From positions 7,378,001 through 7,442,000 of the forward strand of contig JAYWIR010000002.1 of the NCBI GenBank assembly GCA_036172245.1: a DNA stretch of 64,000 bases, written 5' to 3'. Made by a program: the position numbers and the translations under genes. Positions 1 through 64,000 of this stretch are shown here, in pieces; position 1 is the stretch's first letter, and every line of letters starts with the position of its first letter. The stretch comes from Raillietiella orientalis. Taxonomy: Eukaryota. The notes beneath the pieces are model-generated. The model did no database searches, had not been told where the DNA came from, and worked only from the letters and a program-made list of their open reading frames with translations.

Positions 1-19
1 AGCTGCAGTTCCCTTTGGG

Positions 20-400
20 GATCTCCTCCGGTTGTGAATGTACCCGTGGGGTATCTTGGTATGCCTCTCGGGAAGTAGCCTCTCCAGAGTGTCAGAAGCT
101 CTCTGCTCCCTTCTGGGAGCGCCCCTCAAAAAAATTTGGAAGCGTCCCTTCCGGGTTCCCTTCAGAGGAGGAGGAAACGAGACGCGGTTCCCTCGCAAAG
201 AAATTTTAGGAGCGGATCCCTTCCGAGTCCCCTTCCGAGAAGAAACAGTGGAGCGGCCCCCTCCATGAGGTCTTTCCAGAGAGAACAAGGAAGAGGTGGT
301 TGCCTTCCGGGTTCCCTTAGGAGACAACAACAGCTTTCCAAGAGCAAGAGGAGCGGACCCCTTCCTCTGGAACCTTCCTGGATTCATAGGGTGGTCCGTC
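20..400 (+). repeat. Dispersed repeat with internal CCCTTCCGGGTTCCCTT-like subrepeats; related inverted copy at ~19790-20060
   Basis: gggagcgcccctcaaaaaaatttggaagcgtccctt matches the reverse complement of aagggacgcttccaaatttcctagaagggcgctctcc at ~19938-19975; several local subrepeats. Confidence 0.6.
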
Positions 401-3400
401 AGGGATTATCCCCTGAATTGAAGGGTAATACACACCCTCGTGGGCAGTGTTTGAGGAGATTCGTGAGTCCCCTCTTTCTTCCTCCCCTCCCTGAGGAGGT
501 GAAGGGTTCTTCAGAATTGTTTGAGAACCAAAAAAAGAAAAAAAAAAGGCCGGAAAGGAAACGAGGAAAACCAAGGAACCCAGAAAGATTCCCACGACCC
601 AAGTGGAATGTTGAGGACGTAACGACAACAGGTACACTCTTTGAGTGTGTGGTTTAACAGACTTCTCAGTAGGCGCGCTGACTGCGCGTCCCGAGCACGC
701 TGCTTTCTCCCGTCCTTCTTTCTTTTTTCTTCTGGTTCTCAATGCAGGATTCTGTCATCAGCCGCAGTACCAGAGTTTTGCTTCAAGCCACGAGTGCTTT
801 CGTTCTTCTAGCATCATGAGCGAAGTTTTTGAAACCCATGCCTCCCCGAGTTTCCGCGGCTGCAGCAGATTCACAGCAAGCGAAGCGCACGCAGCTGCCT
901 GATCCTCCTCCTCCCTACGAAGCCCCAGCGAGATGAAACTCCGCTGGTCATCGCGCAAATTTCAGCTCCGAGCTGCGCGATCTTTCTCACGGTTCACCCA
1001 CGGGACGTGTCGGTCGAGGTAATTAATGCTGCAGATGCTGACGTCTCCGAAGGTCTTCTTTCGCGTTATTCGAGATTGCAATTTCGAATTGATGCGAGAT
1101 TTTCCTTCTGCTGCGAAATTGTTCGTGCTGAACCTTCCAGAGCTGCCGAAGGTTTCTCGAGGGCTGCTCCTTTCCGACTGTGCTCTTGCTGTTGCACATC
1201 TCTTCCTATTTGCTGCATCTACACGCCGTCTGAGAGGGGTTCCACGTTGGAAACTGTGATCATTTGAGCATAATGAGTTAGTCGAGTTCGTTTTTCGAGT
1301 AGTTACTATGGAGGCGCCATTTCTCATTATTAGTTTCCTTCTTTTCCTTTACGATATGCTTTGGATGTCCGTTTGAGAAAAAGAGAATGCTTCATCCCAG
1401 TTCCCAGATGGGACGCACCTGATTTTCCTTCCTTCCAAGGTGCGCACGTGTACTCCGGAGAACGGATCTGAGTTTGAGGTCTTGAAGTGTGCCGGTCGTG
1501 CAGCACGCGAACATCCGCAGTGTCTGAGTGTTTTTTGGTGAAATTCCAAAGTTCGTTGTAGCCTTCCGTGTGAATCTCGAATTTCTCTCCGAAGTTTTGC
1601 TGCTCCTGGAGGAGTCTCGCGCGAGACTCCAGAGCATGTGTTACGGTTGCAGTTAATTCCATCAGTTCTAAATATTTGATGATTTCCCCATCACTGAGTA
1701 GAGCCAATTTATTTCTGCCCGCTTTTCAGCAAGGTGAAATATGGAAAACTGATTAAATTTAATTTACAAATTACATTATTGCGATTTTTTTCTTTTTACG
1801 AGTGAGTTACTGATCGAATAAGCCAGATACCGAAACGGAGCGTTTCTTGTTAGCTGGGAACTGAGAGTCGCATAGAAGCAATCCAGCAAAAATCTAAAAT
1901 TCGCTGCCCATGTGGCCCTCGAAAGAACCACTCAAAGTCTAGCATCTCATTAATGATTATTTATTCATCAAGAAGAATCGCTAATTGTACGGGAACCTAA
2001 TTCGGTGTTGGTTAGACTCTATTCGTAAAACATGGTGATTATCTGTAGCAACAAACTGATGGAATAATCTGTAGAAGACAATGGTGAATGAAACTAAGGT
2101 AATTTTTGCCTAGTGCGAATGGTCTTTGCTTGAGTTGTGTACAGTGGGGGAGGTTTTTGAGAGTATTCATATTATTTAGTGGCTTATGTGAATACTTCTG
2201 TTTAAGTAATTTGATGGGTCATTGTGCAATGAGGCAATGAGAGCAATCTAGAGTGCAACTCAACACGCATTGCAAGCATGCACTAAAGAATGGTCATCAC
2301 TGAATCGATCCACTTGTGTTGACGGGACGCTTGGAGTAGGATGTCGCAGAGAAAGGATTCATAATATTCTATCCCACCTGAGAGACAAAAACATACGAGG
2401 ATGTTTCCTGAGAAAGTGCTTTATTAACCGTTCATCCACTGCAAAATAAACCTAAGAAATTAGAAAACAAGAGATGTAAAAGACACAGGAATAGGAACAG
2501 GTATTCATGGTATTTAATTAGATTGGATGCAATCCTTCTTGAAGCATAATATTATTCTAAATAATGTCAGATTACGTGAAATCACTTCATACGTTGGAAA
2601 TATTATCACATATTCGTGGAGTAGATGCATCCTAATTCATTTCGGACTCCGGAACTTCTGGCATTCTTGTGAGGAAGAGGAACTCAGCAGTTGCGATCGG
2701 AGTCGACAGCAATCAAAAAAACTCCCAGCATCTTTTCCAATTACATCTGCTGTTCCTCTGCGAAACAGAACCGGATTTGTTCTACGACTTTTGGAAAGAA
2801 CAGTAGTCCTCCTGAAGTCCACAAATACAGCGTTTATTATTTTTACTTATTCCTCTCCCCCCCCGATCGTTCAGGTGTCCCGCAGACTCATGGAGCTTTG
2901 ATTTCAGAATCTTCGCAGAATAGCTGGTCCATTTCTTCCGTTCTGCATTCATGCACTGGCTTCCTTCCGTCCTGGTTGATCTGGACGCAATCAGCAGCAG
3001 GGAGTCGTCGACGGCAGCCGAGAAAATGCTCCTCTCCCCAGGCACGGACAGGCTCCCCGTTTCCACGAAACCGGAATCTCCTTTCAAGGAGTGCATCTTC
3101 ACGTTTTCCTTATTCTGACTAGTTAAGAGGAAAGGGCACAACCTCGAACGGCCATCGCCATTGGTTCCTGGACCTTGATGACTTGCCGGAAGCCGAACAT
3201 TTCTGTGCTCCTTGTTGCATATGTAGATACGTCCACGCGGTCGAAGACCTTAGCGATGCTCTCCCTGGCCTGCTGCGAGGTGAAGGTTCCATCTTGGACT
3301 CAAGAAGATCGCGTTTCTGCTGCTATACGGAAGTTTCTGCGCTTCGATGAGGTCCAGAAACGATGGCGTGCAGAAAAAAGACCGGAGTGAGAATGTTTCC

Positions 3401-4854
3401 GTGGCTCGAGGCTGCTGCAATTGTGACGAACATCCTCCCCTTCCTGGGAATTCCATGGCGGAGACTCCCGTCGCTCCTGCTATCGAAAAGATCTGCATTC
3501 CGACGAAGATTCCTTCCGCGTGGTCGAATTCATACAGGTGGCAGAATGCGAACGCGTGGACGTCGCTGAAGACGGCTCTGGAGCGGTAGCTGTTCAAAGC
3601 TACCGTGAAGACGACATTTTCCTTCTCGATCATCTGAAGGTCCATGGTTTCTTCTCGCTGCTTCCATGCTTTGAGTGAGTTCGTGCGCTCCTGCCCGCCG
3701 ATCCAGAAGGAAGCCATGATCTCTTGCGATCCACGTTCCGGTGGGTTCAACAACCGCGAGCAGCTGAAACCTCTGGGTGAAGGCCACCACGCTAATTTCC
3801 TCGGAGGAGTTGTTGAGATGAAGGGTTTTTGCCATGGAGGTAGATTCCGTCTTCCTGGTTCCACCTGAGCGATTTCATGTGACGCCGTCCGGATAAGTCC
3901 GTTCGAATGAAGGTAAAAGCAGCTCTACTCCGCCCCGTTGCGGTCCAGCAGTTGGTTGCCTTGTGATCCACCGTCGCCACCTCCATCGGGGTTTGCAGCG
4001 CAAACTCCTGCAAATACCGCATTCCCTCTCGGCGTCCTCCGCCCATTCGATCCACGTGCACATAGAAAGATACGAGAATGATGTATTTAAACGTCATTCC
4101 AGTCAGTAGTGGTCCTTCGACACGAAGCGATCTTCCTACTGTCTTTGTGATGGTTTCTCTTATGCGAACGACCTTCAGACTGAAAAACTAGTCGCTAAAA
4201 AAGGTGCACCCCTTTCTCTGGCAAGTTGGGTCATCCTCCGGTTTTGTTTCCCCTGGAGATAATCTTATAGCTGACAGGGCTAACGAGTTTCGTTTGTGTC
4301 CTCCCTGATTCTTCCGGGTTCGGTGTCCTGACCCAGGATCACCACTGCCTCACCTCTGGTGAGAGAGAGTCCGTGCATTACCTGCCTTGCACTTCGAGGA
4401 CCTCGCGACAGCTGCCGCGTCTTTCGGCAACTCCTCGAAGCCCAGGCATGGGCAGTGTCTCTCTGTGGCTCGACGTGTCTTCAGCTCACCATCCGTGACT
4501 CCCACGTTCGTGTCTGGAAGGATTCCCAGCAGCTTCGGTTCCCGTCTTCCCGGAGAGAGAGTGTGGGGGAGTTCGAGATGCGGTGTGTCGTGGCCCGTGT
4601 AGAAGGACGGAAACGCACATCGGCGTGCTCTCCTCGATGCTTATCTGGTTGACCTTCAACAGTTTCGTCTTCAATCCACGTGTTTTCTCTGTACTTTGTT
4701 CTCCAGAATGCCTTCAAGCTGCACTCTCTTTGCCTTTCGAAGGGGTCGTTTTTACCTTCTATGCTTCTCTACTACTATTTTTTGCTTTTTTTTTTTTTTT
4801 TATCTACGAGTCAGTGAGATAATTTGCATTACACATTACTTCATCTAGTGCCGA

Positions 4855-5687
4855 TCAAAATCCGGAAAGATAATAAAAAACATAAAATACATAAGCAATA
4901 TATGTTATAAAAAGCAAATATAGATGTTTATTATATATATTAATGTATGTATTCATGTATAGATTGTTATATATATACAAATCATGCATATATTCATGCA
5001 TGTACAAATTCATTTTAACATACACATTTTTATAATTAATAATATGCGTTGATATAAATTATTGATATGCATATTGAAGAGTATAAAAATATATGTGTTT
5101 ATCATATATGTTGTTATGTGGAATAAATATATATGGAAGGCATTTATGAATATGGAATTATAAACGTATGCATTCATCGAATGATCAAAATCCCGAAAAT
5201 GGAATTCGCCGTTTACCGAGGAAGTTCAATTTATGGAGCGTTGGAAATCGTGGGAAAATAAAGCACAAAATTTCCATTCTGTTTTTCAAATTTGTTCACC
5301 TTTAATTTTTTTCCATTACTTTTAAGTCTCATTAGAATTCTTTACTTTTTGCAATTAGACATTTGCATTTTCATATATATATTAATGTATATAATCGACA
5401 CATGTACCTATTTTCTTAATCTTTAATATATATGTTGATAATCCATTGATTCATCATATTAATTATATCGATTATATGTACGTTGATAAATATAAGTAGA
5501 TATGTATATGAAAATAGATTTGTGTATTAACCTACATATAAATATATATATACATCTCAATAGACACAATAAGCATTATACGTATTTTTTGTAATTTTCA
5601 CAATATGTATTAATCTCTATATAAATATTCATATTAATATACATAATGAACATACGTATTTATTCTCAAGATCCTTCGGGATTTTGA
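4855..5687. mobile_element. AT-rich putative non-autonomous DNA element (MITE-like)
   Basis: Very AT-rich block bounded by 17-bp imperfect inverted repeats tcaaaatccggaaagat / atccttcgggattttga (15/17), with a third motif copy at ~5185. Confidence 0.45.
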
Positions 5688-6038
5688 ACCAGCCTTATTC
5701 CATCGTACCATTTTCATGCTGATGACAAACAGCCAACTTCTTTGAAGCCTCTTCAGGGTTTGGGTTTCTGTTCCAGGAAAACTCCGAGGAACAGAGGCAG
5801 TGCCAACGGCGTCGAAGGAAACACTGCCTAGGCAAAATAGGTTCTGAAGCCGATACGGCCCTTAACGCCTACTCTTTGCTGCCACACGTTCTTGGTTCTC
5901 CTGTCATCAAGATTCCCCGGCATGGGTCCGTTTCCCTCTTGGATGAGATCGTCTCACAGGATTCCAGACTTTGGCGGCCATTTGCAGAGCCATCCCAGAT
6001 TAGGGGGAGGGGGGAACATTACTTGTTTCCAAAAAAAA

Positions 6039-6043
6039 ACACG

Positions 6044-6100
<57 letters not shown>

Positions 6101-6117
6101 ACACACACACACACACA
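6039..6117. repeat. (CA)n microsatellite
   Basis: Read directly from the sequence. Confidence 0.98.
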
Positions 6118-9100
6118 AAACCATCTTGGATGTGGCATGCAGTTTTTCTTGAAAACCGAATGGACAGGAGATCCGTTTTCAACTGCAGGTCTCCTAAGAG
6201 TCTGTTTCTACTGTTTCTCTCGAGGTAAATCCTCTTGGGACAGACAATCGTCTGAGGTGGTCCATTCGTTTTCGCCTCCAAACATTCAGAGAGATTGTAG
6301 AGGAGAGACGGTCATTTCTTTTCAACTGCAGTTTGCCCAGAGTTGCGGTGGGTGCTTCCATGATAATTCATCTATCATCCTGTGCTTCCATTTACCCACC
6401 ATTCCTCTCACTGCGACATGTTCCCTGCCATCAAAAGTGAGTCACGCACCACGCATCACTTCAGCAACTCTGTCTTCACCCAAGTAGGATGCAGAACGAC
6501 GTTCCCAGTCGCCACAGCAGAAGCAAGGAGTCTCACTGATTCAACGAAAATCGTCAAGAGGTCGTATTTGCTCCTTGTAATTGAAGCGTCGCAATGAAAG
6601 CATCGCTTCTGACGGCTGCTGTTCAGTCTTTTCTTCAGAGTCCTCAATCCCATGAAAATACTTATTCCATTTTCAAAGCCAGAAATGAGACTTCAGCAAG
6701 TTGTCTATGCCAACTTTTTCGTCGCAGTCACACTAATGACTCCTCATCCTCCTCCTTTCCTTTTTGAGACACTTGCGTGTGTTCGTGCTTCCAGGCCGTT
6801 CCCCCTGTTTCTTTTCATACAGTCATGGCGCAAATGGCTTCCGCTGCTGCTTGATTTGCAATGCAGCTTTGGGATCTCTGCTGAGTGGATTCTTCTGTGA
6901 TGGCACGAAGGAGCATAAACTGGTATGGAGAGCCGGAACGTTTCCAAGGGAAACTGCTCTGTTCACCTGTCCCCACTGCAACCGATTGAAGCTGAACGCA
7001 AGGGTTTGCTCCAAGCAGCGGTGAAACCGCACTTGGTGGTTGTATGAGGGGAAGGCATTCTCCATCTGGAAATGAAAGAATCCATGTCGAGCTTAGCGCG
7101 AAGAATCAATAGAATCATCTTCAACGAGCCTTGCACACGCTTTAGAGCAGGCCATGCTCGGGGCTCGCTGAGGAATTTCGGAAGAGAACGTTCGTTTTTG
7201 CAAATGGCAAAGGAATCGTCCACGATAACGATCTTCAAAAACTTTCAGATGATGATACTGAAGCCTCTGCACCGTCGGAATAATGCTACAAATCGAAAAG
7301 TGGATTCCTGTGGATAGACGAGTTGGCAGCCCTGCTTAGAAAAAAATAAAATAAAATGAAATTGATGATCGTGTGGAAATACTACGTAGAGGTAACCCTC
7401 TATCTTGTTCATTTAGGAAAGTTCAGGGACTACAGCAAAGTTATCGTGCATCTCTGAAAATATGGTTGAGAGACATTGCTATGGGGCATTACCTAACAGC
7501 ATCTGTTAGAAAAACCATGAAGCTCCCAGAGATCAAAGAATATGGAGCCGGTAGGAACGAAAATGAGCAGATACACGAACGACGTTAGCAGTTTTCAGCA
7601 CATTTCAGGAAAGCGAGCCGAGTGAGAACGGAAGTTTCATCTTCTCTGGTTGAGGAGAATTTAAAAAGCATCGGAAAATGTGATTAGGAAAGGTCCACAA
7701 TTAAGAATAGTCCAGTCCAGAATGATGTGAAATACAGAATAAGGTGCGGAGACGATTAAATCTGTATTTTCGTCAGATTATTGGGGCCGAAGAAACTATC
7801 GGGACATTCTGGCACTGAGCAGCACGTATCGAAATGCATGATCTTGATCCTCGTCATCATCATCCGATGAGCACTCATGAGGAGGTCATCACCCACTCGT
7901 TGCAACTGCTGCGTTCGGGTTCGGCAATGGTCTAATGATGTAGTACTTTCTGGCAAGCACAAAAAAAGAGTTATGCAGTCGAGAATTACGTAACTACTCG
8001 ATGGTGTTGGCTGGATGCAAGCTCTTAAGCATAAGGGATCAACCCTACCCTTATTTGGATGGGATTCGTTGGTTCCACCTTGCTGATTGAGAAGCTGAGA
8101 TTTCTGGTTGCTGGAAATGCTCACAGTAGGTGGGAATGATGCTTTGAAAGTCTCGTCCGTGATCACAAAGAAGTTCCGTAGACATTTCCTTTGCATGAAA
8201 ACTTGAGTGGAGTAATGGACACAGGAAACGAAGCGAACTCGTAGATCAGGGAACCATCCAGAAGCAAAGGCACAGAAGCTCAGTTTGAAATGAAGAGGAC
8301 ACCATAACAGGATGAGACCAGTCTGCTGCGAGTGATGGTGGTCCTTGCTCACGAATAGCCTGTGGCGCAGCTCTGTGCTGGACAATGTGCCGTACACTTT
8401 CACAGATTGAAGCGACGGGCGCAAGGTCTGAAGGGTAATCATCGTGCTCCCCCAAGATCAGCAACAGATTAGAAAATCAGAGAAGGAGCGAATAGGGAAG
8501 CAACCGTTGTTTCTATAGGAAAATTTCGCTAATGATTCGCGTCTAATGACGTATTACGAGAACTTTTGAGAGCTCACCGTCGAAGTCTTTTTGATCTGCG
8601 CTCTGCAGCAGCTGGAAGAAGACTGAAATAAGAGTTGTTGTCGTTTGTCCATTGAAGCTGGAACATTCTCCCCTACGATCTCTCTAATTTTGCGTCGCTC
8701 GTGTCGCGTGGCGCACGCGTAGGATGACGGTGTTCACTGCTGGTGCGAATTACCGTCGCCGCGCGGCAGTCGTGCCGGAAATGTGCTGGTCTCCTACCGG
8801 AGAAGGAACCCATGAAGATTTCCCAGTTCCTAGACTTCTTGCCGCTTCAGGGGAAGAGAAGCTTTTTCCGAGGCAGCAGGAGGAGAACGGAACAAGTCGC
8901 TCCGCAAGACGGGACCTCAATTCAACCCACGGCACGTGGAATTGCAGTCGCATTCCGCACAATCGAAATCGTGCTGAAATTCCTGCAAACTTTCGACAGT
9001 CGCCGAAGTGTTCTTCAACGGGGAGCATCCACAGAATGGATGGAAACCTTAGCTCCTCGGAAGTACTTTGCCGCAAGCACTCGGACGTGAAAAGGAGAAA

Positions 9101-9785
9101 GAACGTCCGGAAGCCCGAGTGGAAAAATCAGCTTCAGAAGGACACAGGTGAAGTGAAGTTCTTCCGGTTTCCCTCGTGGAAGTTCTTGCACCCTGCGTCT
9201 CAGCTGGATTCTTTTGCGCGCTACCGAATTGCTTCAAGGACAGCTTCGCCTCAAAGCTTCGATCCCCCGCCCCATTCTGAATGCGGTAAGATTTGCATCG
9301 AAATTTGCTCTTCTCTGAATCCTCAGCCTCCAAACGAACAAATCTGAAAAGAACGAAGGCACAGACGCCGACATGGATTGAAACAAAAGAATGCCAGCGA
9401 TATGCGACGCCCACAGAAAACAAAACAAAAACAGGGCACGAGCGCCAGGCAGGCTCCATAAAACTCAACAAACTAGAAGAGCCGTGCAACAAATTAGAAA
9501 AGAATTTAGAAATTCTCATTTCTTCAGTTTATTTGTGCGCGGAAACCTTTGTGCCGACGGGAGCATCTCCTTCCTCCTCCCAAGAATTTTTCATCATCTT
9601 CCGATGAAGGAGAAGTATCAGTGCTGCATGCGATTCAGATCCATCGTTCGGAATTCGCCTGTGACACATGCGTCCGTATGTGTGTGTTTTTTTTCTTAAA
9701 ACACCAACACCACGACAAGGTACATCCGATGAAAGCAGACCGGGCATTATTGTTTTTGATGTATATTCTCCAATGATCGAAGTTT

Positions 9786-9913
9786 TCATTCCAAGTGGCT
9801 GCATAAGTGTTTCTTGAGTGTCTTTACACAGCAGTGGTAAATCAAGATGGCTGCTTCTAAGAGAGATATTAAACTTCCGCCCATCGCCAAGCTGATAATT
9901 CCTCCAAGATTTC
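9786..9913 (-). CDS. DEG/ENaC exon 9 (TM2, stop)
   Basis: NLGGIISLAMGGSLISLLEAAILIYHCC...HLE-TGA after a gtttcag acceptor. Confidence 0.88.
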
Positions 9914-12900
9914 CTGAAACAAGGGATCTTGTAGTGAAACGAGAATCGTTATGCAGACTCAAGACCCCCCCCATGCCCCACTATCTTTCGCCTCGGAGGT
10001 GGGTGGTTCCAGGTCGCCCGCTCACGCGGATCGCCTCGTTGGGCCCAAGCCCAACGCTCCGTGCTAGCCCACGGCGCGTCTTTTCGCGAACGCTCTTCAT
10101 CGGAGGTGGAGAGGCTCGCAGAAGGGGCGGCTTCGTAGCATCGGAGAAGGACACTGGGCACCCACCATGCGCTGAAAATCCACCCGCACGGAACGAAGAA
10201 GATTTAGGCGAAAGGCGCCGAGTTGTAGTTCCGGCAATTTTTATTTTTATTTTTTCGCAGACGAATTTCTGTAACCTTGAAATTGGTCGGAGACAGCTTT
10301 GCTCCCCGCGCGTGTCAAGTAGGGTGGACCACTTGAAACGGTTTCATCTCAAGTCTCGCTACGTCTCGCCCGAAAGCTAGACTTTGGACGCGCCAGTTTT
10401 AAGAGGCTCGTCCTGTAACATGAATTTCATCGCAGTGCTGACATCTTTTTGCTACACACATAACGATAAACGGGTGTCAGATGACCAAGGAACCGTCCGA
10501 ATTCTACATTTCGTTTAGCTTGCAATCTCGTTCGACATTCTCAGGAATTCCAGCGACACGTGAGCATGTGAGCATCTTTCAGCACTCCTGCGCTCCTGAG
10601 CTCCTACCGGGGTCCAAAGATGCCCCTCGAACGCATAAATGTTGCATACACGGGCTTACCCTGGCAACTAGAAACACCCCCTTAGCGTTCTCTTGCAACG
10701 CGTGCAAAAAAAAAAAGGGTTTCTCCTTTGGGACGAGTTCCGACCCCTTCTCTCGGACGGTGCTTCCGAGTGGCAAACCAGCATATCTAAGACGGCCTAG
10801 GATCTCGTGTTTGCAGCCATTCGAATAGCAGTCGGCCCGATGGAGGGCGTCGCCCTGGGTGGGAGGAGGCGAGAGTGCGACGGTGGCAATGTCAGAGCAA
10901 GTTGGCACGGGGTTTGGGAGAGACGGCGAGTAGCATGGCGCCCGCGATCGGTGGATTTCGTTACGGAACGAGACGAAAGAGGACCTCCGCTGCTTTCAGA
11001 ACGAACCCCCTTAGTCAGGAGCAGCGGCAGAAGTGCGATCGAGGCTGAACATTTGCACTCCAAGGCTCCTGAGGAGCAAATGAAATATTGTGGGCTTAAT
11101 GGTATCACGAATCTGCAAATGTGGCGCTTTCGATGCTTCGAAAGCACGGCGTGCAACCTCTCAGAAGGAGCGTGCGGTGAATTTTGTTTTCACGGAAGAG
11201 GTCAAAGGGACGGGGGCCGAGAACCTCCTCCCGGTCTTGTGTCTTTTGGAAGTTAGATGGTTTGGAGTTGGGATGGAGTCATAGGGTCGCCTGTAGCATG
11301 GACCTGCTAGTTCCAGGTAGGTTCCGCAAGAGCTCGCCAAGGTGATGCGCCCTCACCGATAATGGCGTCGGCCAGCAATCTGAGTGGGGTTTCTCGCTAG
11401 GATTGTTCAGACGAAACTGCGAAGAGTGTTTGGATTTTAGCGCAGGCAAGACAGTTGTGGCAGAGACGACAGATTCTTATTTGCACAAGAAAGCAAACGT
11501 TTACTTAGCATCCCATCTCGTGAACGAACGAACCCAAATCGATTTCCAAAAATCGCGATGACGACGGAGAGAACCGAAGGATGAACCGTGCGGTGCTCTG
11601 GACTTCGTCAGGGAGATCGTGATCGAGCTGTGTCCAGACGGTGAAGGTGCAATGGGTGTCGGAAATTTCAACGAGCCGGAAAACGATTACAGGACAGCCA
11701 GAATGAAACAGTCAGAGGGAATGTCGAAAGAACTTCTCCGAGAGTCTTCGGTTGTGTTGGAATAGCACGAAACGAGTGAATGTGTGCACCAGAGAGTGAG
11801 GCAAATTCTATACTTAATGCCCTATAACGGTAGCTTTCTAAAGGTGGAGATCGTTTGCGAATTTATCATTAAACATGAAACAAGAAGGCCATTCAGTTGA
11901 CGTAAAACAGTACCCCCCAAAAGGCAACTCAGCGATTTTACATACCGATGAAATTTAAGAGATCCACTCCATGGTAGAGATTGTGGGTGATGATGTGATT
12001 ACTGAAATCAATGTGAACGTCTGCTATCACCTGGCTGAAAGAGAGAATCATTCGTTGCAGCTGCTGACAACAGCACGAGCACCCTGACAATCGGATTGCC
12101 GTTTTCTGTCTGCACCATCATTTCAGCGGCAACGGCCTCATCCGGCTTGGAGACATCCAAAAGGAAGGTTCCGTATTTATTGCATTTCAGAGGATGAAAT
12201 GCACAGTTTGATCCACAAGTTTTAGGACTGAATTTTCTGCAGACGCCCTCCTCGAGACGTGTACCAGCGCGCAGAGGGACTGTGTATTATAAACCTTCCT
12301 TAAAAAGCATACAAGGCGGCGTGACTTTGTGTTTAGCTGTTGTCAAGAAAAGAAGTTTCGCGCAGCTTGTGTTCTTGTCCCCTGCCCCAATTTCGAAGCG
12401 TGTGAACGGTGAAGGAAGGACATTCTATCGCAGCAAAGTCTTGCTTTGAAGCTGGCAAAATCGGCAGCAAAGTCTTGCTTTGAAGCTGGCAAAATCGGCT
12501 TCTGGAGCAGTGCCGCTGGTTCAAAAGGCTTGCGGGGACGAAGCCACGGAGGGTTCAGAAACCTTTTTCGGCGGCACGCGCGGTTTCGAGACGGAAGAAG
12601 GTCGGTGGAAGACGACGGACGCAGCGGTCGCCCAGTAGCCACGAGAAACCAGCAACGGCGTCGCCGCCGTTGCAAAGCTGCGCAAAGAGGACCGACGGCT
12701 GATCCCCCGAGTGACAGTGGAAACTATCTTGCCTGCGCTGGACAAGTACCAAAGACGGCAGCGGAACGTATGCGAGAGATGGAAGCGAAATCGTAGACGC
12801 GAACGTGGACAAGATCAGCAGCCAGAACTACAAAGCATGCAAGTGGTCCAACCAGAAACACGAGCGAAAGGTGTGCAACAACTGTTCTTGTTCAACCCGT

Positions 12901-15900
12901 AGCAGAACAAGAGAGAGCGAGAAATTGTGGATCGGCGGACAGCGACTCTCACATAACCCTTTCGGACAAGTGTGTCCAGTGTTCGTGATAGGCGTCGTTT
13001 AAGAGTGATCTCACAACACGAATGCCTACTGATTTAGGTATTTTGTAGTGTAGAATTTCGAGAAGATTCGGAGACTCTATCAACATCCCTGCTTGTAGCA
13101 ATGAGAACGGAAAACAACGAATGGACTCCTTGAACTCTATCGGGGTTTTGTTTTTTACGAGACGTTGTTGTGGCCAAATTATTTCCACTCCATTGGACTG
13201 AAACCACCGTCGATTTTTTTCTCCATCCATCAGAGCTCTCTCTTTCTGGTTTTCTGAGTCTAAAGTTGAAATGGCATTGTTTCTGTTCTTCTGTTCCGTC
13301 AGCAAATACACGTGTGCATTATGTGGTATTCCTTTTGATCTACTCATGTCCCTTCGGTACCGCAGCTGCGAGAAGGCGTTCAAAGTAACCGAAGTGCTAA
13401 CCTACTGGAGGAGATTAGAACATGAGTGTTCCAGAGGAAGGAACTAGGGTGTCCTCTGTGTGTGTGTGTCCATCTGTGTGTTTTCTTTGCGTTCACGCTA
13501 CCGCGAGCAACCAGAACATGATGTGGATAGTATGTGTATCTGGTGAGCACATAACCACTGCACACATGCAACGCTTTGTGTTTGGAGCTTCTTCTGAATG
13601 TGGTTCGGAAAGGATGATTTCAGAGTGCGGAAATCAAAGCACACTTAAAAGTGAGTGATGCGATTTGGGTTGGTCTCTCGAGTTCCCCTTAGCTTCTTGA
13701 AAAGCACTACAGTGGAGATGCGCGAAAAAGAGAAAAGGAGAATTCCCAGTGAGGCGAGATTCACGACCTGATTCGAATCCTGGTCGTTTCGGGACGCTCA
13801 ACTGTTGGTTGTCCTGGAGCGTGAACATTTCGTTACATTTAGAAATGCCAACTCCTATTTGTAGTTGCACCACCGATTGGGCGTGATGACCTACTCCATG
13901 TTGCTGATTGAGCAGCGTGAAGTGGATCATGTCTTACGATGAACATGGAGAACAAGACTCCATAATCCAACTGGAGAAGAGCAGTTGTTGAACCGCTGAA
14001 TCTGCAACTGGCAAACAGAAACAAGCAGACAGGAAAACAACTTGACAACGACGCAATTTTCTGGCCAATACAAAGATATTTTTCGATGTTTTTAAATAGG
14101 TACGGAATCATTTCAAATAACACGTTTACTCCTGAAGTCCCACTGGATCAATCCGAGAGTTTTTTCCCTATGCAACACACTCCTCTCTCCTTAGGAGCAA
14201 GCAAGTGCACGAGAGGGCTCCTTTATCAATTCTAGCTCATTAGCAAAGAGTCCGTACCGGACCCCAAATGCACCAATCCAGCAACCATCTACACAAAGTA
14301 TTTTCAACTCTGAAATAACGCCGTACTCTGTGTCTGCGAAGAACTTCAGAATCTGTAGTGTGAGATCCTATCTATTGGCACGAGCTTTTTTGTCTTTGTG
14401 CACCATCTCAACAAACGGGGGTGTCCACATTCTCTTCATCCGTTGAAACAACGCACACTGAGTGCGTATTCTTCATAGTAAACAACTCTGGCCACTTTGG
14501 CAAAGAAGCTGGTGCTCGGATTCATGTCTTGGAAATATCCCGCTTTCTAAAAGGGAAGTGTAACTCCATGCAGAGTGGAAGGAATCAGCAGATTTTTTCT
14601 TTTTTTCTTGCAGCCAAGTGCGGTTTCACACTCAGTTCCTTGCGCCCTATAGTGATGGGCTGTCATTTGTCATCGATGTTTCATCATTCGGAGGAACGGG
14701 AAGCTCTCTTCCAGTGCAATCCCGCCTTGTATTGAGAAGGAATCTCTCCGTAAATCATCCTTCTTGCTACTTTGCATCCAGTTTCCACCGTAAAGAGACT
14801 CCCCATGAATCGTGGTCAGTTCCGGCCACACGTTGGCCAGTTCTCTCATCCGAAAAGACTACCTTCGCTCGATCGCAACCTGATTGCCTTGGAGAGATGC
14901 ATGGAAGCTCTTTAAATTTCTTCAGGGGACTTTTACAACATCACGCGACTCTCTGGCACTCGATGGTCCTGGAAAAATGAAACTGGTGTGACCACCTCGA
15001 GATGCATGATGCACTCGGTCCCAGAATTAGACCATACAGAGACCGAAACCGCACGGTATCGATCCAGTTGCTCGAAAACCACGCTGTTTGAGGAAAAACT
15101 TTCTGCCTATGGTTCAGTTCTTTCGTTGCTGTGCAACAACACAGCGTGGTAAGCACCCTTTGGGATGTCTGCTCCCCACGTGCTATTTCCTGCTTCTGTG
15201 AGAGCATCCTCACGGAACTCAGCACTGATGCGCCTTGACGAGAAGCATCCAATGCAGCTACTGTTCGAGAAGAAAACATCAGCTCTTTCTCCAGTAGATG
15301 GCACTCCAAGCGCAGGGTTGTTATCAACAGCGAGCACACCAAACGATGAATTCTCTCCCCTAGCACCTTTCCTTCTAGGGAACTTTCTCCTCTAACTTCA
15401 CCCGCATTTTCAAATTGCCGGCGGTTTCCCCTTACAGAAAACGAGAATGTTCAACCTTCCCGTGTCAAAGTCTTCATACAATAGAAATTCGCGATGGCGT
15501 TCCTCATCGTCCAAAGCATCATAACAGTTTACACTGATGCAGCAACGGATTCAAATGAGTTCCTAACTCTTGTTTAGAATGGCTTCCAGCCACAGAACAA
15601 TATTTTCGCTCTCGAAGGAACGCTTCAAAGACCTGTAATGATGACGCTGTTTCTTCTGCAGTGCTTTAACACTAGAATTGTTAGCTTAGCATCTAGCTGC
15701 AACAACACGCCAGCAGCATCTGTGTTGGCTGAGGAAGGAACCAAAGGTTGTTTGCTAGCAGCTAAGAGTAGATCATAGAGATTAACAACTTGCAAGTGTT
15801 ACTTTCGACTGGCTACAGCCGCAAGAAGACTAGGATGTTTCCCTGAAGGGAAAACGCACACACATTCCGTTTCGTTTTCTCCGCCGAGTAGTAAACAGAC

Positions 15901-18900
15901 TCAATGAAAGCATTGGTTGAACAAACACATCTATAAACATAACGTATCTGTGCACACTTATGCGTGTTCCTGGATACTGAAGTAGCTCTTGTAGGAATGT
16001 TTCGTGTTTCGGCTCGGATTTACCATTTGGTGAATGCTCTGGAAGTTTCGGTTCTTGTTTCTGCTTCCCACCTGATGTCCCTCTCTTCATCTTTTCACTC
16101 TTAATTACAGTGAACACTGTAAGACCTGCATCGAAGGCTTCCATCTCATTACGAAGGGTGATTTCCCCAGTGGATTATTTTCATCCTCAATGGTTCTCAG
16201 AGTTTTTGGAATTTTTCGCTTTTGGAGTAGTAGGCGTTTTGAGGTGGCGAGCAGGAGTGGAAAGTATCCACATGTGAAAGTGGACGAGCAGGTTCCCCAA
16301 ATCCACCTGTTCAGCCTTTCCACTTAGAGTGGAATCTCCCAGTTCTTCTCGGTAGTTGATGACAAGTTGTTTTGACTTCTCCTGAAATTGAGACCTCATG
16401 TTCTTCTTCCATTAGGGAGGAACAACATGAGACCACGATTTCAGAATGAGGTGATCTTAAGCATTTGGATTCCTTTTAGATGTTTGAACCATGGATTCAG
16501 ACTGGCAGAAGAATCAGTTGCGTGGGAGTGTTCGTTACTGGCGGCGAGCGCTTGGCCAAGTTAAGCCCGGGTAGATGCCGTCTCTGCGCGCGGCACAACG
16601 CGTTGCGGGTTCGAATCTCTCCCGGGAGGAAGCATCGACGCTGAGGAAAGGGTACGTCGTGGGTTTCAAGTCCCCCTCCCCCCGCAGGATGACTCTGGTT
16701 GATCTGTAGGCTCTGGGAGCGGCACTGGTGGAAGGCGGAAACCCAGCTAACTAACCGGGATCGGAATCTGTTCCATTAATCACGGAGCACCAGTTTCCAC
16801 CGACGTTTCCTCTCTGGTTGTGCAAATTGGAAACGTTCCCCCCTCCTCGGGGAGGGGATACTCTCCATCTCGAATCGTGAAGCTGGTAGATTGCTACCTG
16901 TGCAGGGTGTGAAGCACCCTGGCGGCTGCATAATTCTGCATGTTCGAGCACAGTCATTCATCTTCTCAGTGCTTCTGTTGGCTCCTCTTTCACTCCCTGT
17001 TTCTCGGACTTTTGGAGATCCCATAGTGGACTCTTGCACGCGTTTCATAGGAGACTAGGTGGCATCATCTCCGTGCACTTGACTGAATGCGGGAAAAACA
17101 GGAGCGACTCGTTCCAATTCATCGGGATGCGGCACTGATGACGCTGGGAATACATAGGTGGAGTGCGCTGGAATTTTTTTTTCTTCTGTCAACGAGGATA
17201 ACACGAAAGACTGCATATCGGCGGATCCGAAGAAGAGCCTCCGCTTTAGTCTTCTTCGGATTCAAAGCCACGGAAGCTACCAGAGCGAAGGACGGAGCAC
17301 AAAGGGTATATCGTGCTCCGGCGTGGCCGCAGAGATCACGTGTAAAAAAAATGTCTTCGCGAAGAAATCGGGGCGGAAGACGCATCGAGTTCTCCCGAAG
17401 TGTCTCGAACAAAACTGTGGCGCGCGGAAACAGAACTCCCCTCCCTCCCAGGGAGTTCCAGTTACCCTCACACGCTGTCGCCGTTCTGCCTGCTGCTTCG
17501 GAGCCTGCCCCCCTTCCCATCTGGCCAGGAACACTCACGTCTCGGGGGAGTCCAAGATGCTCGTGGCGAGATCGTAGTAATTCGCCGTGAAGGGATACGC
17601 TCCCCACTGCAGCAGGTACCCGGTGTGGTTGCAGCGCTGGGAGCAGAAGTCTGAGGAGACCAAAGGATCGCAAAATGGCATCAGAAGAGGTCACCACGCG
17701 ACGGACTAACCGAAAAGGTTCCAGATGTTGGACAGCTGGGATCTCGACTTGACTATGGTCCCTGGATCGCAGCTTCTGGAGATGCCAAACACTGAAACAG
17801 GACATTTAAGAAACCTTGAAAAATCGCTATCGAGTCTTTTCGAGCCTTCCGCTCCATCCACGGCTCTTCTCTACTGATATGGAAGAACAAAGAATCGAAA
17901 CCTGAAGCGAAATTTCTTCCTCCCCAGTACAGTGGCACCTCAGTACTCGACGGTGTTGGAACTGGTCAAACTCAGTATTCGCCGCATTTTGACGAGAAAA
18001 CAACTTGTTTCGACACTCGGCTTGTGCTCGGAACTCGACACTCCACTCTTGAAGAAACGAGTGAACGCTTTCGCCTCATGGCAGCTCGCGAATAATGCCA
18101 CTGAACACTTTCGTAGAGTGCCTTCCTAATTATTCCCGTTTTTGAGCTCTCTGTGCATTTCTGTGCGTTGATCATGGGTCCTAAATTGGTTAAAAATGAT
18201 ACCACGAAGCCTAGAAAGGAATTCGTTTGGTACTCGTCGATCTCGGCACTCGTTACGAGTTCTGAAACCAATTACCGACGAGTACCGAGGTACCACTGCA
18301 CTTTGAGGTCAGCGCTTGCTGCTCTTCGAGCTTCCTGCTTCGTCTTTTAGGGCAAGAACTTACGTGGTGCAGGCAAAAACAAAGGGATGCAGTTCATTTC
18401 CTTCAGAACGCTGTACAGGTACAAGGCCTCGGGACAATTTGAGAAGAATTCCGGGTTCTCTTCGCCGTAAGTCACGAAGTTGGTATTATAGGACTGCACG
18501 CATTTGAAACCGCTGCTTATCAGCCAGTTGTTGTGGATGGGTCTGAGATCCTTCTGGAATAAATTAATGGACTTACCGACGGGCGTGCAGGGAGATCCAT
18601 TTCTTCCAGGACTGGAAGCCAACAGGGAAAAAAGCACGAGTGCTGCTCACTTCAAGAATGCTTCCTACAGATCCCTAATCCCCTCCCATCGAGAAATGGG
18701 AGCGGGAGGAGGATCCCGAGGAGAGCTTCGGGAGAAAATTCCGCAGAGGAAGATGAGGTCAGTTTCCATCTTGGGCGTCGAAAGAAACGAAACGCGCTCG
18801 CCGCGCCCCTTCTTCCGCGCGGGAATTCCACACGAGCGCGGACGCCAAACAAGAAGGCGCACGCGCAGAGCGGGACGACGGGCAGCCGCTCCGCCAGCTA

Positions 18901-21900
18901 CCCTTTCGGAAGGGTCGCTCGCGGCGCAACCGCGACACCTCCAAAAGTTCCCAGATCGTGTGCCACTGGTCGCGTTCCGACGAAACGTCGTGCCAGTCCC
19001 TACCGGATCCCTCTTCACCAGAAGAATCCCCTTCGGGAGCGAGAGTGAGCACTCGGGAAGCGAGAGGGCTTCTGTGCTCTTTCGCACAGATGGATGGCTA
19101 ACGGAGAGGAGAACTGGAGGGTCCCCGACGTGTCGTTTCGCGAAAGACATTCGCGGAGGTGACGTGGATTTTGGATCCAATCTTCGGAATCGTCCTTCGC
19201 GAAAGTTGGTGATGGCTGCTCACCGGTGTCGCAGGAGAGAATTACTCGAGATGAGTGTGGAAAAGACTCGGAAACGGCGGCCTCCAGTAGTGTATGGTCT
19301 CACGGCTTGGGAAGGAGGAGGAAGAACGGGTCTCCGTGGGTCGGAAGAAATCAGCAACGAGTTCCAGCGTTTTTCGAAGCGTTTTGCCCATGGAGACCCT
19401 GGATGGAAACAGCGAAGAGCGGGTGTAAAAGGTGAGGCAGGAGACCTGCGGAGCTCGGGGCAAGTCGGAGAAGCGGATATTTCCAGATGTCCAGCTCTCG
19501 CCGATGCAAAAAGGAGAGTGGAAGTGGTGGAACCAACGAATTAAAATTCGGAGCCTTCCCCCCTCTTGTATCCCATCGATAGCATTCGTGGAAGCCTATT
19601 CTGTCCTCCATGCAAAGTTGCGCACCTTCCAAACAAAGACGTACCTCAAGAGCCGTTCGCCTAGTGGCTCACGAAGCTCTTTCGCACTGCCCAGCCGACT
19701 TCGCGTGCAGGATCACTCTTCAAGTTAGAGACACCCAGGGAGACCACCCTATGGATCCAGGAAGTCTCCTGGATGAAAAAGACCGTCTCTCTTACTCTTT
19801 GAGAGGGTACCCCGAACGGGACCATCTCTTCATTCTCCCCGGAGGAATATTCCGGAAAATATCACTCCTAGAATTTCTTCTCCAGAGGGAACACGCAATG
19901 GAACCTCTCCTTGCTTCCTCCTCTGAAGAGAACTCTAAAGGGACGCTTCCAAATTTCCTAGAAGGGCGCTCTCCAAAGAGAGCAGCACACTTCTTGATAC
20001 TCTGGAGAGGTGTCAAACAACCAGCCCCTGGTACGAGATGGAAGTTTCCCTCTAGAGGGGGGAGGGGGGAAGGATCTATTTTCACAACCAGAGGAGACAA
20101 GCAGCACTGTGCTGTCCAGGAGGCGGCACCGTGGCTGCTTGGAGCAGCAACGCCAGAGGAGGCCAGAACGACAGGGATGCCATCTATTTTACTGTCCTCC
20201 TCATGAGGACCGCGTCAAGATGGCATCTAGGAGTCTTGAAACAGGAACTTGTCGTCATCCTTACAAGGAGGCAGAGGACGTCCTCCAGCACACAGTGATC
20301 CCTTCTTAAACCGCTCCCTTCATTTTTTTGACTGTATGTTTTTTGTTTTATGTTTTTTTTTTGTTGTCTTCCTTCCCCCTGTGCTGCCGAGGCAAACCCC
20401 GCTGACCTGCATGCCAGTTCTCGGCAGGTTCCTCCTCGTAGTTATAAGTAACGTGGCAGGATCAAACGTCCTGCCACAGAGGTGTTCGTTTATTTTTTTT
20501 AAAGACAAACGCTCCGGAATGACCAGGGGTCAGCCAGTACTAAACCCGAAGCCAACAGGTCAACCAATGTCATCCGGCAAAACCCACGACGCACCCATTT
20601 CTCGGCATCGACCCTTTCCTCCGGGCGGGATTCGAACACATAACGCTTGGTGCCAAGCTCGGAGAAACCTCAACCACGTGGCCACCAAGGCGAAAGCATG
20701 AGAAGTACTGTCGCGTAGAGTTTACGGAACGACTTCCAAGGAAACATCACGAGTTCTATTATCACTCCAAAACAGCGTGGGTGCATTGGGAAGATAAAAA
20801 TGGGGACTGGACTTCCATCCCTATCTCGAGAGGAAAAGCACCAAATTGATGCCTCAGAGAAAACCTCGGTCAGCAGAAGAGCATTCAATTTAGAGGGCAT
20901 CTCCAGAAATGGAAAAGCACAACTGGATTCTGCAGAAATCGTCCACGGACCCCATCCTTGTCTCTGCGGACAACCGAACGTCCCAACGTCCTGGAGCTTC
21001 CTCTTCGCCGGCAAACGCCCGAAGAAAACCGGACTCGTTCCGCATGACCAATTTCCCCAGAGTCTCCCTCCAGAAAAAAAAAAAAAACGGATTGTGGAAA
21101 CTGAAACGGTTTTCCTGGACCATCGCAGGGGCCCGATGCCTTCCACCTCTTCGTTTTCACCACCAGTGCGGTCACACCTATCTGCTCCATCCGCGGAGAC
21201 CCTGGCCACTCCATTGCAACAGCAGGATGTCCAGAAGCATGGCAGAAGGGACGCCACTCAACCGGCCATCCTGATGGTGCAACGGGGCATTCGGTGCCGG
21301 AGTGCATTCGACTGCTCCGAGGGAACGCGGGAACCATTGGAACCGCGCATCCGGGAAGTGAAGGCGCGCGAGCGGAAGCACGCCGAGGCAACAAGCACGT
21401 CCCAGTGCCGCGCCATTCCCTCGGAACGTCGACGGCCGTAGCCAGCGAGGATGCGAAATCGCCATCGACACAATCATTCCAGTGTCGTGAGTTGTGAGTG
21501 CACATCGCTCAGGACATGCCCGCGGGGAAGAACGCTCACCAGAGAGTAACGACAGGCCAGCTGCAAAGCATCAAGGAGGCAACGGAACTTATCTCCAGAG
21601 CAGAAAATTCGAGAAGGTTCCAAAGTCGATGGACGGCACATTGGCGACTGCAGCGCAAAACAGCTGATCTGAGCGAGCTCTCCTCTAGTTGCCAGGGACC
21701 AGCCGCCGCATTCCCTCTTCCGGAGAGACCTCGTCGATCTTCCTCCAGCATCACGATAGGCAGCGCCTCAGCAGCAAAATCCGAAGAAAAAACCGAAGCG
21801 GTCCCCTCGAAATCAGCCTCCCTTCGCGGGCAAGGCGCAGCTCCAGGCACGGAGAAAGCGCCGACTTCGACTCCGGAGGCACCAGAAACGAGGATTAGAG

Positions 21901-24575
21901 GACCGGAGAGAGGCCTAGTGTACGCTCGCGCGCTCGCGGCACCCTCCGCCGATCCTCCTCGCCAGATTCCGGGAGGTGGAACCGCGCGCTTCGAAACAGG
22001 CGCCCGTCGGAGGGCCAATCTCCAAGAGCGAAACCAAGGAGACGGAATGGAAACGGGGGGCATCCAGGAGCGGCACCTTCGAGAACATCTGCGCCTGCAT
22101 CTTCAAAGGGGAGGCGCAGTGATGTCAAAACCGCTTTCCTGGAGGAGCAGCTAAAGCTGGTGCAGATGCCAAGGATGAGGGGGAGGGAAACCTCTCCAGA
22201 CCGTTCAGCCCGGGAAGCAAGGAAGCTCTCGTGCCACCACGCCCGGCGATGGCACATGCAGTCCCTGAACATCTGCGCTTTACGGACAAAAGGACGCTAC
22301 CTCGACCTCGCTTCGATCACTTGTGCTCCTGAGCCACCAGCGGGCCGAGCTTGTCCGCTCCTCGAAGAAAAGGACGCGAAGCCAGGCCGGCGAAGAGTAG
22401 GAGCAGCCGCTCCTTTGCCAACTCTTCGCGCATTCTCCAGCAGCGAGGCTGCTGAGAGGTAGAGCACCCACGGGATCGCCAGAAGGTTTAGCAACGGACA
22501 AGAAGAAGAAAACGCCTTTTGCTGCGGCAGTAACCACCGCTCGAACGCGGCGAACGCACGGGAGAACCTGCCAACGCAGAGCTGGGGACCAGGTGCAAAC
22601 CGGCCGCTGCTGCCCTTCGCCAGCGAGGCCGGCCCCAACAGACTTCGGCGCTGCCCTCTTTCAAGAGAAAGGCTTTGCGCCGATCCGCGGGGGAGTGAAG
22701 AGAAGGGACCGCTCCCGCATCCCTCCGCACGCGGGACGCGCGTCAGTGGAGGACAAGGACATGTCGTCGAGCGCCTCCTTGCCGGAGCGCGCCAAAACAA
22801 AGCACGGTGACTGCATCGGAAACGGAAGGACGGAACGGGAAGACACGCTCCTTCCACCGGTTCGCCTTCTCTGAGCGCCGACCTGCAACCCGGAGGAACA
22901 GATGGGGCAGCCGTCACACGACGCAGGAGAGCACGCGATCGGAAGGCCCGCAGCAGTCGAGACGAGGCGAGGCGGCGCAGAGACGCAGCCGGTGTCAACG
23001 CGGAGCCACCAACGCCGCAGACTGCCGCCCGCCGGCTTGCCCAGCCTTTCCCGCGCTGCGCTGCGCATGCGCTACTCACCTGAAAGACGCTCACAGAAAT
23101 GCGCGTCAGGTAGCCCGGCTGGACGGTAACGTCACTGGTGGAGAGGTAGGGCAGGTCGTACACCGTCCGCAAATACAGCGGGAACTGCAGCAAGGAGTCG
23201 AAGAAGTCGAAGACGGAACCGTTGACGTCTGGCAGGTACCGGCAAAGTCACGCTTTGGAAGGGCTACTTCGCACTTGCCGGACTGTGTCTCCATCTTTAG
23301 CCTCAGCTTGATGAACGAGTTCTGCCCCGGGGTGTCGTGGGAGATGGAGTACCCCAAAGAAGTGAAGCACTTCCCAAAGCCGGTGATGATGCTTCTGTTG
23401 AAGAATTTCTCGCAGCAGATTGTGCCGCTGATCCTCGCTCCCTTGGGCATCACGCAGGACGCGATCATCTCAGGACACCTGGCGCGCGCAAACGGGACAA
23501 CGCGACACTCTCGCAACGCCAGTACGCTTGTCCTCCCAGCATTCACACACTCATCCGTCTCTCGGACCAGACATCCTCCCACTCATCGACCAGCTAGGGA
23601 TGTCGTTACGTGTTGCTGATCTCGTCGAACATGTCCTGTATGGTAGCGTTGCTGCTGCGGGTGTGGTTGGCGTACCAGGCATCCATCCTGGACAGCCACC
23701 CCTCGTCCAGAGCTTCCTTCAGCCACATGCCCAACCCTGCGATGGCGACGTAGTTCCTCTGCTCCTCAGTCCATCCATCGCGCTCTGAAAGAACATCATG
23801 GGCATTGCGCCGTCCCCGCTGCAGGGCGGGCGGATGAGCTCTCGCAGCTGTGTTGTTCAGGTTCGCCCAGCTCCTTCGTGTAGTCCGAGGATGGACAGAC
23901 CGAGCTTTGCAGCTCACGGTGAGCGGACCTCGGAATGCACGCGATACTTCCGAGTAGGAAGTCGGTCATTTCGGGAGCCCGTAAACACCATCGAAGTCCG
24001 ACTTTCGGTTCCAAGGAACGCTGGCGCGTTGGCTGCCTGCTCCTGATAGTAGACCCGGGATCGCGACCCTCGGCTTATCTTCTGCGCGCTTCGGCCGCGG
24101 AAGCAACGACCGCGACCGAGGTTCGAGTTCGGAATGGGGAAGGAAAGATTTTGCATCCTCGGCAAAGCAATTCCCCTTCTCCCTCCCTCTTACGCACACT
24201 GCCGCACCTACCGTGGCGTCGTTGCTGCTTCCTCAGTGGCGACGAAGTGCAAACGATTATAGTGGGAAACTCCATCGAAGACTCAAGCTCCTCCCACTGC
24301 CGAATGCTGACGGTCCTCTGAGTGAGCTGCTGGACGATGAGAAAGATGGTGCTGTAGACGCTCAGCATCGACAAGACGATGACCAGCGTGCTCCAGAACA
24401 GCTTGGCCGCCACGCCCTTGGACCGCCTCAGGTGAGCGAAGCCATGCAGGCTGGTCTGCCGGCAGAACCGCCAGCAAAGCAGCTCGGCGCTCTCCAGCGA
24501 TGGTGCACCGCGCCTCTTCGCCGGGAGCGAGCCTCCGGGCACACCCGTTCGCCGGTACTTCTCGCGGAACATCAT
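9786..24575 (-). CDS. DEG/ENaC (amiloride-sensitive sodium channel, pickpocket/ASIC-like) gene, 9 exons, 1488 nt CDS, 495 aa
   Basis: Exons 24575-24212, 23784-23610, 23478-23279, 23228-23080, 18553-18364, 17791-17711, 17650-17539, 12034-11946, 9913-9786 join in phase with GT-AG introns (one GC-AG). The protein has the TSLHG pre-TM1 motif, TM1 (LFWSTLVIVLSMLSVY), FPTIIVC, GFGKCF, VQPG, CSQRC and TM2 GNLGGIISLAMGGSLISLLE with the G-x-S filter. Confidence 0.9.
11946..12034 (-). CDS. DEG/ENaC exon 8
   Basis: QVIADVHIDFSNHIITHNLYHGVDLLNFI; ctctttcag acceptor and gtatgt donor; phase 2 to 1 fits. Confidence 0.75.
12420..12720 (+). mobile_element. Mariner transposase N-terminal remnant, with a 34-bp tandem duplication (12430-12497)
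   Basis: KLAKSA...LFRRHARFRDGRRSVEDDGRSGRP resembles the mariner HTH and ED..RSGRP linker. Confidence 0.8.
16545..16720 (+). mobile_element. tRNA-derived SINE
   Basis: A-box-like tggccaagttaag and B-box ggttcgaatc; body gtcgtgggttt...ggatgac..tggttga shared with 20545-20695. Confidence 0.6.
17539..17650 (-). CDS. DEG/ENaC exon 7
   Basis: FCSQRCNHTGYLLQWGAYPF...; ctcctcag acceptor and gtgagt donor. Confidence 0.8.
17711..17791 (-). CDS. DEG/ENaC exon 6
   Basis: FGISRSCDPGTIVKSRSQLSNIWNLF; tttcag acceptor and gttagt donor. Confidence 0.75.
18364..18553 (-). CDS. DEG/ENaC exon 5
   Basis: ttccag acceptor, KDLRPIHNNW...FKCVQSY...NCPEALY...MNCIPLFLPAP, gtaagt donor; phase 0 to 1. Confidence 0.8.
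19790..20060 (-). repeat. Second copy of the dispersed repeat at the window start
   Basis: Nucleotide similarity to 75-220 on the opposite strand. Confidence 0.6.
20100..20535 (+). mobile_element. 3' fragment of the L1/Tx1-like LINE family (intronic)
   Basis: gcagcactgtgctg (AALCC) C-terminus, T-rich 3' UTR, ctgccgag...ctcggcag stem and terminal aaacgctccgg motif, as in the cluster copies. Confidence 0.7.
20545..20695 (-). mobile_element. tRNA-derived SINE (same family)
   Basis: On the minus strand: A box tggccacgtgg, B box gttcgaatcc, same body motifs. Confidence 0.6.
21200..22330 (+). mobile_element. Degenerate LINE ORF1 (gag-like zinc knuckle) and possible endonuclease start, different family
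   Basis: QSFQCREL*VHIAQD resembles a CCHC knuckle, followed by an S/A/P-rich tail and QSLNICALR resembling an APE N-terminus. Confidence 0.35.
23080..23228 (-). CDS. DEG/ENaC exon 4
   Basis: VNGSVFDFFDSLLQFPLYLRTVYDLPYLSTSDVTVQPGYLTRISVSVFQ; donor CAG|gtgagt. Confidence 0.85.
23279..23478 (-). CDS. DEG/ENaC exon 3
   Basis: CPEMIASCVMPKG...CCEKFFNRSIITGFGKCFT...LRLKMETQS; GC donor CCG|gcaagt. Confidence 0.85.
23610..23784 (-). CDS. DEG/ENaC exon 2
   Basis: ctttcag acceptor, RDGWTEEQRNY...DMFDEISN, gtaac donor; phases match both neighbouring exons. Confidence 0.8.
24212..24575 (-). CDS. DEG/ENaC exon 1 (HG motif, TM1, FPxIxVC)
   Basis: MMFREK...RFCRQTSLHGFAHL...MEFPTIIVCTSSPLRK; donor G|gtaggt. 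The start ATG is inferred. Confidence 0.9.
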
Positions 24576-26999
24576 CCGACGCCCAATCGTCGGGCCACCC
24601 ACCCAACTTCGCCCCAGAGAGCGCCGTTCCTCCTGGACAAGCGGCGGCGTAGCATCAATTATTCACGGAAGAGGAAGACGCCCTTTAGTTCTGTCCTTTC
24701 GGGGGCCGGCATCCCCAATCGGGGTACGACCGACCGGAGATCCAGCCCGCTCCGCGGAGCGAGACGGTGCTGCGGAGAGCTCCGTCGCCAACACGCCACA
24801 ACGGGAGCGGCCGGTTCCTCGGACCTCGTCACGAGAGGTACTACGGTGTCTCCTCTTCCGCATCATCATCAACTTTCTTGCTGAGAGACAACCTCGCCGG
24901 CGCCCCTAGCGATCTACGGAACGAAAGGCTGTGGGAGGCATGGCGTCTTCGGCAGCCGCGCTCGTCGGGGTATGGCGGACGGCCCCGTCTGCCAACTTCC
25001 ACAGCCTCGAACCCTCGTCCAGCCCTGCCACCGGAGCAGTAGTAAGGCCGGCACCTTGCGCACATTGCAGCTCCCTCGCCGCCGCCAGCGCTGCTACCCG
25101 CAGGGCGGACAGCAGACCGCGGCAACGACTGCCTGCCTATCCCAGAAGCAGCGCCTCTGTCGCTCCGGCTGGACAGACCCCGCCGCCTCCACCTCTTCCC
25201 CTAGTCTCCATCGGCGCGCGACTCTGCCCTAAGCGCGTCCGTGGGCCTCTGAGAACGGGGGAGGAGGGGCAGGCACCGCCGCGAGGCAATGTCCGCTGAT
25301 CTGGGGGGCGCGCGCAAGAAGAGCAATGGAGTCGAAGCCATGAAGAGCGGGCTTCGCTCCCCCATCCATTGCTCCGGTGACCGACGAGAGTGGCTTTTAC
25401 CTGGCGCAGAGGCCCGCGCAAGGCACTGCGCCGCACCGCTCCAACCCTGGTCCGGAACAGCAGCCGCGGGACTTCCGTCGCCTCGCAAAGGTCGCAAGGT
25501 GAGCGGAAGAGGCGAAGTGAGAGTGAACAACGGGAGGGCGCAACGATCAGGGGACTGGGAATGGCAACCCGGGACATTGTGGAGGCTGTGCCTTCTGCGG
25601 GTCCTGCCGTACGGCAAGGCAGCAGCCAAAAGGCACTCAGGAGACCACCAGTCAGGTAGCGGCAGAAAAGTGGACGGAGAAAGGAGGTCCCCTTCAGTTC
25701 GAGGTGTCACCCCTTATCCCCTCCCATGGGCCGCTTCCCTGCGAACTTCCCCCCCGTTCGGGAGCGGACGTTTCGGCGCCACGAGAGCGCCCGTGCCGCT
25801 GCCGCATTGGGAGGGGTCGTCAATCACGGACAGACGGCATCTGGACCCAGCCGAGAGGCAACTTGTCCCGGGAACGAGGAGAGGCCATCGTCCAGAGAGT
25901 CTCCCTGCTCCCTCCATGGCGAGTTGCAACTCCCGATCTTCCAGAACTATGGTCGCGCCTCCCCCGGCCAGCCCAAGGGGACCGCGTAGACCCTCCAGCT
26001 GCAGACGGCAGTCGCTCCGGGGTCCGGTCCGCGTCGTCTCCTGGCAGCCACCATCCCGAGGTTGCATCTGGAACGGACTTTACCTTCTCGTGTCCGCCTA
26101 TCCCAGATTACCCCGGGAAACCACGCTGAGCTGGGATTCGATGCCTACGTCGGTCGCTGCACTTCCGCAGTCGCAGCTTCGTGGTCCTCTTCCCAGTACG
26201 CTGGCGATCGACGACCTTCGCCGACGCGCGAGCGCACACTCGCCATTGCGCGGGCCACTCCTCTCAGAGATCGCTGAGGTCGCCGCAGAGCGCGCCGCGC
26301 GTGAGATTCCCGACAGGCTGCACCGCCGATTTCGAGAACTTCTTCGAAGACCGCAAAACACACTTGCGGACGACGATTTGCGACCCGCGCCCGACGCGCT
26401 CTAGGTCCTTTCCCCTTCCTTCGTCGCCTGGTGACTCATTGACGTCCAATCGCACGCTGGCGCGCCATCGGTCTGTCACCCTGCTGCAGCGGGCTTTCTT
26501 TCCGTCCTTGTCGCCTCGCAACCAGTCTACGCGGCAAGGGCCGAATCTGCTCTTCCGCTTGGTTGCTTATTCGCTCCCGCGCAGCCTCGAGGCCCTCGCG
26601 ACAGATTCCCCTACTCGTCGCCCGCGGCGACCCCACGCCGCGCATCACCAGCGCCGGCCAGCTCGTGGGTCCTGTCATGGGATTGCAGGGAGGGTTCCTC
26701 GGCATCGGTGCGAACTTTGGGCTCCCTGCTGGCCAGGATCGAGCGAGTACCGCGGGAACAGGGGTCCTGTTCTGAAAAGCCCCGAAAGAAGCCGCTTCCT
26801 GCGCAGTCGAAAGCCCTGAGAAGGTGCACCGCGGTCGCCAGGGCACCCGGTTCCCCCGCGCTTCTTCCAGAACCCTTCCCCTTTCGCTACGAGTGTCCAA
26901 CGCAGCCCCTTTGACCATCGCGGGTGGGTCGACCGCAGAAGCCGGTCACACTGCATCCTTTTGGCTGGCAAACACGCGTCTGCTGCGGGCTGATAGATT

Positions 27000-28570
27000 G
27001 ACACCTGGTCACGGCAGGGCATTTATTCGTTGAAAGCAAACACAGAGGTCAGTGGCGAGATGCGTGATCCTACCACGTTACAAAATGTACAAAAAGCACC
27101 TGTCGAGAAGCGGCGCGCAGGCTGTCCAGGTTCGCCACGGCAGTGCAGGGGGAGGAGAGACAAACAGAAAGAAAAATAAAAGGAAAAAACACAAAAAATT
27201 GGGAGGGTGAAGGTGGGGGAAATGGGTTCGGAAAGGAATCAATGTGTGTAGGAGGGCATATTCTGGATCCTTGCCAGGATGCCGGCAAGTTCCTGTTGCA
27301 TGGGCCATCTTGACGCCATCCTCAAAAGGAAGACCACAAAGTGGATGGCATCCCTGCCGTCCCTGGCCTCCTCTGGCGTCGTGCTGTGCAGCTACGATCC
27401 CGCCACATAGACAGCACAATGCTGCTGGGGATGTGGCCGGAGTGAGGACTTCGCGAAGGAAGAGGAGCTTACGAACGTCTCTGGGGTTGTCCTCGGGGAT
27501 CCGCAGGCAACAGCCAGCAGCCTCCCTTGCGGCCCTGTGCCCCCCCTATCGTCACTGCATGAAGCAACACAACAGGCGTACCCAGAGATAGGGATGCTAG
27601 CCAATACGCCGTCCGCTTCGTGAAGATGGCGACGCGATGGTCCACCTGGAATCCCATATTCAGGAAGAGATTGCCGGCATCCTCCAGAGGATGCGGCAGA
27701 CTCTCCCAGCAGACTGTGATCCCTTCCCGCGCCTTCCCCAGTTCTTTTATTTCTTTTCCATTTTTGTTTTTTTTTTTGTTTATATTCCCTCCCCTCTGCT
27801 GCCGAGGTGGACCGCACTTGTCTGCGAACCGGTGGCCTGGCAGACTTTGAACATCTAGCGCGTGACTGGGTCCCTCGTCCGGCCACAGATTCTGTGAATA
27901 TTTAATTCGATAGAATAAACGCCAAGGAACACCGGATGGGAATCGGGGATCCGCAGGGACGCGGCAAAGCGCTCACACAGGGGACGGAGTGCAACACATT
28001 CCATGAGCAGATGAGGGAGGGACTCTCTCACCGCACCTGCCGCAGTTCGGGCTCACTTCCTCTCCTGGGTCCAATGGTGTCGGCGGTCGTTGCACGGGAG
28101 AACCCAGTACAACAACAGGATAGCCGACAACTGCCACTTTAGGGGGAGGGTTGCACTGTTCCAAAACGCTGGGGCCACTTCACCTGCTCCGAAGGAATGT
28201 GTATCAGTTCTCCCCAGCGTAGCAGCCCTCTGGGTGGGACACTCGGTTCGCGGCGTCCGTCAGCTTGAACGTGAGGTCCAGTCTGTGGAATCGAAGCTGT
28301 CGCTCCATTTGCTCCAGCGTAAGGAGTCCCAGGTCACCATCCCTAAGCGGAGCACAGAGGTATTTTGAAGGACTCTGGACCTCCCTTTGCCTCACAGGGC
28401 TTGCCGTGCTGACGGAGGAGTCAGTCTCCCGTAGCGATCGCGCGCTCCACAGCTTCGGGAGCGTCTCGACGTCCGCAAAGCCGAAGGGAATTGGACGCCA
28501 ATCGCTCAGGTCGCTAGGATCTGGCAGGAGATGGACGCCGGCTGATCGAAAGGAGGCAACCACCTCGTCT
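27000..28570 (-). mobile_element. L1/Tx1-like LINE copy, internally deleted, interrupted by a nested + copy
   Basis: RT start (ASFRSA.V.LLP...WRPI), LCAPLRDGDLGLL, zinc-finger region and 3' UTR ending AATAAA-hairpin near 27000-27030. Confidence 0.8.
27508..27942 (+). mobile_element. 5'-truncated LINE copy with a 15-bp TSD
   Basis: tcggggatccgcagg at 27493-27507 and 27943-27957; AATAAA at 27914. Confidence 0.85.
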
Positions 28571-28689
28571 CTCCCTCTTCGCGTCGGGACGGCGGATTCG
28601 GTCTCTTGACGCTATAGCGGATAGAGCCACAGCAGCTCCAGTTTCGGACACTTCCCCTTTTGACAATCTTGTGAAGTGCCACCTGGTGC

Positions 28690-29195
28690 GATCTCCCCCT
28701 GCGTTTGCTTCATTTGGTACATCAATGGACAACCCTAGGGACGTGTTGAATCGCCTCTTCGTGAGCAACGTCCTTTCGCCTGCCACATCCCTAGCAGCTC
28801 CTTGCTGCCTATGTGGGATTGTGACGGCCTGGAGCTACTGAAGAGATGGAGGGCACGATAGGGACGTCATCCGCTTCGTCCTGCGCTTCCTGAGGATGGC
28901 AGCAAGATGGCTCCATTTGGGGCATACTCGGATGGAAATTGCCAGCATCCTGGAAACGATGCAGAGGACGCCTCCCAGCGGACTGTGATTTCTCCTTTGA
29001 TCCTCCCAATTTTTTATATATTATGCTTTTGTTTAATTTTTTTTGTTTGTCTTCTCCCCCTCCGCTGCCAAGGCGAACCACGCCGGTCTACGTTACTCGG
29101 CAGGTTCCGAACTCTTGGAAAATGTAGGGCCGACGACCCTATACTTGTAAGTTTATTATTTTTATAATAAACGCCCCGCGTTACTGGGCGTTATA
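28690..29195 (+). mobile_element. LINE 3' fragment
   Basis: NPRDVLNRLFV...SLAAPCCLCGI, T-rich UTR, aataaacgccccgcg...ctgggcg terminus. Confidence 0.8.
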
Positions 29196-30615
29196 CCTGA
29201 TGCAAGCCTGCACGCTTCCCCGTCCAGCAAGCCACCGGCAGCGTGGGGCTCGCGTTCTTCCTTGCGCTCTGTCGCCCCCACAACATCTCCTGCCGCGGCC
29301 CACAGCTTCGGCAGGAGGCTACGCTGAATAAGAATAACAGATATCGTGTCCCCCCTAGCGAGCGGTAGCGTCTGGTTCGAGTAAACCGTACCCTATCCCG
29401 TTCTCCTCTATGCTCCCAGTGCGGAACACTCTAGACAGTAGTCTGTTTGGCGGAGGAGGGCTCCTCCGGGAATTGGATCGACGTGGCGGGATGGCAAATC
29501 CGCTACGAAGGCATAATCTTTTGACATGTCTCTTGTTAACAGCTGATTTTCAAATGGGGATTTCCCAACGAACGCAGTGGAGGTTCTCACCTGGCGCTAC
29601 TCGGAAGTCGCCAGGAGAAAGACGTGACCTTCAAATGCAGAAGCGGATAAAGCGACAGCTCCAGGATGAGAGACTGACCTCGATGACCCTGTTCTGGCTG
29701 TGATGGATCGGCGATTATGCTTTCGCGCCGCCACCGGGGCCGGCAGCCGCCTCCGTCGGATCTCCGCCCTGGGGGCCGCACACTCATGGTTATCAAGCCG
29801 CGCTCCCAAGGATCACGACCCCCAGCGGTGGGAAACAGTGGCAGCGTGGGCAGAGATCGCCCGAGCCCCATCCGATGTACCTGATTGCCCTTCGATTCCC
29901 CGGAAACACCGCCCCAACTGTGGAGACGGAGGGCAGCGACATGTCGCAGCCCTGGGCCAGTCCGATGGCCACTCCCTTCCCTGCAGAGGCGATCTCGAGG
30001 TTCGCGGTGCCTCTCTGAGGGAATCCCGTCGGCGGCAGCTTGTCGGCAAGAAGGGAGAGGCATCCTGCGGGACTCCAAGAGAAATTGTCAGGTAGTTGGA
30101 CCGCTAACCGGCTGACACGGGCGTACGCTGCAACCTACCAAGGACACTCGTCGTAAGGTGAGGCGATCTACGGAAAACTCCGCGAGAACATCCGGTGAGG
30201 CTTCCGGGTGCCCTGCAGCCATCGCACCCCTCCTCCAGTATCGGCGCTTCCTCTGTCGTACCAAGGAGTCCCCTGCGACGCCCGCTGGCACCGCTGGATT
30301 CTGAAGCGGAAAACATGGGAGCCCGCACCGCAGCAGGAGCGGAGAGCGAGGATCCGGCCCTCACCCGCGGCTCCTAAGGGAACCTTTCGCAATTGCTCTT
30401 CAGGTGACGGCGTACGACTCCATGGACGCGTTCCTGTGGCTGTGCTCCCTGCGGGATGCGCCGCTGCCAGCCGCTTCCCGAGGAGCCGCATGAGGCCTCC
30501 GCAAGAATGCGGCGGCCCGGAGCAACGACGCCCGAGAACTGAGACAACATGAAGCGCTCAGTCCAAGAATTCTGCCACCAGTTCCCCCTAGACCCTCTTC
30601 CTTCAGAAGTCGGCA

Positions 30616-31313
30616 TTGCCACTCGGATACGCCAGGACGTTTATTCAAACTCTTCATAACGTCATTACAAAACGTGATACAAGGCCCCACTAACGGCCAA
30701 CATTTCGCAGGACCTGCCGGGACGCCGGGATGCCGATCAGCTGGCTCTCCTCGGCAGTGGAAGGGGATGGGGGAAAAACAAAAAGAGAAATAAAACAAAC
30801 AAAAGAATTTGGAGGGCCGGGAAGGGATCACTGACCACTAAGAGGAGGGTCCATACTTTGCAGGATGCCCTCGAGGTCCTTGTTCATTCCATCCAGCTGG
30901 GGCCATCCGGTAGCTCTCTACAGGAAGCGAACAGCATACGGGATGACGTCCCTCTCGTTGGTGTCTTTATTTTCGGCTTTACTCCAGGCCTCCATAATCC
31001 CACGGATGAGGCCAAGTGCTACTAGGGCTGCGAATGGCTGCAGAGCGTCCCACACGAAGAGAAGGCGCTAAACGTCTCTGGGGTTGCCGCCAACCGGTAT
31101 CCCAAGGGCCGTCCAGAAAAGTTGCCGCAGGGGCCGGAGGGCAGGACAGTCAACTAACAGGTGGGGGAGGGACTCCCGCTCCCCGCACCTGGCACAGTCA
31201 AGGCTTACACTCCCCCTTGTCCAGTGGATGCGGCGGCCGTTGCAAGTAGACCCCAATGCAACAATAGGAGCGCCGACTCCTGCCACTTGAGGGGGAGGAT
31301 CCCGGATTTGGCG
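30616..31313 (-). mobile_element. LINE 3' portion (zinc finger and 3' UTR)
   Basis: CARCGERESLPHLLVDC; AATAAA-hairpin-GGCAA terminus at 30616. Confidence 0.9.
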
Positions 31314-32006
31314 TTGCCACCCGGGTACTCCCTGCGCGTTTATTGAAAACTCTACAAAAACGTGGTACGAGGCCCCACTAACGGCCGCACAACACCGGAC
31401 CTGCCGGGACGCCGGGACGCAGCCCGGCGTGACGCTCCTCGGCAGTGGAGGGGAGTTTGGGAGAAAACAAAAGAAAAAAAAAAATAAAGAAAAACAAAAG
31501 GAGTTTGGAGGGAGGGGAAGGGATCACTGTCCACTAGGAGGAGGGCCCATCCTTCGCAGGATGCCCTCTAGGTCCTTATGCGTTTGTCCCAGATGGGGCC
31601 ATCTCGCAGCTCTTCGCATGAAGCTCACAGCATACGGGATGACTTCCCTCTCGTTGGCATCCACTCCTTCGTCGCGAATGTCGCTCCAGGCCGCCACGAT
31701 GCCCCGGATGCAGCAGAGGGCTGCGAGGGCTGCGGCGGGCTGCAGGGCGTCCCGCACGAAGAGGGGCCGAAGAACGTCTCTGGGCGCGCTGCCCATTGGG
31801 AGCCCGATGGTCGTCCCGAACCGTTCCCACAGGAGTCGGAGGGCAGCACAGTCAACTAGTAGGTGGGAGAGCGATTCCCGCTCCCCACACCTGGCACACT
31901 CAGGCCTTACACTTCCCCGTGTCCAGTGGAAGCGGCGCGCGTTGCAGGGTAGACCCCAGTGCAACAGCAGCAGCGCCGTTTCCTGCCACTTTAGGGGAAG
32001 AAGCCT
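31314..32006 (-). mobile_element. LINE 3' portion with a 10-bp TSD
   Basis: ggatttggcg at 31304-31313 and 32007-32016; zinc finger and 3' UTR present. Confidence 0.9.
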
Positions 32007-34732
32007 GGATTTGGCGGGGGGGGTAGCAACGAAAGGTGCTATCTACAGGCTCGTCGTTACGAAAGGACTCCCAATGTTCGTTGGCCTGGCCGAGTACCGA
32101 GCCTGGGCTGAGCACCAAGCCTGGCAATTAAGGTTGCCTAGCCTGCTGGACGGCCTGGGCCGGGAACATTCGGCCCCGGCTGCGGTAAGGCACCTTGTGA
32201 GTTTTTATTCCTCCCTTTATGCCAGAGCACCTCCGGTACGAGACGACTCGCAGCGCTTGCTCTCGGATGGAGCCTTGGCGATAGGAAAGGAGGAGAGGGA
32301 AAACCTTGATGAGCCTTTCACGACCGGTGAAATTCTCGCCGGTATCCAAAAGCTCAAGAGGCGTAAGGCGCCAGGGGAGGACGGCCTGCCTGTAGAGTTT
32401 TTCCAATGCTTCGCGGCAAAGCCCTGGTGCTCGAGTTGACGAGACTGATCCGAGACGAAGGCGATGTTCCCGCCTCGTTTCGGTCAGCCTGGGTGAGGCT
32501 CCTTCCTAAGGGAGGAGACCTCAGGAAATTGAGCAACTGGCGTCCGATCACGATTGTGAACACGGACGCCAAGTTGTTGGCTAGACTGTGGGCTGCGCGG
32601 CTGGGGCAGGTAGCTGACAGCTTCGTCAGCCCGGAACAGACGTACGCTGTTCCCGGGCGAAGCATGGAAGCGAACCTGTTCTTCGCCAGCACATGGTTCC
32701 ATGTGCAACGCGAATAAAAAAAGAAAAAAGAACGGACTGTCGGCAAATCTGGTTTGGGGGCGCCAGCGCGGCAAGTAAGGGACGACCGGGAAGGGAAGGG
32801 GGCTCTAGCGATCGCAGTCGATCTGCACAAAGCGTTCGATTGCGTGGACCAGGAACTCCTTCTGGAGCTCCTGAATCCCATGGGTTTCCTGGACACCTTA
32901 ACGGCCTACCTGCGCGCCTGCTGGCGCAATGCGATCATCAACGTCTCTTTCAGTGGACAAATAGTGTATGGCGTGCCGGTAAGGCGCGGCATCCGGCAGG
33001 GCGATAGCCTCAGTCCCCAGCTCTTTAGCACCTACTTTGAGTTGGTGCGGAGAGCATACAGGGTGACATTGGCTGCCCTGCCAAGCTCGTGCCCAGGTAC
33101 GCCGGCCGTGTTGACGTATGCTGACGATCTTCTGCTCCTGCTGCCCATGTCCGCCCCAGCTTCGGCAGTCGAGGATTTCTTCGATCTGCTAAGCCGTGGG
33201 ACAGGACTACGAGTGAACAGGACGAAGTCGTCGCTGGTTGCGGTTGGTGCAACGTGGGCAGGACGACCTGATTGGATCCGACTGGGGATCCCCACAGAGA
33301 GGTACTTGAAGTACCTCGGCGTTCCGTTGAGGGACTTCTGCCAGTCAGAAGCCTGGTCAGGTCGTCTCCAGAAAGTGGAGTCGGCGATCGGTCCGTTCCT
33401 GGAAGGCAAGTTTCACTTGCCGAAACGAGCCGCGGTGTGGAACGCGTTCGCGGCTTCCATCCTCCGCCCCCTGCTTTTTGTTTTCCCCATATTCCATACC
33501 TCGCCAGACGTGTGTCCGGGACTGAAGGACTTGCGTCGTACCTTCTGTGCCCCGGCCGGAAGGTCAGAAGATGCGGCCTTCTCCTGGGACGCATGGCCAC
33601 CCTGGCAAAGGAGAACGGGTGGGTGGCCTGCAGCCCCGCCAACTCCAGCGCATGGCTGGAGGAATCCGTTGCGACGTGGGCGAAGTTGAATAACCCAGGA
33701 GCAGAAAATTGGAACCGCCTGCGATTCGGCCCCAACGCCTGCTGCACACTGCGGACCACTTTGGAGTGTCCCGCGAGGAGCACGTGGGCGGAGACCACCC
33801 CTTTGGCATCGACGCTGCCCTTCCTTCGGAGGGCCCTAATCAGCGGCCGGAAGCCGAAGTGGCAAGTCTCCTGCCGTATCGCAGGAAGAGAGAGGAAGAT
33901 GAGCGGGTGGACCATGGGAGAACTGGCAGACGCCACGACCCCGAGTGCCCTCCCGCGTGGACTTCTGAGATGGGGAGAGCTGCTCGGCATCCCGACGGAT
34001 GACCTGAAGTGGCCCCCAGTATTAATCGGATCCAGGCTTCTCCCCCTGAAGTGGCAAGAGTCGGCGCTGCTGCTGTTGCACTGGGGTTTACCCTGCAACG
34101 CGCTCCGCTTCCACTGGACGCGGGGAAGTGTAAGGCCTGAGTGTGCCAGGTGTGGGGAGCGGGAATCGCTCCCCCACCTACTTGTCGACTGTGCTGCCCT
34201 CCGACCCCTCTGGGAACGGTTTGGGACGACCCTCGGGCTCCCGGTGGGCAGCCAACCCAGAGACGTTCTCCGTCTTCTCTTCGTGCGGGACGCCCTGCAG
34301 CCAGCTGCAGCCGTTGCAGCACTCTGCTGCATCCGAGGCATCGTGGCAGCTTGGAGCGATACCCGCGACGGAGGAGTGGATGCCAACGAGAGGGACGTCA
34401 TCCCGTATGCGGTCTGCTTCATGCGGAGAGCTACAGGATGGACCCAGCAGGATACAATGCAGATGGACCTCGAGGGAATCCTGCGAAGGATGGACCCTCC
34501 TCCCAGTGGACTGTGATCCCTTCCCTTCCCTCCAAACTCTTTTTGTTTTTTTCTTTGTTTTTATTTTTATTTTTTGTTTTCTCCCCCATCCCCCTCCGCT
34601 GCCGAGGAGCGTCACGCCGGGCTGCGTCCCGGCGTCCCGGCAGGTCCGGTGTTGTGTGGCCGTTAGTGGGGCCTTATACCACCTTTTTTAGAGTGTTTTA
34701 AAATAAAAGTCCTGGGCATACCCGGGTGGAAA

Positions 34733-35148
34733 CCCAAACTCCCGCAGGTAGGCGGTGCAGGGGGAACTGGCCGCAGAACTCCTGGACCGACCGCTTGAAG
34801 CAGTACCGATCCAGAAGCGTCCGCATCCTGTAGCTCCGTATGAACGCTCGAAGATGTTCCGCCGCGTCCGGGAGCTTCAGCCAGTTCCCAGGCAGACGCC
34901 ATGCTGACGAGGGGGAGGGGCCCTGTCGCGCGAATGAATCTGGAGCACGATCGGGAGATGGTCGGACAGCTCCGACAATAACTTGCCGCGCCTGCCCGCA
35001 AGGGAGCATAGGTGCTGGTCAAGAACACGTGGTCGATGACGTCCCCAATTCCCGGTTCACTGTTCAACAAGTTACATCGGTGCTCACACGTCGTTGTCCA
35101 GATCACGTTCATGATTCGGCCCATCTGGTTGCAGGTGAACGTTAATAC
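34733..35148 (-). mobile_element. LINE endonuclease C-terminal fragment
   Basis: NVHL...IDHVFLT...KRSVQEFCGQFPL, homologous to 48300-48696. Confidence 0.75.
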
Positions 35149-37845
35149 TTCTTACTCGGTCACGTCGGGACGTTCATTCTCATAATCCAGCTGAAAACAG
35201 TTGTTTCCAGCCGAGGACTTCAAAAAACAAAGGAGATAAACCACTGGCACTCAGGCCTGCAAAACGGTAGGTCCGGAACAGGCAGGGAAGAGGGGACTGC
35301 AAAAAAAAAATACAGTCGAAATGGGAGTAAGAGGCCAGAGGACTTTGGTGGCTCTCCATAGTCAGCGGGAAGAAAAAGAATCAAAGCACGAAAAATACTA
35401 CGAAGCAAATGGGAGGTGGGACGCGAAAACAAAAATGAAATCAAAGGGGAATAGACGTGGATCACCAGGATCGCCGTTCCAAACCGTACGTAATCCGGCG
35501 CTAGATGTCGGTGAGTTCCTCCGTTGCGTTTTCGATCAAGTGATGCCATCTAGCAGCCGCGCTGATGAAGTCGGCTGCCTTCCTGGTGACATAACATTGC
35601 TGCCTGGTGTTCTCCAGAACGTCTCGGACTGTGACAATGGCGCAAATGCAACCAACGGTCGAGGTCATCGCTTCCGTCGAAAGTCCTTGTGGTTGGAAGA
35701 ACCGTCGCAGCACTTCACGAGTGGTGCACTCCTGTTGCAGGAGTGCTGCTGCCAACCTCATTCAGAGTTCGTAGGACATCGCTCGTAGGGGGCATCAGAG
35801 TCCAAAAGAAGGTGCGGGAACGACTTTGTCGCCCCGCACCGGGTACAGTAGGGGAAAGCCACACCATCGGAAACTCGGTGCCGCCACTCATCGTAGCGCA
35901 AACCCCTGTGCACGAAGAGCAAAACGTCTTGCTTCCAGGCAAGAGGAAACAACGAACCGTCCAAGCAGCAGGGATGGACAAGTTCAGTTCCCCGAGGTCA
36001 ACACCAAGAGCTCCTCCCCACCGAAGAAGTCCTTTTGCCGTAGCACGAGGAGTGGCAGCATCCACCAGCTCGCTCGTCTCCCATTCGCTGAAGAGTTTTC
36101 CTCTTCCTGCAATGGTGCAGGAGAACTCCCACCTCGCAGGTTGGCTACTGTCTTCTCTAGCCCCGAGAACAGACAGCGCGTCGGCGAGGGGCGTGGCGGC
36201 CAGGGAGGAAAACTTCACCCCGTCCTGCATCACCTCCTCAAGCGACCGAGGAATAGGAATCGACGCAGGGGGCGAAGATTTTCGAGGCTCATTCCCTGGA
36301 ATGCAGCCCAAGACTCAACAGATTCCTACCGTCGAGCATTAAAGTATATTGGGGGCAGGAAATCCACGATTGAGCTTCCAGCAGTGAGGCGAGTTGCCTC
36401 AAAGGATAGCCGAACGCCTGCTTTCTGTGGCGCCTGCCCGGCGCCAACGAAAGAAGTCATTCAATGCCGGAGCACCTACGGAGGACGATGCTCACAGGTG
36501 CACAGAGCGAGGAAGTCCAAAGGTTGGCACACATCCTGAACTACACTTGCAGTCCGATCCGTTCCATCGTCAGGATGTCCAGGCCGGCATTCCGACGTGG
36601 AGCCGCCAAGTCTTTCAGGCAGATCCTGGATCTCTCCGGTCCCCAGAGAGCGTTCCTAAGCAGGCGTTTAACCCGCCGCTTCGCTGCGTAGGGGGAATCT
36701 AAAACAATAAACAGGGGGCGGAGGAGAGCAACCACAAAGGTATTCCAAATAGCCGACCGTTCCGGCAAAGTAAAATTGCCATCAATGAACGGGTTGGCGG
36801 CCAACTCTGCCTTCTGAAGGCAGTCCGACCACGCTTCGGCTGTGCCGATAGCGCCCAACAGAATTCCAAGGTACTTGAAGTACCCGCCTGTGGGGATCCC
36901 CAGGAGGATTCAGTCGGAATGCCCCTCCCACGACGCACCCACAGGCACGACAACGCTCTTCCTTCTGTTCACGCTCACGCCCGCTCCCCGACGAATCAGG
37001 TTGAAGAAATCTGCGACACTGGACGCCGGGGTGCATATGGCGAGCAGAAGAAGCAGGTCATCTGCAAACGCAGCCACGGAAGGCGTTCCCGTGCAAGAGC
37101 TAGGCAGGTACTCGGGCGTTAGCCTGTAGGCCCTCAGCACCAACTCAAAGAAGATGCTGAAGAGCAACGAGCTCAAACTGTCGTCCTGCCCGATGCTCCT
37201 GCTGACGGGAATACCGTACACGTGGCAGCCACTAAAAGTAATACCTCCCCACACAGGAAGGCAGGCTCTCATCGAGGAAGAAGTGATCCAGCGATCTTTC
37301 CATCTTAGGTACGCCGACCATCAAGTTGTTGGCAGGTGAGCGCATGACGCCAGCAAGAGCGCAAGTAGTTCAGAAGCTGAGCCGGGAGACGGAGTCGCTG
37401 CAGAAGTTCCAAGAGGAGTTCCTGGTTCACGCAGTCGAACGCTTTGTGGAGATCGACTGCGACCGCCAAGGCACCCGGCGTATCATCCTGCCGCTTGTGA
37501 CGATGCCTTTTGTCTGCGACAGCGGCCTTTGCCGTTGCCCGCCTTTGCTGCGCTATGCGATCCTGCAGTTGCATCCAGGAGCGGGCGAACAGGAGATTCT
37601 CGTCCATGGACCGACCAAGGACTCGACGATCCTCCCTAGCCCCGCAACCCACAGATTGGAGAACAACTACAAGTCCGAGTTCACCAAGGTGACCGGAGGC
37701 CAGTTGTTCCGATGGCGTGCGTCTCTACCTTTCGGCAAGAGACTCTCCCTCGCTGAGCGGAAGGAAGCCGGGACATCCCCGAATCCCTCATCAGCGACGA
37801 CGACCTTGAAGTTATCTTGCAGGACTGGTAACTTTGGTCCCGGGT
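35149..37845 (-). mobile_element. LINE copy (second subfamily), RT to 3' UTR
   Basis: VDLHKAFD, FADD, KYLGI, CTRCGATKSFPHLLLDS; terminus aatgaacgtcccgacgtgaccgagtaagaa. Confidence 0.92.
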
Positions 37846-37849
37846 AGCC

Positions 37850-38225
37850 GTGTTGCCTCTGGCCTCAGAGCTGTCTGCCCTCAGGGCAAACAACGACAGT
37901 AGCCAACCGGCAGGGTGGGAGTTCTCCTGTAGCATTGCAGGAGTCGACAAACTGCTGAGCGGTTGCAAAACGAGCGTGTTGCTGGATGCTGCCACTCCTC
38001 GTCACCGGGCAAAGGGACTCCTCCGGTGGAGTGAACTTCTCAGTGTACCCCTCGAAGAACTCGTGGTCCCTACTCTCTGCGTGGACACCTCGGTGTTTCC
38101 GCTTCTATCGAAACAGGATGTTCTGCTATTACTGCACTGGGGCTTCCAGTGCAATCAGCGCATACATCTGGTATCCGGGGGAGTTGCTTCCCCAAACTCC
38201 CGCAGGTGCGGGGCGATGCAATCGT
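37850..38225 (+). mobile_element. LINE C-terminal fragment, antisense to its flanks
   Basis: DAATPRHRAKGLLRWSELL...LLLHWGFQCN. Confidence 0.8.
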
Positions 38226-38950
38226 TCTGCAGTCCGTTCACGTTCCAACACGCGACGGACAGACGACGAGAGAACGCGATTCTTTGCATCACGGCTGGGA
38301 AAATGGGGCCGTGTTGCTCACCTCCTCGGGCGAGCGGGGAGTCAGCAGCACGACCGGTTGGAGGGCGCGGTAGCCACCGGCCTCCAAGTTGCTGCACGCA
38401 ATCGAGTGCTCGTCTCCGGGTAGCCTCGCTTGGCGCTCCGGGGTGGGCTCTCGCTCTTTCGCGGTGTGTGCTTCGCGCCTGAAGGCTTTAGCCCGGCGCT
38501 CTACCACCACCGCGCGTGTGATGCGCCGGTCGGCGGTTGTATCCGACTCCGTTTCGGAGTGTGATTGAAGCGCGAGCGATTGGCACTTGACCTGCCGCCT
38601 CGATTGGGAAGTGGCTGCGGATGATTCCACAGTTTTTCCCTTCTCTGCGGTCACCGGAGCACCGTTCCCGGCGATCGCAGCTTTCGCGTTGCACGCGACG
38701 ACGGCGACGGCCTTTGCTAAGGCACAGGGAACCTTCACTCAAGTCTTATTGCACGACGGTTCCTTGCCTTTCAGAGGCTCAGGGAAGAAGGTTGCGGAGC
38801 ATTCTCGGGAGATTTTGCCTTTCTCCTCTCTCCACAACCATCCATCGACCGTCGGTTTCCTCACAGGGGTTCGCGACTTTCGTCGCGAGCTCCTCCGGGG
38901 TGGTTTTCACAGCCGCCTGGGGCACAGCTTTCCCTGCACCCTACAGCTTT
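38226..38950 (-). mobile_element. LINE ORF1 C-terminus and ORF2 (APE endonuclease) start
   Basis: A low-complexity ORF ends at TGA 38291-38289, overlapping the ATG of MQRIAFSRRLSVACWNVNGL (APE motif WNVNGL). Confidence 0.75.
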
Positions 38951-38959
38951 CCCTGTGCA

Positions 38960-39405
38960 AAAGCGGGGAGGGCATGGGATGCTGAGGTTCAAGGACTTGT
39001 CCAGAAAGGGTGGCTATCACGTTGTACTTGGTGGCGCTCGTGTCCTCGCAGCAACGTTCCAGGTTCCGCAGTGGGGTATGCGATCGGGTGTGCAATTGGG
39101 GGAATTTGCCTGAGAATTGATGTGGATGGGTTGCGTCCTACTCTGCAGCGACGAAATGATTGGCATCGATGTCGCGCTGGCGATTGCCGATCCTTGGGTG
39201 TGGTGCGAAGCAGGAATGACGTGAGGGAGAATATCGGTTTTTGATGGTGCTTCCCTTTGTACGGTTGGTGGGGTTTCTCCATGGGCGCATCGGGATGGTA
39301 CGTACTGCGTGTGCCGAATGTTGGTGTGGTGCTGTCGGAAAAGGTTTGGATAGGGATGGTGGGGATGTTGGTTGGTTATCGCACTGTGTTGCTGATTTCG
39401 GACTT
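38960..39405. repeat. Near-identical duplicate of 52225-52670 (unidentified G/T-skewed element)
   Basis: Direct sequence match with few substitutions. Confidence 0.92.
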
Positions 39406-39479
39406 TGAGGCTTTGGCTGGCTCGTCTCTTTCGCAGCACTGGGCGGTCTCACTCTGGGCGTGTGTCTGATGAAGCCTCC

Positions 39480-39600
39480 TGCAATGAACAGGCACTGCCC
39501 ATTCTTCACTACATGGAAGGGCGGAGGATGTAAAGTTCGCCGATTTTTAGTGACGCAAACAGTAGAAAAACGGCTCCCAGATACACTTTAGTGGTTTGCA
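39480..39600 (+). pseudogene. Possible Rep SF3-helicase C-terminal remnant
   Basis: MNRHCPFFTTWKGGGCKVRRFLVTQ resembles DRYP...KGG...IITSN (motifs B'/C); weak. Confidence 0.4.
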
Positions 39601-39789
39601 CCTAGCCAGTCTCAACCTAAAACTTACGCTTCCCAGTAATGCGGTTTGCGGTCATCGCAGGGGTCAGCCTTTGGTGCAACGACCGAGCATTACTCTGGAG
39701 GACTCGGTCGTGATCAGGATCTCGAAACCAAAGTTGAGGGACCAGAAGCTACGGGAGAATGCTTCACAATACGAAATCGAAAATGCCTT

Positions 39790-40732
39790 TTTTTGTCTAA
39801 AACCTGCATTACGACTCATGGCGAAGCTTATACTGAGTGTCCGAAATGGACAGTAGGAATCCTCGACTATCGAATCCATCGTACACGCAAAATAGTAAAC
39901 CGCGTGCACAACCCATGATTCCATTTCGTCATTCCCACCTCGTTTCTAATTTGTGCGATTTGAGGCCACCGATCGGATGTTGGTGAAATGATGAACAGTA
40001 CCGTGAATTACGTTTACTGAGGCATACATTCGGGCTGTCGATTTAGCACCAGTCAGATGCAGCAATTCGTGCTCAATATTTGGTTCACATACACACATAC
40101 AGTCCTGTTCTTACATTTGCGAAACACAGGAGATCTGTTTTGCTGCCAAGTCAGCTGATTCCACATTCCTTCAGAATCACCGTTTTTCACAATCCTAAAA
40201 TCTTCCTCCTGTCCGGCAGTTGTCGCAACAACAAAATTATTCGAAATATATAGTCTCCAGCTATTTCGGAATTCAACACATTCGACTCCTTTTGATCAGA
40301 AAAAGTATCCGTAAGAGGTTCCAAAGATATCCTCACACCGTACAACTTTACATACTCAAACAGTCTCGACATTCCACTCAGATTCCAAAATCCAAGCAAC
40401 GTACTCGTGGTGCGCTTATGGAAATCGGTATGATACACAAAGCAACCGACATAATAACCTTCACCACCAACAAGCCTCAACTCTTGACGAACAGTAGAAG
40501 CACGCTTCGTAAGATGACAATCCCTAAACCGAATACGCGCACCAGAACGCAACACCTTCCCAATCCAGGAGGAAGCACGTCCAAAATTGCCACGATCTTT
40601 AACACGCCTCCTCAGAGAATTACGCTTACGATGATTACCACGAGAATGCAATGCACGACGTCTACGACGCTGTTTACGTAAAGAAACATTCCTAAGATCA
40701 GCACGATGAGGTGTACGTGTCGCAACAGGCAT
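39790..40732 (-). pseudogene. cap: CRESS virus capsid protein (open to 40187, frameshifted beyond)
   Basis: Arg-rich N-terminus (RKQRRRRRALHSRGNHRKRNSLRRR), core LFEYVKLYGVRISLEP, downstream pieces RTVCVYV and GLLF...YKLR...CRF. Confidence 0.75.
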
Positions 40733-40922
40733 CCTCACACCGCAACCTCTTGTATCCTCATGCATTCCAAAATGAAGGGAACAAAGAGAATACGAACCCC
40801 CTGACCCTCACATTCCGCTAATTTGACACCGACTAGGCAAAAACCACTTAAAAAGTGCAGAGGATGACCCTGAACTCGGCAAACCGTATCAAACCAAAAC
40901 ACACACACCAAAAGGTTGCAAC

Positions 40923-41445
40923 ATGCCGTACGCAAAGTGCACGCTGCGGTGCTTCACCCCAAACAACTGGATAACCGCAGAAGAAACACAGGAAAGGTCA
41001 CTTCGAAAAGGAAAGCACGGAATGCTCGGAAAAAAAGCAAGCTCCACAGCAACCCCGCATCTCCAGGGATGCTTCCAAACAGCAATACCCTCCACGATAC
41101 CTCAGCTAAAAGGAATCCAACGTTTCTCAAGAGCTGCCGTGCAAACCTCCAAACGAAATCCTCAACGCCAAAAGACCGCCATGCGAAAGGGGCCCACCGA
41201 GAAACGAAAAACCTCCTACTACACAAGATCAAGAACATCCATTGCAAGCACGAGTGAACACGGTTCATTTCAGATCATCGCATACGGAAAAGAGGGAAAA
41301 AAGAAAAATCGTTCTGCGAAAACGAACCACAACCATTCGAAAAACAGAAAGCCTTCAACATCGGCGGTATAAGACTCGGAAAATCGTACTCTCCAAACAA
41401 TCCAACGATCCTCAACGCATTACAACCATGGCAAACCTCTACCCC
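40923..41445 (+). pseudogene. rep: CRESS virus Rep, HUH endonuclease domain (degenerate, truncated by a LINE)
   Basis: RCR motif I CFTPNN, motif II TPHLQG, QLKGIQRFSRAAVQ, probable motif III YYTR, EHG. Confidence 0.85.
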
Positions 41446-41449
41446 TTGA

Positions 41450-42576
41450 AACCTCTCTACCGGCTCCTGGCAGCCCACGCATGGATCTCCTGCCGCCCAA
41501 CGAACTTTGACTCCTGGCGGCAGGAACCGTTGCATGCCTGGGCAAATAACAGGATGTTTCGCTCTTGGAACTCCGTTGCGCCAACCTCTCCCCGTACTGC
41601 AAAGTGGATGACGTCTGGAACAGCTGGAGAAGTGGATTCGCCTGGCCGTCACACCCCTCGCCGACGCGCTGTCAGCCCTCAGGGCAAGTGACGACAGCTG
41701 CGAACCGGCGAGATGGGAGGTCGCCTGCACCATCGCAGGAACAACACGACCCATTGGCGGCTGGAGGAATTGCGAGCTGGCGGACGCCGCCACGCCTCGC
41801 CACGTTCCGAAGGGACTCCTTCGATGGAGTGAACACTTGAGTGTGCCCCCCGAAGAACTTGTGGTCCCTCCCTCCTGTTTGAACACTTCTGTGTTCCCCC
41901 TTTCGTGGAAGCAGGACGTGATCATGCTGGTGCATTGGGGGTTTCACTCCAACCAGCGCACGAACCGTGTTTCCGGGGGAGTTGTCTCCCCAAACTGCAA
42001 GCGGTGCGGGGAAGTGGAAACGCTCCCGCACATGCTCCTGGACTGCGGTGCCCTTCTAGGACTTTGGCGGAGGCTGGCCTCAGCTCTCCTGCACCAGGGG
42101 AACACCGCGAGGGACTTGATGCGTCGCTTCTTCACGCCAGGCGGCCTGTCTTTAGGTGCTGTCATCGCAACGGTCTGTTGCACCCGCGCCATCGACAAGG
42201 CCCACCGAGAGCTGGAGAAGCTGGCGATTCGTTCTCAGGCCACCGGAATAGCCGGCGTGAGCATGGCGTCGGCTGCCGAGTGGGCCCATCTGCCAGTGGA
42301 CGTTAGGAGCGATATCACCGGCATCCATCGCCGGTTTTGAAAGGAAGGAACGGCGTTACCAAAGACCCCTGTCCCCTGCCCTCCATATTTTCATTTTTAT
42401 ATATATATTTTTTTAAAGTAGTGTATATGTGGTCCCCTCCCTCCCGTTCCGGACTTTCGGCATACCGACCTGCGTGTCGGGGATCCCACCCCCTTCGTCT
42501 CTTGTTTTTCCTTTGTCCAGGAACTCTGTTCCCGGATAGTTTCTTAATAAACGCCCCGGCGCACCCGGGTGATAAA
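41450..42576 (+). mobile_element. LINE 3' portion
   Basis: HAWISCRPTN...CKRCGEVETLPHMLLDC; aataaacgccccggcgcacccgggtgataaa terminus. Confidence 0.9.
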
Positions 42577-44439
42577 CAGCCAAACCGTCACATCGGAAGG
42601 CATTCAGCCAACAGCACACCAAATAAAAAAAACAACAGGCTGATGGCCGTGGCCATCACATGACAACCACGCATTGCGAAAGGCTCGAAGCCAGCCACCG
42701 AAACAACCAGGTTGCAGAGACAACACAAAAAAAAACATCACAAACAATTTGGCAAGCAATCCAAACAAAAACCAGCAAACACGAGAACCAAAAGAAAACA
42801 AATCCAAATGCATGATAACCGCGGGGATAACACCAAACCCGCAAAAGACTCAGGTGAAAAAAAAAAAAACAAAATAAATCACCCTCAAAAAAAGCACTGC
42901 ATGTTGTGTTTAGACACGAAGACAAAAGAACATCCAAAACCAAATCAACCAAACCAATCAATCAAAACCAAAGAAAGAAGTCACCCACGACAAAACAGGG
43001 ACTCCACCAGAACAAACCACCGTCCAGTCAAAACAAAAAGTCCAGTTGAAAGCAACAAAAACAAAAAGCAAGGCAGCTGAGCATTTCAAAGCACCAGAAA
43101 AAGAAGGCAGGCACCCACAACGACCGCCTCCCCTTGGCACAGAAGGTATGAGCCAAGATGAACGGCCCTAGACGAGCACATTGCCCGCAAACGAGGCGGC
43201 CCACAGAAGACGGGCAGAATCAACGGGACAACTTCATCATCCCGACACACTGTCAGTCGCGCTGCAACCGTTTCAATGGCAAACGTGAAGAGAACCAGGA
43301 ATCAAACAGGAGACAAGGAAAGTAAGCCCTCGAAAACGAAGACGCGTCTTCGTTTTCGGGCTACAGACGGAAAAAGGAAAAGCTGCTCTTAGAGCAACAG
43401 GCCCGCTCGGCAGTAGCGAGCGCTGAGCTCAGGAGGACCTCCGGAAGGGGCGTGCCGGGGGGAAGAACGCCTCAACCATGAAGAGGAGCGCCACTCTGGC
43501 AGTGGCATGTGCCGATGATGGACGAGGGATCAAGCAGCGCATCCAGAAACTGTGGATTCCAATGCAGTGTAGTTGAGCGTACTGACATCAGAAACCTGTT
43601 CACTTGGCCCGCCAAGTGCAACTCGGGAGGTGGGAAAAGGGAGAATAGGGCGTCACGGTTCCGCGACCAGGAGCTTCCTCGGGGGGAAGGGTGGCTCCCG
43701 GGGCGATCGTAGTGGCTGCGAGAAGGTCGTAGCGAACTTCCTATGAAAGTTGGATGGCAAACGGAAGCGACTTTTCAAGGGAAACGTGTGAAACACAAAG
43801 ACAAACTTGGCAAGCGGAGAGCCCGCTGACCAGGGCGCCCCACGGACGACCGGCGGAATCTCCGGGGCAACCCGACCTTCTGGTCCGACTTCCGGATTCG
43901 TTGCAACGCCTGCAGTGGCACGCTTGAAGAGAATTAGGAATCGAATGGAAGGCAATGGAAAGATCTTCCCCGGTGGACGGGGCGGGTTTTTCGTTGTGGG
44001 CTGCCAAGAGGAGAAACGGATAGGTTGCAGGGAAAGGGTTGGCCCGCCAGTGGGAAGGGAGCGCTTTTGTTGTGGAAGGATGAGGAAGCGCTGCGATGTC
44101 CTGCGGTCAGTTTTGCGTCTGCGCACTGCATGAAGGAGTGCAGTGGAAGCAAAAGTCTACGTTGTCCTAAGGATGCAAAGGGTGAACCAAAATTCCTGGG
44201 TGGGTTCCCCATCAAAAAAAGGATTAAAAAAAAAGGTGGGGATTTCTGTTTTCGTTGAGTTTTTTTTTCTTTGCGCTATTTTTTTGACGTTTCTTTTTTC
44301 TCGGTTTTTTTTCTTTTCTTTTTTCTTCTTTTTTTTCTTTTCTTTTTTTTTCGTTTCTTTTCTTTTTTTTTCTTTTCGTTTTTATTTCCCTTTCATTTCT
44401 TTTTTTTCTTTTTTTTCTTTTTTGCTTAGAAATTCAGTG

Positions 44440-44900
44440 TGTGACCTTGTTGCAGAGATAAATTCCGACGACCTGCTCACACTCCTACGGCGACGGTCAA
44501 TTGGGGACAAGATGACTAAGTTGACTGAGTTGCAGATTGAAATCTTGAACAAAATGCCATTCCTGCGGGCCACGAATGCAAATCCACACGAAAGCGGAAA
44601 ACGACGTTGTGACCGGAAACTGAAAGAACTTCCCGGAATTGGGATCCCCGTGGAAAAAAAGGGACAAAAACTGGGGAATTGGAGGCCACTGGGATGGCTA
44701 TGCCTGGCCGACAAAATTCCAGTGCACAAGAATACGACTATTTGGGGAAATGGACCGAAAAAGAATTCCGACCATGAAGGTGGATGGGGGGTGATGGGGA
44801 GTACATGGGAAATGTTCATCTCCGAACGTTTGGGAGGACAAGGATTGCTCCTGGAGAGAGCGGCGGTAGCGAATGAGCGTGGTCGGAGTGGTTCGATGGT
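44440..44900 (+). mobile_element. Degenerate RT N-terminal fragment of another LINE
   Basis: KKGQKLGNWRPLGWLCLADKI resembles KKGD...NWRPISLL..DYKI. Confidence 0.55.
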
Positions 44901-45289
44901 CGGTTCTGCTGGATGGATCGAGCAGTGACGCGAGCGGTGCAACTGTTCCTGGTCGCCTACCTTTTCGACTGGTTGCCTTCTTCTGGCTGTCTCCAGGGAT
45001 GCAATTGGATTCCGCAGTTTCCAGTGGTGGATGGAAGGTTTTTTTTTTTTTTCGTCACCTCTAAGGCATGTTTCCCCAAGGTAAGGACTTCGCCTCTGCT
45101 TCTGCGCAGCACTTCCTGTCCACACTGAGGAATCTTGTCTTTGGAAAATGAGGTGAAAACTGATTGTGGGATGTGTGGTTTCCATGGTTTTTTTGTTGTT
45201 GTGAGTTCTAGTGCGCAGGATTCGCAATTTGCTCCGTGCATTCCTAGAGAGAATGTTTTTTTTTTTTTCTGAGATTGTGATGGTTTCTG

Positions 45290-48200
45290 TTAACGGGGAC
45301 GTTGATCATCCAGATTTTCCGGGGCATTCCTTGTCGAAATTGAAAACACAAAAGTATTGCACAATATGGTCGTCATATGCTTTTCTTGGTTGCACATTTG
45401 GTGCTGCCACTTTCGGGAGACTTGCCGTGAACCAGTGCAGAGACTGGTGAGGTCCTCTCCGTCACCTAAACGGAAGGAAGAGACGAAAGAAAAATAAACC
45501 AAAGGAATTGAAAATTGGGGGAAGGGGATGTTTCTTGGGGAAGGGAGGGATGGGAATGTACCACTGTTTGCCTGGATCAGAACTCGGCATCCTGTTCAGG
45601 ATACTGACAATGGCTGCTTTGAAATTTCTTCGTTGTGATTAATTTGACACGCTCTGGAAAAAGATCGTTGTCGAGTGCAGGACATTACTGCTGTTTTGCC
45701 TTCTTCTTTTGGCGTTCCACCACGCCACGATTCCGCGAGCACAGCTGAGCAGTGCTAGAGACGCGGCGTAGGGCAGAGCATTACGTCTGAAGATGGCCGT
45801 AAAATATTTTTAGGGCCGCCTGCCGTTAGATTTACAATGGACAAGAGTCGATCCCAAAGTTCACGGCGGGCGACGCAGTCCAATACGAGATGCGGGAAGC
45901 CCTTTCACCGCACTCTGCACAACGGGAATCCCCACTCCCTAGTGTCCAGTGAGAGAGGCGTGCTCTGCATGGGATTCCCCCATGCAGCAATAGAAACGCC
46001 GCCTCTTGCCACCCCATTGGAAGGGAGCTCCTGTGCCAATATGCTGGGGGCCACTTCACATCCTCCGGTTGCATTCCGAGCAGCACGCCTCAGCGCATGA
46101 GTTCTTTCGACGCGACACTCGAAGTCGCAGCGTCCACTGCCTGCCGAGTTGTCCACGCTTTCTTTAGTTTTTTCCTGCCTCCAATGATGCAGGACACTTC
46201 CCACGATGCTCGTCCGTTTCTATCTCAAGCGTATCTGAGGTAGATCAGCACGGGAGCAAGGAGGATGGAGGAAGGCCACAGCAATTTGCGTGGGTTGTTT
46301 ACCATCCGCCGCAGGAGCCGTCGAGTGCAAGGACCTCGTCGGAGGTAGGTGGTTTCCACCTCGCTCGAACCATCGATTCTTCCTCATGCGGAAACTGACT
46401 CCTGAAGCCAGGCAGTACAGTTCGCAGGGAGGCACGAGTTCCACGTGTTGTTCCTCATGAGAGCTACCATGTGGCGCAGCTGATGGCCGCATTAGCCCAG
46501 ATTGCGTTTGTATGTTACGACGATCGAGGACAATCCTTTGCAGCCGGTCACTCTGCTGGCGAGGAGTCGAGCGGGTTCGCACCATGGCGTTGTGCACAAC
46601 TTCGCCGCAAGGTCGAGTCTTGGAAATTGGAGCTGTCGCTCCATGAGCTCCAGCGTAAGGAGACCCAATCCACCGTCCCTGCGTGGAGCTCAGAAGTCAT
46701 TGAAGCGGATGCGCTTCCTCGCTGTGCCCCACAGGACTTTCCTCAGGAGGTCCTCGATCCGTATTTTTATCACGGGTGGGGCGGGGCATGGAAAATGTAA
46801 AGGGAGAAGGAGAGGGGCTGCAATCGTGTTCCGCACCGCGGCCCGTTCCTACAAGTGAAGCTTGCCGTTCCCGAACGGGCCGATCACCAAATCCACCTTT
46901 TGGAGACGGTCGGACCAGGCTTCTGCCGCGCAGAAGTCCCTCAACGCAACGTCAAGGTACTTAAAGCACCCGCCCGTGGGGATCCCCAAGCGGATCCATT
47001 CCGGCAGTCCAGCCCACGCCGAGCCGACATAAATCAAGGACGACTTGGCTCTGTTCACTTCCAGGCTCTTCCCACAGCCGAGCAGCCCTAAGAAACCGTC
47101 GAGATCGGAAGCCGAGGTGGACTCGGGGAGCAGCAGCAGAAGATCCGTCTGCGTAGGACGACACGGTGGGCATGCCGGGAAACGTACTCGGCAGAGTTTC
47201 CAAAGTCTCGCTGTATGCTGTCAGCACCAACTCAAATTAGATGCTGAACAGCAGGCGGCTCAGGCTGTCATCCTGCCTTATGCCACGCCGAACCGGCGCA
47301 CGCTGAAACAAATATGTATGAGCGCGAAGCGCCACAGGGATCGCAGATAGGCCAGGAAGACGGTCGGAAATCCCATGCGTTCCAGGAGTTCCAGAAGGAG
47401 TTCCTGGGGCTCTGGTAGCTAGCAAAGACTGGCTCGATTTCACGGGCTGGGAGTTCCAGAAGGAGTTCCTCGTCGACGCAGTGAAATGCTTTACTCAAAT
47501 CGACCGCGAATGCAAGGGCTCCGGACCCGGCTCTTCCTCGTTGACCTTCCTCTCTCTGGTCAGAGGAAACGCGAGGATCCTCTTGACCTGTCTGACCTTC
47601 GCGCTGTAGCGGCTGCCACCATGGTTCTTTCGGGAAAAGCGTAGGTCTGTTCCGTACTGACCACGGATTCTGCCAGCCGTCCAGGTCGCTCAGTTGGGTC
47701 GCTATAATTTGGCAAGCGAATTCGCGTCTGCATTCAGTAGAGTGATGGGCCACCAGTTGCCTACGTTGCGAAAGTCTCCTCCTTCCGGAAGGAGACGTGC
47801 TTTAGCTGACCGGAACGAGTTGGGAACGTCCCCTCGTTTGCGGATCAGCATGCCTAGTTCGAGCACCAGGGGGACCAGCTCTGCCGCGAAGCATTGGTAA
47901 AACTCCGCGGGCTTCCCCTGGTGCCTTTGTTTTTTTGAACTTTCCGATTGCAGAGATAATCTCCGCCGTCGAGAAAGGCTCCTGGAGGTGGTTCCGATCC
48001 TCATCTCTCAACGCTGGGGCACCCTCTGGAAGCAATCGCCACGCAAAGGCGCGCTCGGGTCTTGCTCTCGCGTAATGTGAGGAGTAAAAAAACACGCAAG
48101 ATGTGGCTTACCTGCGCTGGGGATGAGCATTCTCGGCCTTGGGCGTCCGGCAAGCTGGCTGAACCGGATCGTCAGGTCTGCCCTTCGGCCCCAGCTCTGC

Positions 48201-48696
48201 GTTCCGCCAGGCGTCGGACGTCGGCATTCCTGGAGTAGAGACGGAGCTGTAGGTAGGCCCCCAATGCTTCGCCAAAACCCGGGAGAAGACGGTTCAGGGG
48301 TAACTGGTCGCAGAACTCTCGGACTGAGCTCTTCATTTCGTCCCAGTCCGGGGACATCCGCAGCTGGAATTCTCTCAGAAGCGCGCCGAGATGCTCCGCT
48401 GCTCCTGAGAGGCGCAACCAGTCCACTGGCAGGAGCCACGTTTGAGAGGGCTGACCTCTTCCTCGCGGGTGTATGTCGAGCACAAGTCGCGGATGGTCGG
48501 ACAGCTCTGATAAGAGTGCTCCACGATTTGCCACCCGTACGCGCACAGGTGGTCGTCGAGGAGCATGCGATGAATGCTGTTCGCCGCCTCGGCATCTGCG
48601 GCCAACAAGTTGCGCGTGTGCATGGCTGCGCACATCTCGTTGACCATGCGCGCTCGTATATCGCGCGCACACCTGCCACCAGGCGAACGTTAAAGT
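45290..48696 (-). mobile_element. LINE copy or copies: partial endonuclease, RT, zinc finger, 3' UTR
   Basis: FNVRL, EFYQCF, NWWPITLLNAD, VDLSKAF, GIRQDDSLS, YADG, CAECGE. Confidence 0.9.
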
Positions 48697-49760
48697 TTTC
48701 CACTCGGTCACGCCGGGCCGTTTGTTTTCATAAGCCAGTTGGGAAGGAAAGTTCCCAATCGCCGAATACAAGATGCAAAGGGGAGGGTCCTGCGACACGC
48801 AGGCCGGGAAAACGAGATGTCGAGAACGGGTGAGGGAGAAGGGGACAAACAAAGAGAAAAGTAATGAGACTGGGTTAGTTGTGGGACTGGGATCTTGGGA
48901 CGCGCTCCGCACGCACCGGGAAACCAGTCAAAGAAAAGGAAAATACCGGGAAATTTGTGGAGCGACCAGGCACAGGGAATCAAGAAAAAAAAAGAATTTA
49001 ATGAATAAGGGGGGGGGGGGGGTAAAGGGATCTCCTTCTTGGTTTTCTCGTCAAGCTGATGCCAGCTTGCAGCCGCACCGACTTACGTGGCTGCCATCGC
49101 GGTGACATCCCTTCACCGCCTGGAGGTCTCCACCACATTTCGGGATGCGACGATGGCGCGTATGCAACCTACGGTTGCGATCACCGCGCTAGTCGTTTGT
49201 CTTGTCGGTGCGAAGAACCTCCGCAACACATCTCGAGCGGTGTCCTCCTGGTGCAGCAGTGCTGCTATCAGCCTTCGCCATCGTTCATGAAGCACACCGC
49301 AGTCTAAAAGCAGGTGCGAGAACGACTCCGTCGACCCACACCTGCCACAGTTAGGGGAATCAATCCCACGGGAAACACGATGCCGTCGCTCGTTGCACTG
49401 GAAACCCCAGTGCACGAACGGCAGCACGTCCATTCTCCAACCAATTGGAAACACGGATGTGTAAGCACAGTTTGGCGGGACCACTGACACTTCTGGGGCG
49501 ATGTCTAACAGTTCGCCACACCGAACAAGTCCCGAACAAGCAGTTGTGCGCAAAGTAGCAGCATCTGCCACCTGGCGCGTGTTCCAGCCAGCCACCGAGG
49601 ATGTAGTGCAGGAAATCTCTCATCTCGCCGGCAGGCTACTGTCTTCTCTTGCCCTGAGGGCAGACAGCGCTGCGGCAAGGGGAGTGGCGGCTACGGTGCA
49701 CCACTTCGCGACGTCCCCGGCTATCAGGTGCGCCCTTCGCACGTCTGCCTCGGCCAGCCA
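48697..49760 (-). mobile_element. LINE 3' portion (second subfamily)
   Basis: CGRCGSTESFSHLLLDC; terminus aaacggcccggcgtgaccgagtggaaa. Confidence 0.88.
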
Positions 49761-52700
49761 ATCTCGCCGCGTGTCTTCGGGCAACGCAGTGCGTGCAGCG
49801 ACGTACAGCTCCAAAGCGACAGCGACCCTCGGCGCTGGTTGCTTATTTACCGGGGCTGTTTCGCGCGTTCGGGCTGCTCGCCTGCCTACGATTCTTTGCC
49901 TGAGTGGCGGTCTCGAGCAAATCCGGTGGCCGGAATCTTCCACTGCCTTGCTTGTCCGCTTTCGGAATGGGCGCTGCACACTGGCTGCTGCGTTTCCGTT
50001 CCAGGAAGCGGGAAACCGCGTCTAACCGTACACCGCCCAGTGTGAATTCCGAGGCGGAACACTTCAAGTCCTCCGTCGCACGCGTAACCATTCCTGTGTG
50101 AAGAGAAGCGCGCGCAGTTTCCATCCGCCACCGGGATTGTGGGCGCACTTGGGGGCAGGAGGCACCGTCGCAGCTGGAGTCTTTCGGTTGCTCTTCCTGG
50201 TTTGCATCTGACTGCCTTCCTCGTGCGGGATTCGCGTCCCGTGCACTTTTATGTTCTGCCAATTCGTTGCGTGCAGGTGGCTTCCTGGGCGGGATGCCCG
50301 CAGCGACGCGCATCTCTAGCAGTGCTCGTCACTTACTGGACCTCTGCTGCACGAACCCGCATTTCTTCCGATGTTTTCGCTTTCGTGCACACAGTGTTCG
50401 CCATGTTGCCTTTTGCTACACGCGAGCTTTTCGAACCGTGCCCTCACCTCCGTTTGCGGATATGTAGCGGGAATCGGGATGCTGGCAGCAAAGAAAGCAT
50501 GTGCAGGAAGCGTTCAGGGAACCGCGCAACCGCTCCCATGCGTGCGGAGGTCAGGCGTGTTTTCGACGCCGGCTGAGCGAACGAAAATGCGAAACGTATG
50601 ACGTGCGAGATGCGACAGGCGTCATCACGTCCTGCAACCCATCGACGTTCCGAGATTAGAATATTCCGTTTAACGCCTCTTAGCGAGTAACGTGCCTTTC
50701 GAACCATCTTGGAAATCGTTTGAATGCTCGGTGGTCGTGTTCCTGAATGCTGCGTCTCGTCCTTTCCTCTCTCCTCATTCTGAGATGCACTTTCCCTGCA
50801 ATCTGCTCTGCGATCCGAGTGGCTAGCATCCATCGTTCTACCTTCCGAAGACACTGAATGCAGAACTCGCTTGGGATGGTGGCGTATTGCGCCACGTTCG
50901 AGGCAGGGAGTTGCGCTCTTTGCCTCATCCGTTTTCCTCAGTGCTGTCAGATGGTGGGCGACCTCGAAAGCATTCCGTGCTTGCCTGGGCGCTCGCTGGA
51001 AACCGTCGCGTTTCCCCGGGCGCTTCCTTTGCCAGAAATCGGGAAACTGGCTTCCGGATGCCGTCGACCGGACGATCGTGCCACGGAAGCCAGAACGCAC
51101 CGCCGCAGCTGCCAACGACGTCCGCTTGCCTGCGATTCGAACGAAACTGTGCAATTTCTTGCTTGCTGTACTACGCACTCAATCCCGCCACCGTGCCCCG
51201 GAATGGCACGATTCGCATTCGAAGGGTTAGCGCACAGAGGTTTTTCTAGCATGTGTTGATGACAGGGGTATCAGCTGCAAGCTGCTCATGCCTGCTGTCG
51301 TTTCTTCTGCTGTTCGACGACGAAGAAAACACTCACCTCCGCGGCTCCCGCGTACTTGGAAGTGTGGAACCTCTGATCGGGAGAGGGTACTTTGTTCCCG
51401 AAGTGAGCGCACGTGGACTCCCGGTGCGAGCAGTCCAGCTGCCGTAGACTTGCGGACTTGTGTGCTCTCCTTGCGTCGCATTCGGGTGACCGCCGCGTGT
51501 CTGGCGTGCACGCAAGTTTCACGCTCCATCCGTGGCTACGGATGAGAGGCAGAGGCCCCATCGGAAAGAGAACCCTTGCGTTGGGAGCATGAGAACGTCC
51601 CAACTCTGCTGCTCACCACTGAGAAAGTAGCTGTGGGAGTCGTGGGGCGTGTGCCGTGACCGCTGGTTAACCAAAGGATTTGTTGGCTTCCTGCGAACGT
51701 GGCTACAGTAGCGGATGCTCAGCCTGGAATGGTCGGATGGGAGGTGGAAATTGCAATGATGCGCGGCGAGGAATGGGCGATGGCGAGTTGAAGAAGGCTG
51801 GAGAGACGCACGCTGTGTGCTTTCCATCCGTACCTGTTTCGAGTCCGGAAGTATCCTTCGTGTCGTATTTGTTGCTCCTTCAGGGCATATGAGGTGAACC
51901 AAGAGGCACGTTTGTTTGTGGTGGCAACGATCGCGCTGGTGGTGAGCAGGCTGGTGAGCGTTATTTTCCGATGGAATCCTTTCTTCTTGTTTCGTGATTG
52001 CTTGCATTGCGAGTGAGCGCTGTGTACCGCGGGACAGTCGTGTTGGTATTTCGATCGCGCTGACGGGTGCTGCGTGGTCGGTCGGGAAGGGTTCCCGGAT
52101 TCCATGTTGATGCTGCTGGGCAGCTGCACTGTCGCCGTTGACGAGGAGTACGAGGTTGTGGCTTCACAAGTTTCTCGCTGCTGGAAAGGATGGCGGCGCA
52201 TGTGACACTGTGAGTTGCGGTTGCTAAAGCAGGTAGGGCGTGGGATGCTGCATCTCAAGGAGTTGTCCAGCTAGGGTGGCTATCACGTTGTACTTGGTGT
52301 CGCTCGTGTCCTCGCAGCAACGTTCCAGGTTCCGCAGTGGGGTATGCGATCGGGTGTGCAATTGGGGGAATTTGCCTGAGAATTGATGTGGATGGGTTGC
52401 GTCCTACTCTGCAGCGACGAAATGATTGGCATCGATGTCGCGCTGGCGATTGCCGATCCTTGGGTGTGGTGCGAAGCAGGAATGACGTGAGGGAGAATAT
52501 CGGTTTTTGATGGTGCTTCCCTTTGCACGGTTGGTGGGGTTTCTCCATGGGCGCGTCGGGATGGTACGTACTGCGTGTGCCGAATGTTGGTGTGGTGCTG
52601 TCGGAAAAGGTTTGGATAGGGATGGTGGGGATGTTGGTTGGTTATCGCACTGTGTTGCTGATTTCGGACTTTTTCGTGATTGCTGACTCGGCATGGTTGT

Positions 52701-52870
52701 GGAAGAGGTCCAATGTTGCACGATGTCCTTTGCGGAGAGGCGCATGCTGGTTGCGAATAGGATTGTTGGTCGATTCGAGTGATGGTGTTGAGGAAGAAGA
52801 CTTGAGACCTAGTCATGGTTTTGGGGGGTTTTCGGTGTTCAGCGGAATTTATTATTATCATTAATATTTA
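49760..52870. other. Unidentified strand-skewed insert with decayed coding-like frames
   Basis: G/T-rich on +, no LINE motifs recognised; part is duplicated at 38960-39405. Confidence 0.35.
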
Positions 52871-54049
52871 TTAATGGAATGTAACTAGTATTTAATGGCG
52901 GAAAAATAATTTCGATTTCGAAAAGGCAAGTCTTCTGGATCATCCTGATGGAAGAAACGGTGCTGCGATTGAGAGGTACTTGGAGTTTGCTTTTCAGCTT
53001 GTCGATTTTTATTTTAGTCTGTAGGCAGCCCAGGTCTCCATCTTCCTTAAAGTTTCTGATGGTAATGGTAATCCTTGCGACATTCTTCAACGCCATATGG
53101 TGACAAATGCATGAAGCAATTCCCTTCCCATCCGGTTTCCTAGTTTTGACCTCACGTTGCCTTTCAGCCAAGAGATCAGTTGAGCATCAGACGTCAATGA
53201 TTACTAGGATCTTGTATTGGTTCAAATTATCCTCATGTTGTTAGCCCGAAGGATTCGGGTTTACTCCACCTGGTTGTCACATGAAATGAAAATGGGACAA
53301 TTTCGAATTGACTCATTTTGCAAACAGTTGTTCCACGTGACAACGGAGCTCCTCACGAATAACGTGGTTAAGCATGAAAATGCTACAAGCAGTGCTTCGA
53401 AGCGTTTGAAGTACGTAACTGATAAATGTTTACAAAAGGGAGTAACGGTGAATTCAAAAAATGAATGTCATCTTGATATGCATGCCCACGATTTGATTCA
53501 AGAATTACAAGAGCACATTTACGCTTATTTAGGTTATAAAATGAAAACGTTTGCAGTCGGAACACGCCGCCCACCACGCAATGGAGAAGCTGGAAGAATA
53601 AACCGTGCAACACGAAGAAGGAAGATGTTTGTCCAGGGCAAAATCTACGGCATGTTAGATCACTCCCCATATTAGAGGTGAATGCATCACTGGTACCAAA
53701 ACAAACACACCCGATGGCAAAATGTGCCACGACCCTCATGATGCCTTGTTTTATGGTTCTTATCAACAGCCTTTCAAAATGAGGACGTGAAAACACAATT
53801 TGTTCATTTCTTCCCTTATATTTTAATGCAGTAATAAATAGAGTGAAGTGAGGCCACGCTTAACCAAGCTACTAGATCAAGAATTGAAATGATATATATC
53901 TATATAGAAATAGTATACATCATAATTTTACATTGTGAAAGAATGTTATTCCATAATTATATAGAGAAGATTTGAAAAACTTGGTCAACGTATTTTCTAT
54001 TACATTGTGATGAAAAATATTTTCATTTTTGCTTCGGTTTCGGGCGACA

Positions 54050-54400
54050 GCGAGTATCCGACTTTCCAGATCTTTTTTTTTTTCAAGGAGTTGACGAGGA
54101 GAAGAGAGGAATTTTGAGGCGAGGGGTGGATTTTCCACAAAAGGAAAAACGTTTGAAGGGGTTCGACCAAAATTGGGGGAACTCTTAGACGAACTCCCTT
54201 GCCGGACGCTTGCGAGGTTTCCCCAGAGCTTTGCAAAGACCGCAAGATCTCTTCTTTCAGTTTGGGAAGAGGACCACAAGCCCGGTTCGATTGGATGCTT
54301 GGATAAATGCAGTGCTGAAAGGATGGGAAAAAAGGGCTTGGAGCATTTCAGGAGCAAGCAGTTGCATTGCAATCGGAGGAAGCAATTTGTGGAAAGCGAA
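54050..54400 (+). mobile_element. Mariner (Mos1-like) transposase remnant
   Basis: LGELLDELPCRTLARFPQSF...RRKQF resembles L..LLDED..QT..LA...RK.FL. Confidence 0.5.
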
Positions 54401-54404
54401 AATC

Positions 54405-54845
54405 CTCATTTATAGGTATCCTCCCAATAAAAATAATAAAAACATTGAAATTTGCAACAATCACATTGATTATCTCAGAAATTTTCTTATTCGTTTCCTT
54501 CTTTGGATCATTCTTCCATTCCAGACCAACAGTCAATCTACAATTTCGATTTTCCTGACCTCCACCCAATCTTGCCCTACCCTACACCACAGAAGTTGGC
54601 ACCATACTTGGCACCATTCTCCGGCTAAGATCAGTTATCTCAGTTACATGAACACATCACTCTCTCTCAAAAAGAAACGATTCCCTCTCATTTTTATCCC
54701 TACTTGTTACTATCACAAGTGGATTCATATTCCTTACAACTCAAGCCATAGAATACTTCATACTCGAATTCTCTATTACAGATTCAATTTTCCGTTCAAC
54801 ATTCTTCATCGCAACAGGATTCCACGGTTTGCACGGTTTGCATCT
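54405..54845 (+). pseudogene. cox3: cytochrome c oxidase subunit 3 fragment (NUMT)
   Basis: ISEIFLFVSFF.SFFH, WPP, EYF, STFFIATGFHGLH. Confidence 0.92.
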
Positions 54846-55310
54846 CATTCCACCCCACATCTCCATCAACAACCACCCAATCCCCATCAATAAAATTCCA
54901 TCTCCAATACGATTACTCAAAAAAGAAATCATTCCTCCATAATTAGAACCGCAATTCATAGAAAAAATAACCAAACAATAAGAAATAATATCCAACCCAT
55001 CCCAACCCAAAATAACAGTCACTAACCTGCCGCTCATAATCAACAGAAATATTCTCACTACAAACCAAAATACTCCAATAGAAAATCACTTCTTCTTCCA
55101 CTCAATATATTCCCAACTATACATCATAACCAAAAAAGAAATAACCATCACATGCCTCATAAGAAAGAAACACTTATCGTACAAAACAAACAACAAACCT
55201 CATTCCATTCCTCCCAACCTTATCAATGATCACTCTATTAACACCACCCTACTTCAACAAACAAAGCACAAACCCACATTTACAACTATCATCCTCACCC
55301 ACACCACCAT
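54846..55310 (-). pseudogene. nad5: NADH dehydrogenase subunit 5, N-terminal part (NUMT)
   Basis: LGWDGL.IISYCLVI, SNRIGD. Confidence 0.92.
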
Positions 55311-55311
55311 G

Positions 55312-55367
55312 TAATTCAAATTAATTGCGATACCACAAATCGTTATTCTCATTAAACTATCTTGACA
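55312..55367 (-). tRNA. trnH: mt tRNA-His (GUG) pseudogene lacking a T-arm (NUMT)
   Basis: gtcaagatagtttaatgagaataacgatttGTGgtatcgcaattaatttgaat, lying between nad5 and nad4. Confidence 0.7.
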
Positions 55368-55369
55368 TC

Positions 55370-56340
55370 AATACAAAAGCATCATGATCCGAACTACCCT
55401 AGCTACTACACTCATTACAACAACATCAAAATCTTTCATCGTCAACACAAACCCTGCATCCACCGCTATCCTTCCATGACCACATTTACTATTCCTACAT
55501 GTACTGTACTTTCACCAAACAACCCCAATCTTAAAGGACACGACATATTTAAAAAACACAAAATCATAATTAATCCCCGCTACAACTTCATCTCATTCCA
55601 CCCCTCGAATACATTGACCGTCTCCCTAATAATTCAAACATTAAACCACTAATAAAAAAGAAACCAGACGGCACATAACCCTGAGCCACCATCATCAAAA
55701 CACATCCCATCAATCCCATCTCCCCCCTACAATAACCCTTATATGACAAATCGATGAATAAGCCACAATTACCTTATAATCTACCTGTCGAAAGCACATC
55801 AGTCCCCCCACACACACCACCTACCATACTTACCCCTACTAATCATAACCGTACAACTGCATAATGATACTTCCTAAACAACCGTACCATCCCATACCCC
55901 CCCCCCCCCCCCAAACTTCAACATAACCCCAGCAAGGATTATAGAACCATAAGAAATACACTCTACATGAGCTTTTGCAAGTCATAAATGAACTCCATAA
56001 ACTGCAACTTTACAACAATCAACACCATAGGGGTCATCCTACCCTCAAAAAATAGATCAAATATAACAAAATTAACCCTCATAAATCGATAAATCACGAA
56101 TATACCCAAAATCAGTCTCATTCCCCTCAATATCCCCCTCCTGCACTCCCCTGCGTCACCCAAAAAAATAACACCACTGTCATCAATAACAAACAATATC
56201 TCACTCCATCAACGATATAGCGCCTCCACCTAAACATTGCTCCTTACATAAACATCCCATTACCCACAAAAACACAACTCCCCAACACACCCTTCCCCAG
56301 CCACAACCCACACCCATCGCCATAAATAACATAAACATCA
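55370..56340 (-). pseudogene. nad4: NADH dehydrogenase subunit 4 with internal deletions (NUMT)
   Basis: FFE...P, KAHVE, AFDR.VDYK and AHG-like segments. Confidence 0.85.
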
Positions 56341-56540
56341 CAATCCCTAACGTCCAATAATATTAATAGATTGACGATAATCATTACCAAACCACCGCCT
56401 AGCAAGAACAATCCAACATAACCCTATAGCCCCCTCGCAAATACAAAGTGCCATCATAATTAAAATTTCACATCCACTACCGCTTACACGCATTTCTACC
56501 AAAAAAAAAAATAACCCAAACAACCCAACATTATCATTTC
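56340..56540 (-). pseudogene. nad4L: NADH dehydrogenase subunit 4L (NUMT)
   Basis: LCICEGAMG motif. Confidence 0.7.
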
Positions 56541-56699
56541 CAACCTTAAAAGTCCCCTTACAATATGCCGCTTTTATTTAGAAAAAATCTTCATAAACCC
56601 AATCAAAATACAATGACTATACCCATCTCTACTACTGAATCAGTCCTGGATATATCTCCCAACAAATCTCCAGATTAAACCATCATCTACACACCCCTT

Positions 56700-57115
56700 G
56701 CATACTCATAATTACAACCACATCTCTCCTTTACTGTTCACATACCAACCCAATAATCATAGCTCTCTTCCTAGCCATAACTTCACTAACCATTTCCATC
56801 ACCATCAACCTCCTTTCCATAACATCACGACACGCCGTCATCATATTCCTCGACTACGCCGGAGGAATCCTAACCATCTTTTCTGACATAACATCTCTAA
56901 CATAGAACGAATTACCTTAATTCAATTAGACCCCATTATTACTGCTCTTACCCAATTCACCTCAACCCACTTCCCCCTCTTCACCCCACTCATCAAAAAT
57001 CGTACTATCACTACCCAACATTCCAATAACCTGATTCCTCGTATCCTACCTAATACTAACATTAATCATTATCCCATACATAATTTTGCAAACTGAAACA
57101 CCCCTCCGCTCCCTT
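56700..57115 (+). pseudogene. nad6: NADH dehydrogenase subunit 6 (NUMT)
   Basis: YAGGILTIF...ITSL; position immediately before cob. Confidence 0.7.
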
Positions 57116-57120
57116 CTTTC

Positions 57121-57664
57121 ATGACAAACCCAAACAAAAAAATGAACCACACAATGAACATACGCATACCATCAAACGTTTCCTACTCTTGAAACCTGGG
57201 CTCCATAATAGGAATCTTTCTAATTACCCAACTGTTTACAGGCATCATCATTTCTATACATTACACCCCCATACCTCATCAATCATCAACATGATGCACA
57301 ACACCAACAACGGATGACTCGTACGATACGTCCACGCCCACACCGCCTCCTTCTTTCTCATAGCAATCTGCCCACACACTTTCCGCGCATTAAACTCCTT
57401 TTCCTACAAAAACACTGCAACCTGAATATAGGGATTACTTCTACTCATTTTACTAATAGTAACATCGTTTCCTAGGTTATGTCCTTCCTTGAGGACAAAT
57501 ATCTTTTTGAGCCGCTACAGTTATCACCAACCTATTTTCCACCATCCCTCTCATCGGACAACGCATCATCTCATTTTTATGAGGATATTTCTTCGATTCT
57601 TTTCCCTACACTTCATCTTACCCTTCGTCATAATACCCATCTCTCTATCACGCCTATTTTTCCT
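57121..57664 (+). pseudogene. cob: cytochrome b, N-terminal half with deletions (NUMT)
   Basis: [52 protein letters not shown]. Confidence 0.95.
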
Positions 57665-59904
57665 CCGGTCGGTAGCTGCTGCTCGACCATCGAGCGCTAC
57701 GCGATACTGCAGTTAAAGCCATGTCCGCGCGAGAAGGAGTTCGCATCCATGGACCGCCCGAGAGCAGCGGGTAGGTCTGCTCCGAAGTCGCAACAGACTA
57801 CGCGATCCTTCTCCCAGTCGCGCGACCCAAAGCTTCGAGCACAGCTCGATATCAGAATTCACCAAGGTGATCGGACGTCAGTTGTTGAGGTATCGCAAGT
57901 CCCCGCCTTTCGGCAGGAGACGCACCTTCGCTGACAAGATGCACCAGACTGAGAGACCTGACGCTCGGCCTCTTGCTCTTGGCAGCACCTACTTTGAGTG
58001 GGTGCTGAGGGCGTGCAGGGAGACTCTAGCTCGCCTGCCGCGAGCGTGCCCAAGCACACCGTCCGCGTCAGAGTATGCAGACGAGGGCTGCCGCTGCTCT
58101 CCAAGTGCACTCCGCCTTCGGCGCTCGAAACTTTCTTCTGGTAGCTAAGCCATGGAACAGGACTCGAGGTGAACAGGACGAAGTCGTCCGTGGTAGCAGT
58201 CGGTGCGTCGTGGCAGGGTAGCAAGACTGGATCCGCTCGGGTGTCCCCACGGTTGGGTACTTTACGTACCTCGGTGTGCCGTTGCTGGACTATTCTCCTG
58301 AGGAGGAGGCGTCCAGCTGCCTCCAGAAGGCAGAGAAGGCGATCGGCCCGTTCCTGGCTGGCAAGTTTTTCCTGCCGGAACAGGCCGCGGTGTGGAACAC
58401 CTTCGTGGCCCTCCTCCTCCGCCCCCTGCTTTTTGTTTGCCCCACCAAGCGGTGTAAAGAAGAGGACAAAGGAACTCCTGAGGACCGCCTTGTAGGGCGC
58501 AGGGAGTCCCCGAGTCCGCCTGAAGCACTTGCGCGCTCCACGTCGGGACGGCGTTCTTAGCCTCCTGACGCTGGAGCGCGTGGAAATTCAGCTGCGATGG
58601 CGCACCCCCGCCATCGCAGCGAAGATGTGGAGCACCCCTTGGTGCATTCCGGCTCGCCTACTCGCCAGTCGTGTGTCCCGATGCGAAGGACTCGCGTCTT
58701 TTCTTCTGTGCTCCGGCCGGAAGATCCGAAGATGCGGCCTACTGCTCGGGCGCATGGCAACCCTGGCGAAGGAGAACAGCTGGATGGTTTGTAGCCTCGC
58801 CAACTCCTCCGCCTGGCTGAAGGAGACTGCTGGCACCTGGGCTAAGCTAAACCAGAGGAGTGAAGATCCCATGAATTGCCTGCGTGTCGGCCCATACGCC
58901 CGCCGCACCCTGCGGGAAATACTTGAATTTCCCGCGGGTTGCACGTGGGCAGAGAGGACCCCCCTTGCTACGGCGATGCCCTACCTCCGGAGGGCGCTTA
59001 GCGGCATCCAGAAGCCGAGGTGGCAAGTCTCCTGCCGAATCGCAGGCAGGGAGAAGATGTTAAGCGGCTGGACAACAAGAGAACTGGCGGACCCACGCCA
59101 CGGCCCCGAGCGTCCAGCCGAGAGGACTTTTGCGATGGGGTGAGCTGCTCGCCATCCCCATGGATGCGCTGAAGTGGCCCCCGGTGTTGTTGGAATCGAG
59201 GATCCTGCCCCTTAAGTGGCAAGAATCGGCGCTGCTACTGCTGCATTGGGGTTTACCCTGCAACGCACGCCGCTTCCACTGGACAAGGGGAGCGGTGGAT
59301 CCTCAGTGTGCCAGGTGCGGAGAGCGGGAATCGTTCTCCCACCTACTTGTTGACTGTGCTGCCCTCCGACCCCTCTGGGAACGGTTTGGGACGACCCTCG
59401 GGCTCCCGGTGGGCAGCCAACCCAGAGACGTTCTCCGCCTTCTCTTCGTGCGGGACGCCCTTGAGCCAGCTGCAGCCGTGGCAGCACTCTGCTGTATTCG
59501 AGGCATCGTGGCGGCCTGGAGCGATACCTGCGGCGAAGGAGTGGATTCAAATGCGATGGCTGTCATCCCGTATGCTGTTCGCTTCCTGCGGAGAGCTATT
59601 GGATGGCCCCAGCTGGGAAGATTGAAGATGGACATCGAGGATATCCTGCTAAGGATGGACCCTCCTCCCAGTGGACTGTGATCCCTTCCTTTCCCCAAAA
59701 AAACTCTTTTTTTTTTGGTTTACTGGTTTATTTTTCTTTTTGTTTCTCCCCCCATCCCCTTCCACTTCCGAGGAGAGTCACACCGGGCTGCGTCCCGGTG
59801 TCCCGGCAGGTCCGGTATTGCGTGGACGTTAGTGGGGCCTTGTACCACGTTCTGTACTGACAGATGAAGCGTTTTAATAAACGTCCCGGCGTACCCGGGT
59901 GGCA
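57665..59904 (+). mobile_element. LINE copy with a 5' inversion (57665-57935 antisense)
   Basis: Antisense RT N-terminus, then sense STYFE...YAD...zinc finger...AATAAA(59876)-hairpin. Confidence 0.9.
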
Positions 59905-60499
59905 TCACCGACCGACACTATGGACGACTTCGCTCCACCCACTTCCCCCTACCTTAGCCCTGTTCACCTACAGGCCCGCTGCGATAAGGACCTATGGTCT
60001 TCTCGCTCCTCGGTTGGTGGTTGCTTTCGTTTGTGAGTGTGCTGTGCGGAGATTCGGTGGTGGGTAGGGTAGTGGGTAGTAGCCTAACACCACATCACGA
60101 ACGAAGGCCGTGTGTCGATGTCCGCATCGGCCCTAGACGCTATGGGAATGTGGGGGCCCGCCATTGTAGATTTGTCCCCCGCTCCAGCGAGGGCATGGCA
60201 CGCCGCGGCTCCGTTGCCTGCAGCCATGTCCGAGCAAACGATTTGCTTTTAAGAAGGCTATAATACCTTCTTCACAGGGTAGGAATCGCTTACACCTCAG
60301 ATTGCGCGCGCGCCTTCCTGAAGGAGCTGCGCGCTCTCAACGTTAAACAGGAGGAGCCTCGAGCAATGACCTTTCGCAACGGGGGTCAGTACCCTGAGGT
60401 GGTTTGTAAGGAAGCCTGAACGACTGCTGAGGGACTTTTAAGAACTCCCGTTGTGATGGGAGGCAGGAGGCTGCTACCGATCATTGTGGACCGCTAGGT
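59905..60499 (+). mobile_element. Possible LINE 5' UTR and decayed ORF1 start
   Basis: Structured GC-rich leader; ATG at 60226; FLKELRALNV...PEVVC...LLRTPVVMGGRRL resembles an ORF1 RRM-like segment. Confidence 0.35.
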
Positions 60500-61740
60500 G
60501 GTTTATCACCCCGGTGTGCCGGGGAGTTTATTATAAAAGCAAACATACAAAGTGTAGGGCCATCGGCCCTACAACGTCCTAGAGAGTTCGGAACCTATCG
60601 AGTACTGGCACGCACGCTGCCGAGCTTCGCCTCAGCAGCGGAGGGGAACAATCCCACGTAGACAGCAAAGAGCTGCTGGAACTACGGCAGGCGAAAGGGC
60701 GTTGCTCACAAAGCGGCGCTTGAACGCGTCTCTGGCAGCGTTCACTGGTGCACCTAGGGCCGTTGCGGATGGCAACCACAAGGGCCGGAGGGCAGCACAG
60801 TCAACGAGCAGGTGTGGGAGGGATTTTCGCTCCTCGCACCTGCTGTAGTTCGGGTCCATGCCCTCCCGGGTCCAGTGAGACCAACAGGCGTTGCGCAGGA
60901 TGCCTCAGTGCAACAGCAAAAGTGTCGACTCTTGCCACTTCAGGGGGAAGGCCCGGTTCTTCAGCACTGGGGGCCACTCGTGGTCTTTGTGCGAGATTCC
61001 CAGCAGCTCACTCCAGCTCGATAGTTCCTTTGGGCGCAGCGTCCGTGAGCTGGCCCGTGGTCCGACCAACTAATTTCTACCCTCTTCCACCGATCTCACA
61101 TCGGACCTTCCATTGGGCCGGCTGACTACTGCCCCGGTGTTCCCTGAGATAGGGTACAGCTGCTGCTAGGGAAGTCCTTTCTGTCCACCCACGCTTGATG
61201 GGCTGCACGATGACGTCTTCCTGCAGCGAGCGGTTGTTATAAACAGAGTACAGCAGTCTCTGAGGCATCTCCTGGCTCGGTCGTTATTCCGGGTCCATGT
61301 GCGAACGGTTTCCTGTAACCAAGCGCTACCTTTCGCGGGCAGGCTGGAAATCCAGTTGTTCGTCCTGGTCAGCTTGGCCACTCGCCGAAGCTCCACTCCG
61401 TAAGGGAACAGGTAGCGTCTTAGGCCCCGCGGCATGAAGAAAGACAGTCCCGCGCAGCCGCTGGCTCTCTGAACCCAGGCGTCGTGCAGGCGGCTCGCAC
61501 CACTCGGTGCTCCACATCTTCGCTACTAGGGCGGATGTCCTCCACTGGTGCCGGTCGGTGCGCCGTCGACCGGACGGTCGGATCGGATCCCCTCGAGAAT
61601 CCCCACGGGCGGGTACTGCAAGTACATTGGCGTTCCGTTGGGGGACTTCTGCGTTGCAGAAGTCTGATCCGGCCGTCTATAAAAAGTGAAGATGGTCGTT
61701 CCATAACGGCGAATTTCACTGGAACGAACGGGCGTCGTTG
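60500..61740 (-). mobile_element. LINE copy with a 5' inversion (61570-61740 on +)
   Basis: Minus-strand C-terminus and 3' UTR ending aataaactccccggcacaccggggtgataaa; inverted CKYIGVPLGDFC segment. Confidence 0.85.
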
Positions 61741-61741
61741 T

Positions 61742-63570
61742 TTGTTACCCGGTTGCTCCGGGACGTTTATTATAACAAATCATCTGGGAACATAGTTCCC
61801 AGGCAAGGGAAACAGAAGTTAAGGGGGAGGGTTTCCCGACACGCAGGTCGGGCATATTGAAGGCTCGGAACGGCAGGGAGGGGACAATAAATAAATAAAA
61901 ATAGTGGACGGGTAGGTACAGGGGGTCTGCAGCTTCAGCCGTTCCTATTCTCAGAACCGGCGGTGAATCCTCACTTCTTCGTCGAGGTGTGGTCACCCGG
62001 AAGCCAATTCCAAATGGCAGGCTGCACTGTCGGGGATCGATGTTGGGACCGCTCGCAGCTGCAATACGTGGCGGCGGGCCCTGACAATGGCGCGGACGCA
62101 GCAGATGATTGCGACGACCGCTCCCAGAGACAGGCCGTGAAGAAGCGGCGCATCCAGTCCATTGCGGTGTTCCCTGGATGCAGGAGCGCTGAAGACAGCC
62201 GCCGCCACAGTCCCTGGAGGGCACCGCAGTCGAATAGCAGGTACAGGAGCGATTCCATCGCTCCGCATTTTGCACAGTTGGGGGACGCGACTCCTGCGGA
62301 AAGCAGGTGCGCGCGCTGGTTGGAATACAGACCCCAATGCACCAGCAGAAAAACGTCATGTTTCTACCGGAGGGGGAACACAGTCGTGTGCAAGCACGGG
62401 GAAGGGACCACAAGTTCTTCGGAGGGCACCCTCAGGAGCTCGCTCCACCGAAGAAGTCCCTTGGCACGAATGCGAGGCGTGGCAGCATCTGCCAGCTCGC
62501 CGGTCCTCCAGCCGCCCAGGAGTCGGGTGTCGCCTGCGATGGCGCAGGCGACCTCCCACCTTGCCGGTAGGCCACTGTCTTCTCGTGCCCTTAGGGGAGA
62601 CAGCTCTTCGGCGAGGGACGTAGAGGCCAGGCGAGTCCATTTGTCCTGGTTTTGCAACACTTCCTCCACTGGAAAGTATGGAGAAAGGTACACGCAACGG
62701 AGTTCCAAACGGGACACATCCTGTTGCGCTGCCCAGGACGATAAGGCTTCCTGCCGCCAGGCGTTAACGTTCGTCGGCCGGCAGGAGATCCACGAATGCG
62801 TTCCCAGAAGCGAGGCGAGCTGCCTCAGCGGGAAGCCGAATCCTCTCATGGCGCGCTCCGTATGCAGGTGCAACGAACGCAGTCCGTCGCCACTCGTGCA
62901 GCGCCGCAGCAGCAACCGTGCGGGAGCACACCAGGGAGTCGTCCAAAGCTGGGCGAAAGCGCCAGCATGAGAAACTGCACTAGCAGTCCGATCCGCTCCA
63001 GCGTCAAGATGCCCAAGCCCGCATCCCGACGATGAGCCGCCAAGTCCTTGAGTAGGATCCTGAACCTCGCCGGTCCCCAGAAGGCGTTCCGCAACAGGCG
63101 TTTCGCCCGGAGCTTGACCGAGTAGGGAGGGGGACAAACGGAAAAGAGGGGACGGAGGAGCGGGGCAACGAAAATGTTCCACACGAAGGCCTGCTCCGGC
63201 AGGAGGAAACTGCGACCTTGCAACGGGCCCAGAGCAGTCTCGGCCTTGTGAAGGTAGTCCGACCGCGCTTCTGCTGGACAGAAGTCGCCTAACGGAACGC
63301 CAAGGTACTTAAAGCACCTGCCCGTGGAAATCCCCAGGCGGATCCAGTCGGACTGCCGCTCATACGTAGAGCCAACCGGTACAACGGTGGATTTCGGTCT
63401 GTTGACGCTCACGCCCGCTCCCCGACGAATGAGCACGAAGAAATCTGCGAGACTGGGCGCCGGGGTGGACGTGGGCAACAGGAGAGGTAGGTCGTCAGCA
63501 TGGGCGGCCACGGCCGGCGTTCCCGGGCAGGAGCTCGGCAGGTTGGCCCGGGGAGTCAGCCTGTACCGTG
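61742..63570 (-). mobile_element. LINE copy, RT (HADD) to 3' UTR
   Basis: AHADD, KYLGVP, CAKCGAMESLLYLLFDC; aataaacgtcccggagcaaccggg terminus. Confidence 0.92.
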
Positions 63571-64000
63571 CCTTTCTGTGTCTCCTCCAAACTGCAGTAT
63601 CCGTTTTTCATCTCTAGAACAAACTACAAAGTATCCTATTACTGCCCCAAACCCACCTTATATTCGCCTTAGAACAACTCGTGCCTTTCGAGTAGCTATC
63701 CCCCAACGGTTGCATCCGTGCTCCCTCCGCGAAAAATATTCCGCCGAAGTGCGATCCCTCGAAAAGATCCCCGATTCGATCGGGATACCATGCGAAGCTT
63801 CACCTGTGGCGAACGCTCCACATACCGTAGATAGCTCCACACAACAAAATTCTTTTCCAGCGATCCACAAACGAAACAACCGCTTCCCACCTCTCACTTT
63901 GCATCCATCACACACCTCCGCATCTCGACAGCACAAAAGACCTCCTCCAACGTTTCATCGCAATCCAGTACCACCTAGACTCCATCGATCTTCTAGACAG

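Follow-up and report, generated by a model that had tools for sequence, protein, structure and literature searches.

Why should two LINE 3' ends lie antisense at exactly the same nucleotide of two diverged copies of a related element? This arrangement is found in a 64,000-nucleotide stretch of a Raillietiella orientalis contig (JAYWIR010000002.1, positions 7,378,001 to 7,442,000; referred to as the window), for which a preliminary description had proposed that a LINE family targets a fixed site in the linker between its own endonuclease and reverse transcriptase (EN-RT linker). We followed the family through the genome and looked at where its members insert, into which hosts and at which sequence.

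Results

On direct reading both junctions were exact as described. Host A is a decayed remnant of about 90 bp of the family EN-RT linker (30527..30615, +; 76% identity to the host type of L071, L078 and L080), in which cagttccccta at 30579-30590 and a further 25 nt lead up to 30615; an antisense 3' end begins at 30616. Host B (34733..35148, −) comprises the second half of the APE endonuclease and the linker (codons ~171-311) and reads cagttccccctg at 34769-34758 and 25 nt to 34733, abutting a 3' end whose last base is 34732. In either case the junction lies 1 nt past codon 311 of ORF2 in the reference copy L071. Over 29 codons the two hosts show 65% nucleotide identity with 7 synonymous and 13 non-synonymous codon differences, and the four synonymous pairs cited earlier are all present.

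The antisense end at 30616 had been taken for that of one element, which holds for the end itself but not for a single insert, as two 3' fragments of about 690 bp stand there in tandem (30616-32006). Insert 1 (30616..31303, −), from a diverged codon-311-targeting subfamily, is 5'-truncated and retains ORF2 from codon ~1047 to the end and the 3' UTR. A 10-bp target-site duplication (31304..31313, −) separates it from insert 2 (31314..32006, −), a 5'-truncated 3' fragment of subfamily alpha that was inserted in tandem at the duplication which insert 1 had generated. The left copy of this duplication (32007..32016, −) runs on into the RT side of element X (32007..34732, +), the host of both inserts, which contains the linker from codon ~309, the RT (32424-33482), the C-terminal domain and the 3' UTR, with codons ~803-877 deleted internally. 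Because host A, where it meets the insert, shares only 5/10 bases with the duplication at 32007-32016 and 31304-31313, the two flanks of the tandem may stem from different copies. Element X in turn sits antisense within host B, which was cut twice, by element X at codon 311 and near codon 171 by a decayed epsilon-type element (35149..37801, −) whose 3' end lies in sense at the epsilon site (codon ~171 as inferred from the flank, the directly mapped part beginning at codon 199). The window also holds a related copy with an uninterrupted linker (45904..48846, −; ORF2 codons 223-1097 in a single alignment) and, at 60267..60532, a 3' end (−) of another subfamily that adjoins a family copy (+) at ORF1 codon ~165.

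The family consists of L1-group LINEs of 5.65 kb with an APE endonuclease. The intact reference ORF2 (L071:2179-5823, 1215 aa) carries an N-terminal APE endonuclease (Exo_endo_phos) and an RT (RVT_1) according to Pfam, and human L1 ORF2p is the nearest solved structure (E 8.5e-52; R2 7e-16). Its named protein relatives are of the L1/Tx1 type; a full-length search returned relatives at ≤31% identity only, and the RT shows 31-33% identity to named Tx1 proteins. In an RT tree (FastTree; built from 155 of 177 proteins and 7 family copies, R1 and Jockey references being absent) the family is monophyletic (support 1.0) and joins the group that includes BAC82609.1 and an alligator TX1 protein at a support of only 0.1. 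An ORF1 with CCHC zinc knuckles is a feature of the Tx1 clade, and zf-CCHC scored near the Pfam cut-off in 8/9 non-ORF2 frames scanned. Among other frames of the window, 1 in 25 had a Pfam match. Copies have variable 5' ends (5' truncation) and target-site duplications of 9-17 bp. Their 3' terminus, present in the window at 34702..34732 (+), consists of AATAAA, a short GC hairpin and, last, 4 bases that vary, with no poly-A. The hairpin folds in 4/4 ends tested, but as only epsilon exceeds shuffled sequences (z −2.95; others 0.5 to −1.3) we do not put this structure forward as significant. Endonucleases of different subfamilies are 60-92% identical, and their surface segments vary from subfamily to subfamily.

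From 156 exact genome-wide matches 153 3' ends were examined and sorted by eye. Sixty-one lie in the ORF2 of a family member, antisense at codon 311 (the alpha site, after G-F-G), 32 stand in tandem against an earlier copy, 35 belong to a sister subfamily inserting in sense into ORF1 and 25 are located elsewhere. The mapping of 3' termini suggested previously thus gave a sharp peak among the listed ends and not a uniform distribution; the codon-311 junction recurs far beyond chance, and all class-A flanks tested map antisense to codon 310-311. Antisense insertion at one fixed nucleotide of the EN-RT linker in related copies is therefore real, while calling it self-targeting overstated the case, as most hosts are sister subfamilies with 47-85% protein identity and the inserting subfamily itself is seldom the host.

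The target had also been regarded as poorly conserved. The window's two copies are decayed, yet 38 junction flanks give a clear on-target consensus, CNCCRAADCC. Off-target flanks retain its CNCC core: positions 1 and 4 are C in 17/17, and the full motif occurs in none of these 17. The 14-bp sequence CCCY/CNCCRAADCC has 580 matches in the genome compared with 53 for the reversed control; among the first 100 matches, sorted by eye, 62 are the family site and about 36 are non-family. Host type H1 is filled in 26/77 copies, whereas a sister host type with a T at the cut site (G-F-G-T variant) is filled in 0/93 (Fisher p 7e-11; each occupancy is the sum of two complementary pattern searches). Copies of the unhit host are 2-10% apart and young alpha1 inserts 1-2%; the unhit host could partly post-date alpha2 activity, though young alpha1 inserts exist. 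Family sites with a perfect motif are often empty (51/77 in H1, and in several abundant types too). Together with the non-family matches and the off-targets lacking the full motif, these empty sites suggest that local chromatin or clustering may contribute.

As judged from these sequences, targeting looks motif-based rather than homology- or structure-guided as first proposed. Guidance by element RNA pairing with related DNA (an R-loop or guide segment), or by a DNA structure marking the site, would fit targets that lie almost all within relatives and off-target sites without the full motif, and the left duplicate of full-length gamma copies, often unlike the right one, hints at RNA-templated 5' junctions. 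We nevertheless consider it improbable, since H1 and its unhit sister are equally homologous to alpha (both ~32-35% distant) and differ by a few bases at the cut, the closest relatives are not preferred, and sites occur in both sense and antisense. A guide-like match was not seen either: element-target complementarity within the 3' 320 nt reached best scores of 7-8 against shuffled means of 7.0-7.6, and matches elsewhere, outside the homologous codon region, were short (score ≤12). The 3' UTR opens with a C-rich stretch similar to the alpha target; as subfamilies with other targets have it too, it was rejected as an alpha guide.

About ten further subfamilies each have a site of their own, several of them at APE or RT motifs. 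Gamma inserts in sense near codon 444 of ORF1, epsilon in sense at ORF2 codon 171 (APE GDFN motif) and beta antisense at codon 285; theta and zeta use RT motifs at codons 502 and 588, and eta, iota and kappa codons 72, 80 and 1068. The own site accounts for 52 of 100 listed 3' ends of epsilon and, sorted by eye, for 18/27 of kappa, 9 plus 1 tandem out of 10 of beta and 5/9 of iota, while sites at codons 110, 368, ~1083 and ORF1 165 have one or few junctions each. LINEs have been called target-specific when >20% of flanks lie in one target (PMC4494074), a share exceeded at codon 311 (61/153 direct), at the ORF1 site (35/153) and by epsilon among its listed ends. Attack can be reciprocal, with alpha in beta at codon 311 and beta in alpha at codon 285; gamma inserts into zeta, and zeta into alpha and gamma. 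Subfamilies, each with one target, mostly form clades of their own; gamma is not cleanly apart from alpha1 in the C-terminal tree. The endonucleases of alpha and gamma show ~90% identity, yet their sites differ.

Family copies are clustered (e.g. C5 2.3-2.6 Mb, C13 2.4-2.6 Mb), with several clusters per contig on C5, C13 and C26, these contigs not being whole chromosomes. More than 1.7 kb of LINE was found at 14/20 contig ends chosen near matches; because the subfamilies nest in each other, the assembly often breaks in such clusters. This clustering and the off-targets retaining CNCC alone would be expected if a weak CNCC preference were combined with chromatin targeting to LINE-rich regions, similar to Zepp or Celine, and with survival bias. 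As the sole cause this is contradicted, and marginally less probable still than guidance by homology, for it explains neither why each subfamily keeps to a single nucleotide and strand of a C-rich element of ~5.6 kb nor why sister subfamilies use different sites within the same clusters; chromatin may act as a helper.

The codon-311 insertions are independent events. Inserts 1-8% apart are found in hosts 27-52% apart (L080 and L088: inserts 1.2%, hosts 35.7%), 22 of 630 pairs from 36 junctions combine inserts ≤8% apart with hosts ≥25% apart, and the hosts of these junctions fall into 17 clusters at 15%. The comparison of hosts and inserts proposed earlier thus returned near-identical inserts in strongly diverged hosts, and a median dN/dS of 0.24 (112 distant pairs, 16 open-frame hosts) bears out that the hosts diverged under coding constraint. 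Both host halves were found in 11/40 loci, the host resuming at codon 309-310, with target duplications of 9-13 bp in 10 of the 11 and three distinct insert 5' ends; in 29/40 the second half is missing beside the insert, often because the insert itself was cut by another subfamily. Empty sites are abundant: 56 rows were listed as uninterrupted at codon 311, 2 of these being filled junctions. Host distances correlate with insert distances (r=0.42), a few junctions duplicate each other exactly and some multi-element arrangements recur (L052, L056 and L059), so that part of the junctions counted may go back to a single event copied segmentally; that the junction was inherited from one ancient nested insertion, or from a few, amplified as composites by segmental duplication or 3' transduction, is nevertheless the least probable explanation and for alpha largely ruled out by the discordant insert and host distances, the mostly synonymous host divergence, the varying 5' ends at loci that retain duplications and both host halves, and the many empty sites.

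Discussion

These results most probably reflect subfamily-specific endonuclease targeting of coding motifs in relatives. One L1-group lineage would have split into a dozen or so subfamilies, the APE endonuclease of each recognising a different sequence of 10-14 bp from conserved ORF1 or ORF2 codons of related copies. Each would use ordinary target-primed reverse transcription to insert at a nucleotide and in an orientation of its own; tandems would arise because the duplicated target remains usable, and repeated rounds would build up the nested clusters. That the endonuclease reads the motif is suggested by the sequences and by TRAS1, SART1, R1Bm and Tx1L, in which it sets the insertion site (PMC1919474). 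The selective reason might be a safe haven or competition.

One relative, slightly altered at the target site, is never hit there, which suggests rivalry between transposons. As these LINEs cannot splice out, each hit destroys the host ORF, and we tentatively consider an arms race among sister LINEs, a reading that falls somewhat short of even likelihood: endonucleases would be aimed at conserved coding motifs of relatives, victims would escape by a change of the target codon (G-F-G-T), and target switching, not silencing by the host organism, would drive diversification. The family is thus a candidate example of competition between transposons in which one variant escapes. It also offers a natural series of close APE endonucleases with known different targets, making specificity switching in LINEs directly testable. 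Target-specific LINEs riding on other transposons and self-nesting are already known; about a dozen subfamilies with private, nucleotide-precise sites in each other's ORFs were not found in the open-access literature (Repbase reports being outside its scope).

The family resembles target-specific LINEs of the Tx1 clade in its APE endonuclease and RT, in fixed-site insertion into another transposon, in its tandems and in having close families with unlike targets. Tx1L inserts into Tx1D, the crocodilian Tx1-Mar into Mariner and Tx1-9_AMi into Harbinger, and Tx1-8_Crp and Tx1-4_AMi insert into LTR elements (PMC4494074). The targets named in the text consulted are DNA transposons, LTR elements, small-RNA genes, satellites and microsatellites, with no LINE of the same lineage among them, whereas the Raillietiella family targets coding motifs of sister LINE subfamilies, and reciprocally. 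The R1-clade elements TRAS1, SART1 and R1Bm likewise have their site set by an APE endonuclease reading about 10 bp, but form a separate group that targets telomeric repeats or rDNA (PMC1919474), while the Raillietiella ORF2 is nearest to human L1. Celine, a centromeric LINE of poplar, inserts mostly into other transposons and sometimes into itself; it shows regional targeting with a unique duplication per insertion (PMC11288735) in contrast to the fixed nucleotide found here. Zepp and ZeppL of green algae are also L1-group LINEs nesting in existing copies, in clusters rich in 3' fragments (PMC3446292, PMC8226300), as seen here in the 32/153 tandem ends and at 30616-32006 of the window. Compared by description, Zepp forms one nested cluster per chromosome, whereas the Raillietiella family has several per contig and many subfamilies, each with a different nucleotide and mostly antisense. 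A further parallel is given by the group II intron twintrons of Methanosarcina acetivorans, retroelements that home site-specifically into related retroelements and thereby have a perpetual target and form nested arrays (PMC4424553); unlike the Raillietiella LINEs, whose targeting appears to be protein-based, these introns are ribozymes guided by RNA and able to splice out.

Results and Discussion

An exact 27-nt terminal pattern of the family gave 156 matches in the genome (210 Mb, 491 contigs), of which 153, viewed together with some 50 nt of flanking sequence, were classed by eye. Antisense linker adjoins 61 of these 3' ends (one with only about 28 nt of linker), 32 adjoin a duplication together with an earlier copy's 5' end, 35 a second common site, and 25 lie elsewhere. 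Every antisense flank tested is located at ORF2 codon 310–311 (one by extrapolation), in interrupted family copies (hosts) showing 47–98% identity to the reference protein. The second common site belongs to the sister subfamily gamma and lies in sense in a relative's ORF1, about 340 bp before ORF2. Among 20 fetched loci with ends elsewhere, three are tandems on truncated copies and one is another family site.

All fetched DNA was also scanned, resulting in 142 distinct 3' ends, and subfamilies were separated by their 3' UTR and by a C-terminal tree (58 of 115 sequences kept). Each subfamily has one site. Epsilon is found in sense at codon 171 (52 among 100 listed of 109 matches), beta antisense at codon 285 (nine plus one tandem of ten), kappa at codon 1068 (18 of 27) and iota at codon 80 (five of nine), the last three counted by eye, while theta occupies codon 502, eta codon 72 and zeta codon 588 (five 5' and one 3' junction). 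Single or few cases were seen at codons 110, 368 and about 1083, and at 165 of ORF1. The attack among subfamilies is reciprocal. Alpha2 most commonly strikes a host type whose own 5' end is located at codon 285 of alpha or gamma copies (L037, L049, L055, L076, L078) and whose own homologous sequence is unlike the one it targets; the host of gamma is of the zeta type, and zeta occurs in alpha copies L032 and L081, at codon 588. An alpha2 copy also carries a gamma-type 3' end in sense within its ORF1, at codon ~478, with identical junctions at two loci (L082:1841, L097:6031), possibly a minor second gamma-type site.

Regarding independence, 22 of 630 pairs among 36 codon-311 junctions have inserts at most 8% but hosts at least 25% apart, and clustering the hosts at 15% yields 17 groups. 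Insert and host trees are discordant, yet their distances correlate (r 0.42). The preliminary view that hosts diverged while active is borne out by coding constraint, with a median dN/dS of 0.24 (112 distant pairs from 16 open-frame hosts). Of 40 loci, 11 show the host continuing from codon 309–310 past the insert's 5' end; ten of these 11, which retain both host halves, carry 9–13 bp duplications, with three distinct insert 5' ends. In many of the remaining 29 the insert is rearranged or cut by another subfamily. Part of the junctions are probably segmental copies, and counts therefore exceed events.

In the window (G000:C2:7378001-7442000) nested LINE fragments form the bulk from about 28 kb onward, and the junction coordinates described earlier hold exactly on direct reading. 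Two 3' fragments of about 690 bp lie in tandem and antisense at 30616–32006, with a 10-bp duplication between them and again at 32007–32016; element X, carrying an RT, spans 32007–34732 (+) with its 3' end antisense in host B. Of host A about 90 bp remain, and since its side agrees with the duplication at only 5/10 bases it may derive from another copy. An epsilon copy appears to interrupt host B as well, at 35149. Four 5'-truncated copies (window 31303 and 32006, L034, L107) end near the same element position, ~4950, and the two in the window show short microhomology to the duplication's end. A frame at 24078–24662 (−) matching the amiloride-sensitive sodium channel (ASC, PF00858, E 1.7e-12) is a host-gene exon adjoining the cluster. 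A 451-bp direct repeat (38956–39406 and 52222–52672, 97% identical) has no match to the LINE reference, and 54001–58000 shows low GC and strongly negative GC skew (−0.42 to −0.51), with no tandem repeat reported.

Full-length copies (~5.65 kb) encode an ORF1 with CCHC knuckles and an ORF2 of 1215 aa with APE endonuclease and RT, to which human L1 ORF2p is the closest solved structure. At their 3' terminus AATAAA precedes a short hairpin and four variable bases, and poly-A is absent. RT identity to named relatives is about 30–33%, and in a tree built from seven own copies and 155 of the 177 fetched proteins the family is a single clade (support 1.0), no link to Tx1 references being supported. 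By eye, the 3' UTRs of alpha, gamma and theta contain a short hairpin ~25–60 nt upstream of AATAAA with a loop able to pair downstream, and a compensating change in gamma; this could possibly be a subfamily-specific RNA recognition structure.

As for site choice, 38 on-target flanks gave the consensus CNCCRAADCC, of which 17 off-target flanks retain CNCC alone. With CCCY upstream, this motif, under the pattern's end constraints, matched the genome 580 times versus 53 for the reversed control, and as 62 of the first 100 matches are family codon-311 sites (36 unrelated, by eye), the family's conserved G-F-G-E-G codons are the main motif source. Endonuclease segments differ among subfamilies, and in TRAS1/SART1 swaps the insertion site was reported to follow the endonuclease (PMC1919474, in part). 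A pure motif model is, however, at odds with many empty perfect sites, with off-target insertions lacking preference for the full motif and with alpha and gamma endonucleases being ~90% identical. On our reading, the gamma site resembles the alpha motif displaced by one base. Homology-guided targeting, as suggested in the preliminary description, is not supported by a natural contrast separating motif from homology: host type H1 and its sister, altered at and near the cut, are both 32–35% from alpha, with 26/77 and 0/93 copies filled (p 7e-11), and a search for a guide-like match between element and target found none. Off-target duplications measure 12–17 bp (L034, L047, L091, L094–L096, L102, L104, L108–L110) versus 9–13 bp on-target, hinting that the second nick is likewise set by sequence.

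Following established TPRT, we infer that the endonuclease would nick the G-rich strand of the host after codon 311, where the RT would prime on hairpin-ended RNA; a second nick 9–13 bp off would give the duplication, usable as a fresh target, and every insertion would ruin the ORF of a relative. Such insertions might be regarded as competition, favoured by the immune sister type and the reciprocal sites, although drift could explain both, or else as a safe-haven strategy. In full-length gamma 5' junctions (L056, L060, L061, L067, L068) the left and right duplicates often disagree at two bases, as if target-like sequence sat at the RNA 5' end.

The arthropod telomeric repeat is typically (TTAGG)n, in which contig C13 terminates (last 3 kb, L117), with a family cluster ~45–125 kb from this end. 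Family ORF sequence of >1.7 kb was seen at 14 of 20 contig ends (L111–L130, a biased sample taken near hits), and LINE clusters seem to be where the assembly breaks.

Conclusion

Mutual site-specific targeting among LINE subfamilies was not found described in the open-access literature searched. The observation is real and adds a new form of target-specific LINEs. Transposons are listed among known targets (PMC4640811, in part), and the part of PMC11288735 consulted reports regional targeting only. Tx1 families targeting transposons (PMC4494074, whose supplements may name further targets) are alike in mode of action, and Zepp clusters (PMC3446292, PMC8226300) and Methanosarcina twintrons (PMC4424553), as far as the sections consulted describe them, are alike in outcome.

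What the first reader, a model, noticed from the sequence alone, without database searches (positions are those of the whole stretch)
39470..41450. Near-complete, circularly permuted CRESS-DNA virus genome (Rep and Cap) integrated in a LINE nest
Seen: Rep starts at 40923 (+) with CFTPNN and TPHLQG. An Arg-rich ORF starts divergently at 40732 (-) with LFEYVKLYGVRISLEP and continues in shifted frames to ~39790. A + strand remnant at ~39480-39600 resembles the Rep helicase B'/C motifs. Established: these are RCR motifs I/II, and the ambisense layout and ~2 kb size are those of circovirus/cyclovirus-like viruses. Inference: the order [Rep C-term][Cap][intergenic][Rep N-term] is what a circular genome opened inside rep would give, with Walker A/B lost at the break. 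Endogenous CRESS elements are mostly rep-only, so a linked cap could tie an undescribed virus lineage to this host.
Basis: partly seen in the sequence, partly recalled or inferred. Interest (0 to 1): 0.82.

Follow-up and report, generated by a model that had tools for sequence, protein, structure and literature searches.

The report
Decayed circovirus-like virus fragment in animal DNA
A roughly 1.4 kb remnant of a small circular single-stranded DNA virus, carrying the front part of its replication gene and most of its coat gene back to back, sits among jumping-gene debris in an animal genome; such viral fossils are a known kind, but ones that keep the coat gene are less common.

Summary
A + strand ORF (40923-41372) holds FTPNN and TPHLQG. 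These are the only FT.NN and HLQG in all six frames of the window. They lie 30 residues apart in one ORF, 190 nt from a divergent Arg-rich ORF (40732-40190, - strand).

- **Rep:** a profile built from 46 environmental CRESS Rep proteins ranks this ORF first of 1805 (E=1.3e-7). Nearly all of that score comes from the two motifs. The catalytic Tyr of motif III is missing.
- **Cap:** the ORF has no sequence relative anywhere I searched. It does show strong codon periodicity (T at 54% of third positions, p=1e-8), and its nearest protein-language-model clusters are Cressdnaviricota capsids (0.94).
- **Helicase remnant (39409-39588):** it scores no better than random ORFs, and 39407-40052 lacks the element's A/C skew. 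"Near-complete, circularly permuted" is therefore not supported.

Best reading: a partial, decayed endogenous CRESS-DNA virus element of about 40053-41462, cut by a 5'-truncated LINE. It is a new member of a known kind. The junctions could not be checked with reads.

The parts
38956..39406 (.). Left flank: G/T-rich repeat copy, 97% identical to 52222-52672. The homology ends exactly at 39406.
39407..40052 (.). Unique stretch of unknown origin, with balanced base composition. Nothing I tested shows it to be viral.
   Evidence: The helicase profile gives -2.2 bits, E=320. The Smith-Waterman test is at chance level. tblastx best E is 0.15 against 124 CRESS loci and 0.66 against the window. A+C is 0.51.
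40053..40295 (-). Cap-like gene, second frame: an 80-codon ORF ending at stop 40053-40055. It is reached from the first frame by a frameshift somewhere in 40190-40295.
   Evidence: The third-position G/T enrichment moves into this frame (0.67-0.73 between 40237 and 40103) and then fades. ORF list.
40187..40732 (-). Cap-like gene, first frame: Met at 40732, Arg-rich arm (17 Arg in the first 60 residues, 17 of 31 Arg codons are CGT), 181 codons, stop at 40187-40189.
   Evidence: Codon-position chi-square 48.4, p=9.7e-9; third position T 0.54, G 0.28. ESM Atlas nearest clusters are Cressdnaviricota, at 0.94/0.92/0.91. No sequence hit.
40733..40922 (.). Spacer between the divergent gene starts, where a replication origin would be expected. 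No convincing stem-loop or nonanucleotide was recognised.
   Evidence: DNA fold z=-1.35; 20 of 200 shuffles fold as well. Inverted repeats are only short.
40923..41372 (+). Rep-like gene, first frame: motif I CFTPNN (40950-40967) and motif II TPHLQG (41052-41069). The motif III position reads KTAMRKG (41172-41192) with no Tyr. Stop at 41370-41372.
   Evidence: Custom Rep profile E=1.3e-7, 28.0 bits, rank 1 of 1805. With motif II masked it scores 5.4 bits. Motif counts. No codon periodicity (chi-square 6.15, p=0.41).
41258..41449 (+). Rep-like gene, second frame after a frameshift: Walker A-like P-loop GGIRLGKS at 41363-41386, stop at 41447-41449.
   Evidence: This is one of 5 G....GK[ST] matches in six frames of the window. 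It lies 294 nt downstream of HLQG on the same strand. Third-position A/C enrichment moves into this frame at about 41283-41417. The profile score alone is not significant (0.1 bits, E=41).
41463..42578 (+). Right flank: 5'-truncated LINE ORF2 3' fragment that ends the Rep-like sequence. It is followed by an A/C-rich low-complexity tail at 42580-43120.
   Evidence: 71% identity to 62811-61739, whose copy continues upstream of the junction point. Weak zf-RVT hit, E=0.029. Sequence.

Best explanation
About 1.4 kb (roughly 40053-41462) is a non-functional endogenous remnant of a CRESS-DNA, circovirus-like virus captured in an animal chromosome.

It keeps the virus's divergent gene pair around the spacer where an origin would lie:
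- a cap gene of about 226 codons on the - strand, with one frameshift;
- the first 180 or so codons of rep on the + strand. These carry endonuclease motifs I and II and a P-loop. They have one frameshift, and the catalytic Tyr is lost.

Rep is cut off between Walker A and Walker B where a 5'-truncated LINE copy begins. No helicase remainder is detectable anywhere in the window.

The strand-wide A/C excess on the rep-sense strand, seen as NNT codons in cap, is inferred to be the C-to-T bias of a single-stranded virion strand that carried cap in sense.

Shown: the motifs, their order and spacing, the coding periodicity, and the borders. Inferred: viral origin of cap, capture as DNA at a break, and non-function.
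For: - **Motif pair:** FT.NN and HLQG each occur once in 127,996 six-frame residues. They share one ORF and lie 30 residues apart.
- **Rep profile:** a profile from 46 full-length Rep ORFs ranks this ORF first of 1805, at E=1.3e-7, with the next best at E=1.2. The 46 were chosen by length from 113 Rep ORFs found in 124 fetched viral contigs. The alignment also covers the stretch up to the motif III position.
- **P-loop:** a Walker A pattern lies 294 nt downstream on the same strand. The codon-phase signal shifts into its frame.
- **Divergent ORF:** it has an Arg-rich arm and strong codon periodicity (chi-square 48.4, p=9.7e-9), with T at 0.54 of third positions. Cardinale and Duffy report an NNT preference in coat genes of ssDNA phages (PMC3278643, abstract read).
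- **ESM Atlas:** for the cap ORF the three nearest clusters are Cressdnaviricota (0.94, 0.92, 0.91; 195, 188 and 181 shared features). One of them carries Circo_capsid on 29% of its members. For the rep ORF the listed neighbours are Cressdnaviricota Rep clusters, apart from one Cnidaria cluster with no Pfam family, and they score only 0.76-0.78.
- **Borders:** the block is unique within the window, with sharp repeat borders.
- **Decay:** the Rep ORF composition lies outside 98 real Reps. K/N/T/Q/H/P make up 0.43 against 0.285 +/- 0.039 (maximum 0.36), and it has no Asp.
- **Local context:** a mitochondrial insertion 13 kb away shows that this locus captures foreign DNA.
Against: - Pfam gives no Viral_Rep, helicase or capsid family at E<=1 for any of 12 ORFs of the region.
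- PDB phmmer gives nothing at E<=10 for either ORF.
- The Rep profile score collapses from 28.0 to 5.4 bits (E about 1) when TPHLQG is masked, and leaves the list when CFTPNN is masked too. The profile was built from sequences chosen for that very motif.
- The motif III Tyr is absent.
- The cap ORF has no relative at E<=0.001 among 1.84 billion representatives. It has none in the word-index search and none in IMG/VR.
- It does not match 9 cap-cluster profiles. It scores below shuffles against 65 Arg/Lys-rich candidate caps (36 against 40.7 +/- 4.5; 90 of 100 shuffles reach it).
- The Atlas recognition value of 2180 is under the tool's 2300 mark.
- The A+C skew of 0.66 is far outside 40 real ambisense CRESS genomes (0.497 +/- 0.028, maximum 0.59). 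A plain viral origin of the skew is therefore not established.
- Other A/C-rich stretches exist in the window.
- No origin stem-loop was found.
Confidence: 0.72

Rival explanations
1. The whole unique block 39407-41462 (2056 bp) is one near-complete circular genome opened inside rep. Under this reading 39409-39700 is the Rep helicase C-terminus and cap runs on to about 39790.
For: The unique block is 2056 bp, within the 1.8-2.1 kb quoted for circoviruses (PMC6069186, passages read). Both of its ends abut repeats. By eye, ORF 39409-39588 holds a KGG and a VT at plausible spacing. Rep breaks off about 25 codons after the P-loop, so a C-terminal piece is indeed missing on the right.
Against: The helicase-only profile gives the ORF -2.2 bits, E=320 of 1805. 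Its best Smith-Waterman score against 35 helicase parts is 38, against 32.4 +/- 4.1 for shuffles. That score is reached by 23 of 200 shuffles and by 40 of 317 window ORFs of 50-70 aa. The stretch has no strand skew, with a change point at 40321 and 2*dLL = 44. It has no clear codon phase below about 40100. tblastx against 124 CRESS loci gives a best E of 0.15. A cap ending at the stop 40053-40055 would already be about 226 codons long.
Confidence: 0.15
2. Chance. The region is A/C-rich non-coding or retroelement-derived DNA. Its translation is rich in Thr, Pro, His, Gln, Asn and Lys and happens to spell two Rep motifs, next to an unrelated Arg-rich ORF.
For: The profile evidence rests almost wholly on two short motifs. 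The Rep ORF shows no codon periodicity (chi-square 6.15, p=0.41). A/C-rich low-complexity DNA lies nearby at 42580-43120. Curated families give no hit.
Against: Each motif is unique in the window, and both sit in one ORF at the family's spacing. A P-loop follows on the same strand. The divergent ORF is clearly a coding sequence (p=9.7e-9), with capsid-like neighbours in the Atlas. My own rough estimate, an inference and not a tool result, is well under one chance co-occurrence of TPHLQG with FT.NN in frame, even over many gigabases.
Confidence: 0.06
3. Assembly artefact. Reads of a free or contaminating CRESS virus, or of a defective genome, were joined to host repeats by the assembler.
For: The junctions lie at repeat borders, where assemblers err. 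No sequencing run could be obtained to test them.
Against: The element is broken in ways a replicating virus could not tolerate. There are frameshifts in both genes, no catalytic Tyr, no helicase beyond the P-loop, and a Rep composition outside 98 real Reps. The right border is a typical 5'-truncated LINE copy.
Confidence: 0.04

Closest known systems
Endogenous circoviral / CRESS elements (CVe) in animal genomes (Dennis et al. 2018, PMC6069186; Katzourakis and Gifford 2010, PMC2987831; passages read)
   Same: A fragment of a Rep-encoding ssDNA virus sits in host DNA, is decayed by frameshifts, and lies in repeat-rich sequence.
   Different: Those surveys report mostly rep-only elements. Dennis et al. 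write that all their newly found sequences derive from rep. Katzourakis and Gifford state that cap is absent from the carnivore elements. Here a cap-like gene is linked to rep. Unlike those elements, this one is too divergent for any standard similarity search.
Whole CRESS virus genomes integrated in Entamoeba and Giardia (Kinsella et al. 2020, PMC7493932; passages and one section heading read)
   Same: CRESS sequence beyond rep is integrated, and this is used to tie a virus lineage to a host.
   Different: Those hosts are protists and exogenous relatives were in hand. Here the host is an animal (a DEG/ENaC exon at 24078-24662). No exogenous relative was found, and only part of the genome is demonstrably present.
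Circoviridae, above all the cyclovirus-like layout (genome description from PMC6069186; the strand on which the origin lies in cycloviruses is recalled, not checked)
   Same: Ambisense rep and cap diverge from a short spacer. Cap has an Arg-rich N-terminus and is about 226 codons long. Rep has motifs I and II followed by a P-loop.
   Different: No Pfam Circo_capsid or Viral_Rep hit and no nonanucleotide stem-loop. The strand skew is far stronger than in 40 sampled CRESS genomes. Family placement was not tested by a tree.
NNT codon bias of coat genes in ssDNA phages (Cardinale and Duffy 2011, PMC3278643; abstract read)
   Same: The cap ORF ends 54% of its codons in T, while first and second positions are balanced.
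   Different: That work concerns phages. Here the complementary bias also fills all three codon positions of rep, which that model alone does not explain.

Membership tests
CRESS-DNA virus Rep (HUH endonuclease + SF3 helicase) | Motif I (FTxNN type) | tested here: met
   CFTPNN at 40950-40967 is the only FT.NN in six frames of the window. It aligns to the profile's motif I.
CRESS-DNA virus Rep (HUH endonuclease + SF3 helicase) | Motif II (HxQ; HLQG type) | tested here: met
   TPHLQG at 41052-41069 holds the only HLQG in six frames.
CRESS-DNA virus Rep (HUH endonuclease + SF3 helicase) | Motif III (YxxK, catalytic Tyr) | tested here: not met
   The aligned position reads AMRK, within KTAMRKG at 41172-41192, and has no Tyr.
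CRESS-DNA virus Rep (HUH endonuclease + SF3 helicase) | Walker A P-loop | tested here: inconclusive
   GGIRLGKS at 41363-41386 fits GxxxxGK[ST] in a shifted frame. The pattern has 5 matches in the window. The profile score of that ORF is 0.1 bits, E=41.
CRESS-DNA virus Rep (HUH endonuclease + SF3 helicase) | Walker B, motif C, Arg finger | tested here: not met
   The helicase-only profile has a best window hit of E=0.72, at an unrelated place. ORF 39409-39588 scores -2.2 bits. The Smith-Waterman test is at chance level.
CRESS-DNA virus Rep (HUH endonuclease + SF3 helicase) | Significant match to a curated family profile (Pfam Viral_Rep and relatives) | tested here: not met
   No family at E<=1. 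Only a custom, motif-selected profile matches (E=1.3e-7; 5.4 bits with motif II masked).
CRESS-DNA virus genome | Origin stem-loop with a conserved nonanucleotide in the spacer | tested here: inconclusive
   The fold of 40733-40922 has z=-1.35, and 20 of 200 shuffles fold as well. I recognised no nonamer by eye, and decay could have erased one.
Circovirus-type capsid protein | Arg-rich N-terminal arm | tested here: met
   17 Arg and 4 Lys in the first 60 residues.
Circovirus-type capsid protein | Sequence match to a capsid family (Pfam Circo_capsid or other) | tested here: not met
   No Pfam family at E<=1. No hit in PDB or in 1.84 billion representatives. No hit to 9 cap-cluster profiles or in the pairwise test against 65 candidate caps. 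The only lead is from the Atlas: a cluster at 0.92 in which 29% of members carry Circo_capsid.
Circovirus-type capsid protein | Single jelly-roll fold | tested here: inconclusive
   The single-sequence AlphaFold2 model has mean pLDDT 47.6. A Foldseek search of BFVD gave 0 matches at E<=0.001 and a top TM-score of 0.28.
Endogenous viral element | Viral sequence contiguous with host DNA on both sides, confirmed by reads | not testable with these tools
   It is contiguous in the assembly. No host genome is held.

The most novel reading that the evidence does not exclude
The element is the fossil of an unsampled animal CRESS-DNA virus lineage whose capsid has no detectable sequence relative among 1.84 billion protein clusters. 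Its cap gene stayed under purifying selection, and may have been co-opted by the host, while rep beside it decayed under a strong strand-biased mutation pressure. The contrast between the two genes is what suggests this. Cap carries the bias only at third codon positions. Rep carries it at all three, with an amino-acid make-up outside 98 real Reps.
Probability: 0.12. Interest if true: 0.65.

Novelty: new member of a known kind. Interest (0 to 1): 0.4.

Why it matters
Most CRESS-DNA viruses are known only from metagenomes and have no host assigned. An integrated copy that keeps both rep and cap ties a lineage to an animal host. It also gives a cap sequence that similarity searches could never have found alone.

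Surveys of animal genomes report mainly rep-only elements (PMC6069186, PMC2987831). A linked cap is therefore of some value to paleovirology.

The unequal decay of the two genes and the extreme strand skew are unexplained. They could inform on how ssDNA-virus mutation bias, or a host editing process, shapes such fossils.

The kind of element is well known and the evidence here is indirect, so the interest is moderate.

Tried and rejected
**Searches that found nothing**
- Pfam on 12 ORFs of the region: only AFP_2 (E=0.19), zf-RVT (E=0.029) and DUF2688 (E=0.13), none viral.
- PDB phmmer at E<=10 for both ORFs: 0 hits.
- The search for homologous proteins: cap ORF with near lengths, 0 hits at E<=0.1 among 132 candidates. 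Rep ORF with longer lengths, 0 hits at E<=1 among 128 candidates. Near and shorter lengths for rep were not searched.
- The search for related loci in viral contigs with each ORF: 15 pattern matches each, none confirmed.
- phmmer of the cap ORF against 1.84 billion representatives: 0 hits at E<=0.001.
- A regex for the cap motif found 0 of 512 ORFs.
- Smith-Waterman of the cap core and of the second cap frame against 65 candidate caps: below shuffles.
- tblastx of 39407-40052 against the CRESS loci and against the window: noise only.
- The search of earlier findings: nothing in three look-ups.

**Models and read data**
- AlphaFold2 on the cap ORF alone: mean pLDDT 47.6, unusable. The Foldseek search of BFVD with that model is meaningless, with a top TM-score of 0.28.
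- No whole genome is held for this window.
- The look-up of sequencing runs: none was listed and no RNA holder was listed. Read laying was therefore not used and the junctions are untested.

**Ideas considered and dropped**
- Mitochondrial origin of the A/C-rich block. There are no tRNAs and no Rfam match at E<=0.1 in 38000-58500. Neither ORF hits Pfam when read with code 5.
- A burst of editing before integration as the cause of the skew. Cap's first and second codon positions are untouched.
- An RNA-mediated LINE chimera. The block holds cap in antisense to rep, which a rep transcript would not carry. This is inference.
- An attempt to learn the host group from the DEG/ENaC exon found nothing.

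Supplementary files of the papers were not opened.
Full report
**What is in the sequence.**
- ORF 40923-41372 (+) starts MPYAKCTLRCFTPNN. It carries CFTPNN at 40950-40967 and TPHLQG at 41052-41069.
- ORF 40732-40190 (-) starts 190 nt away on the other strand. It has 17 Arg and 4 Lys in its first 60 residues, and LFEYVKLYGVRISLEP at 40363-40316.
- The window is eukaryotic. No genome is held for it.
- Of 145 ORFs of 130 aa or more, I sent 143 to Pfam. The two left out were the Rep and Cap ORFs, already searched. The hits were RVT_1 (32718-33686), two zf-RVT fragments and a DEG/ENaC (ASC) exon at 24078-24662.

**Borders.** A self-comparison shows that 39407-41462 is unique in the window.
- On the left, 38956-39406 is a 97% copy of 52222-52672. 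The homology stops dead at 39406.
- On the right, 41463-42578 is 71% identical to 62811-61739. That copy runs on upstream of the junction point, so the LINE copy here is 5'-truncated. At 71% identity the junction is uncertain by some 10-15 nt.

**Is it Rep?** Curated resources say nothing.
- Pfam gave no family at E<=1. PDB gave none at E<=10. Neither the word-index search nor IMG/VR gave a hit.
- I therefore fetched 124 IMG/VR loci with a back-translated Rep motif. From them I extracted 113 Rep ORFs and built a profile from the 46 that were 250-340 aa long.
- Against all 1805 six-frame ORFs of the window, the candidate ranks first, at E=1.3e-7 and 28.0 bits. The next best is E=1.2.
- That profile was built from sequences selected for motif II. 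With TPHLQG masked the score is 5.4 bits (E about 1). With CFTPNN masked too, the ORF drops out of the list.
- The profile evidence is therefore the two motifs plus a faint remainder.
- Independent of the profile, FT.NN and HLQG each occur exactly once in 127,996 six-frame residues. They fall in this one ORF, 30 residues apart.
- The motif III position reads AMRK, without the catalytic Tyr.
- One of the window's five G....GK[ST] patterns, GGIRLGKS, lies 294 nt downstream of HLQG in a shifted frame (41363-41386). The third-position A/C enrichment moves into exactly that frame at about 41283-41417.
- ESM Atlas neighbours of the ORF are Cressdnaviricota Rep clusters, apart from one Cnidaria cluster with no Pfam family. 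They score only 0.76-0.78, which the tool rates as a lead.

**Is it Cap?** No sequence method finds a relative.
- All of these were blank: Pfam, PDB, the word-index search, IMG/VR and phmmer against 1.84 billion representatives. So were nine cap-cluster profiles from the fetched contigs.
- A Smith-Waterman test against 65 Arg/Lys-rich candidate caps scored below shuffles. The score was 36 against 40.7 +/- 4.5, and 90 of 100 shuffles reached it.
- A single-sequence AlphaFold2 model is unusable, with pLDDT 47.6. The Foldseek search made with it is meaningless.
- Three things speak for a capsid gene.
  1. It is plainly a coding sequence. In 40322-40732 the third codon position is T 0.54, G 0.28, A 0.11 and C 0.07, while positions 1 and 2 are balanced. 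The chi-square is 48.4, p=9.7e-9. Of its 31 Arg codons, 17 are CGT. A preference for NNT codons in coat genes is what Cardinale and Duffy report for ssDNA phages (PMC3278643, abstract).
  2. It has the Arg-rich arm and the divergent position next to rep.
  3. Its three nearest Atlas clusters are Cressdnaviricota, at 0.94, 0.92 and 0.91. One of them carries Circo_capsid on 29% of its members. However, the recognition value of 2180 is under the tool's mark.
- The phase signal moves into the frame of ORF 40295-40053 and fades below about 40100. This suggests one frameshift within 40190-40295 and an end at the stop 40053-40055.

**The permutation claim.** It is not supported.
- A helicase-only profile gives ORF 39409-39588 a score of -2.2 bits (E=320 of 1805). 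It finds nothing significant anywhere in the window; the best hit is E=0.72, elsewhere.
- Pairwise against 35 helicase parts, the ORF's best score is 38. That is reached by 23 of 200 shuffles and by 40 of 317 window ORFs of like length.
- The A+C content of the + strand changes at about 40321, from 0.51 on the left to 0.66 on the right (2*dLL 44).
- The stretch 39407-40052 shares neither the skew nor a codon phase, and it matches nothing.
- Only the block's total length of 2056 bp speaks for a whole genome. I give that reading 0.15.

**An unexplained feature.** The rep-sense strand of 40321-41462 is A/C-rich across both genes and the spacer.
- This is far beyond 40 real ambisense CRESS genomes, which average 0.497 +/- 0.028 with a maximum of 0.59.
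- In cap the bias sits at third positions only. In rep it fills all three, with no periodicity (chi-square 6.15, p=0.41). Only 1 of 61 real Reps is that low, and their median is 22.6.
- Rep's amino-acid make-up lies outside 98 real Reps, and it has no Asp.
- One reading is a virion-strand C-to-T and A-to-G bias, filtered by selection in cap but not in rep. This is inference.
- The motifs that survive are built mostly of A/C codons, which such a bias would spare. That too is inference.

**Comparison with what is known.**
- Endogenous circovirus-like elements are well documented in animals, and surveys report mostly rep-only elements (PMC6069186, PMC2987831; passages read).
- Whole CRESS genomes integrated in protists have been described (PMC7493932, passages).
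- Two further literature searches gave listings only. I did not find, and did not exhaustively look for, reports of this particular element.
- It is a new member of a known kind.

**What remains open.** The junctions could not be tested, the host genome could not be searched for other copies, and family placement by a tree was not attempted.

Noticed in passing
window 54400-57400 (+): A nuclear insertion of mitochondrial DNA. ORF 54307-54939, read with code 5, hits COX3 (E=3.1e-33). ORF 56515-57360 hits Cytochrome_B (E=1.5e-7). The strand is extremely G-poor, with G at 0.069. No tRNA and no Rfam hit was found. COX3 and cytochrome b lie only about 2.4 kb apart, so the gene order or content between them is unusual or deleted.
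   Followed up: partly
window 24078-24662 (-): An exon-like ORF with the N-terminal part of the amiloride-sensitive sodium channel (DEG/ENaC) family, Pfam ASC E=1.7e-12. It is the only host-gene signal seen in the window. A homologue search with it found nothing.
   Followed up: partly
window 38956-39406 and 52222-52672: A 451-bp G/T-rich segment is present twice at 97% identity. The second copy runs on G/T-rich to about 52850, while the first is cut at 39406. The element type is unknown.
   Followed up: partly
window 42580-43120 (+) and 44290-44423: An A/C-rich low-complexity stretch follows the 3' end of the LINE fragment. A T-rich tandem array of period 5/25 lies at 44290-44423.
   Followed up: no
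window 30552-34796, 58661-59912 and others: Several diverged copies (65-87% identity) of LINE-like repeats lie in both orientations. They include an RVT_1 ORF at 32718-33686 and zf-RVT fragments at 59064-59678 and 31527-32042. This is a true nest of retroelement fragments.
   Followed up: no
L026, L033, L039 (fetched IMG/VR loci): A few of the fetched contigs carry isolate-style identifiers and lengths of 1740-2037 bp, so they may be classified circoviruses. They were used only as members of the Rep set, not examined singly.
   Followed up: no
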